Part shown: positions 1 through 62,389 of the stretch, piece after piece
Numbering within the stretch: the stretch's first letter is position 1
Layout of the letters: every line of letters starts with the position of its first letter
From: Candidatus Poribacteria bacterium
Lineage (GTDB): Bacteria; Poribacteria; WGA-4E; WGA-3G
Length of the DNA stretch: 62,389 nucleotides
Direction of reading: 5' to 3'
NCBI GenBank assembly: GCA_009839975.1
Contig: VXOP01000361.1
Coordinates: forward strand, 1-62,389
Translations under genes and position numbers: made by a program
The notes under the pieces: model-generated
Told to the model about the DNA's origin: nothing
The model's input: the letters and a program-made list of their open reading frames with translations, nothing else
The model's database searches: none

Positions 1-22
1 GTTTCCGTCTACATCCCGCAAG

Positions 23-373
23 CTAAAGCATGGGGATTTGACGGGAGAGTGTTAAGAGGCACAGGTTTCCCCTTTTTCTGCTTGCCCCCAAATCCCAAAT
101 ATACCTATCAACAGCTCTAACAGAATGGTTTGCTTGTTTTGAAGCTGCTTCCAAAAGCAAAATTAATTGAATATCTGAAACTTTTCGATCTATAATTTTA
201 GATACATGATTCCTGACGTGTACATCAGGTTTGACAGTATCCGCTCCAAGAAGCATACGAAGATACTGAAAACCAGCGATCCCAAATCTTCTAATGTTCC
301 ATGTTTGATATTCTTCTGGTTTTGCTTGAATTGCCCAATTTTTGAGTGCTACTTCTTCCGAAACTTTATGATA
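23..373 (-). CDS. Hypothetical protein, possibly 5'-truncated (frame open 23..373, first ATG at 256)
   Basis: ORF track 23..256. The same frame stays open upstream to a stop at 374-376 with no other ATG. I could assign no motif. Confidence 0.3.
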   Translation of the reverse strand, partial: YHKVSEEVALKNWAIQAKPEEYQTWNIRRFGIAGFQYLRMLLGADTVKPDVHVRNHVSKIIDRKVSDIQLILLLEAASKQANHSVRAVDRYIWDLGASRKRGNLCLLTLSRQIPML

Positions 374-597
374 TTATAGTATAACAAATTTTCAGTCTGT
401 TTGTCAACGGAAGTAGCACAATGGGTGTGTAAAGTTTTTGGCATGAAATTGTGCTTCTTGCTAAAACATTTTCCATCATTACTCCTCTCCGCTCAACAAA
501 CATCGCCGGACCTCGGTATCACCAAGCTTTAGCTTGTATGTAGTATCACGCACACGTGGTTTTTGAAACCTAAAATTAAAAATAAACGTAAATTAAT

Positions 598-627
598 TTG
601 ACAAACATGTGCAGATTGTAGTATACT
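598..627 (+). promoter_or_regulatory. Sigma-70-type promoter (TTGACA-18-TATACT) for the LTD surface-protein gene
   Basis: TTGACA at 598-603, TATACT at 622-627, about 215 nt upstream of the start at 843. Confidence 0.5.
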
Positions 628-635
628 TTAAAATA

Positions 636-716
636 GCCTGTCGGGACCAGATTACCACGCGGTGCATCTCTGAGCACCGCTCTGATCCCAACTGATGTGG
701 TATCGGTAGAACAGGC
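636..716 (+). promoter_or_regulatory. Candidate structured 5' leader (nested stems), class unknown
   Basis: Complementary segments: GCCTGT 636-641 with ACAGGC 711-716; GGGACCAGA 643-651 with TCTGATCCC 681-689 (one mismatch); GCGGTGC 659-665 with GCACCGC 674-680; TACCAC 653-658 with GTGGTA 697-702. Confidence 0.3.
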
Positions 717-842
717 AACAGGTAATCCCTGTGATTATTAAATGATAATAATTAGGTTAGAAGATTGTTAAATTTTTAGGATTTTTACCCTGAAATCCGT
801 CCTAAAAAGTTTTTTATGATATTATGTAAGGAGAATTTTATT

Positions 843-3800
843 ATGAACTTGTCACATAAATTGACATTTTCTTTAGCATGTTTTATTGTGCTGTTGGCAT
901 TCACTGCATTGCCAGCCATGGCACAAACAATCTCAGCTACCTGGGTTCAGGATTATGATGACGACACAGCAGACGACCAGCCAGGATGGAACGTTACAGT
1001 TGCAGGTCTTACGGCGGAGGATAACGTAGACATTACATATTTAAATGTAAATCTCGCTGCAGCAGCTAGCGCCGGTACCCAAGCCGGTTTTGCTGACGTA
1101 GGAGCATCACCTGCCACATCTACTACAGGTCAAATCGCAGCTGCCCTTGGTAGTCAAATCGCAGTGCAAGTCGCAGCAGGCGCATCAGGAAGCGAAGTAA
1201 CTTATCAACGTGTAACCTTCCCAGTAGCTAGTCATGGTGCTACACTTACAGCAAAAGACTTGGTTAGACTTCCAATGTTAGCGGATCTTACCACTCCCCT
1301 ATACTATGCTAATTTTGGTGATATGGTAACCGTGACATTTAATTTCGCTGCTGCAGTTGCTGCTACGAATGGTGATCCGGTTGCTGACTTACATGTAAGT
1401 GATGTAACACTTGGTACTCCAGCGGATTGGCAATATATAAGTGTTAGCAAGAGTGGTATGACAAGGTCGATAACATATCGTTCAACTCATGCTGCTAATG
1501 CCACTTCAGTTACTAGTACAGTAAATATTGGTACTGCTTTTGCCACGCCTACTGATCCAGCAACAGACGGTCAAGCAACTATTCACTATGATAACACCGC
1601 ACCGACCGTAACTGATAATTCTGTTGGAATAGCTGCACCTCCTGGTTTCGGCACACCTCCTGACGGTATATGGAATAGTACTTTTATTCTCACTTTCTCC
1701 ATTTCGGATGATACAGATGGTAGTGGATTACCAGATTCAAATCCTGTCAGAATTCGCACAGACACTGCTAAACTTAGTGTAGATTCTATAGGTTTGGCTG
1801 ATGCAGACAATACTGTCGTCGGTACTGAGTATCTTGTTAGAATTACACCGAAAGCTGATCGTGTAACACGCGCTGGAGAAGATGTTCTTATCACTATAGT
1901 TCCTATTGATAAAGCCGGTAACGAAGGTAGTAGTATTACTTCAGTTAAGTTGACATTAGTAGAAGCTCCTCCGGTACAGCCAAATCGTGCACCTGACTTT
2001 GGAGCTAACACCATTCAAAACATAACAGCAACAGCAGGTACAGCAATAACGACGGTTACTTTACCAGCTGCGGTGGATCCAGATGGTGACTCGCTAATTT
2101 ATAGCATATCACCTACTTTACCTGCAGGTTTAAGTTTCAATGCTGGAACTCGTATGCTTTCAGGTACCCCCACAGCAATGATGGCACAGACAGCATATAC
2201 CTATACAGCTAGGGATGGTGATGGTGCAACTGACACAATAATGTTTAACATTACCGTCAATGCTGCACGTTCTTTAGATGAAGTAGCAACAGCGATGAGC
2301 AGTGCAGTTATCACAATTCAACCAGAGAGTTTCGTTGTTATCGTGCGAGACGAAGATGCAATGAATAATGAAGGTATACAGTTCCGTTCCGATGTTACCG
2401 TCGTTGAATGGCCAGGAATGCCTGATTTAGAACGGCTCTTCTATAGAGGCACTCAAGGTATTATCCTTGATAATGGTGGCGGTGGTGCAATTATATTAAA
2501 TGAATCCGCAGCACAAGCAAAAGATCGTCGTGTCGGTTCAGTCGGTATTAGTGAAATCATGTGGGCTATTGACAAAGGTTACCTCGGTGACGAAACCCGT
2601 GAAAAATCAAGTCAATGGATTGAACTTCACAATCTGAACGCAGCTGTTCAAGATAATGCTGATACAGCAGACGTTGATGAGTCTGATGATGGTGTTGCGA
2701 AAGTCTATCTATCTTGGAAAACAGGTCGCGATATTACCAGTGATTCCACGATAACAAGTGGTCTTTCAAATCCTGTGCTTGATGTTGTTACGAACTTCTT
2801 CAACAACCGTCCTGGCGGCCCTGCTTGGGATGTAAAAGGTAACAGTGGTAATAGTATTGCTGGTGAAGACTTTGCCTCAATGGCACGGATTTTACCGCAT
2901 AATAAATCTGCTTATGCCAATGCTGATGGTGCAAGATACGATAACCGTGACGGTAGAAACGCAGGGCACTGGAACGCATCTACATCAACTTACCTCAATG
3001 CACGTACAACAATAGCCGATGGTACCGATGTCGTATATCAGTATGAGGGTACACCTGGCCGTGCGAATCACGTATCCGTTCAGAACCAACCTCATGTTAG
3101 ACAGGCGCGTACAGCTAAACCTTCAGGTAATACTATTGTTATCAACGAGGTTGGAAACAATAGTAATGATGCTTATGATTGGGTTGAAATCCGCAATGCC
3201 TCTGGTGGTGAAATAAACCTCAAAAATTACCTAGTCACGAAAGTGACAGATAATAATACTGAGACTGTCATAGTTCGGTTCCCAGCCAATGATAATGTCA
3301 AGCTTGCTTCTAATGCAGTATTTCTCATACTAGCAAGTGAACCGGCAGATGATCTTGATCATCCGATTGCTGCTAATGGACACAACGTAGATAAACCAGC
3401 ACAAGAACAGGTACCGGGGACACCAAATAGTAAAGTCCGATACAAGGTATCCTCATTTAATTTGCCTAACGATGGCAATGTCGTGCTGATGGTGCGAAAA
3501 CCAGATAGTGGTCACAATAACGGACCTGGTGCACATAAAGACCAAGGCACATCTGAAACTGCGTCTACAGCGCATGGTCCCGACCTTCATCATATCGTAG
3601 ATATTGCTGGATACCACCCTAATTTACGTAAAGAAATGTATCCTAATCCAGTATCAAGCACCAACTTATGGCCACTCTATGCATTTGATCGGCCAAGTTT
3701 CACCAATAATAGGTTTGACCAAAATACAGTGCATCAACGTAACCGTACGGGAGCCTTAGCTAGTGATAGAGCCGGTGTTGGTTCTGCAAATAACAGGGAA

Positions 3801-5027
3801 GACCAGACAGCTTTCGGTAATAGAGGCTGGACAGGTGTCGGTTATAGACGTATGGCTGCCCAGACTGCAGCGAACGGCGGAACGCCTGGTTACTCGAATG
3901 GTGCCTTCCATGATAAAGGCGATGATATAAGAAGAACTGTGTATATCAGCGAAATTATGTACGCTGATGACGAACGTGGTTCGCTCCCACAGTGGATTGA
4001 ACTTCGTAATCCTTCTAATGCAATGGGTGCCAATTTACACAACTGGCGTCTTACCATCACCAACCACGATTCTAAGAATGCAGATGGCGATGCGTTTGAA
4101 GGCAGAGGTTCATCAACTGTCCTGCTTAGAGGTTTGGAAATTCAACCGAATTCTGCTGTGTTGATTACATCACGCAAAGGCCCTCGGTCCGATGTCCGTC
4201 TCTCAGATGATGGTATCTTCGTCTTGTACCCAACGCATAGAAACGCTTTCAGTATGGCAAATGCTACAAGTGATATTTTAAACTCTTACGGGTTTAAAAT
4301 CCGTTTAGAAGCGAATGCTCATGACACAAACAAGAAACATGAGTGGCAGTTAGTTGAGGAAGTCGGGAACCTTGCTGAACGTAGAACAGGTACTGAGTTG
4401 ATGAGAGGCGAAAGAACGGATACGGAACGTTACGACGCTCCTCGTTGGATGTGGCCGGATGCAAATACTGAAGATGATGCTCGTATCTCAGTGGCACGCA
4501 CAAATATGCGCGGAGGCACTATGGCTACTGGCTTTACGGTGTCAGATGGCAAATCGGAATCCGGTTGGATTCTCTCCAATATGGATATGAGAACCGATTT
4601 AATCAGTCCTACCTATTATGGGCATCGAGACGATTGGAGCACACCAGGTCAAACAAGAGGTCAACCACTCCCAGTTGAACTGTCCCATTTCCGTCCAACA
4701 CTGGAAAACGGTAAAGTTACTATCCAGTGGACAACGGAATCAGAACTTGACAACGCTGGATTCAATATCCTCCGTAGCGATACACGCGACGGTGAATTCA
4801 CACAAGTCAATGAACAGATGATACAGGGTAAAGGCACAACGGCAGAACGTAACACCTATAAATGGGTTGATACAACGGCAAAACCCGGTGCTGTCTACTA
4901 TTACCAAATTGAAGATGTCTCATTCGCAGGTCAACATAATGTACTTGCTACGACTAAGTTGAAAGGCTTGATCTCAGCAAAAGGTAAGTTGACAACACAA
5001 TGGGGCGACTTGAAAAACTTGCGGTGA
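843..5027 (+). CDS. Large secreted surface protein with three lamin-tail-domain (LTD)-like segments, one cadherin-like/putative Ig domain and a conserved C-terminal beta-sandwich-like domain
   Basis: AAGGAG lies 9 nt before the ATG at 843. Signal peptide ...LPAMAQ. Cadherin-like segment: AVDPDGDSLIYSISPTLPAGLSFN. LTD-like motifs: ISEIMWA..QWIELHN, VINEVGNN..DWVEIRNASG, YISEIMYAD..QWIELRNPSN. Confidence 0.8.
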   Translation: MNLSHKLTFSLACFIVLLAFTALPAMAQTISATWVQDYDDDTADDQPGWNVTVAGLTAEDNVDITYLNVNLAAAASAGTQAGFADVGASPATSTTGQIAAALGSQIAVQVAAGASGSEVTYQRVTFPVASHGATLTAKDLVRLPMLADLTTPLYYANFGDMVTVTFNFAAAVAATNGDPVADLHVSDVTLGTPADWQYISVSKSGMTRSITYRSTHAANATSVTSTVNIGTAFATPTDPATDGQATIHYDNTAPTVTDNSVGIAAPPGFGTPPDGIWNSTFILTFSISDDTDGSGLPDSNPVRIRTDTAKLSVDSIGLADADNTVVGTEYLVRITPKADRVTRAGEDVLITIVPIDKAGNEGSSITSVKLTLVEAPPVQPNRAPDFGANTIQNITATAGTAITTVTLPAAVDPDGDSLIYSISPTLPAGLSFNAGTRMLSGTPTAMMAQTAYTYTARDGDGATDTIMFNITVNAARSLDEVATAMSSAVITIQPESFVVIVRDEDAMNNEGIQFRSDVTVVEWPGMPDLERLFYRGTQGIILDNGGGGAIILNESAAQAKDRRVGSVGISEIMWAIDKGYLGDETREKSSQWIELHNLNAAVQDNADTADVDESDDGVAKVYLSWKTGRDITSDSTITSGLSNPVLDVVTNFFNNRPGGPAWDVKGNSGNSIAGEDFASMARILPHNKSAYANADGARYDNRDGRNAGHWNASTSTYLNARTTIADGTDVVYQYEGTPGRANHVSVQNQPHVRQARTAKPSGNTIVINEVGNNSNDAYDWVEIRNASGGEINLKNYLVTKVTDNNTETVIVRFPANDNVKLASNAVFLILASEPADDLDHPIAANGHNVDKPAQEQVPGTPNSKVRYKVSSFNLPNDGNVVLMVRKPDSGHNNGPGAHKDQGTSETASTAHGPDLHHIVDIAGYHPNLRKEMYPNPVSSTNLWPLYAFDRPSFTNNRFDQNTVHQRNRTGALASDRAGVGSANNREDQTAFGNRGWTGVGYRRMAAQTAANGGTPGYSNGAFHDKGDDIRRTVYISEIMYADDERGSLPQWIELRNPSNAMGANLHNWRLTITNHDSKNADGDAFEGRGSSTVLLRGLEIQPNSAVLITSRKGPRSDVRLSDDGIFVLYPTHRNAFSMANATSDILNSYGFKIRLEANAHDTNKKHEWQLVEEVGNLAERRTGTELMRGERTDTERYDAPRWMWPDANTEDDARISVARTNMRGGTMATGFTVSDGKSESGWILSNMDMRTDLISPTYYGHRDDWSTPGQTRGQPLPVELSHFRPTLENGKVTIQWTTESELDNAGFNILRSDTRDGEFTQVNEQMIQGKGTTAERNTYKWVDTTAKPGAVYYYQIEDVSFAGQHNVLATTKLKGLISAKGKLTTQWGDLKNLR

Positions 5028-5080
5028 GGAAATCAGGGATAAATCAGGGATAAATTTAATCTACTAACCTACCACAAGGA

Positions 5081-5112
5081 AAGGGTGTGCTGAGAAGCAC
5101 ACCCTTTTTTCT
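5081..5112 (+). terminator. Rho-independent terminator
   Basis: AAGGGTGTGC (5081-5090), loop TGAGAA, GCACACCCTT (5097-5106), then a T-run. Confidence 0.8.
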
Positions 5113-5514
5113 TAATCAGATCATTATCACTCTTCGGTGTCAAGTCCTCTTTAGTCCCGCAGGGACGATATGTGTAGAACAAAGACATTAGATAAACATT
5201 CCGTAACATAGGCTTTTAACTTCTTGACAAAGAGAATTAGATGTGTTAGAATAAGAGTAGACTTTAGTATTTTAATCGCACCACTATTCGGAATAGAAAA
5301 ATATTTGGAATGGAAACATGTTCTGTTTACTAAAGTAAACAATACTTTGTCCGCTTTAATCGCACCAATTTGGATACTGAGAGGCCACGTTACATAACAG
5401 TGATGTGGTCTCGTCAGTTATAGAATTCAGTTGGATTAAAATCGAACATGTGGTATTATACACACCATGTTATGCCTATTAACTAATGTGTACATACATC
5501 TAAGGAGGGAAAAC

Positions 5515-6885
5515 ATGTTCCCAAAAAATAGTATGGTGCGATGGCTTTGTCCAAAGAATAGAAAGTTCCAATCTTTACTAACATCCTGTATTGTCTTTTT
5601 CTTGATAACTTTATCATTCGCGATGGCTGATACGACTGCAGAAAATAGTGCAGAAGTTGAGCCTAAGAAGAGCCCGATAAAAATCGGTGGGGCAATGCGT
5701 GCCAACTACGTCTACGGTACGTATGAAGATCGGACGCGATATGGTAGTTCCGGCGATCCGTATTTGGAGGATGATGGTAGAGGTGCAAACTTTGGTGATG
5801 TTGATCTTGAATTGCTACGACTGAACGTCGACCTTGACTTTCATAACGTCATTGGAAAGATGGAATATCGATGGTATCCGAGGTATTTTGGTAGTTCAAT
5901 CGGTTACAGCATGATACATACTGCCTGGTTGGGTTATGATTTTGAGGATACGGGGACGCTCAAAGCAGGTATTGTGCGGGTGCCTTTTGGACCAACAGAC
6001 TACGGTGTTTCTACCAGCTGGTTTTTTGACCAGCATTTTTATGTTGGCCTCGCAGATGACCCTGATGTGGGAATCGTATGGAATAACAACACTGGCAACC
6101 TGACTTATGATGTAGGTTATTTCCTGATGAGTGAACCCCAGACGATAGGAAATAGTCTCAATAGTTCAAGATACGGATACGATGTTGTAAAATGGGAAGA
6201 ACAAGCAGATAAAGATGGAAATGTGCTATGGGGTGTTGAGGAGAATGGTTTTGATGAGCAACATCAATTCAATCTTCGTGCAATCTACGCCATTGAAAAC
6301 GTCGCTGATATAGGAGTCTCAGCACAATTCGGTTTGCTGCAAGGAACGAATGTAGGAAACGATGAAAGCGGAAACCACTTTGCTCTTTCTGCACACATGA
6401 AGAACTCCGCAGCAGACTTCACGCTCTATTCACAGTTTACCTATTACGCACACAATATTACAGAGGATACAGCGTGGGGTACCGGTGACTTGATTCCGAT
6501 GGGTGCTTACGAATTTGCATGGCCTGTTGCATCTGAAGGGTTAATACCTGCACTTTCCCTACGTTATGGTGGGATTAACACGGAAAACATCTCATGGTTA
6601 AACAGTGTCCTGCCATACATAGAATGGAGTACTATTCTCAAGACTGTTGAAACTTACAACCCAAGCACGCTTGTAACCCTTGGGATAAATTGGAACATCT
6701 TTGATTCACTGTATGTCTATAGCGACTTCGCTTTATCTAATGGTAATTCCTTTGTAGGTAATAGTGCAGGTGACGGTATCAGAGAAGGTTACGGAAGTAT
6801 CTACGATGGTGCGGGTGATGTTGGTGCCAACGGCAATAACGTTTGGAACTGGCGTCTTAATTTTAACTTCGGTGTTTATTTCTAA
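5515..6885 (+). CDS. Outer-membrane beta-barrel porin-like protein
   Basis: AAGGAGG at 5502-5508 before the ATG at 5515. Signal peptide. Alternating aromatic/Gly-rich beta-strand pattern. C-terminal ...NFNFGVYF (terminal Phe). Confidence 0.6.
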   Translation: MFPKNSMVRWLCPKNRKFQSLLTSCIVFFLITLSFAMADTTAENSAEVEPKKSPIKIGGAMRANYVYGTYEDRTRYGSSGDPYLEDDGRGANFGDVDLELLRLNVDLDFHNVIGKMEYRWYPRYFGSSIGYSMIHTAWLGYDFEDTGTLKAGIVRVPFGPTDYGVSTSWFFDQHFYVGLADDPDVGIVWNNNTGNLTYDVGYFLMSEPQTIGNSLNSSRYGYDVVKWEEQADKDGNVLWGVEENGFDEQHQFNLRAIYAIENVADIGVSAQFGLLQGTNVGNDESGNHFALSAHMKNSAADFTLYSQFTYYAHNITEDTAWGTGDLIPMGAYEFAWPVASEGLIPALSLRYGGINTENISWLNSVLPYIEWSTILKTVETYNPSTLVTLGINWNIFDSLYVYSDFALSNGNSFVGNSAGDGIREGYGSIYDGAGDVGANGNNVWNWRLNFNFGVYF

Positions 6886-6953
6886 TTGGTTCACACCCTT
6901 CTCATGTAGTTGAATCTTGTGTAGACTACTACTCTAAAAAAGGAGAATCCTAA

Positions 6954-8663
6954 ATGCACGAAGAAGAAAAACAACCGCTACAGATGCCGCATCAGGTAGA
7001 TGAAGGTAGGTATAAGAAACTATTCGGTTTAAACATTTACCTAACACCTGTATTCGTGATTTCTGGTATCACCATTGTTTTATTTATAGTTGGTTCACTT
7101 ATTTTTCAAGATCAAGCGACAAAACTATTCGGAGGTGTGCGAACCTGGCTTACTACCAACCTTGATTGGCTTTTTATGAGTACTGCTAATCTCGTGGTTC
7201 TCTTTTGTTTGATTGTAGCAATATCACCTCTTGGCAAAATTCGGCTTGGCGGTCCAGATGCAAAACCGGAGTATTCCTATTTAACTTGGCTAGCGATGCT
7301 TTTCGCTGCAGGTGTGGGGATTGGACTGCTATTTTTTGGTGTGTTAGAACCTGTCACATACTATCAGGCTCCCCCCCTCGGTGTTGAAACGGTATATGAT
7401 AAGGAAGCAGTTTACACCGAAGTTGATGTTCAGACAGGAGATGCGTTACAGGCCGAAGATGCGGATAAAGGATTCAGCACCAAGAAGTTTTACAACGCTG
7501 AGAGTGTCCCTGACATAGAAGACAGCACAGTTAAAAGGGCAGCTTCTTTAGGTATTGCCGCAACAGTCTTTCATTGGGGATTACACGGGTGGGGTGTCTA
7601 CGGCATTGTAGGCCTTGCACTGGCGTTCTTTGCATATAACCGAGGCTTTCCCATGCTTATCCGCTCCGCTTTCTATCCTATATTCGGGGAGCGTATATGG
7701 GGTTGGCCGGGACACATCATTGATACATTTGCCATTTTTGCTGGTATCTTTGGATTGGCGACTTCACTTGGATTAGGGGCTAAGCAAGTAACTTCCGGGC
7801 TTAATGCCCTATTCGGCATACCCGCAAATAATCTAACCATGATTCTGTTAATTGTAGGGATTACTGCCATCGCTCTTATATCAGTGATGACTGGTATCAA
7901 TGTCGGGATCAAACGTTTGAGTCAGTTCAACATAATCCTGGCGTTTGTTCTGCTCATAACTATTTTCATTCTCGGACCAACGCGTTACATCTTTCAAAGC
8001 ATGTTCTCTGGATTCGTAACTTATGTCAAGGAGATTGTTCCACTGAGCAATTGGATTGGGCGTGAAGATACAGGTTTTTTACACGGTTGGACAACCTTTT
8101 ACTGGGCATGGTGGATCGCTTGGGCACCGTTCATCGGCACATTCATTGCAAGGATATCAAAAGGGCGTACTGTGCGTCAATTTGTCTTCTTTGTGCTTAT
8201 ATTGCCGACACTTCTCTGTCTTTTGTGGTTTAGTGCATTTGGCGGAACCGCCATCCATCAATTCCTATCTGATGGATATGCTAGTGTAACAGAAATTGTT
8301 GAGGCGTATGTGCCTGAAATGGCTCTGTTTGAGATGTTTAAAGAACTTCCGATGACGATGCTCCTTTCCTGTGTTGCGATGCTGTTAACAATCATCTTTT
8401 TTGTTACATCTTCAGATTCTGGTTCGCTCATTGTTGATATAATAGCCGCTGGTGGCAAGGTTGATGCACCAGTTGCACAACGGGTTTTCTGGTGTACTGC
8501 TGAAGGTTTAGTTGCAATAGCACTGCTACTCGGAGGAGGTTTGAGGGCTTTACAAGCCGCATCCCTTGCAACAGGTTTTCCTTTCGCCATTGTGCTGTTA
8601 GGTATGGGTGGATGTGTCCTTGCTGGCATGATAAAAGAAAGAAGGGAAGCAATAAAGCAGTAA
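6954..8663 (+). CDS. BCCT-family (betaine/carnitine/choline) transporter
   Basis: Polytopic membrane protein with the Trp-rich BCCT signature ...WTTFYWAWWIAWAPFIGTFIARISKGRTVRQF... GGAG RBS upstream. Confidence 0.85.
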   Translation: MHEEEKQPLQMPHQVDEGRYKKLFGLNIYLTPVFVISGITIVLFIVGSLIFQDQATKLFGGVRTWLTTNLDWLFMSTANLVVLFCLIVAISPLGKIRLGGPDAKPEYSYLTWLAMLFAAGVGIGLLFFGVLEPVTYYQAPPLGVETVYDKEAVYTEVDVQTGDALQAEDADKGFSTKKFYNAESVPDIEDSTVKRAASLGIAATVFHWGLHGWGVYGIVGLALAFFAYNRGFPMLIRSAFYPIFGERIWGWPGHIIDTFAIFAGIFGLATSLGLGAKQVTSGLNALFGIPANNLTMILLIVGITAIALISVMTGINVGIKRLSQFNIILAFVLLITIFILGPTRYIFQSMFSGFVTYVKEIVPLSNWIGREDTGFLHGWTTFYWAWWIAWAPFIGTFIARISKGRTVRQFVFFVLILPTLLCLLWFSAFGGTAIHQFLSDGYASVTEIVEAYVPEMALFEMFKELPMTMLLSCVAMLLTIIFFVTSSDSGSLIVDIIAAGGKVDAPVAQRVFWCTAEGLVAIALLLGGGLRALQAASLATGFPFAIVLLGMGGCVLAGMIKERREAIKQ

Positions 8664-9095
8664 AAACTCTGTGCCGTTCAAAATAGGCAGGTATCCGTTT
8701 TGGGTATCTGTCTTTTTCTTTTTATTGTTGCATTTAGCGTGGTGGGTATGCTATACTAATCAGAATTGGTTGTTAAGAGTTTTTAAATAAGAAAAGGGGG
8801 TTGCTTTCACAACACCCCCAAATAGGATAAAAATAGGATACCACAAAAAGCATGGAATGTCAAGTAAAAAAGACAAAAAAGTTCAATTTTTTTTTGTGTA
8901 TTCTATTTTTTTTATTATAGGAGAAGAAAGATGGTGCTAAATCCATCCTTGCGTTTAGGCATTTTGAATGCCACCCCAGTTTCGTGTCATAATTTAGAGG
9001 CTCCTGAGTTAGTTGAGTCGACTGAATTTAACATACCTCACCCAACTGTAGATACCACGATGCAGTTGCCTTTTGGTTTTAGTAGTGCGTTATCT
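8652..9095 (+). repeat. Truncated copy A of the rep-like gene control region plus its first ~55 codons
   Basis: Aligns by eye with 12243-12717 and with the reverse complement of 32275-32796. It lacks a ~110-nt block present in the other two copies. Homology stops at about 9095. Confidence 0.85.
8782..8828 (-). ncRNA. Predicted countertranscript (antisense) RNA, copy A
   Basis: Minus-strand TTGACA (8858-8863), 17-nt spacer, TATCCT (8835-8840). Followed by a GGGGG..CCCCC hairpin (8796-8819) and a T-run. Confidence 0.4.
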
Positions 9096-9233
9096 GATAC
9101 GTGTCCTTTAAAATACATTCTAACAGTTCATGAAATAGGGCGCTCACAACGCCCTATCTCCTTAACTCACAAAAGTATACCAAAATACACTACTTTTGTC
9201 AAGCATAAATATAGACACAGACTAAGTTTATAG
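8931..9233 (+). pseudogene. Truncated rep-like gene (only the N-terminal ~55 aa are homologous)
   Basis: MVLNPSLRLGILNATPVSCHNLEAPELVESTEFNIPHPTVDTTMQLPFGFSSALS matches the N-termini of 12553..13665 and 31326..32438, then runs into unrelated sequence. Confidence 0.8.
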
Positions 9234-9421
9234 CAACTTTTTCATAAAAAAAGATAAACATGCAAACACTAAAAGATATAAGCAAAACTTCCCTCACATT
9301 ACTATGCCTTAAAAAAATACCCTGGAAATAAAAAACAAAACAAAAAATCTTAATTTGTCAAATCACCCGTAGACATGGTAGAATAATATCAGATAGACTC
9401 AGAATAAAAAGGGATCAACAC

Positions 9422-9655
9422 ATGCCAAGAGGACGAAAACTTACAACAGAACAAATACAACAAGCAGCAGCAGACCGAAGAAATGGCATGACCTGGAAAG
9501 CACTTAGCATAAAGTATAAAGTCGCAGTCAATACGATTAGGTATAGTTTAGCCGAGTATTCTGATGAGTTTGCTCCAACCGTGACAATGCTACGACCACA
9601 ACTCGAAAATCAACTCAACACCGCACGATCCGAAAAAAAGGCAGGCACCCAATAA
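9422..9655 (+). CDS. Small HTH DNA-binding protein (resolvase/transposase-type HTH)
   Basis: GRKLTTEQIQQA..NGMTWKALSIKYKVAVNTIRYSL. Confidence 0.5.
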   Translation: MPRGRKLTTEQIQQAAADRRNGMTWKALSIKYKVAVNTIRYSLAEYSDEFAPTVTMLRPQLENQLNTARSEKKAGTQ

Positions 9656-9697
9656 AGGATACCTGCCTGTAAGGTTTGTTATGTGATGTGAGAGGCG

Positions 9698-10933
9698 TTA
9701 TTCCCCGTTTTGCTTCAACTGCTTGATGACCGATTCAGCAAAATCACGATCCCATTTCTGCGTTAGATCGTCTTGCACCTGCTGCAATAGGGCGTGCCGT
9801 GTTTCGCGTGGTATCCTTTGTAGGAACGCATCAATTTCTTTGGCATAAGTGGATTGTAGCACTTTAGAACGCTGTGCCAACTCATTTCTATCCGCTTCTG
9901 TCGGGAAAAGACGCGTAAGCTCCTTCTCACTGAGTAGGGATTGTAACGCAACATCGGGATACTTTTCATAAAACCCAGCGTTTAGCCGTGACATCTCACG
10001 CACAAGCTCCTGTTGCAACACGCGCGGATCGTCCGCAAGGGCAGGTAAGATTTCACGGGATTCCTCACTGCCGTTCTCAATGTCCTCTTTTTTTGGTGGA
10101 ACATCAATAGGTAGGGTAGAATCCGGTGACCCACTCGGTGAACCACTTCCGATACGCGCAGTATTAAAAATAGACGACTCTTTGATACCAATCGCTTTAC
10201 CATCCGCATCTAAAATCAGATGAGAACGCAGCTTATCAATAAACGCATCAAGACTCGCGCTATCTTCGGCAGACTTTTGCTCAAAATCAAGGCGATCACG
10301 TCTCCATTCCTCACGACGCTTTTCAAATGCCGCCATGTCGGCTTGATGATCCACCAACTCTTGCTCAAACGAGGCAAGTTCTGCATCGAGCTCCGCCATT
10401 CTCGCTTCATATTCCCGTTGATTTTCTGCTAAATCAACTTCTAACTCTGCAGCAGCTTCGGGATTCCTCTTTCGTAAGTTATCAACATATTCTTCATAAG
10501 TATAGTCTCCCGATTTGAGTTTCTCCTTCCATGCCGCCATTTCTGCTATTTCAACTTCTAACTTCGCAGCAGCTTCAGGGTCTGATTCGCGCAGTTTCGC
10601 AAGGTAATCTGATTCGCGCAGTTTCGTAATGTAGTCGTTTTGGCTTGACGTTTCATCTTTTCTTAGCAGATGCGGTGCATGCTTTTGCAGATAGGTTTCG
10701 GCTTTCGCTGCTTTATCAGAGAGATTATCCAATGCATTACTATATTCAGTATCTTCGTCTAAACGCGGCAGATACCCCGCATCCGCCACCAGTTTATCAT
10801 ACTCTGCCATGTATGCATCATAACGCTGTTTGACACGTTGATGTTTTTGATTTCCTAACATATAAAACGCTCCAGCTGATAAAAGTATCACCGCACATAC
10901 TGCCGTGAGTGTCCATATCCATCGTTTCCTCAT
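9698..10933 (-). CDS. Membrane-anchored coiled-coil protein (CC2 family)
   Basis: N-terminal TM helix and long heptad-like charged repeats. The C-terminal ~90 aa are homologous to the C-terminus of 42946..43968 (EKY.DV...FP...DR...DFA.S). Confidence 0.7.
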   Translation of the reverse strand: MRKRWIWTLTAVCAVILLSAGAFYMLGNQKHQRVKQRYDAYMAEYDKLVADAGYLPRLDEDTEYSNALDNLSDKAAKAETYLQKHAPHLLRKDETSSQNDYITKLRESDYLAKLRESDPEAAAKLEVEIAEMAAWKEKLKSGDYTYEEYVDNLRKRNPEAAAELEVDLAENQREYEARMAELDAELASFEQELVDHQADMAAFEKRREEWRRDRLDFEQKSAEDSASLDAFIDKLRSHLILDADGKAIGIKESSIFNTARIGSGSPSGSPDSTLPIDVPPKKEDIENGSEESREILPALADDPRVLQQELVREMSRLNAGFYEKYPDVALQSLLSEKELTRLFPTEADRNELAQRSKVLQSTYAKEIDAFLQRIPRETRHALLQQVQDDLTQKWDRDFAESVIKQLKQNGE

Positions 10934-10958
10934 AACACACCTCCTGATTGACTATACC

Positions 10959-11753
10959 CTAATCTATTTGTGGACCGGGGTTCTTGGCGTCTTTTTCAAG
11001 TTGATACCACTTCTTTTTCTTCTCATCTATCTCTACATCCACCTCGACGCGACGATTTGTCACATCCGTAATCTCCTTTTGCAGTTTCACAATCTTCTTT
11101 TGTAAAGCTGCTACTTTAGCTTCACGGGTGGTGATTTGGTAGGTAAGACGATTGATCTGATCTATCTTTGTCGTATAACTTAAACTATATATCACGTCCC
11201 TGTATGCTTGCTTCTCAGCGTTATACTTCGCCTTTTCCGTTTTCATTTCCTCCTCAGCGTCTGCAAGAGAAGATTTCTTTAAATTAATCGCGAACTCGAT
11301 GCTACTATACATCTCATCAGAAGGAGACGTACGCAATAGTTTTGCTTCAAGTTCAGCAATCTCTTCACGAAGTCTCTTGGCTTCACTGCGGGCTTTGTTG
11401 TATGCATCAAGAGCATCATTGGCTGCCTTTGCTGCTCTCGTCTTCTCCTGCTCATTAGGTAAATTCTGCTCTGCCAACCTGTTTCTCCTACCCATAAGGT
11501 TGTTTATCTGCTCTTTGAGTTCTGCAATTTCGTCTCCCGCTAATGCTTTTTCATTTTCCAGAGCAGCAATCAAAGCAAGTCTACCTTTTTGAGTCTCTTC
11601 GAGTTTCAAGATGGCATTCCACATCTTAACCAACCAAACGGGGGCTTGCCACCACTTGGCATGTAAAACGTCTATCACGCCTATAGAACCTATAACGACA
11701 ACACATAAAAGTAAAATAATAAGCGTATTCTTTCTAATCTTATTGAGATTCAT
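10959..11753 (-). CDS. Membrane-anchored coiled-coil protein (CC1 position)
   Basis: N-terminal TM helix and coiled-coil-like sequence. GGAG RBS. Same position and architecture as 42054..42941. Confidence 0.65.
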   Translation of the reverse strand: MNLNKIRKNTLIILLLCVVVIGSIGVIDVLHAKWWQAPVWLVKMWNAILKLEETQKGRLALIAALENEKALAGDEIAELKEQINNLMGRRNRLAEQNLPNEQEKTRAAKAANDALDAYNKARSEAKRLREEIAELEAKLLRTSPSDEMYSSIEFAINLKKSSLADAEEEMKTEKAKYNAEKQAYRDVIYSLSYTTKIDQINRLTYQITTREAKVAALQKKIVKLQKEITDVTNRRVEVDVEIDEKKKKWYQLEKDAKNPGPQID

Positions 11754-12177
11754 TTTTATCTCCTTTGGGATACACTTCGGTATCCGAATGTATTAAGAAA
11801 TCGCAAATGCGATCTTATGGTATATCAATTCAACATTATATCTGACAGACCACAAAGGAGAGGTTGGCAGGTAAAAAACGCAATAGAATTGCTGCTAACG
11901 ATTTCCTTTGGGCATGCCGGTTTTCATATTTCAATACCAACAAGCGAATGCATGTGGTAACATGAAAACCAGCCCTGTCATAGTCCTGTTATGGCAGAGC
12001 TACGCGCTGAGCGTGCTTTTGTAAGAGACAGCACTTTCGGCGCGCCCCCAAAAGGGGAGCTTGCCCCGGTGTAACACACGCATCCCGTGCATTTCTAACA
12101 CCTCCGACATAATTCACGCGGTTCGTGAATTTCTAACGTCTAAAAAGCATTATACAAAATTGCGAAAAAAGTGTCAA
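11754..12177 (-). ncRNA. Consensus promoter plus ~390-nt conserved leader RNA (copy 1)
   Basis: Minus-strand TTGACA (12172-12177), 17-nt spacer, TATAAT (12149-12154). The first ~75 transcribed nt and several downstream islands match the 38105-38419 element. No conserved ORF. Confidence 0.5.
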
Positions 12178-12321
12178 GAAAAAATAAGTTATGTTTGAAG
12201 TATAAAATTAAACTTATTTAATTTTCCTACTACACCATAAATATTCTAAACTGATCTTTTCTTTTAGGGTTGCTTTTATATTGGTAGGTATGCTATACTT
12301 ATCGGAGTGTGTTTTAAGAGT

Positions 12322-12369
12322 TTTAAATAAAAAATGGGGGTTGTTGAAAACAACACCCCCCACACTGAT
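12322..12369 (-). ncRNA. Predicted countertranscript RNA, copy B
   Basis: Minus-strand TTGACA (12399-12404), 17-nt spacer, TATCCT (12376-12381). Hairpin at 12336-12361, followed on the minus strand by ATTTTTTATTT. Confidence 0.45.
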
Positions 12370-12552
12370 AAAAGTAGGATACCACAAAATTTTGGATATG
12401 TCAAGTAAAAAATGCATTTTTTTACGAATCCCTGTATTTTCCGATAGTGTTTGGTGCGATAGGGAAATCGCACCTACCGACTGGGTTAGGTCAAGGGGTT
12501 GCATAGCAAAAGCGTGTGTGTATTCTATTTTTTTTATTATAGGAGAAGAAAG

Positions 12553-13665
12553 ATGGTGCTAAATCCATCCTTGCGTTTAGGCATTTTGAATGCTGTTCCT
12601 GTTTCGTGTCATAATTTAGAGGCTCCTGAGTTAGTTGAGTCGACTGAATACAACATACCTCACCCAACTGTAGATACCACGATGCAGTTGCCATTTGGTT
12701 TTAGTAGTGCGTTATCGGAGTTGTTGTCTGGTGAGATGCGTTCTATTGATTTTTTATTATTGTGTGTATTTAATTATCGTAGCACTTATGAGAATGGTAA
12801 GACGTGGCGGACAGGCTTGCGTCTGCTTTCTGAACTTACCGATGTATCAGTTCGTTATATCCGCCAAAGATTATCCGATTTGAAGGACAAGGGTTGGTTG
12901 CATGTTTTGTCAGTTGGTATAAATACGGGTAGTCGTTATCAAATAGTGCATCACAATTGTGATCGTGATGACGTTCCGACAGATAAAAATGGTAATCCGT
13001 TGAAGTTTGCGATACCTCGTGGTGTTGGCGGTATTCTTGAAAGGTTGTTTTCTGGTGATATAAGTTGGAAGTCTGCGGTTGTATGGATAGTCATGAAGTA
13101 TCGCAGTGATTGGCAGACGGGCATAACGAATTCGTTGAGTATTGACAAGATACGCAAGTGGGTAGGTATGAGTCCGCAGACGGTCGTTAATTGTATAAAA
13201 GAACTCACGAAAGCGGGTTTAGTTAAGCGTTTGTCCAAGAAGCACGAGGCGGGTGTATATCAGTTGTATCCGAAACCTGATGGGAAACCGAAGCCTGTTT
13301 TCCGCAAGCGGAAGGTTAAGAAGGTTCGGACACCTGAAGATAAGGAGATGCGTGCGGATGGTGATTGGCGTTATAGCTTCAACGAGTTATGGAGAGTCAA
13401 TGTTGAAACGAATCAGATTCAACGTAGAAAGTCGCGGCGTTTTGGTATATGGCGTAATACATCGGAGCATGAGCGCTACACACAGATGCCGAAGTCTATG
13501 CGGGATGCTTTTGAAAAAGCTTATGAGTATTACCATCAAATTAAACGGGAATTAGGTGTTACCGATAGCGCACATAGCGTTACCCATACCGCACAGGACG
13601 TTACCCATACCGCACAGCAGGTTTTGGATGGTGTGGTTGGAGGCAATGGTAGTAAGGATTCGTAA
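12553..13665 (+). CDS. Rep-like protein with two winged-helix/HTH modules (candidate replication initiator)
   Basis: AGGAG RBS before the ATG at 12553. Two wHTH-like segments (LSELTDVSVRYIRQRLSDLKDKGWL and IRKWVGMSPQTVVNCIKELTKAGLV). Paralog at 55765..56847 next to parA. Confidence 0.6.
   Translation: MVLNPSLRLGILNAVPVSCHNLEAPELVESTEYNIPHPTVDTTMQLPFGFSSALSELLSGEMRSIDFLLLCVFNYRSTYENGKTWRTGLRLLSELTDVSVRYIRQRLSDLKDKGWLHVLSVGINTGSRYQIVHHNCDRDDVPTDKNGNPLKFAIPRGVGGILERLFSGDISWKSAVVWIVMKYRSDWQTGITNSLSIDKIRKWVGMSPQTVVNCIKELTKAGLVKRLSKKHEAGVYQLYPKPDGKPKPVFRKRKVKKVRTPEDKEMRADGDWRYSFNELWRVNVETNQIQRRKSRRFGIWRNTSEHERYTQMPKSMRDAFEKAYEYYHQIKRELGVTDSAHSVTHTAQDVTHTAQQVLDGVVGGNGSKDS
13558..13620 (+). repeat. 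Three tandem 21-bp iteron-like repeats inside the 3' end of the rep-like gene
   Basis: GTTACCGATAGCGCACATAGC / GTTACCCATACCGCACAGGAC / GTTACCCATACCGCACAGCAG. Confidence 0.8.
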
Positions 13666-13830
13666 ACAACCCAATTTCGCGTAACGCGCAGCTAGTTCAA
13701 AATTAATTAGGACCCAAGACGCGGACAACTTCAATTTTTTGTTTTTTTTGGATCAGCATCAGCGTTTTGGGGTTTGGTAACGGGTTCAAAAAACAACACT
13801 TAAGGGAAAGAGTCAGGTTTTTTTTTAATT

Positions 13831-13855
13831 TAGACTGATATTCTGTATCGGTCTA
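13831..13855 (+). other. 25-bp imperfect palindrome, candidate recombinase (lox-like) site 1
   Basis: TAGACTGATA-TTCTG-TATCGGTCTA within an ~80-bp block (TTAAGGGAAAGA...CGTCCT) conserved in three places. Confidence 0.45.
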
Positions 13856-13994
13856 TCTGCGTTGCAGCGTCCTGTCATCAGGACGGACGCATTCCCTTGC
13901 TTGGGGTGGATTAAGGGGTGTGGTATGTCAATACCTACTAACGATGTTACTGATTGTAAATGTCAAATTCTCTAAATTGTCTAATCTGTTAATT

Positions 13995-14303
13995 TTAGAA
14001 CCATCCGAACGGGGAGCGGCGGCTCTTCCAGATTAAAGTAACTTTCGTGCGTCTAATGCCTCGCTTGTCTGTCATATCACGCATCCTTATATCGTGCAAA
14101 CGCCCATAAAAACTGATACGCTCTGCTGATCGTATTGCACGAAAAAAAACATAATGCATCCCCGATGTCGCTTTCTCACCTGCCCGCATCCATCGCCACA
14201 TTGTCGTGCGATTTACGCCTACTTCTTTGGCTATATCCGACCATTGCCTACCTTTTTGTCTTAAATTCGCTATCTCAATTATTTTACTTTTTGTTAATTT
14301 CAT
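13995..14303 (-). CDS. HTH DNA-binding protein (phage small-terminase/transposase-HTH-like)
   Basis: IANLRQKGRQWSDIAKEVGVNRTTMWRWMR. Confidence 0.5.
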   Translation of the reverse strand: MKLTKSKIIEIANLRQKGRQWSDIAKEVGVNRTTMWRWMRAGEKATSGMHYVFFRAIRSAERISFYGRLHDIRMRDMTDKRGIRRTKVTLIWKSRRSPFGWF

Positions 14304-14654
14304 GTTCCTGATATCCCTTCAACCAAAATACTGCTTTTAATATGATGTTTTTGTTGCTTTTTTGACAGAAGAAATCAGACGTGTTCTGATATTTCCCCCC
14401 CCAAAAAAGCACTCACTTTTGTTGCTTTTTCCTGTTACTCTATGTTACGATTCAAAACCTCTCTATTTGTCATTGATGTTCTCCTTCCACTTTCACACCA
14501 TAAACATTGTTTGAATTTTAAAATTTTGAATGCACACAATCGCTTGTAACGCATTCTTCTTGACTAATTGCTATACCTTCCTCAAGGTATACTGTGAATT
14601 TCACGGTTTATTGAATTATCACTTGCTGGCACGACTTTCGGACGCCTGATCTCC

Positions 14655-16154
14655 TTACAGCAAAACACCTTGATTTTTGAGTTTTGCAATAAGTTGTTCT
14701 TGTGTGCCTGCTCCTTTTGTAGAGTTGCAAGCACCACACAACAACTGCAGATTGTCTATATCATCCGTTCCATCTGCTGATCGCGGGACGATATGGTCAA
14801 TTGTTAGGTTGCGTATCGGTAGCAAGTATTGACACCCGTTGCATTTGCCCTCTTGGATACCATATAACGTGTGCTTGTAGGATACAAAGACTTGCATTTC
14901 CGCCTCAGACAACACAATATCCGATTTTCTTATCCTATTTTTCTCTGCTTGTATCCACTCCTTGCTAAACAAGCCGCTTAACGTTAAACGTTTCTCTTTT
15001 GGCGTGTCAGTGCGTTCTGGCACATCCGTTCTGTGATTTATTTTACCAACAAGATGTCTCAACAATGGCATCTCTTTTTCTATACGCGATTTGACTAATT
15101 CAACAGCCTTTGGCGATAAATCAATACCTATCCACTTCCTATTTAGATTTTCCGCGGCAAGACACGTCGTAGCACACCCACAAAACGGATCCAAGACGAC
15201 ATCCCCGGCGTTGCTACTCGCTTTGATAATCCGATCAAGCAAAGATAACGGCTTCTGGGTAGGATAGCCTGTTCTCTCTTTTCCTGCTGCTATAGGTATA
15301 TCAATCCATAAACTTCCTATGGGTTTACCTTTATAATTATCTGCATAGGATTTTCTTAATGGACGTTTTCCTTCACGCCATATAATATCTCCTGCTTTAT
15401 CCATTTTAATTAATTTTTCTTTACTGACTCGCCATCCTGATGAATGTGGGTTTGAAATTCCTTTATATTCATAACATAAATTAGGTCTGTCTCCCATTGA
15501 CGGTTGACGAAATAAAGGGGTTGTTGTGTTATATTTTCTGCCATTTGTATCAGTATATGGAAATTTCTCATTTATTTCTAACTCTGATAGTGGTTGGGTA
15601 ACTAAGTTATGTAATAGATTATTGGATTTTGAATAGTGAAAAATGTTATCTGTGTCTTTGCCCAGTGATTTACTTTTATATTGACTACCTTTTGCCCTTC
15701 CTGATGCCCTTTGCCACACAATCTCGTTCCTGAAGTTATCCTGCCCGAACACCGAGTCCATCATCATTTTCAGATAATGACTCGCTGTTGGATCGCAATG
15801 CAGGTAGATACTGCCTTTCGGAGACAGGATACGGTGCATCTCTAACATACGAATTGACATCATGATGAGATATGCTTTCATCGCTTTACCGTGTGCTAAT
15901 TCCGCAGCGACGATGCATTGATAGAGTGATGGGTAATCCTCCGCTATCTGCCCGTGCCAGGCATTATCCACGTCATCTAGTGTCCACGAGTCTTTGAATG
16001 CTGCCCCTGCTGCCTCACTGCCTATCGGTGCAGAATAACTTTTATTACTATTGAAAGGTGGATCCAGATATATCAAGTCAATTGAATCTGAATTGATACC
16101 TTTGAGAACTTCTATATTGTCGCGTTCAAAGATGGTTCTGTTTTGAACATTCAT
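14655..16154 (-). CDS. Beta-class N4/N6 DNA methyltransferase fused to a C-terminal HNH endonuclease domain (paralog 1)
   Basis: AAGGAG RBS before the ATG at 16154. Motif IV DPPF precedes motif I (DPFCGCATT). C-terminal CNGC...IDHIVPRS..G.DDIDNLQLLCGACN. Confidence 0.8.
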   Translation of the reverse strand: MNVQNRTIFERDNIEVLKGINSDSIDLIYLDPPFNSNKSYSAPIGSEAAGAAFKDSWTLDDVDNAWHGQIAEDYPSLYQCIVAAELAHGKAMKAYLIMMSIRMLEMHRILSPKGSIYLHCDPTASHYLKMMMDSVFGQDNFRNEIVWQRASGRAKGSQYKSKSLGKDTDNIFHYSKSNNLLHNLVTQPLSELEINEKFPYTDTNGRKYNTTTPLFRQPSMGDRPNLCYEYKGISNPHSSGWRVSKEKLIKMDKAGDIIWREGKRPLRKSYADNYKGKPIGSLWIDIPIAAGKERTGYPTQKPLSLLDRIIKASSNAGDVVLDPFCGCATTCLAAENLNRKWIGIDLSPKAVELVKSRIEKEMPLLRHLVGKINHRTDVPERTDTPKEKRLTLSGLFSKEWIQAEKNRIRKSDIVLSEAEMQVFVSYKHTLYGIQEGKCNGCQYLLPIRNLTIDHIVPRSADGTDDIDNLQLLCGACNSTKGAGTQEQLIAKLKNQGVLL

Positions 16155-16254
16155 CACAAGACTCCTTTTGTCCATTTTACAGTTAATATTCTCTCTATAC
16201 ACATGTGCAGATATTTTGATTTTAGCATAACACCCGTTCAATTTCTACTACTGC

Positions 16255-16465
16255 GGAACATCGGTAACAACGGTAACAAGCATGCCATGAACCCTTACTG
16301 TTATCGCTTGTGCCACTTTCACTGTTGGTGGTAACAACGGTGGAACAACGGTAACATTTGTTCCGTTGTGCTTTTTGGTGGCACATTCAGTCGTGGTATA
16401 TGTTTATAGCGTTAATGTTACCGTTGTTACCGCACCTCCCATTACAAACCGATTTGGTAAACGGG
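16255..16465. repeat. Cluster of short GGTAACA/ACGGT repeats (iteron-like, candidate origin or operator)
   Basis: GGAACATCGGTAACAACGGTAACA (16255-16278), GGTAACAACGGTGGAACAACGGTAACA (16329-16355), inverted TGTTACCGTTGTTACCG (16416-16432), TTTGGTAAACGGG (16453-16465). Confidence 0.6.
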
Positions 16466-16467
16466 CA

Positions 16468-17892
16468 TTACAGGCTAATATCGTAATTATCATCTTTCGG
16501 ATAGTAAGGTCCGCGTTTTCTCGGCTGATGGATTTCTCCGTTCTCTACCATTTTGCGAAGTGTCTTTCTAATTAGACTATCCGAGACAGTGCCGCCTTTT
16601 CCGTCAGAGATTTCAATTTCTGATGGTGTCAGTCCATCTTTTGCGTCGTTAAGCAGGTCTATAATGTTGTTTCGCAGTTCTGACTGGTGGAACGTCTTTG
16701 CGTCTCCTTGTAGTTCCCATAAACCTATTGACGGATCAATTGTGAAAGACAATTCGCGTGTTGATATACGTTTGCCAGTTAAGTGTAAGGTTTTGGATCC
16801 TGAATCGTGCTGTAGCATCATCAGAGTATCCGCGGCTGCTTGAATCCCCGTTGACCCTTGTAGTTGATTAAAAGCATTGTCGGTATCAACTGCTTTGCGA
16901 GTATGCGTTATTAGGATAATGCACATATTTCTGCGGTTTGCGAGATTCTGAATTGGAATGACGACGTCGTAGTCGGTATCGTATGCTGTGCCTCTGGCAT
17001 TGCTTAACTGCGGTTTGACGCGATGCAACGTATCAATAATCAAAAGTTCTGTTTCTGTTTTGTCAAGATGAGTTTCAAGTAGTTTTATGCCTGCATTGTC
17101 CAAGACGAGAGTCTGGGTGTTGTCTATGATATGTAAGTTTGATAAGTCATGACTATTTTCTGTCAGTAAATCAATTCTGCCAAGTAAGAGATCCGGTGGG
17201 TCGTCAAAACATAGATATGTGACGTTGCGGGGTTCGTCCAGTTCTATTTTAGAAAAGACGGCTGCTCTGCTTGCAATCGCAACTGCGATATTTGTAGCAA
17301 AGAAGCTTTTACCAATTTTTGCGGGGCCGCCAAGAATTGCCAATCCTTCAGGTAGCATATCAGGTATGAACCATTTTACAGGCGGAACAATGCGGTCTTT
17401 CGCATCTGCATGTGTAAATGAATTGAGTTGCTTTGATGTAGATGTTTGGATATTCTCACCAACCTCAAGTATTTGCGACTGAATATATGCAATTTCAACG
17501 CTTTCATTGTATGCTAATTTTGTTATTTCGTTGGATATACTGATTATCGCCCTTCGTGTTGCGTAATCCTTAAGTATTCTCGCGTATACTACGGTGTTTT
17601 CAGTTTCAACAATCGGTGCCTGCAAGTCGTAAAGATAGTCAGGACCTCCAACACGATTAAGTTGTTCATTTATTTTCAAGTCATGTGCTACCAATATAGG
17701 GGTAACTCTTTCGTGTTTCTCAAATACTTTCAAGATGGTTGCATAAATCAGTTTGTGATCGGTTGTGAAAAATGCATCGGCAGAATTGCCTAACAAATCC
17801 TCAACGGCGGGTATTACTAATGGATTTATCATCATCGCGCCAAGCACTGCCTTTTCAGCATCGGCATCTTGCAAAAGTTTAATATCGTACAT
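16468..17892 (-). CDS. DnaB-N-terminal-domain / RecA-like AAA helicase (RepA/plasmid-phage replicative helicase type) with C-terminal wHTH
   Basis: GGAGG RBS before the ATG at 17892. DnaB-N-like AEKAVLGAMM...HKLIY. Walker A GGPAKIGKS. Walker B LLIIDTLH. Confidence 0.75.
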   Translation of the reverse strand: MYDIKLLQDADAEKAVLGAMMINPLVIPAVEDLLGNSADAFFTTDHKLIYATILKVFEKHERVTPILVAHDLKINEQLNRVGGPDYLYDLQAPIVETENTVVYARILKDYATRRAIISISNEITKLAYNESVEIAYIQSQILEVGENIQTSTSKQLNSFTHADAKDRIVPPVKWFIPDMLPEGLAILGGPAKIGKSFFATNIAVAIASRAAVFSKIELDEPRNVTYLCFDDPPDLLLGRIDLLTENSHDLSNLHIIDNTQTLVLDNAGIKLLETHLDKTETELLIIDTLHRVKPQLSNARGTAYDTDYDVVIPIQNLANRRNMCIILITHTRKAVDTDNAFNQLQGSTGIQAAADTLMMLQHDSGSKTLHLTGKRISTRELSFTIDPSIGLWELQGDAKTFHQSELRNNIIDLLNDAKDGLTPSEIEISDGKGGTVSDSLIRKTLRKMVENGEIHQPRKRGPYYPKDDNYDISL

Positions 17893-18135
17893 GTTTATCT
17901 CCTCCTTTTTTGAGTAAGGAGGCAACTGATGAGGGTATCAGCGACCTCGCTGGCTTTTGCAACCTCGCAATTCTCTTTTAGGGCCGCTTTGCCATTGAGG
18001 TAGGGATTCCTACCTCTCAGGGCATGCGCGGCGAGCCATACGAGGTTTTAATAGCGCGTGCGCTTTAGAAAAGGATTGGTAGTCCTTACGCACAGAACAA
18101 CTCCACAGCTGCTCCGCTATCATTATAACACTAAT

Positions 18136-18188
18136 AGTATAAATGAAAATAGTTGTAAATTCAAGCAAAAAATGCTAAAATTACAACT
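18136..18188. promoter_or_regulatory. Divergent overlapping promoters with an inverted-repeat operator
   Basis: Minus strand: TTGAAT (18159-18164), 17-nt spacer, TATACT (18136-18141). Plus strand: TTGTAA (18153-18158), 17-nt spacer, TAAAAT (18176-18181). Inverted repeat AGTTGTAA (18151-18158) / TTACAACT (18181-18188). Confidence 0.5.
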
Positions 18189-18213
18189 TAAATTATGGAC
18201 ATAGGGAAATTCC

Positions 18214-18576
18214 ATGAAAAAGAAAAAAAATGAAATCCTCGCTTATCTTTTTCAAGAAATAGAATGTCGCGGAAGAACGCAAACCGACGTTGCAGATGAA
18301 TTGGGATACAGTCAACAATATATCTCCAAATATATCCAAGACCACCAGGACAGATGGAACCGTCTACTAAAGGACACAGAACGCGAGATATCACTTTACA
18401 AGGCTCTGATTGAAGCAGTTAAGAGTACACCTGTTGTCGTAAACGGTGGAATAGATGCATACGTTGAGAGAATAGAAAGTGCAATTGATGCTGCCATCCA
18501 GGAACATAAACGCAAATATCCTCCGAAGCAGCTGCTTATCCCTGTTGTTTTTAATGTCATGAAAAAACCCAAGTAG
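18214..18576 (+). CDS. XRE/Cro-like HTH regulator
   Basis: RTQTDVADELGYSQQYISKYI. Confidence 0.6.
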   Translation: MKKKKNEILAYLFQEIECRGRTQTDVADELGYSQQYISKYIQDHQDRWNRLLKDTEREISLYKALIEAVKSTPVVVNGGIDAYVERIESAIDAAIQEHKRKYPPKQLLIPVVFNVMKKPK

Positions 18577-18630
18577 CCCTCCATCTTCTTACAGACAATT
18601 AAGGGAAAGATTTTGATTTTTTCTCTTGTT

Positions 18631-18655
18631 TAGACTGATATTTTATATCGGTCTA
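18631..18655 (+). other. Candidate lox-like site 2 (same orientation as site 1)
   Basis: TAGACTGATA-TTTTA-TATCGGTCTA with the same conserved flanks. Confidence 0.45.
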
Positions 18656-18836
18656 TTTGTATTGCATCGTCCTATAGTTCAGAGGCACGGATGTTTTATC
18701 TTTGTTTTTCTACAGCAGGGATTGCAGGGACTGATGTAACCACCACCCGATAGTCAACGATTATCAGAAAGTTGACAAAATGTGTCCATATTCTGCTAAA
18801 ATACGAACACCTTAAAATGTCAAGGAGACTTAAGAA

Positions 18837-19232
18837 ATGAAACACACAGATAGAACCGACACAGAAGCAGAGAACGAAGTTCGCGAAGCACGAGACGTGA
18901 CCGTGCATCTTCTCAATGCTGCAGTCATGCCACATCCAGGTTTCTACGATATGCAAGAGATTGACTCGACAGCGTTTGCCGAGTTGGTGCAGGAAGCGAA
19001 TGAATTGGGACAGCTGAAGCACTATATCGGATATGAATCAACTCTTGCCTTTGTCCAACATCTAACAGCAATAGACTTGGGGGGCAGGAACATGAATAAA
19101 ACGGAAATGAAGGATGGGGACTCGTTCCTTGTGATCCGACTTGTTTACCGTCCCACACAAGAGCAGAGAAGAACCGACAATCCGCAGCTTGAAGATTTTG
19201 AATTCTTTAAGGGCATCTACTCAAAAGCATAA
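18837..19232 (+). CDS. DUF1874 / STIV-B116-like small protein
   Basis: LLNAAVMP..G.Y....I....F..L......LKHYIGYESTLAFVQHL....L..RNMNKTEMKDGDSFLVIRL matches my memory of the family pattern. Not verified. Confidence 0.4.
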   Translation: MKHTDRTDTEAENEVREARDVTVHLLNAAVMPHPGFYDMQEIDSTAFAELVQEANELGQLKHYIGYESTLAFVQHLTAIDLGGRNMNKTEMKDGDSFLVIRLVYRPTQEQRRTDNPQLEDFEFFKGIYSKA

Positions 19233-19267
19233 AGGAAAAAATTGTCTCATTATTCCGTTCAGGTCTT

Positions 19268-19675
19268 TTAGGTCCTGTTGTGTATGCGGCGATGGCACCC
19301 TGAACAGAGTGCTGTAAGATCAGTGATTTTTTCGTTGAAAATACGTTTATATGTCTCGTGATGCACTTCTGTTGCTGTCGCACCACACTTTCTACATCTA
19401 TAACCTGCCATCTTCAATACTTTTCGCCTTTTCGCTTTCCATTTTTTAGAATTCAGATATACCCGGTAGTTGTCTCTCTTCAAATCCCATAGAATAGATC
19501 TCAACTCTTTTGATACATCACGATCACTCTTTTCAGATGATTTTGAAACTGACTTCGTAGATTTATCCGGCTCTCTTACCTGTCCAAGTTCAGATAAAAA
19601 TCTGTTGATCGCCTTAAGGTTCTTTCGGGAAAGAAGGGATGGTAGTATCTTAAAGAAGTTCATCTGTTTTTCCAA
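19268..19675 (-). CDS. HNH endonuclease-domain protein
   Basis: C-terminal CRKCGATATEVHHETY....LTALCSGCHRRIH. Confidence 0.65.
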   Translation of the reverse strand: MEKQMNFFKILPSLLSRKNLKAINRFLSELGQVREPDKSTKSVSKSSEKSDRDVSKELRSILWDLKRDNYRVYLNSKKWKAKRRKVLKMAGYRCRKCGATATEVHHETYKRIFNEKITDLTALCSGCHRRIHNRT

Positions 19676-19810
19676 TAATGTGATATAATAGTATCCCCGA
19701 TTATACCAAAAAACTGCGTTTAAGGAAACGCATATACAATCATATCTTCTATAGAGGGTAGGACATACAGAAATTTATAGAAATTAGCGGAATTTCGTAT
19801 GAAATTTAAA

Positions 19811-20728
19811 TCACCCGCTCTTACCATACTTATATCTTGCGATTGCACCGCGTTCTGCCAACTCCGCCCTCGCATAATGCGCGGGCATCTGTGGACTCTT
19901 CCATCTACCCGCTTCCTGCATATTAACAACTGATGCACCTGCCTGCGCGAGACTCACAGCAGAACCCACACGGAGAGAATGCCCCGAGATGAAACCGTCA
20001 AACCCTGCTGCATTTGCCCGCTTTACGATGATCTGTCGTGCAGATTGACACGTGAGTCTTTGTCTTTGGATATGATCTCCGCGTCGTATTCTTCTAAATA
20101 ACGCACCTTCAGTTATACTTGCACCAGTCCGGTATCGTGTCAATATCTTACGTGTGTCTTCACCCACATAAAGAGACTCACCGATGCCCGTCTGATCTGT
20201 CTTGCTTTTCCTAATCAGTAAGGTTTGCTTCTCAAAATCCGATATGTCTACTGCTACGACTTCAGCAACCCGCAGCAGACAATCAGACATCAAGCGAATC
20301 ATAGCACTATCACGAAGCCCTGCAACCGTCCGATCTGATTCAGCGAAAGCACAGACACGTTCTACTTGAGCCCATGTCAAGCCATCAACTTGCCCGCGTC
20401 CTCTGTCTTTCCCTTCGCGACGGATACCTGCAAGCACCCCGTTTGTCAGCGTGAGTTCTAAATCCGAATTGCCAGAATACTTTGCACGCCAGCGGACAGC
20501 ACTCACCACTTTTGCAATTGTGCCTGGAGATCTACCAACTTCATGCAGGTGTGTAAGGTATTCAGCCAACAGCACATCATCTAAAGACCTATCACCAAGC
20601 CACGAGGATAAAGCAGCCAAACAGCCACGATATCCCCGCAGTGTGTTCTCAGAGAGGGCCGATGCCAAAATTTTTTTTGTATTTTCCTGGACTGGCAGCC
20701 CGCTTGTTGCTTTCTGTAGTTTGTCCAT
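19811..20728 (-). CDS. Cre-like tyrosine recombinase
   Basis: C-terminal SGHSLRVGSAVSLAQAGASVVNMQEAGRWKSPQMPAHYAR carries the HxxR...W...Y catalytic signature and closely resembles Cre GHSARVGAARDMARAG...GGW...NY. Start chosen at MDKLQK. Confidence 0.8.
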   Translation of the reverse strand: MDKLQKATSGLPVQENTKKILASALSENTLRGYRGCLAALSSWLGDRSLDDVLLAEYLTHLHEVGRSPGTIAKVVSAVRWRAKYSGNSDLELTLTNGVLAGIRREGKDRGRGQVDGLTWAQVERVCAFAESDRTVAGLRDSAMIRLMSDCLLRVAEVVAVDISDFEKQTLLIRKSKTDQTGIGESLYVGEDTRKILTRYRTGASITEGALFRRIRRGDHIQRQRLTCQSARQIIVKRANAAGFDGFISGHSLRVGSAVSLAQAGASVVNMQEAGRWKSPQMPAHYARAELAERGAIARYKYGKSG

Positions 20729-20835
20729 CTTGCGCCTATTGGATAATAACTCATGATTTACACAAAAATCAATACCTAAATATAATACAGAATACCACAA
20801 ATCAACGGAAAATGCCCACCTACATTCTTTTCCGC

Positions 20836-22101
20836 TTACCGTTCCGCTAACTTCGCAACTAAATACTCCTGCCCCCGATTGCCTTTGATGCGGTTACAAT
20901 TGCCACAAAGCAATTGAAGGTTGTCAATATGATCCGTTCCCCCGACTGATCTCGCTATTATATGGTCTATCTCCAGGTGCTGAGCCTCAAAATGTGTGTT
21001 GCATCCATTACAATTACCTGCTTGTTCTCCATACAGAAATTTTTTGTTAGCAGAGGTGTTGTAAGGTGGTGTATTTCCTAAATCTGTGCGGCGTGGAATA
21101 TCTGTTCGGTGTATAATATTTTGAAACAAGCCTTGATCTGTTTTAATACGGTCAACAACTAAGTCAACTGCCTTTGGTGATATGTCAATGCCAACCCAAT
21201 TCCGTTGTAAACGCTCTGCTGCGACACACGTTGTAGCACACCCACAAAACGGATCAAAGACAATACCATCCTTATTACTGGACGCTTCAATGATAAGTTC
21301 TAATAGCGCTGATGGCTTTTGCGTGGGATAACCTGTATATTCTCTTGCTTGACTATTTAAAACTGATATATTCCACACATCGCTGATGGCTTTACCTTCT
21401 GGCATTGGAACATCATATATCGTCCTCCCTTCCTGCTCCCATGTAGGTAGCCTGCTTTTCACCTTTGGATTTTCTCTGTCATATATCCGAACAATCTTCT
21501 TCCCGCTACTTGATCCTGCATTATATCCAGCAGAAATTAACTGCTTTTGGCGTTCTGTTAGTTCACCGTATTGTTTATTGAAGATATAATTATCTGTAGC
21601 GGAATACATCATAATGATGTCGTGGTTGCGCTGGAAGTAACGCGCAGTATTTGTCCATTTTTCATAATGCCACACAATTTCATTCCTAAAGTTTTTCCTA
21701 CCAAAGATTGCATCCATTAGCAACTTCAGATAATGCGACATTGTTGGATCACAGTGCAAGTATATACTCCCATCTGTTTTCAAGATACGGTGCATTTCAA
21801 GCAAACGGGTTGCCATGTAAATCAGATACGATTTATCGGAATCTGTCATAGATGCTTGGATAACACGGTTAACAGCAGGATATTTGGTCTCAATCAAGTC
21901 AAGCCATGCAACATCTAAATCATTGAGTGACCATGTATCCTTGAATTCCGCACCTGCTGCTTGTGATCCGATAGGTGCAGCATAGTTAGCATTGCTATTG
22001 AAAGGCGGATCCAGGTATATCAAATTAATGCATTCAGAATTGATGCCGCGTAAAATAGGTAGGTTATCACCTGTGAATATTGTCTTGTTTGCTATGTTCA
22101 T
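20836..22101 (-). CDS. Beta-class N4/N6 DNA methyltransferase fused to a C-terminal HNH domain (paralog 2)
   Basis: GAGG RBS before the ATG at 22101. DPPFNS, then DPFCGCATT. C-terminal CNGC...IDHIIARS.GGTDHIDNLQLLCGNCN. Confidence 0.8.
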   Translation of the reverse strand: MNIANKTIFTGDNLPILRGINSECINLIYLDPPFNSNANYAAPIGSQAAGAEFKDTWSLNDLDVAWLDLIETKYPAVNRVIQASMTDSDKSYLIYMATRLLEMHRILKTDGSIYLHCDPTMSHYLKLLMDAIFGRKNFRNEIVWHYEKWTNTARYFQRNHDIIMMYSATDNYIFNKQYGELTERQKQLISAGYNAGSSSGKKIVRIYDRENPKVKSRLPTWEQEGRTIYDVPMPEGKAISDVWNISVLNSQAREYTGYPTQKPSALLELIIEASSNKDGIVFDPFCGCATTCVAAERLQRNWVGIDISPKAVDLVVDRIKTDQGLFQNIIHRTDIPRRTDLGNTPPYNTSANKKFLYGEQAGNCNGCNTHFEAQHLEIDHIIARSVGGTDHIDNLQLLCGNCNRIKGNRGQEYLVAKLAER

Positions 22102-22261
22102 CGGTTCATACCTCAAAGTAAAACATTGTGTAACGCGTCTTTTTTCATTATATCACAAATGGACAAGTTGAAGTAAAGCTGAATGATTTTTACCATCCAA
22201 CTTTTTCCCGGTACCACATTCTATCCTCCTTGAGTATATATGCGTTATTTTATTAATCATC

Positions 22262-22293
22262 ATATAATATGTATACATATTATATTTTACAAG
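22262..22293. repeat. 24-bp perfect palindrome plus TATATTTTACAA motif (centromere/operator-like)
   Basis: ATATAATATGTA|TACATATTATAT (22262-22285). It shares the core ATATGTATACATAT and the adjacent TATATTTTACAA with the parA upstream region (57194-57282). Confidence 0.55.
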
Positions 22294-22305
22294 TAAAATT
22301 AAAAC

Positions 22306-22335
22306 TTGACATTAATTGCATTTAGAATGTATAAT
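22306..22335 (+). promoter_or_regulatory. Strong sigma-70-type promoter (TTGACA-18-TATAAT)
   Basis: TTGACA 22306-22311, TATAAT 22330-22335. It faces the adhesin gene about 870 nt downstream. Confidence 0.55.
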
Positions 22336-22562
22336 ATGCTTGTCAGTTGAAATTTTGAAGAAAAAGGTTGATTAACAGACGCTACTATGTCCTTTAGAAT
22401 TCAGTCATAGATATTTTTTTCAGAGTTGGAACAATGGAAAACCGACAAAGAAACCGTCATTTTGTCCAAATATACGTGCCAGATGCCTATTGTTTGTGCG
22501 GAGATTGGGTTGGTGCCCTGGTGGCCTCGCTTGATGCTTCTGTTTTAACATCGGTTTTGAGT

Positions 22563-22573
22563 CCCCCCCCCCC
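22563..22573. repeat. Homopolymeric C11 tract
   Basis: Eleven consecutive C residues in the long untranslated region upstream of the adhesin gene. Confidence 0.9.
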
Positions 22574-22807
22574 AACGTCACCGTTAAATTTAGAAACACA
22601 GAACAGAAAAACAACTTTGGTAGTTTGCTGTAACCGCACGTCCGTTCTGGAGCGTTACGGGTTTTTTGTTACATTCGGTTTTAGATGATAGGTAGTCTTG
22701 GTGTTCATAAAGATCATCAAAATTAAATCGTTTTAATGTCTATTACAATTTTAATAATTTACTAATATATTTTTGGAGGTCGCAATGATGGTTATTTGCA
22801 GCATTTG

Positions 22808-22968
22808 ACAGATAAGGGATGTTTGTCTACGGCTATGTGACTACTTTATCTTAATTCGCAATAATTGTGAATTAAGTCCCATCTAACTTTACTCAATTTA
22901 TATCACCAACACTCCTAATACAAGTTAGGTTTAAAACCTCTAATCCTTAATTCCCTTCCTTATCTGTC
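22808..22968. other. Candidate invertible DNA switch (11-bp inverted repeats flanking 139 bp)
   Basis: GACAGATAAGG at 22808-22818 and CCTTATCTGTC at 22958-22968. The interior carries a minus-strand TTGTAT-15-TGATATAAA promoter-like sequence. Confidence 0.3.
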
Positions 22969-23201
22969 CATTTGTTCTTCTTATACCCTATTATCATGTC
23001 GGTTTCGCAAGTTCTACCCGACCTACAATTACAGTGAAATTCAGAAGTATATGCACAATTTCGGTCCAATGGATATAAACCATTATACTGAAAGGTTTAA
23101 TAATGTCTATTTATGTGTTTTGATTTTTGATGTGTTATCAAGAATCTGAAGTACAATCTTGTCCTGATATAAAACTGAGCAAATACTCAGGAGGTATTGA
23201 A

Positions 23202-26200
23202 ATGATTATTGCAAATATGTTCAGATGGAAATATACGTTAATATCAATTAGTGCGGTGTTTATACTTTACATAATTCATTTTAGTAATATAGCATATTCA
23301 ATTCCAGTAAGTGAACGGACAGAGCAAGTTCAGGAAGAAATTAAAAGAGCCTTAGATATAGATGAGGTTTCACAAATAACTGATGCACATCTTGCACGTA
23401 TTACTGCGTTAAATCTTAAAAATAAAGATATTCACAGTTTAAAATCTGGTGATTTTGAAGGTTTATCAGGATTAAAAAACTTGAATTTATTTGGCAACAA
23501 TCTTGATGTATTACCTAATTCAATATTCTCTGGATTAAAGTCTTTAACAGTGCTTCGGTTAGGTGGTAACAATACATATCCACTTCAGACACCCATAAAA
23601 TTGGAAAAAATATCGGATGGCGAGTTTAGAGCGGTTGTTATAACAGCTGCGCCCTTTGATATAGAATTAGATATTAATATAGTGAATGGAACTACGAAGA
23701 ATTCAAAGATTACCGTAAACAAAGGTAGCACCTATAGTTCTATTTTGAATGTTGAGCGAATATATGGAACAACAGATATAGTAACTGCAGAAATAAAAGT
23801 ATTACCGCAATTACCAAAGTTCCATTATGGATATATATTTGTAAAATCTAATAGAAGCCCCATCAACGTTATTGATAAAGTTGAAGTAATTATTGATAAA
23901 ACGCCAGACGACAACGTGGTAGATGAAGTTATAGAAGAAGATGAAGTACAGGATGATAGTTTAGATAATCAAGAACCAGAAATAGAAACATCAGAAGTCC
24001 AAAATGATATAACCAATAATCCTCCCTATTTTGGGACCAACAATATATTTGTTCGATACATAGAAGAAAATGTTATAGCAGGCATCAATGTTGGTATGCC
24101 GATTACTGCCATAGATCAAGATCCGAATGATACATTGATATATAGTCTTGATGGATTAGATCAAGAATCATTTAGTATTGATTCAAAAAGCGGTCAAATA
24201 CTAACCAAACTGCCGTTGGATTATGAAAGCAAAAATTTGTATATTGTCAGGGTAGTTGTTTCTGACTATAAGGATAAAAATTGGGTTTATGTTGTTATAA
24301 AACTCATAGATAAGAACGATGGCAGGACAAACTTTGTGGAAGATTTTTTAGATATAAATGAAAGAACGCCAGCAGTTCAAGATGCAATTATTAGTGCAAT
24401 TCCAAATATTGATAATGCAGAAAACATAACTGTTGACCATCTTGAATCTATTACTGAACTTAATTTACGCGGGGCAGGTATTACACAATTAAAATCAGGC
24501 GATTTTTCAGGTCTTCACGGATTAACGAATCTAAATCTATACGGAAATATGCTCAGGAGACTTCCCGAGGATATATTTAACGGATTGATCTCACTAAAAT
24601 CGTTGCGCCTGGGTAGGAATATATTTGATCCCTTGCCAATTCTTGTATCATTTCAGAAGATAGAGTTTGACAAATATCAAGTCGTAATACCAACTGGAGC
24701 ACCTTTTGATATAAATATGTTGGTTAACAATAATACTTCTATTGATACTGTCAGGATCAAAAAGGGCGATACAAGAAGTAACGTTTTCACTTCTAAAGGC
24801 ATTCCAAAAATTGAACAGTTACCAACATTACCTCGTAATCATTTCGGATATACTATATCACAATCTACAGTGTGTCATAGAAGTGAACAAGTTATAAAAG
24901 GAATTACAAATTCGTTAGGTCAACCTGATTGCCGACTTATAAGCGACCTTGATCTACTATTAATTAGAGATTTAGATCTTAGCGGTATGTCTATTGAATC
25001 ATTAAAGTCATTCGATTTTTCGGGATTATTAATGCTGAACCACATTGATCTGAGTAACAATAAACTATCTAAACTTCCGGAAGGTATATTTGATAAATTG
25101 ACCAGAATTCAATCACTTAACTTACATAATAATCGTTTCGATCCATTACCAATAACATTCTTATTGGAAAAAGTCGGTAAAGACCAAATAAAGATAACTA
25201 TACCCGTATGTGCTCCATCTGAAATGAATATACCAGTGAGCGTTAAGGTTGGCGAAATTGTAAGTAATAAATTTATAGTACAAATATCTACTGGCAATTA
25301 TGAAAGTGATCTCTATACAATAACCAGACCCGATGATACATTAGATTATATTTATGTGGATATTGTTGATCCTATTGATATACCTAATACACATAGTGGA
25401 TATACATTTATAGGAAATACGAATACACCCTTAGAAATTTTTGAACGCATAAATGTTGCCCCCGTTTTCGTTGAAGGTGAAAAGACAAATCGCAATATAG
25501 CAGAAAATACGGACTCAGGCGAAAATATTGGAATACCAATTACAGCTACGGATATAAACAACGATAAACTGAATTATACGATTACTGGACAAGATGCACA
25601 GTCCTTCAGTATTGATAATAGCAATGGACAGATCATAACAAAGTCTCCACTCGATTATGAGACAAAATCAGAATATTCTATAATAGTTAATGTGTCAGAT
25701 GGTATACTAACAACTAGCATAATTGTCGCTATAAAAATCGATGATGTATATGAAAATATATATCCAGTTTTTGTTGAAGGCGAAAATACAACGCGTAATA
25801 TAGCAGAAAATACGGATATAGGTATAGGTATTAATGCTATAAAGGCGACAGATGCTAATGAGAATGATACATTAGAGTACACGCTTAGCGGTACAGATGC
25901 TTCACGTTTCAAAATTGATAGTGCCTCCGGGCAATTGATAACAAATTCGCAACTTGATTTTGAAACAAAATCATCTTATTCAATTATTGTCCATGCATCA
26001 GATAATAACGGTGGCACAGATTCTATCACAGTTAAGATTATAGTAAACGATGTCAACGAAGCACCTGTATTTATATCAGATCTATCAACACGTATAACTA
26101 TAGACGAGAATATAACTACAAGAACAAATATCGGTAAATTCACTGCTACGGATGAAGACAAAGATGACATTCTAAAATGGACTATAACCGGTGAAGAGGC

Positions 26201-29200
26201 ACAATATTTCCACATCATATCTACTACAGGACAACTTCAAACAAAATCACCACTTGATTATGAAACAAAATCTTTATATACATTTGATGTAAACGTATAT
26301 GATAATCACGGTTTGAGTGATACCATTAGTGTTGATATTGAAATAAGTGATATTGATGAAAATACTGCACCTGAATTTATAGAAGGTGAAACCGTAAGTA
26401 GATATATAGCAGAAAATTCTAATGCCGGTATAGATATCGGGTCTCCAATTACAGCTCGTGACAGTGAACAAGACTCACTTGTCTATACCATCCAAGGCAC
26501 AGATGCAAATACATTTGATATTATTAGCACGACTGGTCAATTAAAAACAAAAGATTCTTTGGACTATGAATTTAAGAATTCTTATTCAGTCCAAGTCATT
26601 GTATCTGACGGTAAACTCACTGATACAATAACGGTTACAATATATATTAATGATGTTTTTGAGATTGTAGATATAGAACCTGATATACCCGAAACTACGC
26701 AACCTGATATACCCGAAACTACGCAACCTGATACATCCGAAAACACGCAACCTGATACACCCGAAAACACGCAACCTGATACATCCGAAAACACGCAACC
26801 TGATATACCTGAAACTATAGAACCACAAACACCTCAAAATAACGCACCATATTTTATTAGTGGTATTCCTACATCACGTTCTATAAATGAAAATGTTCCG
26901 ATAGGCACAAACATTGGCAACCCTATAACCGCTAAAGATGATGACGATGGTGACAAATTGACGTATAGTTTGATAAATTCAAGTGCTGCCCCTTTTGAAA
27001 TTGACGCTACATCAGGCCAAATTAAAACAAGCACAAATGTAGATCATGAAAACAAGAATTCATATACTATAACAGTTCAAGTTTCTGATAGTAAACTGAC
27101 AGATACTATAGCAATCACTATTAATATAATAGACGTAAACGAAGCACCTGTTTTCAATGCTGGTAATACTGCAACACGTTCAGTGTTAGCAAATACCGAT
27201 AGTATTACTAATATTGGAAGCGCATTTTCAGTATCGGATGACGATGGAGATGCACTCACATGGACATTAAGTGGTACAGATGCAAGTTCATTTAGTATTG
27301 ATGATAAAGGTCAACTGAAGACTAAAGATAATATCGATTATAGTTTAAAACAATCCTATGCTATAACAATCACAGTATCTGATGGCACCTTAACTGATAC
27401 GATTAAGGTTACGATAAACACTATAGATACAAATGAAGCACCTGTTTTTGCATCTGATACTACTACCCTTGAAATTGCTGAAAATACAGCATCAGGGGTT
27501 AACATAGGAAGCCCTATCACAGCAACGGATGCAGATAATGATACACTTACATATACACTCAGCGGAACAGATGCAGCCGCATTCAGTATTCAAAGCACAT
27601 CTGGACAAATAAAGACTAAAGAATCAACAGATCATGAGACGAAAGATACTTATGAAGTCATAATCACCGCATCAGATGGGAACAAATCAGACACTATCAC
27701 TGTTACCATTGAAATAAAAGATGTCAATGAAGCACCCGTTTTCACAGACAGTAGTGATATTACGCGTGAAGTAAATGAAAATACAGCACCCAATGAAGAT
27801 ATTGGTGATTCTATAGATATATCCGCAACAGATCCTGATGATGGTGATACACTGACGTGGACACTTGGAGGAACAGATGCAGCATCTTTTAATTCCGAAA
27901 TAGATTCTGATTCAGATACACTGCAATTAAAAACTGTATCGGCTCTTGATTATGAAACTAAAAATAGTTATTCATTGAAAATTATTGTATCAGATAGTGA
28001 TGGCTTAGAAGATGATATTTCTGTAACGATAAACATAAATGATGTATACGAAGCACCACCTAATAGCGCTCCTGTATTTACAGATGGTGCTAATACTGAA
28101 CGATCAATCGCTGAAAATACAGCATCAGGGGTTAACATAGGAAGCCCTATCACAGCAACTGATGCAAATAATGATACACTTACATGGACACTCAGAGGAA
28201 CAGATGCAGCCGCATTCAGTATTCAAAGCACATCTGGACAAATAAAAACAAAAGCAGCATTGGATTTTGAAACCAAAACTACATATACTATAATTGTTAA
28301 TGTTAGTGATGAAAAGGGTGGAACTGATAGTATTACTGTCACTATCAAAATTACCGATGTCAATGAAAATCCAGGATTTTTAGAAGAAAGTGTTACATAT
28401 TCTCTAAATGAAAATACGGCATCAGGTAAAAATATAGGTAAACCATCTGTGAACAATCCTAATAAGGATAACTTGATTTTTGAACTTAAGGGTGATGGAT
28501 CTAATGCTTTTGATATTGTTTCTAACACAGGTCAATTACGAACTAAAGATATATTCAATTACGAATCAGATCCTACAAGCTATTCTTTTCAAATTGACTG
28601 TAAATTAGGTGAAAATACTATTGATACAATTGATATTACTGTAAATATTAGAGATATCAATGAACCTCCAAAATTTAATATTAATGCTAAAGGTCTATCA
28701 AAAGAGTTTACTATTAGTGAAAAATTATTGTTCCCGACTATTAGTAACACTATTGCCATAATAGATGCTACAGATGAGGATGCTATAGATAATGAAGAAT
28801 ATACAAGACATAATATGCGTTATTCTAACAGATTGAAATATAAGATTGCAAGTAGCAATAGCAATCTTTTTACAATTGAACAAAGCACCATTACCTTTAC
28901 AGGAATAAACGTGTCAAAGACTGGTGGCCAGTTATATTTATATTACTCATCAGATGAAGAAAAATATGATACTGAAAAAACATACAAACTTAAAATTATT
29001 GTAGAAGATAGCAAGTTAGCAAGAGATTCTATTGATATTACAGTAAAAGTGAAAAAAAATAGTCCGCCATCATTTGTGGATGGTGATTCTACCACACGCG
29101 AAGTAAGCGCAACTGCAAATCTAGGTACTTTTGTAGGCGAACCTATATCTGCAACAGATCCTGATGGAGATAAACTTGAATATAAATTTGTTTATTTAAT

Positions 29201-29717
29201 TCCTGGAACTCAACATGAAGGTTTAGCTCCCAATATTCATAACTTTACAATAAACTCTGAAACAGGACAAATATCACTTGTAACAAATAAAGTTCTTCAA
29301 AGCTATGTAGTTACAGTTAATGTAACAGATGGAAAAGCGCGTGATAGAATTGACGTTACAATTAATCCTATTAGTTCATCTAATGCACCTTCTAATAATA
29401 TAGAACCGTTTAGACTTATTCCTACATCAACAGAATTATTACCGAATTATCCGAATCCGTTTAATCCTGAAACTTGGATACCGTATCAATTATCAGAAAG
29501 TTCTCATGTAGAATTAACTATATATGATATTAAAGGGGCTATCATAAGACATATAGATATTGGTCATAAAATGCCAGGCACTTATATAGATAAAATAAAT
29601 GCTATTCATTGGGATGGCTCTAATAATCGAGGTGAAAGAATTTCATCGGGAATTTATTTCTATACACTGAAGGCAGGTAAATATACTAAATCAAGGTCTT
29701 TATTGATATTGAAATAA
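23202..29717 (+). CDS. Giant (2,171 aa) surface adhesin: three LRR modules, about 14 cadherin repeats, a Pro/Thr-rich tandem linker and a T9SS/FlgD-Ig-like C-terminal sorting domain
   Basis: AGGAGG RBS before the ATG at 23202. N-terminal TM/signal sequence. LRR units (L..L.L..N.L..LP..IF.GL). Repeated cadherin signatures (NAPVF...I.EN...G..IG..I.A.D.D.D.LTY.L.G.DA..F.ID..SGQI.T...LD.E......I.V.D). C-terminal LLPNYPNPFNPETWIPY...GIYFY. Confidence 0.85.
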   Translation: MIIANMFRWKYTLISISAVFILYIIHFSNIAYSIPVSERTEQVQEEIKRALDIDEVSQITDAHLARITALNLKNKDIHSLKSGDFEGLSGLKNLNLFGNNLDVLPNSIFSGLKSLTVLRLGGNNTYPLQTPIKLEKISDGEFRAVVITAAPFDIELDINIVNGTTKNSKITVNKGSTYSSILNVERIYGTTDIVTAEIKVLPQLPKFHYGYIFVKSNRSPINVIDKVEVIIDKTPDDNVVDEVIEEDEVQDDSLDNQEPEIETSEVQNDITNNPPYFGTNNIFVRYIEENVIAGINVGMPITAIDQDPNDTLIYSLDGLDQESFSIDSKSGQILTKLPLDYESKNLYIVRVVVSDYKDKNWVYVVIKLIDKNDGRTNFVEDFLDINERTPAVQDAIISAIPNIDNAENITVDHLESITELNLRGAGITQLKSGDFSGLHGLTNLNLYGNMLRRLPEDIFNGLISLKSLRLGRNIFDPLPILVSFQKIEFDKYQVVIPTGAPFDINMLVNNNTSIDTVRIKKGDTRSNVFTSKGIPKIEQLPTLPRNHFGYTISQSTVCHRSEQVIKGITNSLGQPDCRLISDLDLLLIRDLDLSGMSIESLKSFDFSGLLMLNHIDLSNNKLSKLPEGIFDKLTRIQSLNLHNNRFDPLPITFLLEKVGKDQIKITIPVCAPSEMNIPVSVKVGEIVSNKFIVQISTGNYESDLYTITRPDDTLDYIYVDIVDPIDIPNTHSGYTFIGNTNTPLEIFERINVAPVFVEGEKTNRNIAENTDSGENIGIPITATDINNDKLNYTITGQDAQSFSIDNSNGQIITKSPLDYETKSEYSIIVNVSDGILTTSIIVAIKIDDVYENIYPVFVEGENTTRNIAENTDIGIGINAIKATDANENDTLEYTLSGTDASRFKIDSASGQLITNSQLDFETKSSYSIIVHASDNNGGTDSITVKIIVNDVNEAPVFISDLSTRITIDENITTRTNIGKFTATDEDKDDILKWTITGEEAQYFHIISTTGQLQTKSPLDYETKSLYTFDVNVYDNHGLSDTISVDIEISDIDENTAPEFIEGETVSRYIAENSNAGIDIGSPITARDSEQDSLVYTIQGTDANTFDIISTTGQLKTKDSLDYEFKNSYSVQVIVSDGKLTDTITVTIYINDVFEIVDIEPDIPETTQPDIPETTQPDTSENTQPDTPENTQPDTSENTQPDIPETIEPQTPQNNAPYFISGIPTSRSINENVPIGTNIGNPITAKDDDDGDKLTYSLINSSAAPFEIDATSGQIKTSTNVDHENKNSYTITVQVSDSKLTDTIAITINIIDVNEAPVFNAGNTATRSVLANTDSITNIGSAFSVSDDDGDALTWTLSGTDASSFSIDDKGQLKTKDNIDYSLKQSYAITITVSDGTLTDTIKVTINTIDTNEAPVFASDTTTLEIAENTASGVNIGSPITATDADNDTLTYTLSGTDAAAFSIQSTSGQIKTKESTDHETKDTYEVIITASDGNKSDTITVTIEIKDVNEAPVFTDSSDITREVNENTAPNEDIGDSIDISATDPDDGDTLTWTLGGTDAASFNSEIDSDSDTLQLKTVSALDYETKNSYSLKIIVSDSDGLEDDISVTININDVYEAPPNSAPVFTDGANTERSIAENTASGVNIGSPITATDANNDTLTWTLRGTDAAAFSIQSTSGQIKTKAALDFETKTTYTIIVNVSDEKGGTDSITVTIKITDVNENPGFLEESVTYSLNENTASGKNIGKPSVNNPNKDNLIFELKGDGSNAFDIVSNTGQLRTKDIFNYESDPTSYSFQIDCKLGENTIDTIDITVNIRDINEPPKFNINAKGLSKEFTISEKLLFPTISNTIAIIDATDEDAIDNEEYTRHNMRYSNRLKYKIASSNSNLFTIEQSTITFTGINVSKTGGQLYLYYSSDEEKYDTEKTYKLKIIVEDSKLARDSIDITVKVKKNSPPSFVDGDSTTREVSATANLGTFVGEPISATDPDGDKLEYKFVYLIPGTQHEGLAPNIHNFTINSETGQISLVTNKVLQSYVVTVNVTDGKARDRIDVTINPISSSNAPSNNIEPFRLIPTSTELLPNYPNPFNPETWIPYQLSESSHVELTIYDIKGAIIRHIDIGHKMPGTYIDKINAIHWDGSNNRGERISSGIYFYTLKAGKYTKSRSLLILK
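26679..26822 (+). repeat. Six tandem 24-bp repeats inside the adhesin gene (PDIPETTQ/PDTSENTQ units)
   Basis: CCTGATATACCCGAAACTACGCAA-type unit repeated six times in frame. Confidence 0.95.
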
Positions 29718-29730
29718 GTGTTAATAGTGT

Positions 29731-29756
29731 AGGCAGCATACCTGCGTATGCTGCCT
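29731..29756. terminator. Hairpin between convergent adhesin and STAS genes (possible bidirectional terminator)
   Basis: AGGCAGCATA-CCTGCG-TATGCTGCCT, a perfect 10-bp stem with a weak U-tract. Confidence 0.5.
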
Positions 29757-29854
29757 CAAACTATTCTTCAAAGTTATCAAGGATCAAATTATCAATGGCA
29801 TCTCACATGCATCTATACGATTTTCGTCTGACATTATATCTGACCAGACCCCGC

Positions 29855-30196
29855 CTATTTACGCTTCAGTCCATATATTGCTGCAGCTTCGGTATTGAAA
29901 TGTTCAAACATATTGATGAGCCGACTGCGGACGATCAGGTTTTTGATATTTTTCCCAACATGAATAATGGCAATCCGTCCATTTTTTGAGCGTGCCAGTT
30001 TGTAGGCACTCATGAGCGTGCCTAGTCCGCCACTATCCATTTTCTGCACGCGCTGAAAATCAATAAGAATAAGAGGTTTGTTCGCAGTATCTATCTGTTT
30101 TGTCATGACAGTTCGCATGTCCCGCACGGCTGTTCCTATAATGTTTCCAGTCGGTTGTAGGATAGCGATGTTGCCTTTTTTTCGTAGTGTTACCAT
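29855..30196 (-). CDS. STAS-domain protein (SpoIIAA/RsbV-like anti-sigma-factor antagonist)
   Basis: 113 aa. ...ILIDFQRVQKMDSGGLGTLM... matches the STAS DS.GLG region. Paralog at 41601..41945. Confidence 0.75.
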   Translation of the reverse strand: MVTLRKKGNIAILQPTGNIIGTAVRDMRTVMTKQIDTANKPLILIDFQRVQKMDSGGLGTLMSAYKLARSKNGRIAIIHVGKNIKNLIVRSRLINMFEHFNTEAAAIYGLKRK

Positions 30197-30272
30197 GTGT
30201 TCACCTCATATAAAGGGTTGATTGTTTGACAGAAACGCATATCGCTTATGTATCATGTATATTAGACAAGAC

Positions 30273-30360
30273 AAAATATCTTTAGCTTTTTTTCACGGGT
30301 AAAAAAAGTGTGTATCTGATAAAATATATGAACGTTTCTAAAAAAGAACTAAAGATTTTT
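30273..30360. promoter_or_regulatory. Conserved inverted-repeat operator in the STAS/sigma divergent intergenic region (pair 1)
   Basis: AAAATATCTTTAG (30273-30285) and CTAAAGATTTTT (30349-30360) flank a CTTTTTTT-CACGGG-TAAAAAAAG hairpin. Same layout as 41496-41553. Confidence 0.45.
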
Positions 30361-30443
30361 CTATAAAACACATATATTAAATATAGACAGTTTGTTTCAT
30401 ATGAACCGAACTGCAGATTCTAAGTCGTGTACGGGAGGTATAT

Positions 30444-31100
30444 ATGAATTGTCCAAGTGGTGGTCCCAGCCAACGCGGTAAATGTCCGTTTTATATTGTC
30501 CCGGATGATCCGCTCTCTGCGGATGCGTCTGTGAAACATTGTGTAGATGCTATAACAGCGAAAAATGATAGGTTACAAGGACTGAAAGAAGATTTTTATC
30601 AGATAGCGTATCTGGCACTATTAGAGGCTTTACCAGAATATAATCCATCTCATCCGAGTGGTGCAAGTCTGATTACGTTTGTGAAATCACGTGTCTGCAC
30701 GCGTCTCTGGCATGAACGTTCCAAAGCGTTATCACATATTCCATTTCCCACAGAGCCTTCTGATTGTTCCGGTTGCACAGGTGTGTGTTGTAGAAACCCG
30801 TTAGTTGCGGAGCTCACGCGTCAAGCGTGTTCACAAGAATCTATGGAAGACGAAGTTATTCGTCGACTTGAAGCGGAAAATCTCCGCAGATACTATCCAT
30901 TGCTGACTCGCAGGTTAAGCGAGAAAGAAAAAAGTATTCTGCAGCTAAAGTTTTTTGAAGAAAAAAGCGGTGTAGAGATTTCCAAGACACTGGGGGTCTC
31001 CGAGGGGCGTGTGAGTCAACTGACACAAACTGCCCTGGAAAAAGTCGGTAAAGCGTATTTTCTGCTATCGTTTGCTAAGAATCGCAACCCCTATATTTAG
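30444..31100 (+). CDS. Sigma-70-family RNA polymerase sigma factor with an unusual N-terminal GKCPFY motif
   Basis: Region 2-like YQIAYLALLEALPEYNP...FVKSRV. Region 4 HTH: LSEKEKSILQLKFFEEKSGVEISKTLGVSEGRVSQL. Paralog at 40782..41435. Confidence 0.75.
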   Translation: MNCPSGGPSQRGKCPFYIVPDDPLSADASVKHCVDAITAKNDRLQGLKEDFYQIAYLALLEALPEYNPSHPSGASLITFVKSRVCTRLWHERSKALSHIPFPTEPSDCSGCTGVCCRNPLVAELTRQACSQESMEDEVIRRLEAENLRRYYPLLTRRLSEKEKSILQLKFFEEKSGVEISKTLGVSEGRVSQLTQTALEKVGKAYFLLSFAKNRNPYI

Positions 31101-31133
31101 GCGCAGGCGGTGTGCCTAACTACGCAACGAACA

Positions 31134-31158
31134 TAGACCGATATAAAATATCAGTCTA
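31134..31158 (-). other. Candidate lox-like site 3 (inverted relative to sites 1 and 2)
   Basis: The reverse complement reads TAGACTGATA-TTTTA-TATCGGTCTA with the same flanks. Confidence 0.45.
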
Positions 31159-31325
31159 AATCAGAGAAAAAAATCTGACTCTTTTCCTTAAGTGTTGTCC
31201 TTTTAAACCGTTACCGCAACCGTTGTGGTTGTCCTGAACAGAAAAGAATCAAAAAATGCAAATCGTCCGCGTCTTGGGTCCTAATTAATTTTGAATTAGC
31301 TGCGCGTTACGCGAAATCGGGTTGT

Positions 31326-32438
31326 TTACGAACCCTTACTACCATTGCCTCCAACCTCCCTCTCCAAAACATCGTGCGCGGTATGGGTAACGCCCTGTGC
31401 GGTATGGGTAACGCTGTGTGTGCTATCGGTAACACCTAATTCCCGTTTAATTTGATGGTAATACTCATAAGCTTTTTCAAAAGCATCCCGCATAGACTTC
31501 GGCATCTGTGTGTAGCGCTCATGCTCCGATGTATTACGCCATATACCAAAACGCCGCGACTTTCTACGTTGAATCTGATTCGTTTCAACATTGACTCTCC
31601 ATAACTCGTTGAAGCTATAACGCCAATCACCATCCGCACGCATCTCCTTATCTTCAGGTGTCCGAACCTTCTTAACCTTCCGCTTGCGGAAAACAGGCTT
31701 CGGTTTCCCATCAGGTTTCGGATACAACTGATATACACCCGCCTCGTGCTTCTTGGACAAACGCTTAACTAAACCCGCTTTCGTGAGTTCTTTTATACAA
31801 TTAACGACCGTCTGCGGACTCATACCTACCCACTTGCGTATCTTGTCAATACTCAACGAATTCGTTATGCCCGTCTGCCAATCACTGCGATACTTCATGA
31901 CTATCCATACAACCGCAGACTTCCAACTTATATCACCAGAAAACAACCTTTCAAGAATACCGCCAACACCACGAGGTATCGCAAACTTCAACGGATTACC
32001 ATTTTTATCTGTCGGAACTTCGTCACGATCACAATTGTGATGCACAACCTCGTATATGCTACCCGTATTAATACCAACAGATAAAACAAATAACCAACCC
32101 TTGTCCTTCAAATCGGATAGCCGCTCGCGGATATAACGAACAGATACATCGGTAAGTTCAGAAAGCAGACGCAAACCCGTCCGCCACGTCTTACCCGTAT
32201 CATAAGTGCTACGATAATTAAATACACACAGCAATAAAAAATCAATAGAACACATCTCACCAGACAACAACTCCGATAACGCACTACTAAAACCATAAGG
32301 CAACTGCATCGTCGTCTCTACAGTTGGGTGAGGTATGTTGTATTCAGTCGACTCAACTAACTCAGGAGCCTCTAAATTATGACACGAAACAGGAACAGCA
32401 TTCAAAATGCCTAAACGCAAGGATGGATTTAGCACCAT
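31326..32438 (-). CDS. Rep-like double winged-helix protein (second complete copy)
   Basis: By my count it differs at 19 positions from the 12499..13665 translation. Confidence 0.6.
   Translation of the reverse strand: MVLNPSLRLGILNAVPVSCHNLEAPELVESTEYNIPHPTVETTMQLPYGFSSALSELLSGEMCSIDFLLLCVFNYRSTYDTGKTWRTGLRLLSELTDVSVRYIRERLSDLKDKGWLFVLSVGINTGSIYEVVHHNCDRDEVPTDKNGNPLKFAIPRGVGGILERLFSGDISWKSAVVWIVMKYRSDWQTGITNSLSIDKIRKWVGMSPQTVVNCIKELTKAGLVKRLSKKHEAGVYQLYPKPDGKPKPVFRKRKVKKVRTPEDKEMRADGDWRYSFNELWRVNVETNQIQRRKSRRFGIWRNTSEHERYTQMPKSMRDAFEKAYEYYHQIKRELGVTDSTHSVTHTAQGVTHTAHDVLEREVGGNGSKGS
31371..31433 (-). repeat. Three tandem 21-bp iteron-like repeats (copy C)
   Basis: Reverse complement of the GTTACC(C/G)ATA(C/G)CGCACA units. 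Confidence 0.8.
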
Positions 32439-32621
32439 CTTTCTTCTCCTATAATAAAAAAAATAGAATACACACACGCTTTTGCTATGCAACCCCTTGA
32501 CCTAACCCAGTCGGTAGGTGCGATTTCCCTATCGCACCAAACACTATCGGAAAATACAGGGATTCGTAAAAAAATGCATTTTTTACTTGACATATCCAAA
32601 ATTTTGTGGTATCCTACTTTT

Positions 32622-32666
32622 ATCAGTGTGGGGGTGTTGTGAAAGCAACCCCCCTTTCAATTTTTA
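32622..32666 (+). ncRNA. Predicted countertranscript RNA, copy C
   Basis: TTGACA (32587-32592), 17-nt spacer, TATCCT (32610-32615). Hairpin GGGGGTGTTG..CAACCCCCC (32630-32654), then TTTCAATTTTT. Confidence 0.45.
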
Positions 32667-32721
32667 AAACTATTAACACTCATTCCGATTAGTATACCAT
32701 ACCTGCCAATACAAATGCAAC

Positions 32722-32763
32722 CAAAAAATAAATAGGCAGATAACCGATAACGATTACCTGCCT
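32722..32763 (-). terminator. Rho-independent terminator (member of a recurring GGCAGGTAATCG..CGGTTATCTGCC hairpin family)
   Basis: The minus strand reads AGGCAGGTAATCG-TTAT-CGGTTATCTGCCT followed by ATTTATTTTTT. Related hairpins at 8684-8712 and 44008-44037. Confidence 0.7.
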
Positions 32764-32784
32764 ATTTTGAACGGCACAGAGTTT

Positions 32785-33156
32785 CTACTGCTTTATCGCC
32801 CCCACGTTACTTTTTTTACCAACTGGGGATACAGACAGCACATCATCGCTTATCCAATCTAAACCAACATAGTTTATGTTTAGCAAATCGGAAAAGCCAG
32901 AATTATTTGTCAACTGTGTGATATTTCTACTTTTTATATCATACTTATAGATATTAGTCGGTGGTTGTGTATGACTAAATCGAACGTTCAGTTCCACCTC
33001 ATGTGCACTGAAAACGACAGACTCACCGTTATCCATCCAGTCAAGACCGTGGGCATGTAAGTTTTTGGGTATCTGCAACTTTCGGGTATTCTCGTCTTGC
33101 ATTCTGAATCGCGGATTATATGGATTTATCAGATTACACGGATTTTTTTCTCTCAT
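32785..33156 (-). pseudogene. Beta-propeller (PD40/TolB-like) protein fragment with a repeat-derived N-terminus
   Basis: YKYDIKSRNITQLTNN looks like a PD40 repeat. The first ~20 codons (NPCNLINPYNPRF) are encoded by a REP-like element. A separate short RBS-preceded ORF lies upstream. Confidence 0.4.
33103..33144 (-). repeat. REP-like dispersed repeat (AATCCG...GCGATTCAGA family)
   Basis: The minus strand reads AATCCGTGTAATCTGATAAATCCATATAATCCGCGATTCAGA. Related copies at 48544-48578 and 50429-50464. Confidence 0.7.
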
Positions 33157-33321
33157 GTCCCTTTACTTTCACGAAGGCAGTAAAATACGATACTTTCCTC
33201 ATATCCACTCCTTCCTTCTTGACTCATCAATATCACACTGAATCATTCAGATTGTGATGCTTCTCGGCACTTGTTAATATGGTTAATAACTTGTTCAACC
33301 GTATTTTGGTAAGCATTTTAG

Positions 33322-35100
33322 TTAATGATAGAGATCGTTACGTTTGTGTCCGTTAGGAATTGCGACCCAGATCCCCCCTGTTTGTTGTGCAAGTTGTTGA
33401 TGAAATGTGTTGGTCGTTCCGATCACGCTGACAATAGCGGGCATTTGCTTGATAAGTTGAAGGGTGCCGCCTGTGGTTTGCTTCGGATCACCCGGTTCGT
33501 CCGTAAATACAATGAAATGCGTTTGAGCATTCGGTCTGGTTTTGATCCGTCTGACAGTTTCCTGGATTGCTGAAAGTAGGTTTTCATTATCTTTGAAGGG
33601 GATTTTTAAAATCTTGTGTATTTGGCTTTGTGTTTGAGGTGGGTTGTAAACATTCACGATATTAGTAGCACCTTTTGCGCGAAACCTAACGACACCCACT
33701 CTATAATCAATATGTGCGTTATCCCAATCGCGTAGCCACGTATCAATCTGTTGTGCGATATATGGCTTTTTTGATTCCATACTTTCACTTGTATCAATAA
33801 ATAGGATAATGTCGGTTGGGAAGTTGGCAGCCGATGTTCGTATCATGCGTCCGATGTTTTTAGGTTGTTGTGTTGTCATGACCTGCTGCGGTATTTCGTC
33901 TTTCGGAATTGCATGCCAAGTCCCACCCGTTTGTTCTGCTAACTTCTTGTGTTGTCCAATATTCTCACCTAACACATTTACATAGATTTCATTTTGTTGA
34001 CACACCTGGATAGCCGTACCTAATGTCTTTCCTGATAAACTTGTAAATGGTTCGTCTGTGAGTAGAATCAAGTGCTTGACGGTATTGCCTCGAAACTTCA
34101 TTTGATCTAATGTTTGATGGATAGCATCTAATGCGTGTTCATCGCCAGATACACTAATCGCATAGAGCATCTGCTTGTATTGAGATAAGTTTGTCGTCAA
34201 TGATGACACGTGTATATTGTTTGTTCCATTTTGATGGACATTGAAGCGTGTTAGACCGAGTTGATAATCAATTTCAGAGGCTTTGTATGCGTCAATCATT
34301 TCGATAAGGTGTTCTGCGACAGCGTGGATATTATCTAACATACTGCCACTGGCATCAATGACAAAGACGACATCAATCGGTGCGCCACCGCTACTTTGTA
34401 TAATATCATCTGCCAGTTGTTGTATGACACTGCTAAATGTATCTCCGGTGCCGGAGCCTGTTTTCCCTTTACCGGTTGTCCCACCAGTACCAGAGCCTGT
34501 TTTTCCTGCTCCTGTTTGAGATGGATTTATACTGAGACCTGACTTTGTGCCTTTACCGGATCCCCTTTCGAAAGTGCCTTCACGTTTGCCGACACTTTTT
34601 ACGTTGGGTGTCACAGAATCTCCACCGATGGGTGTCAACACCGAGTCGGGGGAAGGTGTCAAATCCGCATCTGTAGATAAATCAGGCGTATCTAATACCT
34701 CTAAGACATCAGCAGTTTTTGACGCTGCGCTCTGAATATCAGGTTGTAGGTTAGCAGCCGATCCTCCCTCCATCTTTTGTATTGCTGCGGATGTTTGTAT
34801 GTGTTTGACTGTCGTCTGCTTCTGTTGCATTGTTCGTCTTTGCTTGGACAGTTCTATCGGTGTTTCTGTTTCGGTTTCTTTCTTAGGTATCGGTAGCACC
34901 TTTTTTCTTTTTTTCTGCTGTCGTGGCAGCTCCGATAAAATATCTATCTGTATTTCATCCTCAGCTTCCGATATGTCTGATTTGAAATAGAGATTGAGCA
35001 TCAGAAGGATGATAGCGATACCATGCACAATCAAAGAAATGCGAAACGCCCGTTTGCGATGTTCTCGCTGAAACGCTTTTTGAAGTAGTCGATTATTCAT
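33322..35100 (-). CDS. Membrane-anchored protein with two von Willebrand factor A domains
   Basis: N-terminal TM helix. MIDAS-like VVFVIDASGSM and ILFIDTSESM. Gly/Thr-rich linker. Confidence 0.75.
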   Translation of the reverse strand: MNNRLLQKAFQREHRKRAFRISLIVHGIAIILLMLNLYFKSDISEAEDEIQIDILSELPRQQKKRKKVLPIPKKETETETPIELSKQRRTMQQKQTTVKHIQTSAAIQKMEGGSAANLQPDIQSAASKTADVLEVLDTPDLSTDADLTPSPDSVLTPIGGDSVTPNVKSVGKREGTFERGSGKGTKSGLSINPSQTGAGKTGSGTGGTTGKGKTGSGTGDTFSSVIQQLADDIIQSSGGAPIDVVFVIDASGSMLDNIHAVAEHLIEMIDAYKASEIDYQLGLTRFNVHQNGTNNIHVSSLTTNLSQYKQMLYAISVSGDEHALDAIHQTLDQMKFRGNTVKHLILLTDEPFTSLSGKTLGTAIQVCQQNEIYVNVLGENIGQHKKLAEQTGGTWHAIPKDEIPQQVMTTQQPKNIGRMIRTSAANFPTDIILFIDTSESMESKKPYIAQQIDTWLRDWDNAHIDYRVGVVRFRAKGATNIVNVYNPPQTQSQIHKILKIPFKDNENLLSAIQETVRRIKTRPNAQTHFIVFTDEPGDPKQTTGGTLQLIKQMPAIVSVIGTTNTFHQQLAQQTGGIWVAIPNGHKRNDLYH

Positions 35101-35107
35101 TTATATT

Positions 35108-36337
35108 TCATCTCCCCGTTTTCGACTTTATATTGAGTATATAATCTGTCGTTGCAAGTGGTATTGAGGTTTTATCAAGCACTTCTATGTTTAGAGGGAC
35201 TTTTTTGGTGCGGGCTTGGTCATCAGCTGTAAACAGAATACGGATTATTCTAAACTCATTTTTACCGAGCGTGATCGTCTGATCGGGTGTCTGATACTGC
35301 ACACCACTGATAGACTTTGGGCGTATCCGCAGTTTGATGTTTTTTGCATTCCCTCCGCTGTTTGTGAGTGTCAACCTGAGTCGGACATTCTCACCGGCAT
35401 CAATGTATCCGTTTTTGTTCGTCCGTTCTTCTAAAGTTGCGTCAATAGATATTTTGGGTTGTTCCTTACCTGGCAAGATACCGGAAAAGACTCCCTGTTG
35501 TATCACGACAAATATAACGACGCCGATAACAATCAAAAGAGGCAGTATCCGAATAAGTTTTTTATATCGCGACTTCTGTTTATCTTTATATGTAGCAAAC
35601 TTTATGACATTGCGGAGTTCGTGTGCAAGGCGGTAGTGCGGATCGAGTTGCAAAACAGTGTCAGTTTGACTCTTGGCGTTGTCTAAAGCACTCATACCTA
35701 CATAAGCCTGTGCAAGTTGGTAATGTGCTTCAACAGACTCAGGTTCTATTTTGAGCACTCTTTTGAATGCTGCTTCGGCTTGTAGATATTGCTTATTGTT
35801 GAGGTAAACAGTGCCGCGCTCCATCTCTTTATCAATGTCGAGTTCTTTGTCCTCAATAGGTGGCTTTGCTTGTTCAGTTTGTTCAGTCGGAATAGGTTTT
35901 TGATCTTGTTCGGTATTTTCAGTTTTCTTGGTGGTATCTTGTGGCACAATGGCTTGAAGGAAAGACAAGGCGGGTTGATAGGTTGGGTCAAGTTTCAGTG
36001 CGGTCTGTGTTGCGTTTTTCGCTTCTTGCAGTTGATGCTGTGAAAAATAGCAGAGGGCAAGGGCGTGATGCGCGTCAATATAATCCGGGTCAAGTTCGAG
36101 AACCGCTTCAAAATGGGTCATCGCTTGGTCAACCTGCCCATCATCAAATGCAGCTTTACCGAGCGTATAGTGAGCGTGTGCAATGTCGTTCATGCCTTCA
36201 TTATAGTCAATACCGATTGAAAAATCAATCACATAATGTGAACATTCGCTGTTTCTGATTGTATTTCGGTGTTGCCAAATAGAATAACACACATCACCCA
36301 TTGATAAGGGTAAATAACTGTTCACCTGCCCTTCCAC
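35108..36337 (-). CDS. TPR-repeat membrane protein with a C-terminal Ig/CARDB-like region
   Basis: TPR consensus repeats (AHYTLGKAAFDDGQVDQAMTHFEAVLELDPDY...). Central TM helix. The start codon is uncertain. Confidence 0.65.
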   Translation of the reverse strand: MEGQVNSYLPLSMGDVCYSIWQHRNTIRNSECSHYVIDFSIGIDYNEGMNDIAHAHYTLGKAAFDDGQVDQAMTHFEAVLELDPDYIDAHHALALCYFSQHQLQEAKNATQTALKLDPTYQPALSFLQAIVPQDTTKKTENTEQDQKPIPTEQTEQAKPPIEDKELDIDKEMERGTVYLNNKQYLQAEAAFKRVLKIEPESVEAHYQLAQAYVGMSALDNAKSQTDTVLQLDPHYRLAHELRNVIKFATYKDKQKSRYKKLIRILPLLIVIGVVIFVVIQQGVFSGILPGKEQPKISIDATLEERTNKNGYIDAGENVRLRLTLTNSGGNAKNIKLRIRPKSISGVQYQTPDQTITLGKNEFRIIRILFTADDQARTKKVPLNIEVLDKTSIPLATTDYILNIKSKTGR

Positions 36338-36387
36338 GCAGATAAAAGAGCTTCTGTTGTCTTCAGTGCTGGCGTATATCTTTTCGC

Positions 36388-36558
36388 CTAATAAGCTTTC
36401 TTTTTTAGCGCGTTATTGCGTTGTCTCGCCGCTTGGTCAAGTGGACTTGTAGATGTTAACAATTCTGTGGCAGAGTGAGCCGCTGCAAAAGGCACTCCGA
36501 CAAAAAGAGACGCAAAACAGAAAAGAATCATACATAAAGCAATTTTTCTAACAAACAT
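36388..36558 (-). CDS. Small (56 aa) secreted protein (below the ORF-track cutoff)
   Basis: GGAGG RBS, ATG at 36558. MFVRKIALCMILFCFASLFVGVPFAAAHS... is a signal-peptide-like N-terminus. Translated by hand. Confidence 0.4.
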   Translation of the reverse strand: MFVRKIALCMILFCFASLFVGVPFAAAHSATELLTSTSPLDQAARQRNNALKKKAY

Positions 36559-36572
36559 AAAAAATCCTCCTT

Positions 36573-36779
36573 CTAATAATCCCAGATACCAAGTTCTTTC
36601 CAGAGTGCCCTTATTTCTGGATCACCAAAATACTCCGATGAATAATTGAGCACGGTGCCGGAGCTATCGCTAACACTACGCGCATCATCAAGCCAGGGCC
36701 ATGAGAGTTTCATTAAATCCATCTGTCGCGCACCATACGGATACGAGTTAATCTTTTCATGTATTTGATTTGCTATCAT
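36573..36779 (-). CDS. Small hypothetical protein (68 aa)
   Basis: ATGA start/stop overlap with the upstream ORF suggests translational coupling. Confidence 0.4.
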   Translation of the reverse strand: MIANQIHEKINSYPYGARQMDLMKLSWPWLDDARSVSDSSGTVLNYSSEYFGDPEIRALWKELGIWDY

Positions 36780-36976
36780 ATCATGCGAGCCTCACGGCAT
36801 GCCTTCGCTTCCTTTTCATATTCAGGGGTATCTAACTTTTTGCCGTAGGTCTGAATATAGTATATATACAGATATTCCGCCTTGGCATATTCCTGTGTGT
36901 CCGTATCATCTGTTGGAAAGGGTGGTATCCATTCTGCGCTCCAGTGTCCACGTTCTTCTTGCTGCAAGGCAAGCAA
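36776..36976 (-). CDS. Small hypothetical protein (66 aa)
   Basis: First gene of an apparent minus-strand operon. Overlaps the next ORF by 4 nt. Confidence 0.35.
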   Translation of the reverse strand: MLALQQEERGHWSAEWIPPFPTDDTDTQEYAKAEYLYIYYIQTYGKKLDTPEYEKEAKACREARMI

Positions 36977-37021
36977 AACTCCGTTTACACGGTTCTCCTT
37001 TATTATCTGAAAAGAGGCAAA

Positions 37022-37690
37022 ATGAAAATGGGAAAACTACAGAGATCACAAGATGGCACGGTGTCCATCCAAACAAAAAAATATTAGCGTCGGCCGTCGC
37101 GCCGAACACACTCCGAGCATATAGTAGATGCTTGGTCGACCTATCTGCATGGTTGGGTGACAGGTCTATTGATGATGTGCTGTTGGCTGAATACCTTACA
37201 CACCTGCATGAAACTGGGAAGTCTCCGAGCACAATTGGACAGGTCGTAGCGGCTGTGAAATGGCGTGCGAAGTATTCTGGCAAATCCGATTTAGAACTCA
37301 CGCTGACAAACGGGTATCGGTGAGTCTCTTTATGTGTGTGATGACACAAGGAAGATTTTGAATAAATACGTAGCGGATGCAAAGATAACCGATGCTGTTT
37401 TTCGTAGGAGACGCCGCGGCGATCATATCCAAAAGCAAAGACTCACGTGTCAATCTGCGCGACAGATAATCACAAAGCGGGCAGAAGCAGCAGGTATTGA
37501 CGGCTTCATATCGGGTCACTCGCTCCGTGTGGGGTTCTGCGGTGTCTCTTGCACAAGCAGGTGCATCGGTTGTTGATATGCAGGTAGCGGGTAGATGGAA
37601 ATCATCACAGATGCCTGCACACTATGCAAAGGCAGAGTTGGCAGAACGGGGGCAATTGCGAGATATAAAGATGGGAAAAATGGATAACCT
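37022..37690 (+). pseudogene. Decayed Cre-like tyrosine recombinase
   Basis: Pieces in three frames match 19811..20728: MGKLQRSQDGTVSIQTKK / KKILASAV..LAEYLTHLHETGKSP..LTLTNG / ESLYV..GHSLRVG / SAVSLAQAGASVVDMQVAGRWKSSQMPAHYAKAELAERG. About 85 central codons are missing. Confidence 0.85.
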
Positions 37691-38104
37691 AATTATCCAA
37701 TCTGTTAATTTCATCGACTCACCTGTTGCCTCCCAAGTTGCAGTAACGTTTGGGGGTTTTTTTATTACTCTATGTAATAAACCGTGTTTTCAGAATACCA
37801 CTTGATACCTTGCAAAGCTGCAGCAACCTTTGGGGGTAAAAAAAATGTCCGATTAGCATATAAGTTAGTTTTTGCTTCATCTGAATAAAGAATTTTGCCA
37901 AGCCGACTTCATCAACTTCTTTTGGTGGCAACTTATCAGAAAATGAATCGCACACATCGAGCAATATCTCATCATAGGAATTGAGAAGATCAGGACCCGC
38001 CAAAGCAGAACATCCAAAGATAAGGAATTCTGCATCATAGCAGAATCCGAATTTTCCGAATTAAAATAAGTATAATTTACCTTCAAAAAACAACTAACTT
38101 TTTC

Positions 38105-38419
38105 TTGACACTTTTTGCACAATTTTGTATAATGCTTTTTAGACATTAGAAATTCACTGAATTCCGAATTGTGTGGATTATGTCGGAGGGTGCTTAATAT
38201 ATGCACCGACAGTGGTATCAACACTGCCGATGCGTAGCACTGACGTAACAGAACTACGACAGAGCTGGTATCTATCATATCAAATAACGGCTTTTATGTC
38301 ATGCTATAATAGAGACCAGCAACCTCTACAGAGATTGCAATTATATCTCGTTTACCTGCCAATTTCTGTAGTCTGTCTAAACAACTAACCTGCTTCAATG
38401 ATATAATTGGAGGCAAAAG
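38105..38419 (+). ncRNA. Consensus promoter plus ~280-nt conserved leader RNA (copy 2)
   Basis: TTGACA (38105-38110), 17-nt spacer, TATAAT (38128-38133). The transcribed sequence GCTTTTTAGACATTAGAAATTCAC...ATTATGTCGGAGG... matches the minus-strand 12142-region element. Confidence 0.5.
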
Positions 38420-38617
38420 ATGAGACTGGACTACAAAGTTATTCTCATAACCCTTATTATTTTCTCTGCGATTATCGGTGTTCTCATACTCGGCACAGAT
38501 GCAACACCAGATGAGACACCCGTAGAAATACATCAATGTGGCCCAGGCGGAACATGCACTGGGTGTAATGCGGATATATCTAAACCCTCTCCCAAACTGC
38601 CCTATTCGCTGGAGTGA
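38420..38617 (+). CDS. Small membrane protein with a Cys-rich tail
   Basis: GGAGG RBS. TM helix, then HQCGPGGTCTGCN. Confidence 0.45.
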   Translation: MRLDYKVILITLIIFSAIIGVLILGTDATPDETPVEIHQCGPGGTCTGCNADISKPSPKLPYSLE

Positions 38618-38666
38618 GCGAAGTAAAGGGATACCTCTCATAATAATTGAGAAGGAGTAAAATCTC

Positions 38667-39296
38667 ATGAGAAACAAAGTTTATTGGGGACTCGGTGTCC
38701 TCATTGTGCTATTCATAGGTGCTTTTGTGCTTGTGATGGTAAACGAGTATGCAGAAAACGAGCAGCTTGAAGCCGATGCCAAAAAAGCACAAGAACAGGC
38801 AGATCGGAACAAGCAACAAAAGCATGTGACAGATAACCCGCCAACGGATAACCACTCGGACAAAATACCGGTGGCACACCCTGAAAACAATACGCAACAG
38901 GAAGATCAAATTGCTGAACCGCCAACACCCGTTTCAGATGGTGAACTCAGTGAAATCTTGGAACACTTCATGCAAGTGAAAGCACCACCAGGAAGTAACC
39001 TTGAATCACTTCAAAATAGTATACGTATATCTGGTGATCCTCACCAGAGTATTAAGGATCACCCTGTCTATGAAGAATTTTACCAATTTATGATTGATTA
39101 TCCTGATTTTGATTACCAAACTGCAACGACTGAACTCAGACAAAAACGTTCTCGTATACTTCAAGAAATGACAGCAGCAATACGAGGACATGCAGCGGTA
39201 ATGAATGCAAGACAGGCAGCACTTAGAGAGGTAATTGAAGCTTCAACGCCTGAAATGATTCTGGAAGACTTTTCGGATAAAGGAGGGACAGAATAA
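38667..39296 (+). CDS. Membrane-anchored hypothetical protein
   Basis: GGAG RBS. The N-terminus MRNKVYWGLGVLIVLFIG resembles that of 42946..43968 (MKNKFYIGSIFIVLIL). Confidence 0.55.
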   Translation: MRNKVYWGLGVLIVLFIGAFVLVMVNEYAENEQLEADAKKAQEQADRNKQQKHVTDNPPTDNHSDKIPVAHPENNTQQEDQIAEPPTPVSDGELSEILEHFMQVKAPPGSNLESLQNSIRISGDPHQSIKDHPVYEEFYQFMIDYPDFDYQTATTELRQKRSRILQEMTAAIRGHAAVMNARQAALREVIEASTPEMILEDFSDKGGTE

Positions 39297-39667
39297 TGTT
39301 AATCAAGAGAACGGTCTTCACTATTCTTACGTTGTTCATAACGTTGTTGCAGACAACAGCGTTCTCGGAGACGCTAACGAATAGTAAAGGTGTAACGTGG
39401 ACTATCAATGACATTGGTGACGCGCAAAATCATTGGAACACACACGAAGGTTATTTGAATGCAGCTAACGGGAAGATGACACCGTTAACATTGGATAGAA
39501 CAATCATTGAATATGCGTATAATCAGAACTATGCTGCTCTGCAGAAGGCAGCGTCAGTGGGTGTTATGGCAGCGGGTTTTCGACAATATGGCATTGGTCT
39601 TGCAAGTTCACTGTTAACCTTACTTAATCAGAATAATCTTGAGGAGATTACTCGACAAGACGTTTAA
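39296..39667 (+). CDS. Small secreted hypothetical protein
   Basis: Signal-peptide-like N-terminus. The start overlaps the upstream stop (TAATG). Confidence 0.5.
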   Translation: MLIKRTVFTILTLFITLLQTTAFSETLTNSKGVTWTINDIGDAQNHWNTHEGYLNAANGKMTPLTLDRTIIEYAYNQNYAALQKAASVGVMAAGFRQYGIGLASSLLTLLNQNNLEEITRQDV

Positions 39668-39710
39668 ACATCATGATCCTCCTTTACAGGACTAATTGTA
39701 CCGCGTTTAT

Positions 39711-39990
39711 GAAACCTTATTGCGAATTAACACTTACTTTTTGAGTCGGAAGTATCCGAACCAGTTGAATCTTTTCTTCGGTTTGGGTAGCATCAACATT
39801 TTTGTCTTTTCTTGTTCTGTCTTTAACATAGACAAGAGTTGTTTCTCTCGGTCTTTTGCGTCAGCGAGTTCAGCTTTAGTATCCGAGAGTTGTTTTTGCA
39901 TCAACTCAATCACGACGTGGGGTTGTCCGGTGTTATGCTGATGTCCATTCTCTGATATTTCTGGAGTCTCAGGTTGTCTGCGATTGTCTT
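39711..39990. repeat. ~280-bp direct repeat, copy R1
   Basis: Matches 44543-44825. The ORF track shows near-identical plus-strand artefact ORFs at 39696..39941 and 44420..44734. Confidence 0.85.
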
Positions 39991-40186
39991 TTTCGTTTTT
40001 CTCATTGTGTCTCATTGTGCCATTTGTATTGAGTTCTCCGTAATATCGCTGGAGTTCAGCGGTGTCTACAACCAAATCCTTGAGCGTTTTTACTGGTGGA
40101 CAATGCCCCTGATTTCGCATGACGATACAACGCAGCACGTTTGACGGGGACTAAGCTTCTGCTTCTCTCATCCGTATCTTAGACAT
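39734..40186 (-). pseudogene. Coiled-coil hypothetical gene interrupted by an in-frame TAG at codon 12
   Basis: GGAGG RBS and ATG at 40186 (MSKIRMREAEA). TAG at 40151-40153. The same frame continues as the 134-aa ORF 39734..40138. Confidence 0.45.
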
Positions 40187-40448
40187 GGTATATCCTCCTA
40201 TTCTACTATACACTCTTTGGAAGTCTCATCTTGTCTCATATAACGGAATATCATAGAAAATCATTACAGCGTCCGGCAATATCACGAGTTCACACACCCA
40301 ACACGTTACCTTTCGTCATTTGACGAAGGGGGTGACTTTGACAAAATATCTAACATTTTCTTGTAAATGTGATATACTCACCATATCGGATCAAAGTGCA
40401 TCCGGTCACCCGTGATGCACCACACACTACACAAAGGAGGGTGAATAG

Positions 40449-40706
40449 GTGAATGACGCAAAGGAAATTGGCAAAGCGTTTAGCAAATTAGGTGTCGCTG
40501 CTAAAAAGAAAAAAGCCGTCAAAAGATTCATCAGAGTCAGGGACTTACGAAAAAAGGGATTATCAGCACCCAAGATACCTGAGATACTCAACGCTGAAGG
40601 AGGAAACTGGAAACTCAGAACAATATACGAAGATTTTAAGAAAATAAAGCAATCTCAAGGTATCAAAAAGAACGCGTCAGAACGCAATCTGAAAAGCCGA
40701 TTTTGA
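40449..40706 (+). CDS. Small HTH protein (resolvase-type HTH-like)
   Basis: GGAGG RBS. RVRDLRKKGLSAPKIPEILN. Confidence 0.45.
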   Translation: MNDAKEIGKAFSKLGVAAKKKKAVKRFIRVRDLRKKGLSAPKIPEILNAEGGNWKLRTIYEDFKKIKQSQGIKKNASERNLKSRF

Positions 40707-40781
40707 AAGCAGCGTCACAAATTCACACACAGATGGTTTCCACTGTGAGTCTTCTTTATGATTTGATGTTTGCGATATGCG

Positions 40782-41435
40782 TTATGTGTTTTGATACGGA
40801 TTTCCGTTTTCTGTATCGAGTGCGTTTAGATATGCTTTACCGAGTTTTGCTAAAGCGGATTGTGTGAGTCGTGTTACGTATCCTTCTGTGATGTTGAGTT
40901 TTTCGGCGATTTGTTTGCCTTTACAAGCATCAAAGAACTTCATTTCAATTACCTGTCTTTCATTTTCTGAGAGTTTGTTCAGAAGTTTTGGTAAGTTATT
41001 GCGTAAGAACTCAACTTCGATTTTCTGTATTACATTATCAGCCATATTTTCTATGACACAAGCTTGTGCGAACAATCCGGTGACTAAGGGATTGTTTGGG
41101 GCATCGCTGTCTTCCTCATAACATTCTTGATGTGAGTAAGGTATCTCTCTAAGTATTTTTGTTCTTTCCTGCCATAATCGTGTGCATACCTTTGCTTTTA
41201 TGAAGGTTGTGTACGATGCTCCGCTTGGGTGATGTGGGTTATACTTCGGTGTTTCTTCAATGATTGTTAGGAATGCGATCTGTCGCAAATCTTCATTGTG
41301 AGAATGCATCTGTGTGCTTTTTCCACAGGCACAGGAGACACATTGATGCACCGACTTTTCTGCGGAGAGTGGGTTATCTGGTATGACATAGAAAGGACAT
41401 TTACCTCTGTTATTGGGACCTTGTAGTTGTGTCAT
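40782..41435 (-). CDS. Sigma-70-family sigma factor, paralog of 30444..31100
   Basis: Shares RGKCPFY(I/V)(V/I)PD.PLSA, NP.HPSGAS..TF.K..VCTRLW.ER.K and the region 4 HTH. Confidence 0.75.
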   Translation of the reverse strand: MTQLQGPNNRGKCPFYVIPDNPLSAEKSVHQCVSCACGKSTQMHSHNEDLRQIAFLTIIEETPKYNPHHPSGASYTTFIKAKVCTRLWQERTKILREIPYSHQECYEEDSDAPNNPLVTGLFAQACVIENMADNVIQKIEVEFLRNNLPKLLNKLSENERQVIEMKFFDACKGKQIAEKLNITEGYVTRLTQSALAKLGKAYLNALDTENGNPYQNT

Positions 41436-41495
41436 AGTTTGCCTCCAGTGACATGCGCGTTACATGTCGGTTTGTCTATTATATCATTTCTATTT

Positions 41496-41553
41496 GAAAA
41501 TCTTTACTAATTTTTTTCTACGGGCGTTTATAAAAAAAATAGTAAAGATTTTT
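41496..41553. promoter_or_regulatory. Conserved inverted-repeat operator in the sigma/STAS divergent intergenic region (pair 2)
   Basis: GAAAATCTTTACTA (41496-41509) and TAGTAAAGATTTTT (41540-41553) flank ATTTTTTT-CTACGGGCG..-AAAAAAAT. Confidence 0.45.
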
Positions 41554-41600
41554 ATTTTTGTGTGATATATAACGTAAAATGCTATTAGTGAGGTGTATTT

Positions 41601-41945
41601 ATGGACACGAGAGTTCGTTTTCAAGATGGCGTTGTTATCGTTGAACCTGTCAGTCGTCTGATAGGTGCGTCTATTGTTGAGTTGCGTGATACGCTCTATA
41701 GCGAAATAGGTCGTCACACATCTCCTCACATTCTTTTTGATTTCCATCGCACGCGTCGTATAGATAGTGGGGGTCTTGGTGTATTGCTGAATGCTCTTGC
41801 TTTGGTGAAAAAGCGCGGTGGCAGTCTTGGTGTGATGAATTTGTCGAAGATAAAGAGTTTGCTGATGCAGGGTCATCTTCTGCGGTGTTTTGAACATTAT
41901 GATGAAGAACATACCGCGGTATCTTGTCTGTTGCATGCTGCCTAA
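41601..41945 (+). CDS. STAS-domain anti-sigma-antagonist-like protein, paralog of 29855..30196
   Basis: ...ILFDFHRTRRIDSGGLGVLL... Confidence 0.75.
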   Translation: MDTRVRFQDGVVIVEPVSRLIGASIVELRDTLYSEIGRHTSPHILFDFHRTRRIDSGGLGVLLNALALVKKRGGSLGVMNLSKIKSLLMQGHLLRCFEHYDEEHTAVSCLLHAA

Positions 41946-41970
41946 AACATACCACTGCTTGATCTATCAC

Positions 41971-41994
41971 TTGTGGTCTGTCAGATATAATGTT
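41971..41994 (+). promoter_or_regulatory. 24-nt motif identical to one upstream of the other CC1 gene (contains TATAAT)
   Basis: TTGTGGTCTGTCAGATATAATGTT at 41971-41994 equals the reverse complement of 11832-11855. Confidence 0.5.
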
Positions 41995-42053
41995 ATACGA
42001 AAATTGTATAGATGCATGTGAGATACCATTTACACATCAAAGGAGAAATAAAG

Positions 42054-42941
42054 ATGTTATCCATCCGTAATAAGAAGTTAGTCCTTTTTGCTATTACGCT
42101 GTTATGTATTACGACCGTTGTTTCTGCTGTAACTTGGAAGGAACTTTACGCTGCCTTAGATGCGTTTCTAAATGCTAAGGGTGTATGGGAAACAGTTGAA
42201 GGGCAAATAAAGAGTCTTGAAGATGAAACCGAGTCTCTTCAGGCAAAAATTGACCAAGAAAATGAAGATGAACAAAGTGACAACGCATTAATTCTTCACA
42301 ATATGTATATGTCCTCAGTGTATGAGAAAAAAGTTGAGGATATAAAGGAGGATTTGACTGAAGCGAAGACTGACCTGGAGAAAAAGGATTCAAGACTATC
42401 CTCTGCAATAAGTTCTTATGAATTCAGTAAAATTTATGAAAAGAAAGCCAAAAAAGCGTATGACAACTATGTAAGGATGTGTGACGATCCTCGTTATTGT
42501 CAACCAGATTGCTATTATTGTAATGAACATCAGAGATTATATAAAGCGTGGCAGGATTGGAAAAAGGAGAGAGAAGATGCCAAAAAGGAACGTGACGCTG
42601 CCTTCAAAGAATATGTTCCAGCTTATAATTTGGTAGAAGCTATTGAAAAGTGGTTGAACTGGAATGAGCAGGAGCATCGTAAATATAGGGGTTTAGTCAA
42701 GTATTGGGAAAAAGCACGCGATGTTCATGTTGAGAAATCGAAAAAGCTTCAGACGAAATTTGATGAGAAAAATGCCAAACTTACAGAGAGAAGGACAAGA
42801 AAGCTTGAATTACGCGCGGCAACTCCCAGCGTCAGAATATATATGAATAATATTCTGGCAGCGTGGAAACTCCCCGATTTTGATTACGATAAATATATTG
42901 AGAAGAACCCACCTCCAGAAATCATATTTGCAAAGGAGTAA
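42054..42941 (+). CDS. Membrane-anchored coiled-coil protein (CC1 position)
   Basis: AAGGAG RBS before the ATG at 42054. TM helix plus charged coiled-coil-like sequence. Confidence 0.65.
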   Translation: MLSIRNKKLVLFAITLLCITTVVSAVTWKELYAALDAFLNAKGVWETVEGQIKSLEDETESLQAKIDQENEDEQSDNALILHNMYMSSVYEKKVEDIKEDLTEAKTDLEKKDSRLSSAISSYEFSKIYEKKAKKAYDNYVRMCDDPRYCQPDCYYCNEHQRLYKAWQDWKKEREDAKKERDAAFKEYVPAYNLVEAIEKWLNWNEQEHRKYRGLVKYWEKARDVHVEKSKKLQTKFDEKNAKLTERRTRKLELRAATPSVRIYMNNILAAWKLPDFDYDKYIEKNPPPEIIFAKE

Positions 42942-42945
42942 ATCC

Positions 42946-43968
42946 ATGAAAAACAAGTTCTACATAGGCAGCATATTCATTGTTTTGATACTCGTATGTA
43001 TTTTTGTTTGGGCATATCAGAGACAGATCATACCGGCATTAGTTGTGAATGATGATTATTCTAAGAATGCCGTTTCTCAAAATGGGAAAGATACCCGATC
43101 TACTTTGGAAAAAGAGTTTCTGGAGATGTTGTCATCAATGGATATTGATTTTGAAAGCCTAAGTTTAGAGGATCAAGAAAAGTTGATGACACATTATCGG
43201 CAGTCGAAACAAATGACAAGTGAGGCATTTGACAAATACATTACGGAAGAAAACCAAAAGCTCCATAAACAAGTAACTGCATTTGACCAGTTGAATACAG
43301 AAGATAAAATAAGTTGGCTTATGGAAAATAGTTCGGGTGAATTTTCAAAATCACTTGAAGTTATACGTGAGTCCGAAAATCGTATTGCTGACTGGAATGC
43401 TTCCCGTCCACAAAGAGAGGCAGAAGCAGAAAAACGACGTTTGGAGACAGAAGCTGCAAATAAGTGGTTTGAAGAATGGAAACGCGAAACACGTGAACTC
43501 TTAAAAGAACTCGATCTGAAATTAAGATCACCGCGTTCCATACTTTTAGATGATAATGTTGATACCACCATATCGGAGGATTCATCAGAATCCGCAGCAG
43601 AAAACGCAGTTTCCACTTCCCAATCAATTGTTTTTGATTCTGTAGTTTCACTCTCTAAAGTCCAATCAAAATTGAAACCATTTCTTGTAGATTTAGATGA
43701 AAAATACTTTGATGTTGTCGTATCTCAAACGCTAACATCACAAGAGATAGATAGGTATTTTCCGATGGACTTGGATCGTGAGATGCTTCGTTCCCGGACT
43801 ACCGAGATGCAAAAGTTAGTCGTTTCTCAGGTTCGCAAGCTGGTGTCTGATGTCAAGGGGGCAACCGCAGAGCAAAAACGCTCACTCGCAAGGGAACTGG
43901 TGAAAAAAAACTTTGATAAGGATTTCGCAAAATCTATCTTATCAGAGTTAGAAAAAGAGATGGAATAA
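42946..43968 (+). CDS. Membrane-anchored coiled-coil protein (CC2 family)
   Basis: AAGGAG RBS before the ATG at 42946. C-terminus homologous to that of 9698..10933. Confidence 0.7.
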   Translation: MKNKFYIGSIFIVLILVCIFVWAYQRQIIPALVVNDDYSKNAVSQNGKDTRSTLEKEFLEMLSSMDIDFESLSLEDQEKLMTHYRQSKQMTSEAFDKYITEENQKLHKQVTAFDQLNTEDKISWLMENSSGEFSKSLEVIRESENRIADWNASRPQREAEAEKRRLETEAANKWFEEWKRETRELLKELDLKLRSPRSILLDDNVDTTISEDSSESAAENAVSTSQSIVFDSVVSLSKVQSKLKPFLVDLDEKYFDVVVSQTLTSQEIDRYFPMDLDREMLRSRTTEMQKLVVSQVRKLVSDVKGATAEQKRSLARELVKKNFDKDFAKSILSELEKEME

Positions 43969-44007
43969 CACCGATACCTTGCTACACAACTTTTTACAAA
44001 AACGGAC

Positions 44008-44037
44008 AGGCAGGTAATCGTTATCGGTTATCTGCCT
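44008..44037 (+). terminator. Terminator-like hairpin of the GGCAGGTAATCG family
   Basis: AGGCAGGTAATCG-TTAT-CGGTTATCTGCCT: 13 bp including two G-U pairs. Weak U-tract. Confidence 0.5.
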
Positions 44038-44542
44038 CTCTCTTTATACCCAATCTAAACCTTTCCCTACGCAATTCCATCGGTCAGAAGCACACATCCC
44101 ATCGCACTTATACTGATCCGACACCAGATGCTGACTGCCAAACGATAATAGACAACAACATCTTCAGACCCCTCGGCTGGCGAACCGTAGTCAAGCAACC
44201 GCAGTATGAACTGACTGGCACGCTCACCGGTATATCCCCACAAGCATTGATACTTGACACACATTCAAATCAGCAGTTCTCTTTACAGATAGGTGAGAAG
44301 ATCGAGCAAGCAACTCTACACACAATAGAACCGAAGCGGGTTATACTCACACACACAACAGACAAGACAACAGTATTGACACGCTCTCCCATATTTCCGC
44401 GATAATCGCAACACAAAGGATGCACACAATGCCCTACACCGCATTCTTTGCAAACGCCCTACCTAAACACCAGACAGAAAAACAAAACAGACACCCCCCT
44501 ATAAACAGGCAACGGACACCAACACGGATATTGATGTCCTCT

Positions 44543-44825
44543 GAAACATTATTGCGTCTCCGAACTTACTTTTTGAGTCGGAAGTATCCGAGCCAGTTGA
44601 ATCTTTTCTTCGGTTTGTGTAGCATCAACATTTTCGTCTTTTCTTGTTCTGTCTTTAACATAGACAAGAGTTGTCTCTCTCGGTCTTTAGCATCAGCCCA
44701 GTTCAGATTTAGTGTCCGAGAGTTGTTTTTGTAGCAACTCAATCACGATCTGCGGTTGTCCGGTGTTATGCTGATGTCCATTCTCCGATATTTTTGGAGT
44801 CGCATTTTGTCTACGCTTGTCTTGC
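44543..44825 (-). pseudogene. Direct-repeat copy R2: 3' remnant of the 39734..40186 gene with a 1-nt insertion
   Basis: Minus-strand translation PKISENGHQHNTGQPQIVIELLQKQLSDTKSELG stops where copy R1 continues. The 5' part of the gene is absent. Confidence 0.75.
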
Positions 44826-44855
44826 GCGTGTAAAAAACATAGACATCAGGGGTTC

Positions 44856-45542
44856 TCACTTCGATGAACGGTAAAGCTCATAAATACTGAGACGTCTTTC
44901 ATAGCAGAGTTGTATGTGTTTATAGAGCATCAGGACTTTATCGGGGGTTGTATCAAACCACTCTCTGCCTGCCCCTTTGTCCTTTAGGTCTTTTCGCCAA
45001 CATCCACACCGCTTTAGGAGATAATGCAGTGCTTCTTCCAAATCTTTGGGGGTATCTGTTTTTAGAATCAGTGCGATTGTGGGGTGTTGTGTCCATTGTT
45101 TCGTTTGTTCACAAACCCGTTGACTGACATCGTGTTCCGTATAACCGATGTTACACGCCCACCGTCCATCTGAGGTCTTGTGTAGGATAGCATCGCGATC
45201 GTCATAAAAGACGTATACAGCCCCTTCACCCTCACCGAATACGCGTAGCGGGTATTCATAGATTTGCCACGTTCCTTCGTCTGAGTTGTGTTCTACATAT
45301 CCTTTTTCATTCAGCTCGTATAGAACATATTCCGTCAGTCCCCTCATATAGGCATCAACGGAATCATAGGGCGAGTGTAAAATCTCATCGGAAGCAAGCG
45401 GTAATCCACCGTGTTGTGTGTGGTGTTCAAGCACACACTTTGTTATGCATGCTATGCTTCCGGTGCCTTTCAAGGTGATTTTGACTATTTCTTCAGCGAT
45501 CTGAAGATTGAGATGTTGACTTTTGTGTTTATAGGTGGTCAT
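44856..45542 (-). CDS. T5orf172/MUG113 (GIY-YIG-like) domain protein
   Basis: GAVYVFYDD...NIGYT..DV..R...........TIALILKTD.PKDLEEALHYLL..........GREWFD fits the T5orf172 pattern as I recall it. Confidence 0.5.
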   Translation of the reverse strand: MTTYKHKSQHLNLQIAEEIVKITLKGTGSIACITKCVLEHHTQHGGLPLASDEILHSPYDSVDAYMRGLTEYVLYELNEKGYVEHNSDEGTWQIYEYPLRVFGEGEGAVYVFYDDRDAILHKTSDGRWACNIGYTEHDVSQRVCEQTKQWTQHPTIALILKTDTPKDLEEALHYLLKRCGCWRKDLKDKGAGREWFDTTPDKVLMLYKHIQLCYERRLSIYELYRSSK

Positions 45543-45638
45543 AACGTTCTTTTTTTGTTTTTCAAACAGATGTGTGTCGTGTCTGTATTCCAGTTGATAT
45601 TATTGCGTATTTTACCATATCATACTATAATATATAAC

Positions 45639-46205
45639 ATGAGACGTCGAAAGAGAACAAAAAACAGTGTGAATACGAAGATTAGGCGGACGGCGGTTGC
45701 TTACAATCCGAGTTATTGTAGCCTGACACCTGCAGCGTTAGATCACTGTTTACCGACAACACCATCTGATCTCTTATTTTCTCGTTATTGTGCTTACCAG
45801 CAGATGCAAGACACGCGGGATGTCTTTTTGTTTTTCAGAGCGCACTGGGTGAAAAACCGAGATGGCATTCACATCATACGCAACTTAGATACCCCGATAC
45901 CCACCTTTTCACCGATGGTTTTTGACATCACGCATGAGGACGAGATGCAAGACTTTCATACGCGTATCGGTTACGACATCTACTGGGAGCGGATATTAGA
46001 ACTCCAGTGGCATGATTTTGTTGCTCTTGCAACCCATATTTTGACACGGACGCTTGAGGGGATGATACATCAACCAGACACAAAGAAAAAGGATGATATA
46101 ATACTTACAGGCGACACACTATGGCTGCCAAAAGCTTATAGAAACGCTATATTTGCCTTATCACGAGCAAATAAAAACCGAAATATCACATTTCCATTAT
46201 TTTGA
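45639..46205 (+). CDS. Hypothetical protein
   Basis: The ATG at 45639 avoids overlap with the convergent upstream gene. No recognisable motif. Confidence 0.4.
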   Translation: MRRRKRTKNSVNTKIRRTAVAYNPSYCSLTPAALDHCLPTTPSDLLFSRYCAYQQMQDTRDVFLFFRAHWVKNRDGIHIIRNLDTPIPTFSPMVFDITHEDEMQDFHTRIGYDIYWERILELQWHDFVALATHILTRTLEGMIHQPDTKKKDDIILTGDTLWLPKAYRNAIFALSRANKNRNITFPLF

Positions 46206-46526
46206 AAACTGGGGGCTTGTTCTCTTTAGTCTTGATATTCCCCTATCCCTGCCTATCGGTGTTTATTCAGTGTTTTTGCTGTTTATTGCCGTGATATAGA
46301 AGCAGTGCTTTTCAAGAAGGGCGTTATATCGCATCTTGAAGTGTTTTTATGTTCTTGCTTTGTGAACCAATAGTAGTTTGTCGTGATTTCGATGTTTTGT
46401 AATGTGCTTGTCTTTCTCTCTCATCTCTGATAGAATAGGTTTTGTTATTCGTTTTGAAAGACATATCAATCTACGTTTCATTGTTTAATCCTTATGAGTT
46501 GGCGGGTGTGTATCGCACCCGCTTTC

Positions 46527-46823
46527 TTACGTCTTTACCTCTGCATCCGTTGTAAAGATTTCACCGCAGTAACGGCATTTGATGGCTTCCGCCTTGATTA
46601 ACTCTGCACAACTGGGACATTTCTTACGTTTCCCAGTTCGCAATTTGCCTGCTTCCGTTTTGGGTTGGCATAAAACAATGAGTGTGCCAATCGGACCTAA
46701 GAACAATCCCAGAAAGAAACCTGCTAATCTATCCCTGCCTTTATATTCGGAAATCGGGGCTGTCATCAAGGCAAATATTAAACCGATTGCTAAGTGGAAC
46801 ATAAGATACGCCATATATTCCAT
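46527..46823 (-). CDS. Membrane protein with a C-terminal zinc ribbon
   Basis: Two TM helices, then KCPSCAELI....KCRYCGEIF. Confidence 0.55.
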   Translation of the reverse strand: MEYMAYLMFHLAIGLIFALMTAPISEYKGRDRLAGFFLGLFLGPIGTLIVLCQPKTEAGKLRTGKRKKCPSCAELIKAEAIKCRYCGEIFTTDAEVKT

Positions 46824-46843
46824 AGTCTATTGACTCCTGTCTA

Positions 46844-47863
46844 TTATGTCTCTGTTTTGATTTCACACCATCGTAGTGCGAGTTTATACGCCGGTGTTAT
46901 GTCCAATGTGCCTATTGCAGACAGGTTGATTTTCATATCTTTTATGAAGTAGTTGCCGTTGTTATCCATGACGGTGAGCTTCATGTTTTGTTCCCAGTAT
47001 CTCTTTGGAGCTTCGAGAGACACAGTATCGTTGTTTTTTCCATTGAGGTATTGATAAGCGATGGTCACTATATCGCTATCTCTAAAGATTTTTGCTTGAT
47101 GGAGGCCTATGTTGCTGGTGGCATCTATTTCAAATCTAACGAAGTTGTTTCCTATATCTGTCAGTATCGGTTTATTATTTACAAGTTGTGGGAATGTGAA
47201 GGGATTGACCCGGTTGTTAAAATGATAGTGTTTAGAGAGCCATCTTGCCTCATAATGTGCGATTTCAAACGGCTTGCCTTCAGGTTTATGGTATAACCCA
47301 AAGCAGTGTCCCAGTTCGTGAAATATGAGATTGGCATTAAAAGCGTGACTACCGCCGGCGATGTAGCAACTGCCACCATACCGATTAGAATGACGCGGGA
47401 AACCTACACCCCATTTGTTGCCATCTACAAACTTTACACCGCCTACGATCACGAGGCGGATCGTGTCTTGCTTATCCCACGGCGGCTTATTCGGGTTCAA
47501 CGTATCGGGTAAGTCTGCTAAAATCTTGTTCCAAGTATCTTGCACATAGTGTGAAGCGTTCTCTTTACCGGATACTGTGTGAATGATAACATTGCCTTGT
47601 TCATCGGTCTCGGTTCTAAACGTCTTATGACCAAACCCGTGTTCTGCCATCTGTTCCGTATACAGTTGTTGTGCTTCAAGGGTGAACTTCGAGATGTTAT
47701 CACGCACGGCTGCCAGAGGCGGAGCGTCTACAGGTTTGAAATAGAGCGTCTGCACAAAAAAAGGCGTCCCCCCATAACTACTAAAGACGCAAAGAAAAAT
47801 GAAAATCAAAAGAAAACAGAAAACAGAAAATGTGTGTCGCATAAAAATACCTAACCGGTGCAC
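46844..47863 (-). CDS. Secreted zinc metalloprotease (metzincin-type HExxHxxGxxH)
   Basis: Signal peptide. FHELGHCFGLYH. Confidence 0.7.
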   Translation of the reverse strand: MHRLGIFMRHTFSVFCFLLIFIFLCVFSSYGGTPFFVQTLYFKPVDAPPLAAVRDNISKFTLEAQQLYTEQMAEHGFGHKTFRTETDEQGNVIIHTVSGKENASHYVQDTWNKILADLPDTLNPNKPPWDKQDTIRLVIVGGVKFVDGNKWGVGFPRHSNRYGGSCYIAGGSHAFNANLIFHELGHCFGLYHKPEGKPFEIAHYEARWLSKHYHFNNRVNPFTFPQLVNNKPILTDIGNNFVRFEIDATSNIGLHQAKIFRDSDIVTIAYQYLNGKNNDTVSLEAPKRYWEQNMKLTVMDNNGNYFIKDMKINLSAIGTLDITPAYKLALRWCEIKTET

Positions 47864-47922
47864 GTAAACAATAACACGATCATAACGTTAAACGTTATAA
47901 ATGTCAACAACTATGGAGAGAA

Positions 47923-48300
47923 ATGATGCTAAAAAAGTTTATCCTTATCGGAATTGTCCTCATTGTTTTTTCCACGCAAGGATGTGACAATTCTAATCTG
48001 AATTTAGAGAATGTTATTATAGATAGCCAATCATCAGAAACAGCACCGACCTGCAAAGTCGGAGACATACTTATAGAAGGACAAAGCTGCACAGATCCCA
48101 ATACCGATGCTTTATTTTCTGTGACACCCCAGGGGAATGGAAAGTATACATCTGAGAGTGGGTTACTCTATGAATCTACAGATGTATTAGATACGATAGG
48201 GACTACTCTCAATGGACAGGCATACAACTTCAAAGCAACAAAACAAGATAATGGCAGCTGGAAAATAGAAGTTGTTACGGATGACGAGATACTACAATAA
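47923..48300 (+). CDS. Small lipoprotein
   Basis: Signal peptide with lipobox-like STQGC. Confidence 0.55.
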   Translation: MMLKKFILIGIVLIVFSTQGCDNSNLNLENVIIDSQSSETAPTCKVGDILIEGQSCTDPNTDALFSVTPQGNGKYTSESGLLYESTDVLDTIGTTLNGQAYNFKATKQDNGSWKIEVVTDDEILQ

Positions 48301-48543
48301 CCCAAGTTGCTACCTATCAAAATTTTGCCGATTTTGCCATAAGTGGATCCGCGATTTTCATAGACTTCGGCATCTTGTGTTCATGGTTTTTGTTGTCTGA
48401 ATCGCGGATTATCACAGATGGCGCAGATTTCGCGGATTTTTCTTTGGCACATCAAGCTCATTTGGACACACCAAAACGTCTGTTGCATGTTAACTTATCT
48501 AAAACACTGACTTCACGGAGAACGCCAATATAACAGACGCAAT

Positions 48544-48578
48544 AATCCGTGTAACCCGCGCAAATCCGCGATTCAGAC
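48544..48578 (+). repeat. REP-like repeat (direct copy 1 flanking the FRG-TPR gene)
   Basis: AATCCGTGTAACCCGCGCAAATCCGCGATTCAGAC. Partial or inverted copies at 48345-48358, 48395-48411 and 48425-48441. Confidence 0.8.
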
Positions 48579-48601
48579 GGTTTTCTGTTCTACTGCTATG
48601 C

Positions 48602-50368
48602 CTATGGGGGTGTTAGCAGTGCGACGATGTCTTCTGGTAGTTTGACTTTGTGCTTCTTCTCAAAGTCCTCAATGCTTTCATAGTCTTTACGAAACTCATT
48701 TGAGACAATATTTTCCTGTTTTTCTCTGGCTATCGTAAAGTCTTCTTTGGCTTTTTCCTCTTTTTGTAAGATTAACCACACTACACCACGATTGTAATGA
48801 TAGGATCCAGGATTATGAGAATTCTCGCGTTCGAGTCTTATTGCTTCACTGTGATCTTCTATAGCAAGTTTATAATCGCCTTTTTTGCGGTGGGCAATAC
48901 CACGATTATTATAAACTTCGTCAATAAAATCGGGTTTCAATTCTGTTGCTTTGGTAAAGTCTTGAATTGCAGTATCATAATCTTTCATTTTATCACGGTA
49001 AACAACCCCGCGATAGTTATAGGCTCCAGAAAAATTGGGATTTAGCTCTATAGCTTTAGTATAGTTTTCTATTGCAGGATATACCTCATCTTTACGGTCA
49101 TAAATCATCCCAAGATTGAAATAGACATTAGCATTATCAGGCTCAAGAGATAAGGCTCTATTTTGGTCTTCTATTCCACGATCATAATCGCCATTCTCCA
49201 TATATACGAGTCCACGATTAAGATAGGCTCCAACAAAACCGGGGTTGAGTTCTATTGCTTTGCTGAAGTCTTGAATTGCTTTATCATACTCACACATATT
49301 TTGGTATAAATTCCCACGATCGAAATATGCTTCAGCGTAATTTGGTCTAAGTTGTATTGCTCTGTTATAATCTTCAACGGCTTCGTCAAAATTACGCTTG
49401 TGTTTGTAAACCCATCCGCGCCAAAGGTAAATATTGACATCGTTAGGATCAAGTTCTATCATTTTAGTAAAGTCGTCTATAGCACTGTCAAATTTCTTTA
49501 AATTGACATAAACAATCCCACGACGGTAATATGCCTCTACTGAATCGGGTTTCAATTCTATTGCCTTAGTATAATGTATTATAGCTTCTTCGTATTCCTT
49601 TTGTTTTTCTTCTGTACTTTCCGCTTTATCTCCCCTATTGCTACATGAGAGTCCTCTATAAATCTGTGTGTTAGCACTTGCATGGATATCTTGGCTTCTT
49701 ATAAATCCGTATAGATCGTTGTAAATAGTTTCCGTAAATATACCATGATACTTTCGCAGATATTGAAGTATTAATTTTTTTAGAACTGCGGGAATAATAA
49801 CTATGTTTTCCTTATTCGGTTCAATATAACCTTTTGGAGAACGAACAAATACGCTTTTTTGTCCGACAACGCGATGTCGTGGATTCCGAGGATACCTTAA
49901 CATGCCCTTTATTTCGTCAGTTTTTTGAAGAATTATCCTGCCATCTTTATCATGGTGACCATCACAAGCAAAGAATAGGGCAACTAAATAGTCGGTTGTG
50001 AAGTCAATAAGGTTAGTTTTACCACCATAATGCTGGATTTCAGTAAGGATCTCAAAATCTACTTCTGCAGTATCTTCTTCTTTCACGCTGAACATTCTAG
50101 CGAGAATCGGGCGAAAATCTGGTGGTATATCCCCCGTATGGGGTATATGTCCTGTGTGTTTTTTAGCACCATTAAGCATCTCTTTTTGGACAACCTCTAT
50201 ATCAAATCCTTGCGTATCTATATCATCAAAATCTCGGTAAAGTTTAGAGGACACTTTCCTATTTTTATTCTGGCGTTCACCTCGGAAGATATAATCTCCA
50301 TCTGCTGATTTTTCTTCTATTTCGTTGATTATTTTCTTAATCTGACTCAGATCGTTTTCCTTACTCAT
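48602..50368 (-). CDS. FRG-domain protein fused to about nine TPR repeats
   Basis: N-terminal YIFRGERQ....HYGGKTNLIDFTTDYLVALFFA (FRG-domain signature). The C-terminal two thirds are canonical TPRs (A..Y.RG.VY......D.AI.DF.KAIEL.P). Confidence 0.7.
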   Translation of the reverse strand: MSKENDLSQIKKIINEIEEKSADGDYIFRGERQNKNRKVSSKLYRDFDDIDTQGFDIEVVQKEMLNGAKKHTGHIPHTGDIPPDFRPILARMFSVKEEDTAEVDFEILTEIQHYGGKTNLIDFTTDYLVALFFACDGHHDKDGRIILQKTDEIKGMLRYPRNPRHRVVGQKSVFVRSPKGYIEPNKENIVIIPAVLKKLILQYLRKYHGIFTETIYNDLYGFIRSQDIHASANTQIYRGLSCSNRGDKAESTEEKQKEYEEAIIHYTKAIELKPDSVEAYYRRGIVYVNLKKFDSAIDDFTKMIELDPNDVNIYLWRGWVYKHKRNFDEAVEDYNRAIQLRPNYAEAYFDRGNLYQNMCEYDKAIQDFSKAIELNPGFVGAYLNRGLVYMENGDYDRGIEDQNRALSLEPDNANVYFNLGMIYDRKDEVYPAIENYTKAIELNPNFSGAYNYRGVVYRDKMKDYDTAIQDFTKATELKPDFIDEVYNNRGIAHRKKGDYKLAIEDHSEAIRLERENSHNPGSYHYNRGVVWLILQKEEKAKEDFTIAREKQENIVSNEFRKDYESIEDFEKKHKVKLPEDIVALLTPP

Positions 50369-50428
50369 AATTCATTCTCCAGAGACTGTTTAGCCGATTC
50401 TCACCGAAAACAAGGATGACACAGACAC

Positions 50429-50464
50429 AAAATCCGCGTAATCCGATAAATCCGCGATTCAGAC
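50429..50464 (+). repeat. REP-like repeat (direct copy 2 flanking the FRG-TPR gene)
   Basis: AATCCGCGTAATCCGATAAATCCGCGATTCAGAC. Confidence 0.8.
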
Positions 50465-50530
50465 ACTCCCTCCACAATCGCAATTTCATCTTTCGTTAAA
50501 TTATACAATTCATATACCAGTTTATCAATC

Positions 50531-53500
50531 TCATTTTGGTGGGGTTTGTCCTTGGGGTTTCGCCCTTGAATGACGAAAACTTACTTGCTCTATTAAGGTG
50601 TTTCTTATTTCTTCCAGTCTATCTTGAAAACCAAAATAGCTTGCAACCATGTCGTCTATAAACAAATGTTCATCTGTGTATATCTCCTCTGAAACAGGCA
50701 TCGGTTCTCTATCTTTAAGCATTTCGAACACTTGTTTTGCTTCATGTGCAAAGTCAAATTTAAAACCTATGGGTAACATTTTCATATCTGTTGCTTCTGC
50801 CTTCAATAAGCCCCCTCCAAGATTTTTTCTGCCAGTAATTTCTCTGAACAACCAGACGAAAGAAGAATTTAGATAAATCCACAGACAATAGTGCATATCC
50901 GAATTCCAAAGATTTTCCGGTAAGTACAACTCTACGTGGCTATAAGAGAATACCATGCCGTCGTTAAAAGTACAGTAATGGCGTGCTCCAACTCCCCGTG
51001 GCATAATTAAGGCGGGTATTTTATTTTTATCTTCTCGCTTGCTTGTTAACGCAGGTTTTATTCTTTTGTCAGCAGAATTAGCGATAAATTGTGCACTTTT
51101 GACAATTATTGGCAAGTGGGAATTATCATCGCTTAATTGACTTAACGGAACATTTAATCCTTGTCCAAAAGAAACATTACTGATTACTTTAGATTTTTTT
51201 CGAATACTTGACAGAATTTCGCTATAAAATTCAGGCATTGAAAAGATATGTCCCCACTTCATCAATTGATCTGATTTCATGGTCTTATTGTCAGAAATAA
51301 CCATGTTGACATCAGCGATTCCGTACTCTATATTCTCCACTATTTTTCTGGAAAAAAGTGTAATAATAGCATTTATATTTTGACTTTTGGTATCAGAGAA
51401 AAATTTTGCACTGGTATCAATAATTTGTAGAAATGAAAATTTGTTGATCGAGAATCTTTGGAACTTGTAACCATAATCTGTATCAAGCCAAGCGTTTTGT
51501 GTAATAAAACATCCATTGCCGAATTCATTCAGAAATTTTGGCGCACGAGCGTAAAAGTAAATCAACAAATCACTACCACGCGGCAAAGATTCTTCCCAAT
51601 CAAAAACAACTTGTTTCCCATAGGCTGTTTTTTGTTCGTCTGAAAGCAAACTATTCCTAGACTCAACATAAGGAGGATTCCCAATCACTACATCAAATCT
51701 GTCTGTAAGTCTAAACATCCATTCTGGATCAAACCAATCCGATTTTGCGTTTTGGTCATAGGGTTTCCATTGTGCAATTTTGCGAGCATTTTCAAAGTCA
51801 ATGTCAAAGATTCTTTTATGTGTTTCAAACTTTTTTTGTTCCTTTTCTCTCAACTGTTCACGTTGTTCAGGATTGCGGAGTGACGCAATTTTGGATTCTA
51901 TTTCTGCTTGCCGATTTTCTATCCATTCTGCCCGCTGACGCTCCAATTCATTTTCCAATTGTTCACGACACTTTTCCTCCCGCTCTTCAAGTTTTCGCTT
52001 TTGACTGCGGTTGTTTGCAAGAAAAAACCTTTCACGAATCGCGTCAATTTCTTGTAGCAATTGCTGTACGGTATCATCTTGGAATAATCTTTTTGTTTCG
52101 GATAATTTTATACCTATCAGTGTGTTTGCTGCAACAAACCGCGTCTCTAAGTTTGGCAAAGGTTTGATACCAAAGTTATCTGCACCGCTGTCCGGGTCCT
52201 GCTCAATTGCAAGTGAGATGAAAAAGCGGAGTTTGGCAATTTGACACGCAATCGGTTGGATATCCACACCGAAGATGCTGTTCTGAATCAGGTATAACTT
52301 CCGTCCGAAGTCTGAATCGCGGTATCGTTCGAACGTGTCACTGATTTCGGTGAGTTCATCGTCGCGTTCCTGCTGGTCTTGGGTGTTGAACGCATCTGCT
52401 GCCCGTTTTACAGCGAGCTGCTTCTGCAATGCTTCCCATCGGGTGTTATCTGGGTCAAGTCGCCGCAGTGCCAGTGTCAACTTGTGGAGCACTCCCATCG
52501 GAAACGCACCGGAACCGACTGCTGGGTCCAGTATCTTGAGTTCAGAGATAGTTTTCACAATCGCGTCCGTTTCGGTGTCATCAAACCATTCGCTTGCATC
52601 GTCAAATATCTTGGCATAGTCAAAAAGGTATCGCAATCGTTCGTCCCAAGCGACATCATTGGTATCAGTGGGTTGACACTTTTGAGATAACGTAGCGACT
52701 AACGCCTCCTCCACCATATAGTCTACAATCGCGCGTGGGGTATAGTAGGAACCTGTCATCTTGCGCGCTGTTTCTCCCGTTTCCGGGTTGATAGCAGCGA
52801 GTAGGTTTTCAAACACTCTACCGAGCAATTCGGGGTCAAGTGCAACTTCTTGATCTATCGGTGTGTTTTCCTCTACGGTGAATTTGTAGTGTTCAAGGAG
52901 AGGGATGAGTCCTCGATTTTCGTGAAAAAAGATACGATTGGGGACAGATAACAGATCGTAATGCCTATCAGAGAAGCAGTCTATTCTGTAACCACCTTCA
53001 CCTGTTGCCTTAAAACTGTCCAGACAATCGAACAAGCCACCGTTGATAAATGGTGTTTTGGCAAACAATTCCAAAAGTCTATCAGGGTCGCGCATTTGCT
53101 TTTTGTAGCGATACCGTGAGAAATTACGGTGATTAGGATTGCCTCCCTTGCTAAACTCACGTTTGTCAATCTCTGTGTTGAGTGTAGCGAAAAAGAGGTT
53201 TTGTAGCACGGCACGATAGTAGGAATCACCATTATCAAAGTCATCTTCTGTCAATAGGTCTTGGATGTGTGCTTTGCTAAACAGTTCATCTGCTATCAAT
53301 CCTTTTTCCTTGATAAACCAGATAAAGAGCAGACGTGTGATAAGACGTATGACATGCTCCTCCGGTTTTATGGTAAGGTGTTTGTCTGCGGGGAACTTTC
53401 CTTCCGCTACTGCCCATTCATACCACGTGAACAGTTTCCGATAAAACTGTTTGTTGAGTTCTTCGGTGTCCAGTTTGGCGAGCCATGCCGCCAGCAGTCC

Positions 53501-54127
53501 GTCAAAGTTCTTTGATTTTTTCTTTTGGTCTATCCACTTGACGCATTCTTCAAGTGAGAGTTCGGAGAGGATGTCCAAGTGCGCGCGGTGTGGGGTGTTC
53601 AGGCGGATGTCTTTGATGAGGGTGACCTGTCCAAGCACATCATACTGTTCATTGATAAGATTGGGTCTGCGATCAGCGAAGGCGATTGTGAGGCGGTTTC
53701 CAGCACGGAATAGGAGGACAGTGGGTGCGAAAAATCTTTTATTGATTTCACGTGTGAATTCTGCGTATTTGGTACGTGAGTAGTCGCGTTCTTTCAACTC
53801 AACGGCACAGAATAGGAAACTTTGATAATTACCTTTCTCAAATGCACTGGACTCAAGTAGGTTCAGCTGTTGTGGACTATCATCAATTTCGTCTTTTGTG
53901 AATTGGAAGATGAGTTTGATTGAGTCTGCAGATTCTCGGAATGCTTGTTCGGATGTAGTGTTTTGGTTTTGTGCGGGGAATTCGGCAAAGAAGTCTTGGA
54001 TGGTGCCGGTAAGTTCAAGTGTGCGTTCGCTACGGTAGCCTATCGTTGCGAGTAGGTTCTTTGATTTTTCCAGAAAATCGCCGGTTGATAATGTTTGTAA
54101 TGCGGATTTGATCTTTTCTAAGTTCAT
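50531..54127 (-). CDS. Type IIG / Eco57I-like gamma-class N6-adenine DNA methyltransferase (possible fused restriction enzyme), probable 3' frameshift
   Basis: Motif I ILDPAVGSGAFP. Motif IV VVIGNPPYV. Possible N-terminal ExK (AVELK). The family-typical C-terminal peptide EIDKLVYELYNLTKDEIAIVEG is encoded just downstream (about 50466-50534) in another frame. Confidence 0.75.
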   Translation of the reverse strand: MNLEKIKSALQTLSTGDFLEKSKNLLATIGYRSERTLELTGTIQDFFAEFPAQNQNTTSEQAFRESADSIKLIFQFTKDEIDDSPQQLNLLESSAFEKGNYQSFLFCAVELKERDYSRTKYAEFTREINKRFFAPTVLLFRAGNRLTIAFADRRPNLINEQYDVLGQVTLIKDIRLNTPHRAHLDILSELSLEECVKWIDQKKKSKNFDGLLAAWLAKLDTEELNKQFYRKLFTWYEWAVAEGKFPADKHLTIKPEEHVIRLITRLLFIWFIKEKGLIADELFSKAHIQDLLTEDDFDNGDSYYRAVLQNLFFATLNTEIDKREFSKGGNPNHRNFSRYRYKKQMRDPDRLLELFAKTPFINGGLFDCLDSFKATGEGGYRIDCFSDRHYDLLSVPNRIFFHENRGLIPLLEHYKFTVEENTPIDQEVALDPELLGRVFENLLAAINPETGETARKMTGSYYTPRAIVDYMVEEALVATLSQKCQPTDTNDVAWDERLRYLFDYAKIFDDASEWFDDTETDAIVKTISELKILDPAVGSGAFPMGVLHKLTLALRRLDPDNTRWEALQKQLAVKRAADAFNTQDQQERDDELTEISDTFERYRDSDFGRKLYLIQNSIFGVDIQPIACQIAKLRFFISLAIEQDPDSGADNFGIKPLPNLETRFVAANTLIGIKLSETKRLFQDDTVQQLLQEIDAIRERFFLANNRSQKRKLEEREEKCREQLENELERQRAEWIENRQAEIESKIASLRNPEQREQLREKEQKKFETHKRIFDIDFENARKIAQWKPYDQNAKSDWFDPEWMFRLTDRFDVVIGNPPYVESRNSLLSDEQKTAYGKQVVFDWEESLPRGSDLLIYFYARAPKFLNEFGNGCFITQNAWLDTDYGYKFQRFSINKFSFLQIIDTSAKFFSDTKSQNINAIITLFSRKIVENIEYGIADVNMVISDNKTMKSDQLMKWGHIFSMPEFYSEILSSIRKKSKVISNVSFGQGLNVPLSQLSDDNSHLPIIVKSAQFIANSADKRIKPALTSKREDKNKIPALIMPRGVGARHYCTFNDGMVFSYSHVELYLPENLWNSDMHYCLWIYLNSSFVWLFREITGRKNLGGGLLKAEATDMKMLPIGFKFDFAHEAKQVFEMLKDREPMPVSEEIYTDEHLFIDDMVASYFGFQDRLEEIRNTLIEQVSFRHSRAKPQGQTPPK

Positions 54128-54220
54128 AAATAGTTACTTCTGAATTTATCAGGACAGACGCATTTCAACAACGACTTTTTAACCTTAGAGAATTTTGCGT
54201 TTATTCGGTTATGCTATAAA

Positions 54221-55348
54221 TTAGACTTCACCGAATGCGTTTGCGACGAGGACGAGGTCTCGAATGTCAACGATACCATCACCGTTCACATCCGCAACGT
54301 TTTCGCCTACTTGTCCAAATGCGTTTGCGATGAAGACGAGGTCCAAAATGTTGACTGTATTATCGCGATTAACATCTGCAGCGGGCCATCCGACTGACCA
54401 GAGAAGGATTTGCCCATCCGAACCCGCGCTTGCCAACTTCTTACCATCTGGACTAAAGGAGACACTATTAACCCAACCGGTGTGTCCGTGAAGTGTCCGT
54501 AGAGGTTCACCAGTGATGACACTCCATAGACGCACTGTCTGATCACCTGCGCTTGCCAGAATCCGACCATCCGGACGAAACGAGACACTATTAACATCAA
54601 AGGTGTGTCCTTCAAGAGTATGTCGGAGCGTGCCAGTCGCAACATTCCACAGACGCACTGTCTGGTCAAAACCCGCGCTTGCCACAATCAGACCACTCGG
54701 ATTAAAGGCAACACTTAAGACCGAATCGGTGTGTCCTTCAAGGGTATGTCGGAACCTGCCAGACCTGACATCCCATAGAAAAACCCTCCCATCAGCACCT
54801 CCAAGGGCAAGCATTCGACCATCTGGACTAAACGAGACACTTAGGAATTCAATCCCGAACTCGATATTCGCTGAATAACCCCCAGTCGAAACATCCCATA
54901 GATTAATACGATTACCACCCGCGCTCGCCAACGTCTGACCACTCGGATTAAACGAGACACTTGGGGATCCGTAGTGTTCGTCCCGATACCATAGGCGCGT
55001 ACCGGTCGCAATATCCCATAGATAAACCGTCCCGGATGAATCCGCACTTGCTAACTTCGTACTATCCGGATTAAAAGAAATGCTATTGACCAAACCACCT
55101 TCAAGATACACTACCTCTTGATACTTTTCTGTATCGTAGAGCCAAATGCCGCTGTCACTTGCCACCACAAGAAGTTCCCCATCCGGAGAATACGCAATAT
55201 CATTTATGGGTTCTCCCCCCAGATGTGAAAACGCAGTATCCGGCACCTGTCGCTCTTGGGCTAAACTTGGGTGATGTCCGTATAGCGTTAGTCCCAAGCA
55301 TAAGACAATCAGTAAAGATATAATCATATTCAGTTTCATATTCATCAT
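54221..55348 (-). CDS. Secreted WD40 beta-propeller protein with a C-terminal dockerin-like module
   Basis: Signal peptide. About seven WD40 units (SVSFSPDG..LASAG.D.TVRLW.V). C-terminal duplicated DVN.D..V.I.DLV..ANAFG. Confidence 0.75.
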   Translation of the reverse strand: MMNMKLNMIISLLIVLCLGLTLYGHHPSLAQERQVPDTAFSHLGGEPINDIAYSPDGELLVVASDSGIWLYDTEKYQEVVYLEGGLVNSISFNPDSTKLASADSSGTVYLWDIATGTRLWYRDEHYGSPSVSFNPSGQTLASAGGNRINLWDVSTGGYSANIEFGIEFLSVSFSPDGRMLALGGADGRVFLWDVRSGRFRHTLEGHTDSVLSVAFNPSGLIVASAGFDQTVRLWNVATGTLRHTLEGHTFDVNSVSFRPDGRILASAGDQTVRLWSVITGEPLRTLHGHTGWVNSVSFSPDGKKLASAGSDGQILLWSVGWPAADVNRDNTVNILDLVFIANAFGQVGENVADVNGDGIVDIRDLVLVANAFGEV

Positions 55349-55589
55349 AAAATCTCCTCTATTTTTTTCTTATACGTTAGTATAAACATACAATTTTTCT
55401 ATTGTCAAATTAATTTTGGATGTGCATTTATGGTGAATTTATACCAGTCATAATTTTTAGATTTTACGCAGAATTTGACAATATTCTTACAAAATTATGC
55501 GAATTTGTGTAAATTTAAGTTGATTAAAAATTGGATTTAATATTATTATTTAATATGTTTAGGAAGAATTAATATAGTTTTCAGTTAAA

Positions 55590-55641
55590 ATGCCGAAACC
55601 CAAGACAAATGTCTTGGGTCTATAAAAGCAGTGTTCGGCAT
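55590..55641. other. Long hairpin/cruciform in an AT-rich region upstream of the rep-like paralog (origin-like)
   Basis: ATGCCGAA (55590-55597) / TTCGGCAT (55634-55641) enclose ACCCAAGAC-AAAT-GTCTTGGGT (55598-55619). About 250 bp of very AT-rich DNA lies upstream. Confidence 0.4.
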
Positions 55642-55764
55642 GATTTTTGGACAGCAGAGTCTTTAAAATCAAATAGCCTGCATAATAGGCTGTTAAGAGT
55701 ATAACATTTATGATAAAAATAGTCAAATGTATTTTTCACTTTTTTTACTCTTACAGCCTCAAAA

Positions 55765-56847
55765 ATGAGGTTTATTATGTCCGGACAAACGTCAAATACT
55801 TTCAATAAGTTTCATATCAACCTATCGAGTTCAGGTACAAATCCTGCTATTTATGCCAGTTTTTTAGAGTGGGAACCGATTGTCCTGTCTGATTCGTCTA
55901 TATCTGAGGAACATTCAAGCTCTGCTGTTCGTATTCCGTCAATAGTATCTCAAGTTTCAGGTGTATCGGAGGTCCCAGAGATCCAAGAGACGACGCATCA
56001 GGTGCCGTGTGGCAAGCATAGTATATTTGATCCTGATGAGAAAGTGCCTGGTTTTGTGAGAGTTGTTTATCTGCAGATGAACGAACATTCTAACTGGGAG
56101 TCTGGCGTGACGCATGCTTTATCGCTTCGCCATCTTGCTAAATCCGTGAATGTGAAAAACCATTCGCAAGTGCATCGTGCACTGCAATGGCTTATTGAGA
56201 ATGGGTGGATACTAGTTAAGGGAAAACGCAAGTCAGATGGAGCTTACTTCTACCAAATCGTCCATCACAAGTGCGACCCACAGGATGTGCCTGTTGACCG
56301 AGATGGAAGACCGCAGAAATGTGCCGTGCCAACGGGACCAGGATCACCAAGCCAACTACTCGCTGAAGGAAAAATAACTTGGAGGGTATTTCTGGATTGG
56401 ACAGTCCGAAAAATACATTCGTGTTGGACATCCGGAATCGCTAAAATGGCAGTCCGAGATACAGCTAAACTCGCAAAACTTAGTGTCAAGACCATAGCCA
56501 AAAATGCTAAGAAAATGATGGAAATCGGGCTGTTGAAACGGTTGTCCCCAAAGTTTAGACTCTCCGAGTATCAAATGTTCCCAAAACCTTATACAAATAG
56601 AAGGGAACGAACACCTGAGCCGTGTGCAAGCAAAAAAGCTATGAAATGCATCAACGGATGGTATTATAGCTACAATGGACTGTGGCGATTTCATAAGCAA
56701 ACTTTCCACATAAAAATGCAGGAACACGGAGGCAGATGGAGAGATAGCAACTCCGAAGAACTCGCTAACATAAATAGAAGTATATATAAAGACTTCTGTC
56801 AGTATATGCAAAGACTCGCGCGATTACCAAAGACGGCTTCACCCTGA
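55765..56847 (+). CDS. Rep-like double winged-helix protein (divergent paralog of the 370-aa family)
   Basis: Shares YQIVHHKCDPQDVPVDRDGRPQKCAVP (compare YQIVHHNCDRDDVPTDKNGNPLKFAIP), ..W......W......SG......LAKLSVKTIAKNAKKMMEIGLLKRLS and MFPKPY. Confidence 0.6.
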   Translation: MRFIMSGQTSNTFNKFHINLSSSGTNPAIYASFLEWEPIVLSDSSISEEHSSSAVRIPSIVSQVSGVSEVPEIQETTHQVPCGKHSIFDPDEKVPGFVRVVYLQMNEHSNWESGVTHALSLRHLAKSVNVKNHSQVHRALQWLIENGWILVKGKRKSDGAYFYQIVHHKCDPQDVPVDRDGRPQKCAVPTGPGSPSQLLAEGKITWRVFLDWTVRKIHSCWTSGIAKMAVRDTAKLAKLSVKTIAKNAKKMMEIGLLKRLSPKFRLSEYQMFPKPYTNRRERTPEPCASKKAMKCINGWYYSYNGLWRFHKQTFHIKMQEHGGRWRDSNSEELANINRSIYKDFCQYMQRLARLPKTASP

Positions 56848-56898
56848 ACTTGCTTCAACTGTTTAACTGTGCCCCGCGGTGCTAAGTAAAATAATATA

Positions 56899-56963
56899 GG
56901 TGGTCGCAAACACAACATGTGGATGGTCACAAAGACGACATGGGACGGTCACATATCATACAT
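56899..56963 (+). repeat. Three tandem ~22-bp iteron-like repeats just downstream of the rep-like paralog
   Basis: GGTGGTCGCAAACACAACATG / TGGATGGTCACAAAGACGACATG / GGACGGTCACATATCATACATG. Confidence 0.7.
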
Positions 56964-57193
56964 GCCGACTGACAGGTTTCACCAACAATTTCTGAAAAAT
57001 AACCAATTCTTAGCAAATACGCTAAAAAAACTTTAGCATAGTCCGCACAAAACAAAAATCTTACTGTCCCAGCTCGTAGTCAAATACAGAGTTGCAAAAT
57101 AGGTATATACAGCGAATGTGTAGAAGACGTGATATTCAAGAGACGAAATAAAAAACAGAACAGATTTATGTAATCATATTTTTTATATTATCG

Positions 57194-57282
57194 TATTATA
57201 TGTATACATATAATATGTATATAAGTAAAAAGTTATATTTTATATTTTACAAATAAAAAGTTATGTATTATATTTTACAACA
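57194..57282. repeat. parS/operator-like region: 22-bp perfect palindrome plus two ~27-bp direct repeats
   Basis: TATTATATGTA|TACATATAATA (57194-57215). AAAAGTTATATTTTATATTTTACAAAT and AAAAGTTATGTATTATATTTTACAACA immediately precede parA. Confidence 0.6.
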
Positions 57283-57293
57283 GAGGTGGTATT

Positions 57294-57938
57294 ATGAAAA
57301 CCTTAGCGATATTGTCTGGTAAAGGTGGAGCTGGCAAGACGACCCTTGCTGTGCATTTAGCAGTTGCTGCGGAACAGGCGGGTCATTCTACTGCTGTGAT
57401 AGATCTGGATCCGCAAGCGAGCGCGTTTTCTTGGAAGTCTACGCGTGTTGCTGACAAAGAGACACCGGTAGTTATTTCGGCACATTCGGCGCGTTTGTTA
57501 GAGATACTGGATACTGCTAGGGACGAGGGTGTTGATTTGACGATAATTGATACGGCACCGCATGCTGAGACGCCAGCGTTGGCAGCGGCGCGTGCTGCGT
57601 CTTTAGTGCTGATCCCGTGCCGTCCTGCAATCTTTGATTTGCGTTCTATCAAGACAACAATAGACATCACGCGTCTGGCTCAAGTGCCTTCAATGGTTGT
57701 GCTGAATGCGGTGCCAGCTCGCGGTAAACGCACGGCAGAAGCGCGGCGTGCCATCGCGACGTATAATGTCCCTTGCGCTCCTTTTGAGTTAGGCAATCGC
57801 GTTGCGTTTGTCAGTGCTGTGACATCCGGACAAACAGCACAAGAAACCGATCCCAGAGGAAAAGCCTCACAAGAAGTATTATCACTTTATACACACATCA
57901 CTAAACACATAGGAGTACTTTCTAATGGCAAAGAATAA
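57294..57938 (+). CDS. parA: ParA-family partition ATPase
   Basis: Deviant Walker A: LSGKGGAGKTT. 214 aa (small type Ib-like ParA). Confidence 0.85.
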   Translation: MKTLAILSGKGGAGKTTLAVHLAVAAEQAGHSTAVIDLDPQASAFSWKSTRVADKETPVVISAHSARLLEILDTARDEGVDLTIIDTAPHAETPALAAARAASLVLIPCRPAIFDLRSIKTTIDITRLAQVPSMVVLNAVPARGKRTAEARRAIATYNVPCAPFELGNRVAFVSAVTSGQTAQETDPRGKASQEVLSLYTHITKHIGVLSNGKE

Positions 57939-58200
57939 CATGGCACTTGAAGAGGCTTTAAACCAATCAGCAGGCACAACTTCACGCGATAAAGATAGAC
58001 CCACGACTACAAGGTGTGCAGCACGGCAAGACAAAAAATTGATTGGGGGTCATTTTGACACAGACGTGCATAAGCAGCTAAAGATGATGTCTTTTGAAGA
58101 AGAATGTAGTATTCAATCGCTGCTTGGCGAGGCATTGGATTACCTATTTATCAATAGGGGTAAACCCCCGATCGCAAGTAGGAACAGGCGCAATAGGTGA
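57925..58200 (+). CDS. Ribbon-helix-helix (ParG/CopG-like) partition/repressor protein
   Basis: Overlaps the parA 3' end. The C-terminal KLIGGHFDTDVHKQLKMMSFEEECSIQSLLGEALDYL fits a beta-alpha-alpha RHH fold. Confidence 0.6.
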   Translation: MAKNNMALEEALNQSAGTTSRDKDRPTTTRCAARQDKKLIGGHFDTDVHKQLKMMSFEEECSIQSLLGEALDYLFINRGKPPIASRNRRNR

Positions 58201-58336
58201 ACGCAACGTATACACATACACAGATACCACTGCTAAGCCGAATACACTCTACTCTTATCAGATAGAAGATGTATCGCATGCAGGGGTTGAACAACTGTTC
58301 GAACAAGAGGACTCATTTCACCCCGCGGGAAGTTGA
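58181..58336 (+). pseudogene. 3' remnant of a surface-protein gene (C-terminal domain as in 843..5027)
   Basis: GERNVYTYTDTTAKPNTLYSYQIEDVSHAG matches AERNTYKWVDTTAKPGAVYYYQIEDVSFAG. No upstream coding continuation. Confidence 0.7.
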
Positions 58337-58384
58337 CAACACGCTGGGCAGATTTGAAGGCATTGGATTGAAAGGAATGTCAAT

Positions 58385-58762
58385 ATGAATCGTTTGTGCA
58401 TTTTGTTTTTTTGTTGTGCTCTGTGTTTGTCTGGGGGCTGTTCTGACAGACTGTCGGGAAATGACCTGGGCATTGTGTGGGTCATGTATGATTTTGTTGC
58501 TACCAGCGATGACGGTGTCCCTGTGGATGTTGTGAATGCGTTTCTTTCGCAGGAAGGGTATACGCCACAGGTCATACAAACGTATTACCTAACAAGACGC
58601 TCAGTGCAGCGAATATACCTTGGAACAGATGTGGATCCGTCTCCACTGCTCAGCGGGCTCCGGAAACTCCCCGGCGTTCTTTTAGTAGAACTTGATATGG
58701 ACACAGGAGGATTTAGTGATGATCCAGCCGCAGCATACTTTGATGAATTGATTGTTGATTAA
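58385..58762 (+). CDS. Small lipoprotein
   Basis: Signal peptide with CLSGGC lipobox-like sequence. Confidence 0.5.
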   Translation: MNRLCILFFCCALCLSGGCSDRLSGNDLGIVWVMYDFVATSDDGVPVDVVNAFLSQEGYTPQVIQTYYLTRRSVQRIYLGTDVDPSPLLSGLRKLPGVLLVELDMDTGGFSDDPAAAYFDELIVD

Positions 58763-58974
58763 TGATATGTTTTCAACTCATATTGATCTCAGCAACACAC
58801 AGCGGACAGACTACGCTTTATATTTGATCAGAGTCTCAAACTCTGGCATGTGCTAAATGATTGGCACGAACAAAAGAAAAAGTGGCGACAAGAAACGGAA
58901 CGTATACGACAGAATATGACGCATTATGGGAAGGGGATCCAACGATGAAAATAAGAAACTTATGGAGCAAATAA

Positions 58975-60090
58975 ATGAACAGAAAAATATATTTATGGAT
59001 GGTTGTGTTTGCCGTTCTATGTGTTAGTATTGGCGTATTGCTATTCACACGGAACTGGAACACGGAAAAAGAAAATGAATTGGGTATACCAGATATACCT
59101 TCATCCTTTAATCAGGCTCAAATAGAAGGAGCTATGTTGCTAAAATCCGCTATACATTGGTATGATCAACATCGTGACAAGGACGATCTTAGGATTTATT
59201 TTCAAGAGTTGTTAGATTTTGTGGGCAAAATTTCTAATATGTTTAGATTTGTTATTATAATTACAGATGAAAATTATGATGTGATCGTAGATGGAGGTGC
59301 TAATCCTGACGATTATCGTAATCCTGGCATACTCGGTAGGGATATGATCATAAATGATGATAACCTGAAAGATGGTTTATTAAAACTTTACAGACATTTG
59401 GATAAATCTGAAATTGACAGAAACCTTTTTAGTGAATTAGACAAATTTATTGTGTCGCCTCAAGATAGAAATGACACATGGTTGACATTCTATTTTGATA
59501 TGGCAATGAAGGTGAGAGAAGTTCCACCAGAAGAGTTTATGGCTGATATGATGAAAATCAACTTTTTAGGTGTATGGTATGATAACAAATTTTTTATAAC
59601 TGTTTTCGAGACCAGAATACCTTATTATTATCGTCTCACCAAGAATGGTAACGACATAAATAATTGGAACGATGCAGTTAAGTATTCAGATGATGTTTTA
59701 TCAGGTGTGAATGTTGATGTATTGCCGTATACTAGTTCTATTGATGACGGCAAAAAACTTGTCGTCACAGTAACAATTTTGGATAAAGTCCAATTATATA
59801 AGCATGATTCAAATGTGTTTATAGATCGTAGTAGTCAAAATCCTGAGAATATTTATTTGCGTGTATTTTTGCTGACGGATGATGGCAATTTAGTTTCTCA
59901 CTATTATGATTTCTATAAACTACACAAAATTGATGATAAAGATACTTGGAAGATTGAAGTACCCGTTTTAAATGATAAGAATTATCTTTTAGAGATAAAA
60001 ACGAACTTAAAGGTGAAAATCATCATGAACAATAAGCCCGAAGAAGGCCTGATGCCAGTGGGTGTTGCCGTATATAAGTCAATTAGGTAA
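58975..60090 (+). CDS. Membrane-anchored hypothetical protein
   Basis: N-terminal TM helix. No recognisable motif. Confidence 0.5.
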   Translation: MNRKIYLWMVVFAVLCVSIGVLLFTRNWNTEKENELGIPDIPSSFNQAQIEGAMLLKSAIHWYDQHRDKDDLRIYFQELLDFVGKISNMFRFVIIITDENYDVIVDGGANPDDYRNPGILGRDMIINDDNLKDGLLKLYRHLDKSEIDRNLFSELDKFIVSPQDRNDTWLTFYFDMAMKVREVPPEEFMADMMKINFLGVWYDNKFFITVFETRIPYYYRLTKNGNDINNWNDAVKYSDDVLSGVNVDVLPYTSSIDDGKKLVVTVTILDKVQLYKHDSNVFIDRSSQNPENIYLRVFLLTDDGNLVSHYYDFYKLHKIDDKDTWKIEVPVLNDKNYLLEIKTNLKVKIIMNNKPEEGLMPVGVAVYKSIR

Positions 60091-60398
60091 TGTTCGTTAT
60101 ATAGTTCCCACAACCGTTGTGGAGATTTTTGAACGTGTCGTATCAGGTTTACAACAATAGGGTTATTGTCGTTATAGGTAACGCGATGAGAGCCAAATCT
60201 ATTGCACGCGTAAAAAGAAAATGCACCTCCACCGCCAAAAACGTCACAAATATGACAGGCAAGGTTATCAGGTATTATTTTATCAAAAATATCACTGAAA
60301 CCTGCTTTGCATCCGATGTAAGGAATTATCTTTAGATCCGTGCGCTTATTTTTTACAAAAAACTCGGATTGCTGTATACTCACCTCGCCTTTATTCAT
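60090..60398 (-). pseudogene. N-terminal remnant of a Dam-family (D12 class) DNA adenine methyltransferase
   Basis: IPYIGCKAGF....IIP......CDVFGGGGAFSF.......VTYNDNNPIVVNL contains the Dam N-terminal and motif I region. The catalytic DPPY part is absent, and the ORF tail runs antisense into 58975..60090. Confidence 0.6.
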
Positions 60399-60610
60399 TT
60401 CATCAATCCTTTTGTTGTATACATATCGTGTATTTTTATAGCATACGACATCTTTCAGTCTTTTATCGCTGTTTGATTCACGTTTTAAGCGTGTTTCGCC
60501 ACAGTCACGCTGCCCGTGTAAAAAGGGTGATTGAGACCATCAGCAAGGTTGCTGAAGTTTACACGTCTCAATCAGTGACTGATATAGAATACCACATATT
60601 TCTAACAAAA

Positions 60611-60713
60611 TCAAGGTGTTTATTGGCATACAATAGGATCCGTCAAGGTGTTTATTGTTTTTCGTTGATATTTTGTAGTAAGTATTGACATGTTCGGCAA
60701 TCTCAATTATTAT
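60611..60713 (+). promoter_or_regulatory. Promoter (TTGACA-17-TATTAT) preceded by two 15-bp direct repeats
   Basis: TCAAGGTGTTTATTG at 60611-60625 and 60643-60657. TTGACA 60685-60690, TATTAT 60708-60713. Confidence 0.4.
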
Positions 60714-60789
60714 ATATATTAGACAATGAAACAATTCCAATAAGTTTGTTTGATAATGAGGTTGAACAACAGATACATAATACAAAGAT

Positions 60790-62328
60790 ATGGACTATGT
60801 TTTTCTTGGCGGTGCGGGTGAAGTTGGCGGTAGTTGCATGCTTTTATCTGTATCGGATCGTCATTACCTTTTTGATTGTGGCATTCGCGTGAATAGGACA
60901 GGTGCTGAATCTTTGCCAGATTTGAAGCTTTTAAAAGAGAGAGTGCCAACGTTAGATGGTATTTTTGTTTCTCATGCACATGCGGATCATATCGGTGCTT
61001 TACCTTTGGCACATGCAGCATTTCCAAAAGCTCCGATCTATGCAACGGAGCCGACACGGCACTTAGGTGCTGTGATGTTGAATAATGCTGTTAGTCTGAT
61101 GGAATCAGAAACGGATGGATCTCTGTTCACACAAGAGGCTGTAGAAGCAACACTCGGTAAGATGCGCGTGTTTTCTGTCGGCAGTTGGCATCAGTTAGCT
61201 GAAGGTATCCGTGTTCTGTTTATTCGTTCTGGTCATATTCTGGGTGCGGTCTGTATTTATTTAGAGACACCAGATGGCACATTTTTCTATAGCGGTGATG
61301 TTTCATCATTTCATCAAAAGACAATTGATGGTCTTGATACTTCATTATTACGGGTCTCACCAGATTTTATGGTTTGTGAGGGGACTTACGGTGATAGCGT
61401 GCATCCGTCTCGTTCTGTGGAGGAGATGAATTTAGCGAAATCTGTTGCGGAAGTGATTAGTGATGGTGGGAGTGTGTTGATACCAAGTTTTGCCTTAGGT
61501 CGTGCTCAGGAGATTATTCTGATCTTGAAACAGGCGATGCTGAATAAAGTTATACCGAAGTTTCCAGTTGTAACGGATGGGTTGGTGAATTCTATTTGTT
61601 CTGTTTATGCTTCTATGCCGGAGGCACTTGGTGGTAAAATTCAGAACTATATGAAGCATGCGCAGCAGCCGTTATTTTTCTCTGAATACATTCGTGCTGC
61701 GCGCATGGGTGAACAGGAAGTGATTCTGAAAGAGGGTGTGCCGAAATGTATTATTGCAAGTTCTGGCATGTTGATGGGCGGTGCCTCGGTCACTTATGCC
61801 AAAGGTTTGTGTGGTGATCCGAAGAATGCGATTTTCCTATCAGGTTATCAAGATGCGGAGTCACCGGGTCGGCGTTTGCAGGAGCTTGAAAGCGGAGATC
61901 GGCTTGTATTTCCCGATGGTGTCCCGTCTGAAGTAAAATGCCGTGTGGCGCGTTTTCATCTTTCAGCCCATAGCGACCAGGGACAGCTGGTATCGTTTAT
62001 CAAACAGGTAAATCCGAAATCAGTGGCATTGGTTCACGGAGAAATAGATACGTTATCCCAGTTGCGTGACAAGTTGATGAAGGCGTTTCCAGTATTATGT
62101 CCTCAGAATGGACAGATGTTGTCAGCGACAGATAATCCTGTCTGGTTGCCACCTTCGACGCGAGAACGTATCAATCGTAAAATAGCAGTAGATTTCGATG
62201 TCCAGATAACAGGCAACAAAATGAATTTAGATATATCAAACCTTGATGCTGATAGATGGAACGATTTTTGTATGGGAGACCACGTGGCTACGTTGAAAGG
62301 AGAAAAGTTGATTATCCGTAAAAAGTGA
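60790..62328 (+). CDS. Metallo-beta-lactamase-fold beta-CASP nuclease (RNase J/CPSF-like)
   Basis: HAHADHIGALP (HxHxDH motif), later SGHILGA and SAHSDQ..L. About 80 aa of C-terminal extension. Confidence 0.75.
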   Translation: MDYVFLGGAGEVGGSCMLLSVSDRHYLFDCGIRVNRTGAESLPDLKLLKERVPTLDGIFVSHAHADHIGALPLAHAAFPKAPIYATEPTRHLGAVMLNNAVSLMESETDGSLFTQEAVEATLGKMRVFSVGSWHQLAEGIRVLFIRSGHILGAVCIYLETPDGTFFYSGDVSSFHQKTIDGLDTSLLRVSPDFMVCEGTYGDSVHPSRSVEEMNLAKSVAEVISDGGSVLIPSFALGRAQEIILILKQAMLNKVIPKFPVVTDGLVNSICSVYASMPEALGGKIQNYMKHAQQPLFFSEYIRAARMGEQEVILKEGVPKCIIASSGMLMGGASVTYAKGLCGDPKNAIFLSGYQDAESPGRRLQELESGDRLVFPDGVPSEVKCRVARFHLSAHSDQGQLVSFIKQVNPKSVALVHGEIDTLSQLRDKLMKAFPVLCPQNGQMLSATDNPVWLPPSTRERINRKIAVDFDVQITGNKMNLDISNLDADRWNDFCMGDHVATLKGEKLIIRKK

Positions 62329-62389
62329 GTCTGTCCGATAGAATTAACCTATATATTTCCGTGCAAATGTGTCCATTGCACTTCTTTAT

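Follow-up and report, generated by a model that had tools for sequence, protein, structure and literature searches.

The window, by which we mean the whole 62,389-nucleotide stretch of Candidatus Poribacteria DNA analyzed here, contains two long leader sequences that start at consensus promoters and run into short operons; the question they raise is whether these leaders are structured RNAs, to which class they belong, and what they do to the genes behind them. The original prediction of two perfect TTGACA-17-TATAAT promoters was correct in position and strand for both (Table 1); they are the only 12/12 sites in the 62-kb window, where 0.01 would be expected, and a 40-nt pattern of promoter plus start matches at these two sites only. 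The sequence said to be shared behind the promoters is also there, with 80.5% identity between the 38-kb copy (c38) and the 12-kb copy (c12) over 128 nt, from ~45 nt upstream of the -35 box to ...ATTATGTCGGAGG / ...AUUAUGUCGGAGG; past this stretch the two have only islands in common, as had been noticed (e.g., GCGTAGC...TAACAGRACTAYGACAGRGCTGGT, TTTACCTGCCAA, and GTCTGTC). The leaders measure ~280 nt (38140 to the ATG at 38420) and ~390 nt (12142 to the ATG at 11753), in line with the 280 to 390 nt first estimated. Both copies are members of a previously undescribed ~260-nt structured RNA family of Candidatus Poribacteria, and this family probably controls, as judged from folding models, the translation of the membrane-protein operons behind it.

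Relatives of the 65-aa and 264-aa proteins encoded downstream led to their contigs, which were searched with nhmmer and a covariance model (R1). Seven further distinct homologs were recovered, all from Candidatus Poribacteria in sponge metagenomes, the type of source from which the window also comes, bringing the total to nine distinct full-length leaders plus two truncated at the 5' end; both of the latter lie in contig L012, where the 3' domain alone is kept. Pairwise identity of the nine leaders is 52 to 80%, with 97% for the pair L028/L029. An exact-pattern genome scan contributed one true homolog (L010), while the same type of scan with two leader motifs gave chance matches only, within coding sequence, in viral contigs and one match, also due to chance, in JGI metagenomes. 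Several copies can occur in one genome: there are two in the window, L006 and L019 both belong to assembly GCA_009842115.1, the CAZURU01 genome carries L010 and L030, and four other metagenomes yielded contigs with many more diverged copies. Over the window, model R1 found no full copies beyond c12 and c38. Wherever a leader occurs, it is oriented toward a gene.

The original prediction had been unable to name a known class and had called for an Rfam/Infernal scan, and the scan agrees with it. At the gathering score, Rfam 15 gave 0 matches over the window; with both window leaders at E<=10, its 4,227 models returned chance-level matches only (E>1) to unrelated short families, and nothing was found with L010, L018, L023, or L012. 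The models scanned included those for riboswitches, T-box leaders, ribozymes, 6S RNA, and tmRNA, none of which matched the window. They also included Poribacteria-1, a structured RNA motif likewise reported from Poribacteria; the RNA described here differs from it in that cmscan gave no match on the window or on the six leaders. A literature search for Poribacteria RNA motifs likewise found nothing.

Table 1. Consensus helices of the RNA family and coordinates of leaders, structural features, and operons (window positions unless a contig is named).
Feature	Position	Strand	Sequence or description
P1, consensus			5' bipartite hairpin, GGUGU..AAUGCACG / CGUGUAUU..ACACC
P7, consensus			long-range helix GGC/GCC; closes junction of P2 to P5
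P2, consensus			CCCC/GGGG
P3, consensus			GCGCGC/GCGCGU; encloses P3a
P4, consensus			CUG.CAUA/UAUG.CAG
P5, consensus			long hairpin, GCUGGUUUUCAU/AUGAAAACCAGC, plus inner stems
P6, consensus			CAAAGGA/UCCUUUG; directly past P7; inner stem involving UGCCAAC
Tail, consensus			near-invariant (U)GGUCUGUC, 3' of P6
c38 promoter (perfect sigma-70)	38105..38133	+	TTGACA-17-TATAAT; predicted start ~38140
c38 core (full-length leader)	38139..38380	+	model R1, 153.9 bits, E 2.7e-47
c38 P1 hairpin	38142..38184	+	GACAU/AUGUC plus AAUUCAC/GUGGAUU
c38 P4 hairpin	38240..38262	+	CUG.CGUA ... UACG.CAG
c38 P5 long hairpin	38264..38320	+	GCUGGUAUCUAU ... AUAGAGACCAGC
c38 P6 hairpin	38326..38371	+	CUACAGA ... 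UCUGUAG; conserved ACCUGCCAA motif inside
c38 P6 3' end and near-invariant tail	38368..38382	+	UGUAGUCUGUCUAAA
c38 gene-proximal region	38378..38422	+	promoter-like site, local hairpin UGCUUC/GAGGCA, SD, ATG
c38 SD	38409..38413	+	GGAGG; ATG at 38420
Operon behind c38	38420..39667	+	65-aa, 209-aa, and 123-aa products, all with N-terminal hydrophobic segment
c12 promoter (perfect sigma-70)	12149..12177	-	TTGACA-17-TATAAT
c12 extra 5' P1-type hairpin	12106..12140	-	GACGU..AAUUCACG..CGUGAAUU..AUGUC; common to c38
c12 core (full-length leader)	11841..12105	-	model R1, 281.3 bits
c12 core P1	12068..12102	-	
c12 core P7	12063..12065 with 11911..11913	-	
c12 core P2	12046..12057	-	
c12 core P3/P3a	12002..12045	-	
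c12 core P4	11975..11997	-	
c12 core P5	11916..11973	-	
c12 core P6	11853..11910	-	
c12 P6 5' strand	11904..11912	-	CCCAAAGGA; identical to true ribosome-binding site
c12 anti-SD segment (P6 3' strand)	11850..11860	-	CUCCUUUGUGG
c12 core tail	11841..11849	-	
c12 platform between core and ORF	11751..11840	-	
c12 platform motif	11833..11845	-	TCAGATATAATGT
c12 platform hairpin P8	11794..11817	-	
c12 platform hairpin P9	11768..11785	-	
c12 SD region	11760..11769	-	CCCAAAGGAG; ATG at 11751..11753
Operon behind c12	9698..11753	-	264-aa membrane-anchored coiled coil and 411-aa protein
Tail-only module, no core	41971..42030	+	UGUGGUCUGUCAGAUAUAAUGU plus UAUAC..GUAUA hairpin
Second tail-only module	29794..29850	-	GGUCUGGUCAGAUAUAAUGU plus hairpin; past the other STAS gene
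L010 leader	L010:7367..7632		full-length
L018 leader	L018:1702..1962		full-length
L023 leader	L023:1702..1962		full-length
L027 leader	L027:9614..9880		full-length; on 5.9-Mb contig
L028 leader	L028:9654..9910		full-length
L029 leader	L029:955..1211		full-length
L030 leader	L030:1427..1689		full-length

The consensus fold common to all nine leaders spans ~260 nt and consists of P1, a P7-closed junction with P2 to P5, P6, and a tail. The c38 core is its most diverged member, having lost P2 and reduced P3, and shares only 60% identity with the c12 core. The c12 leader is chimeric: the promoter and a P1 module common to c38 stand before a core that is itself complete, P1 included, and c12 therefore contains two P1-type hairpins. 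Because of this chimeric 5' end, the promoter-proximal part looks recently duplicated and the remainder does not; c12 and c38 are not simple duplicates of each other. A pseudoknot, UGACAG/CUGUCA, is possible within the fold, and both of its sides are invariant.

Several lines of evidence support the fold. Relative to shuffled sequences, the folding z-score is -3.4 for c38 and -7.3 for c12. Standard pairs fill 89.5% of the pair cells in a MAFFT alignment and 90.4% in the model-fitted alignment, and this falls to 32 to 45% in both alignments when the 3' partner is slid by 1 to 3 columns. Among the nine leaders, which are related and all come from one phylum, double-change pairs number 23/75 in the MAFFT alignment (11 +/- 2.1 in column shuffles) and 28/75 in the model-fitted alignment (11.4 +/- 2.3), with 0/500 shuffles reaching the observed value in either case and only 3 to 8 (MAFFT) or 2 to 7 (model-fitted) such pairs in the slid controls; this is a conserved, covarying, aptamer-like fold of the kind that characterizes riboswitches. 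P1a, P4, P5a, P7, and P6 each show several compensatory changes: P1a appears as GGUGU/ACACC, GACAU/AUGUC, GACGU/ACGUC, and GAUGU/ACAUC; the inner four base pairs of P4 appear as CAUA/UAUG, CGUA/UACG, CAUU/AAUG, and CGUU/AACG, Watson-Crick in every case; P5a is AUUGG/CCAGU in L030 and UCUAU/AUAGA in c38; P7 is AGG/CCU in c38; and P6 is CUACAGA/UCUGUAG in c38 versus CAAAGGA/UCCUUUG in other copies. The outer stem of P8, in the platform behind the core, covaries as well (UAAGA/UCUUA versus AAUGA/UCAUU in L027). The one covarying helix that had been pointed out at the start corresponds to P5a, which is longer than described (GCUGGUUUUCAU/AUGAAAACCGGC in c12 and GCUGGUAUCUAU/AUAGAGACCAGC in c38), and the first reading of the leaders as structured RNA, for which a covariation check in homologs had been proposed, is upheld by compensatory changes in every major helix. 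Since these changes far exceed those in the shuffled and slid controls, the similarity between the copies is not merely the promoter-proximal residue of a recent duplication. The only two strain differences in c38, at 38263 and 38288, both fall at unpaired positions.

The same data bear on whether the leaders are instead a repeated DNA element, such as a MITE-like element or a recombination remnant with an outward promoter, that has no function at the RNA level. The copies are indeed multiple and mosaic, as seen in the truncated copies of L012 and in tail-only modules, and direct repeats of a rep-gene 5' region lie on both sides of c12. However, compensatory changes keep the RNA helices intact at 52 to 80% sequence identity, and there are conserved G-U pairs, including the first pair of P3 in 7/9 copies; together, these speak for an RNA-level constraint. 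The excess of G-U over A-C cells is only 44 versus 25, a weak test of the strand. The copies also have no conserved terminal inverted repeats (the 8-bp pair TTTAGACA/TGTCTAAA occurs in c38 only, and the TAGAC of L018, L023, and L027 falls in the -10 box), and their orientation relative to the genes is constant, which makes a purely DNA-level element improbable in the extreme.

Even less can be said for a leader peptide or upstream ORF starting at ATGCAC, a reading we regard as close to negligible. It would have 30 codons in c12 and L010, whose peptides share 16/30 residues, and three copies have a GGAGG or AAGG 8 to 11 nt ahead of ATGCAC. This is countered by the lack of an ATG at that place in L018, L023, L028, L029, and L030, by UUCAC in c38, by 2-nt insertions that put L023 and L027 out of frame, by an unrelated 15-residue peptide in c38, and by the fact that the same region forms the covarying helices P1 to P3. 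The missing starts and frameshifts contradict the ATGCAC ORF, and no ORF conserved across the family, as expected of a leader-peptide attenuator, was found among the leaders. A second short ORF, opening at ATGTCGGAG, is not conserved, as originally observed, with 5 codons in c38 and 36 in c12.

In 9/9 homologs, P1 is preceded at a short, fixed distance by a near-consensus sigma-70 promoter (12/12 matches in three, 11/12 in one, and 9 to 10/12 in the others), and it begins 1 to 5 nt past the predicted start in all nine, which implies that the transcript of every member should begin 1 to 5 nt before the first helix. A TATAAT within GUCAGAUAUAAUG was considered as a second promoter in the tail and rejected because it has no acceptable -35 box. 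Strong promoters and a helix at the extreme 5' end would suit a constitutive 5' untranslated region (UTR) stabilizer or processing element, protecting, for example, against RNase E-type decay with neither switching nor effector; the encoded membrane proteins are probably structural and abundant, and ligand-related gene context is absent. In ompA-type 5' UTR stabilizers, a membrane-protein mRNA likewise begins with a stem-loop at its very 5' end. In contrast to these, the Poribacteria RNA conserves much more structure than a protective hairpin needs: one 5' hairpin would suffice, and the junction P2 to P7, the mimic of a ribosome-binding site (RBS), and the anti-Shine-Dalgarno (anti-SD) strand described below all exceed that need. 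We therefore consider a simple stabilizer distinctly unlikely.

No sense-strand intrinsic terminator was found between core and ORF in the six leaders scanned, which makes transcription attenuation unlikely and a terminated small RNA likewise. A T-box leader was rejected on similar grounds, there being no RF00230 match and no terminator/antiterminator, and the downstream genes encode membrane-anchored proteins. The terminator result also weighs against an RNA that would modify RNA polymerase for processive antitermination, as the EAR element or, in phage HK022, the put RNAs do. As with put, the structured RNA lies directly past strong promoters in two copies with opposite directions, and here the two copies face outward from a region rich in mobile elements (rep-like, integrase, helicase, and methylase genes). 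However, the operons are short, with two to three genes; terminators for a put- or EAR-type element to override were not found in or after the leaders scanned; orthologous leaders occur in ordinary chromosomal neighborhoods; and the RNA, with its ~260 nt, has about four times the size of put RNA (~70 nt). Antitermination is thus a very unlikely function.

What the leaders do have is complementarity to the genes they precede. In 8/9 copies, which amount to about three independent observations, the P6 3' strand and tail are complementary to the region in which translation of the downstream gene starts; in L010, such complementarity was looked for and none was found. In leaders of the 264-aa family, the Shine-Dalgarno (SD) region CCCAAAGGAG pairs with CUCCUUUGUGG, the 3' strand of P6. 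No other segment of the molecule is a better partner for the SD window in 5/5 of these leaders, and the duplex energies of -15.9 to -25.8 kcal/mol are equaled by no more than 3% of shuffled windows. In c12, the SD/anti-SD duplex (11850..11860) has -15.9 kcal/mol and is formed in both the minimum free energy (MFE) structure and the ensemble. By partition function, 6.7 to 11 of the 11 anti-SD nucleotides are on the SD in the 264-aa leaders; the SD-paired state is the MFE, and the state with P6 forced lies 1.1 to 8.9 kcal/mol above it. The P6 5' strand of c12, CCCAAAGGA, is identical to the true RBS and thus acts as an RBS mimic. Pairing of the P6 3' strand with either the SD or P6, each excluding the other, is accordingly predicted in the five 264-aa leaders, and nothing of the kind in L010. 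The SD helix has been extended in different ways in different lineages, which argues for selection on the pairing: in L028/L029 it reaches 14 bp through GGGAUAU:GUAUCCC, and in L030, where the RBS is a different one (CACAAAAGGAGAC) but continues to match GUCUCCUUUGUG, it comprises GUCUCC:GGAGAC and GUG:CAC.

In the 65-68-aa family, P6 has covaried away from the SD-like sequence, and the SD sits inside a local hairpin. Here the P6 3' end and tail, UGUAGUCUGUCU, are complementary to codons 2 to 6, AGACUGGACUACA. For c38, the pairing of 38368..38382 with codons 2 to 6 of the 65-aa ORF (38423-38435) has -15.5 kcal/mol, a value reached by 0/300 shuffles, and tail pairing with the ORF start is predicted in three 65-68-aa leaders at about -15 kcal/mol.

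These pairings lead us to favor, tentatively and with slightly less than even confidence, a cis-acting translational riboregulator. Transcription would start at the strong sigma-70 promoter, and the RNA would fold from its first nucleotides and control translation initiation in cis through mutually exclusive pairing. The P6 3' strand and tail would be the inhibitory strand, directed at the SD in the 264-aa family or at codons 2 to 6 in the 65-68-aa family, and the P6 5' strand, mimicking the target, could hold this strand within the folded core. When the core is stabilized, with P7 stacked on P6, the start region would be free and the gene translated; the stabilization could be due to a ligand or protein, to tertiary structure, or to cotranscriptional folding. 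Without it, the RBS would be occluded by the long-range helix, and thermodynamic folding predicts this occluded state to be the default. That the RNA switches at all is something we infer from thermodynamic folding only.

The original prediction had placed the leaders in front of operons for small membrane-anchored proteins, and the products do begin with N-terminal hydrophobic helices. Sequence searches of the downstream proteins against Pfam, NCBIfam, PADLOC, and PDB gave no family match. An AlphaFold model of the 264-aa protein (pLDDT 86) shows a transmembrane helix and a long helical bundle, for which Foldseek returned generic coiled-coil matches only, and neither the gene context nor the downstream proteins offered a candidate for a signal. 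The leader is present in 5/5 orthologous 264-aa/411-aa loci examined (51 to 100% protein identity) and in 3 of ~8 65-68-aa loci examined, plus the remnant in L012; 65-68-aa gene homologs without a leader are found in L013, L016, L020, and L026. Retention of the core is thus strict for operons of the 264-aa/411-aa type and only sporadic for the 65-68-aa type, whose genes can do without the leader.

This distribution has to be weighed for the main rival to a translational riboregulator, namely, that the RNA is the product of an independent noncoding gene, with a role in trans or within a ribonucleoprotein, and that its transcription reads through into the genes downstream; the stabilizer, antitermination RNA, DNA repeat, and leader peptide are each less likely than this. 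Some large motifs first taken for leaders turned out to be independent noncoding RNAs. In the present case, the genes behind the core are of at least three unrelated kinds (264-aa type, 65-68-aa type, and the gene in L010), the transcription start site is also where the RNA begins, diverged copies are numerous in individual metagenomes, and the 65-68-aa genes exist without the core and have their own proximal promoter-like site, which near the c38 gene is TAAACA-18-TATAAT with a TG (38378-38407, +). The TGATATAAT-GGAGGCA block of the c38 gene-proximal region also occurs in homologs that have no leader. In c38, moreover, the molecule can be closed by pairing between its 5' end and its tail (UUAGACA/UGUCUAA). 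An independent RNA is, however, at odds with the lack of a sense-strand terminator following the core, the orientation toward a gene in all cases, the strict retention of the core with the 264-aa operon, and the lineage-specific complementarity to the downstream translation start region. We regard it as possible but on the unlikely side.

Among the known systems closest to a translational riboregulator of this type are translational riboswitches such as the E. coli thiM TPP riboswitch, whose expression platform is of the anti-SD/anti-anti-SD type. As in thiM, a structured, covarying 5' leader occurs without a terminator, and one strand can pair either within the folded sensor or with the RBS. 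The Poribacteria RNA differs in being larger (~260 nt, with a five-helix junction and no Rfam class match), in having no known ligand or metabolic gene context, in the distance of 90 to 130 nt, with hairpins between, that separates its anti-SD from the SD, and in a target that varies by gene family (SD versus first codons). The raiA motif RNA, an orphan large structured RNA found upstream of genes, represents another point of comparison: orphan RNAs of this type are likewise a few hundred nucleotides long, strongly covarying, taxonomically narrow, and of unknown function, whereas the Poribacteria RNA is explicitly complementary to the downstream translation start region and has no Rfam match. 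The RNA thus acts, by its predicted pairing, like a translational riboswitch or riboregulator, yet it cannot be filed under any known class.

A stronger claim, that the core represents a new ligand- or protein-sensing RNA class limited to sponge-symbiotic Poribacteria or a new large noncoding RNA with a job of its own, seems to us rather doubtful. If it is a riboswitch-like sensor class, a signal, which might come from the host, would cause it to switch on a multicopy family of operons for membrane-anchored coiled-coil proteins. Poribacteria are uncultivated and among the most characteristic sponge symbionts, and to our knowledge almost nothing is known about their gene regulation; a large, strongly covarying, multicopy leader RNA gives them a tangible regulatory element that lends itself to tests in a heterologous host. 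This RNA is placed behind the best promoters of the region and ahead of conserved envelope-associated operons, and it points to the 264-aa/411-aa operon as one that is tightly regulated in these bacteria. Should an effector exist, the RNA would be a new class of sensor; should there be none, a clear RBS-mimic/anti-SD architecture redeployed before different genes would still stand.

Parts of the leader also occur on their own. The tail is conserved even where its pairing partner differs, and it is also found without a core, so that something other than this pairing must account for part of its conservation. The tail-only module on the plus strand lies past a STAS gene and, with no more of the leader than this, precedes a two-gene operon (42012-43968) that is a distant paralog of the 264-aa/411-aa operon; the C-terminal domain of its second gene product matches that of the 411-aa protein (E 2e-8).

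Between the 12-kb and 38-kb leader RNAs, the DNA carries a gene for a DnaB-like helicase as well as two genes in which a DNA methyltransferase is fused to an HNH endonuclease; this content is suggestive of an integrated mobile element or plasmid-like island. The 12-kb leader operon (264-aa and 411-aa genes) is enclosed on both sides by direct repeats of a rep-like gene 5' region (8715-9097 and 12257-12719), and since these flank the whole operon, it appears as if the cassette had been inserted or duplicated via recombination. The rep-like module encodes a protein of 388 aa whose winged-helix/HTH_36 domain gives it the look of a regulator or an initiator of replication. A 50-75-nt repeated element with the palindrome TTTAGACTGATAT...ATATCGGTCTA (13818-13892, 18617-18692, and 31119-31172) was also seen at the ends of rep-like modules and in the vicinity of the helicase region.

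Immediately upstream from the 38-kb leader promoter lies a degenerate tyrosine-recombinase copy, broken into short ORFs that include one of 174 aa (36799-37323) with a XerD-like N terminus; it looks like a decayed integrase adjoining this leader. The window also encodes a 2196-aa repeat ORF, inside which a 24-nt tandem array is found (26653-26844).

Features of the window, with homologous loci where indicated
Feature	Position	Strand	Remarks
Rep-like module, partial third copy	8649-9097		
Rep-like module, two copies	12357-13749; 31242-32634		mutually inverted; 96% identity
Methyltransferase-HNH fusion genes, two	14655-16241; 20836-22116	both (-)	
DnaB-like helicase gene	16468-17925	(-)	
Tyrosine-recombinase gene, intact	19811-20800	(-)	
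Tyrosine-recombinase gene, degenerate inverted copy	37075-37651	(+)	73-83% identity in pieces
2196-aa ORF	23127-29717	(+)	~300-nt repeats, cadherin-like or Ig-like periodicity
Divergent gene pairs, two	29855-31100; 40782-41945		each a sigma-70 region 4 gene and a STAS gene
Block TGATATAAT-NGGAGGCA(A/C)AAGATGAGACTGG	38400-38422		also in L013, L016, L020, and L026, immediately before 68-aa genes

In each divergent pair, the sigma-type protein (217/218 aa) comprises sigma-70 region 4 only, and its STAS partner (113/114 aa) is anti-sigma antagonist-like. Each STAS gene is followed by a tail-only module, consisting of GGUCUG(G)UCAGAUAUAAUGU and a hairpin; the TCAGATATAATGT motif occurs three times in the whole window, versus 0.14 expected. 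A direct repeat of ~280 nt (39710-39990 and 44542-44823; 89-92% identity, spacing of 4.8 kb) encloses one sigma/STAS pair together with the 42-kb coiled-coil operon. In two orthologous loci, the sequence directly upstream from the leader and 264-aa operon has small ORFs and a gene for an ECF-type sigma factor that is split (L028, 8379-9550; L029, 1-875); operons of this type may thus have some connection with alternative sigma factors.

The block TGATATAAT-NGGAGGCA(A/C)AAGATGAGACTGG is kept before all of the genes for the 65-68-aa small membrane proteins, with or without a leader. An extended -10-like TATAAT is found only 12 nt 5' of the ATG, so that a transcript from this site would be nearly leaderless. 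Two of the homologous loci, L016 and L020, have in common another conserved sequence upstream, distinct from this one and containing hairpins; it may represent a further type of leader.
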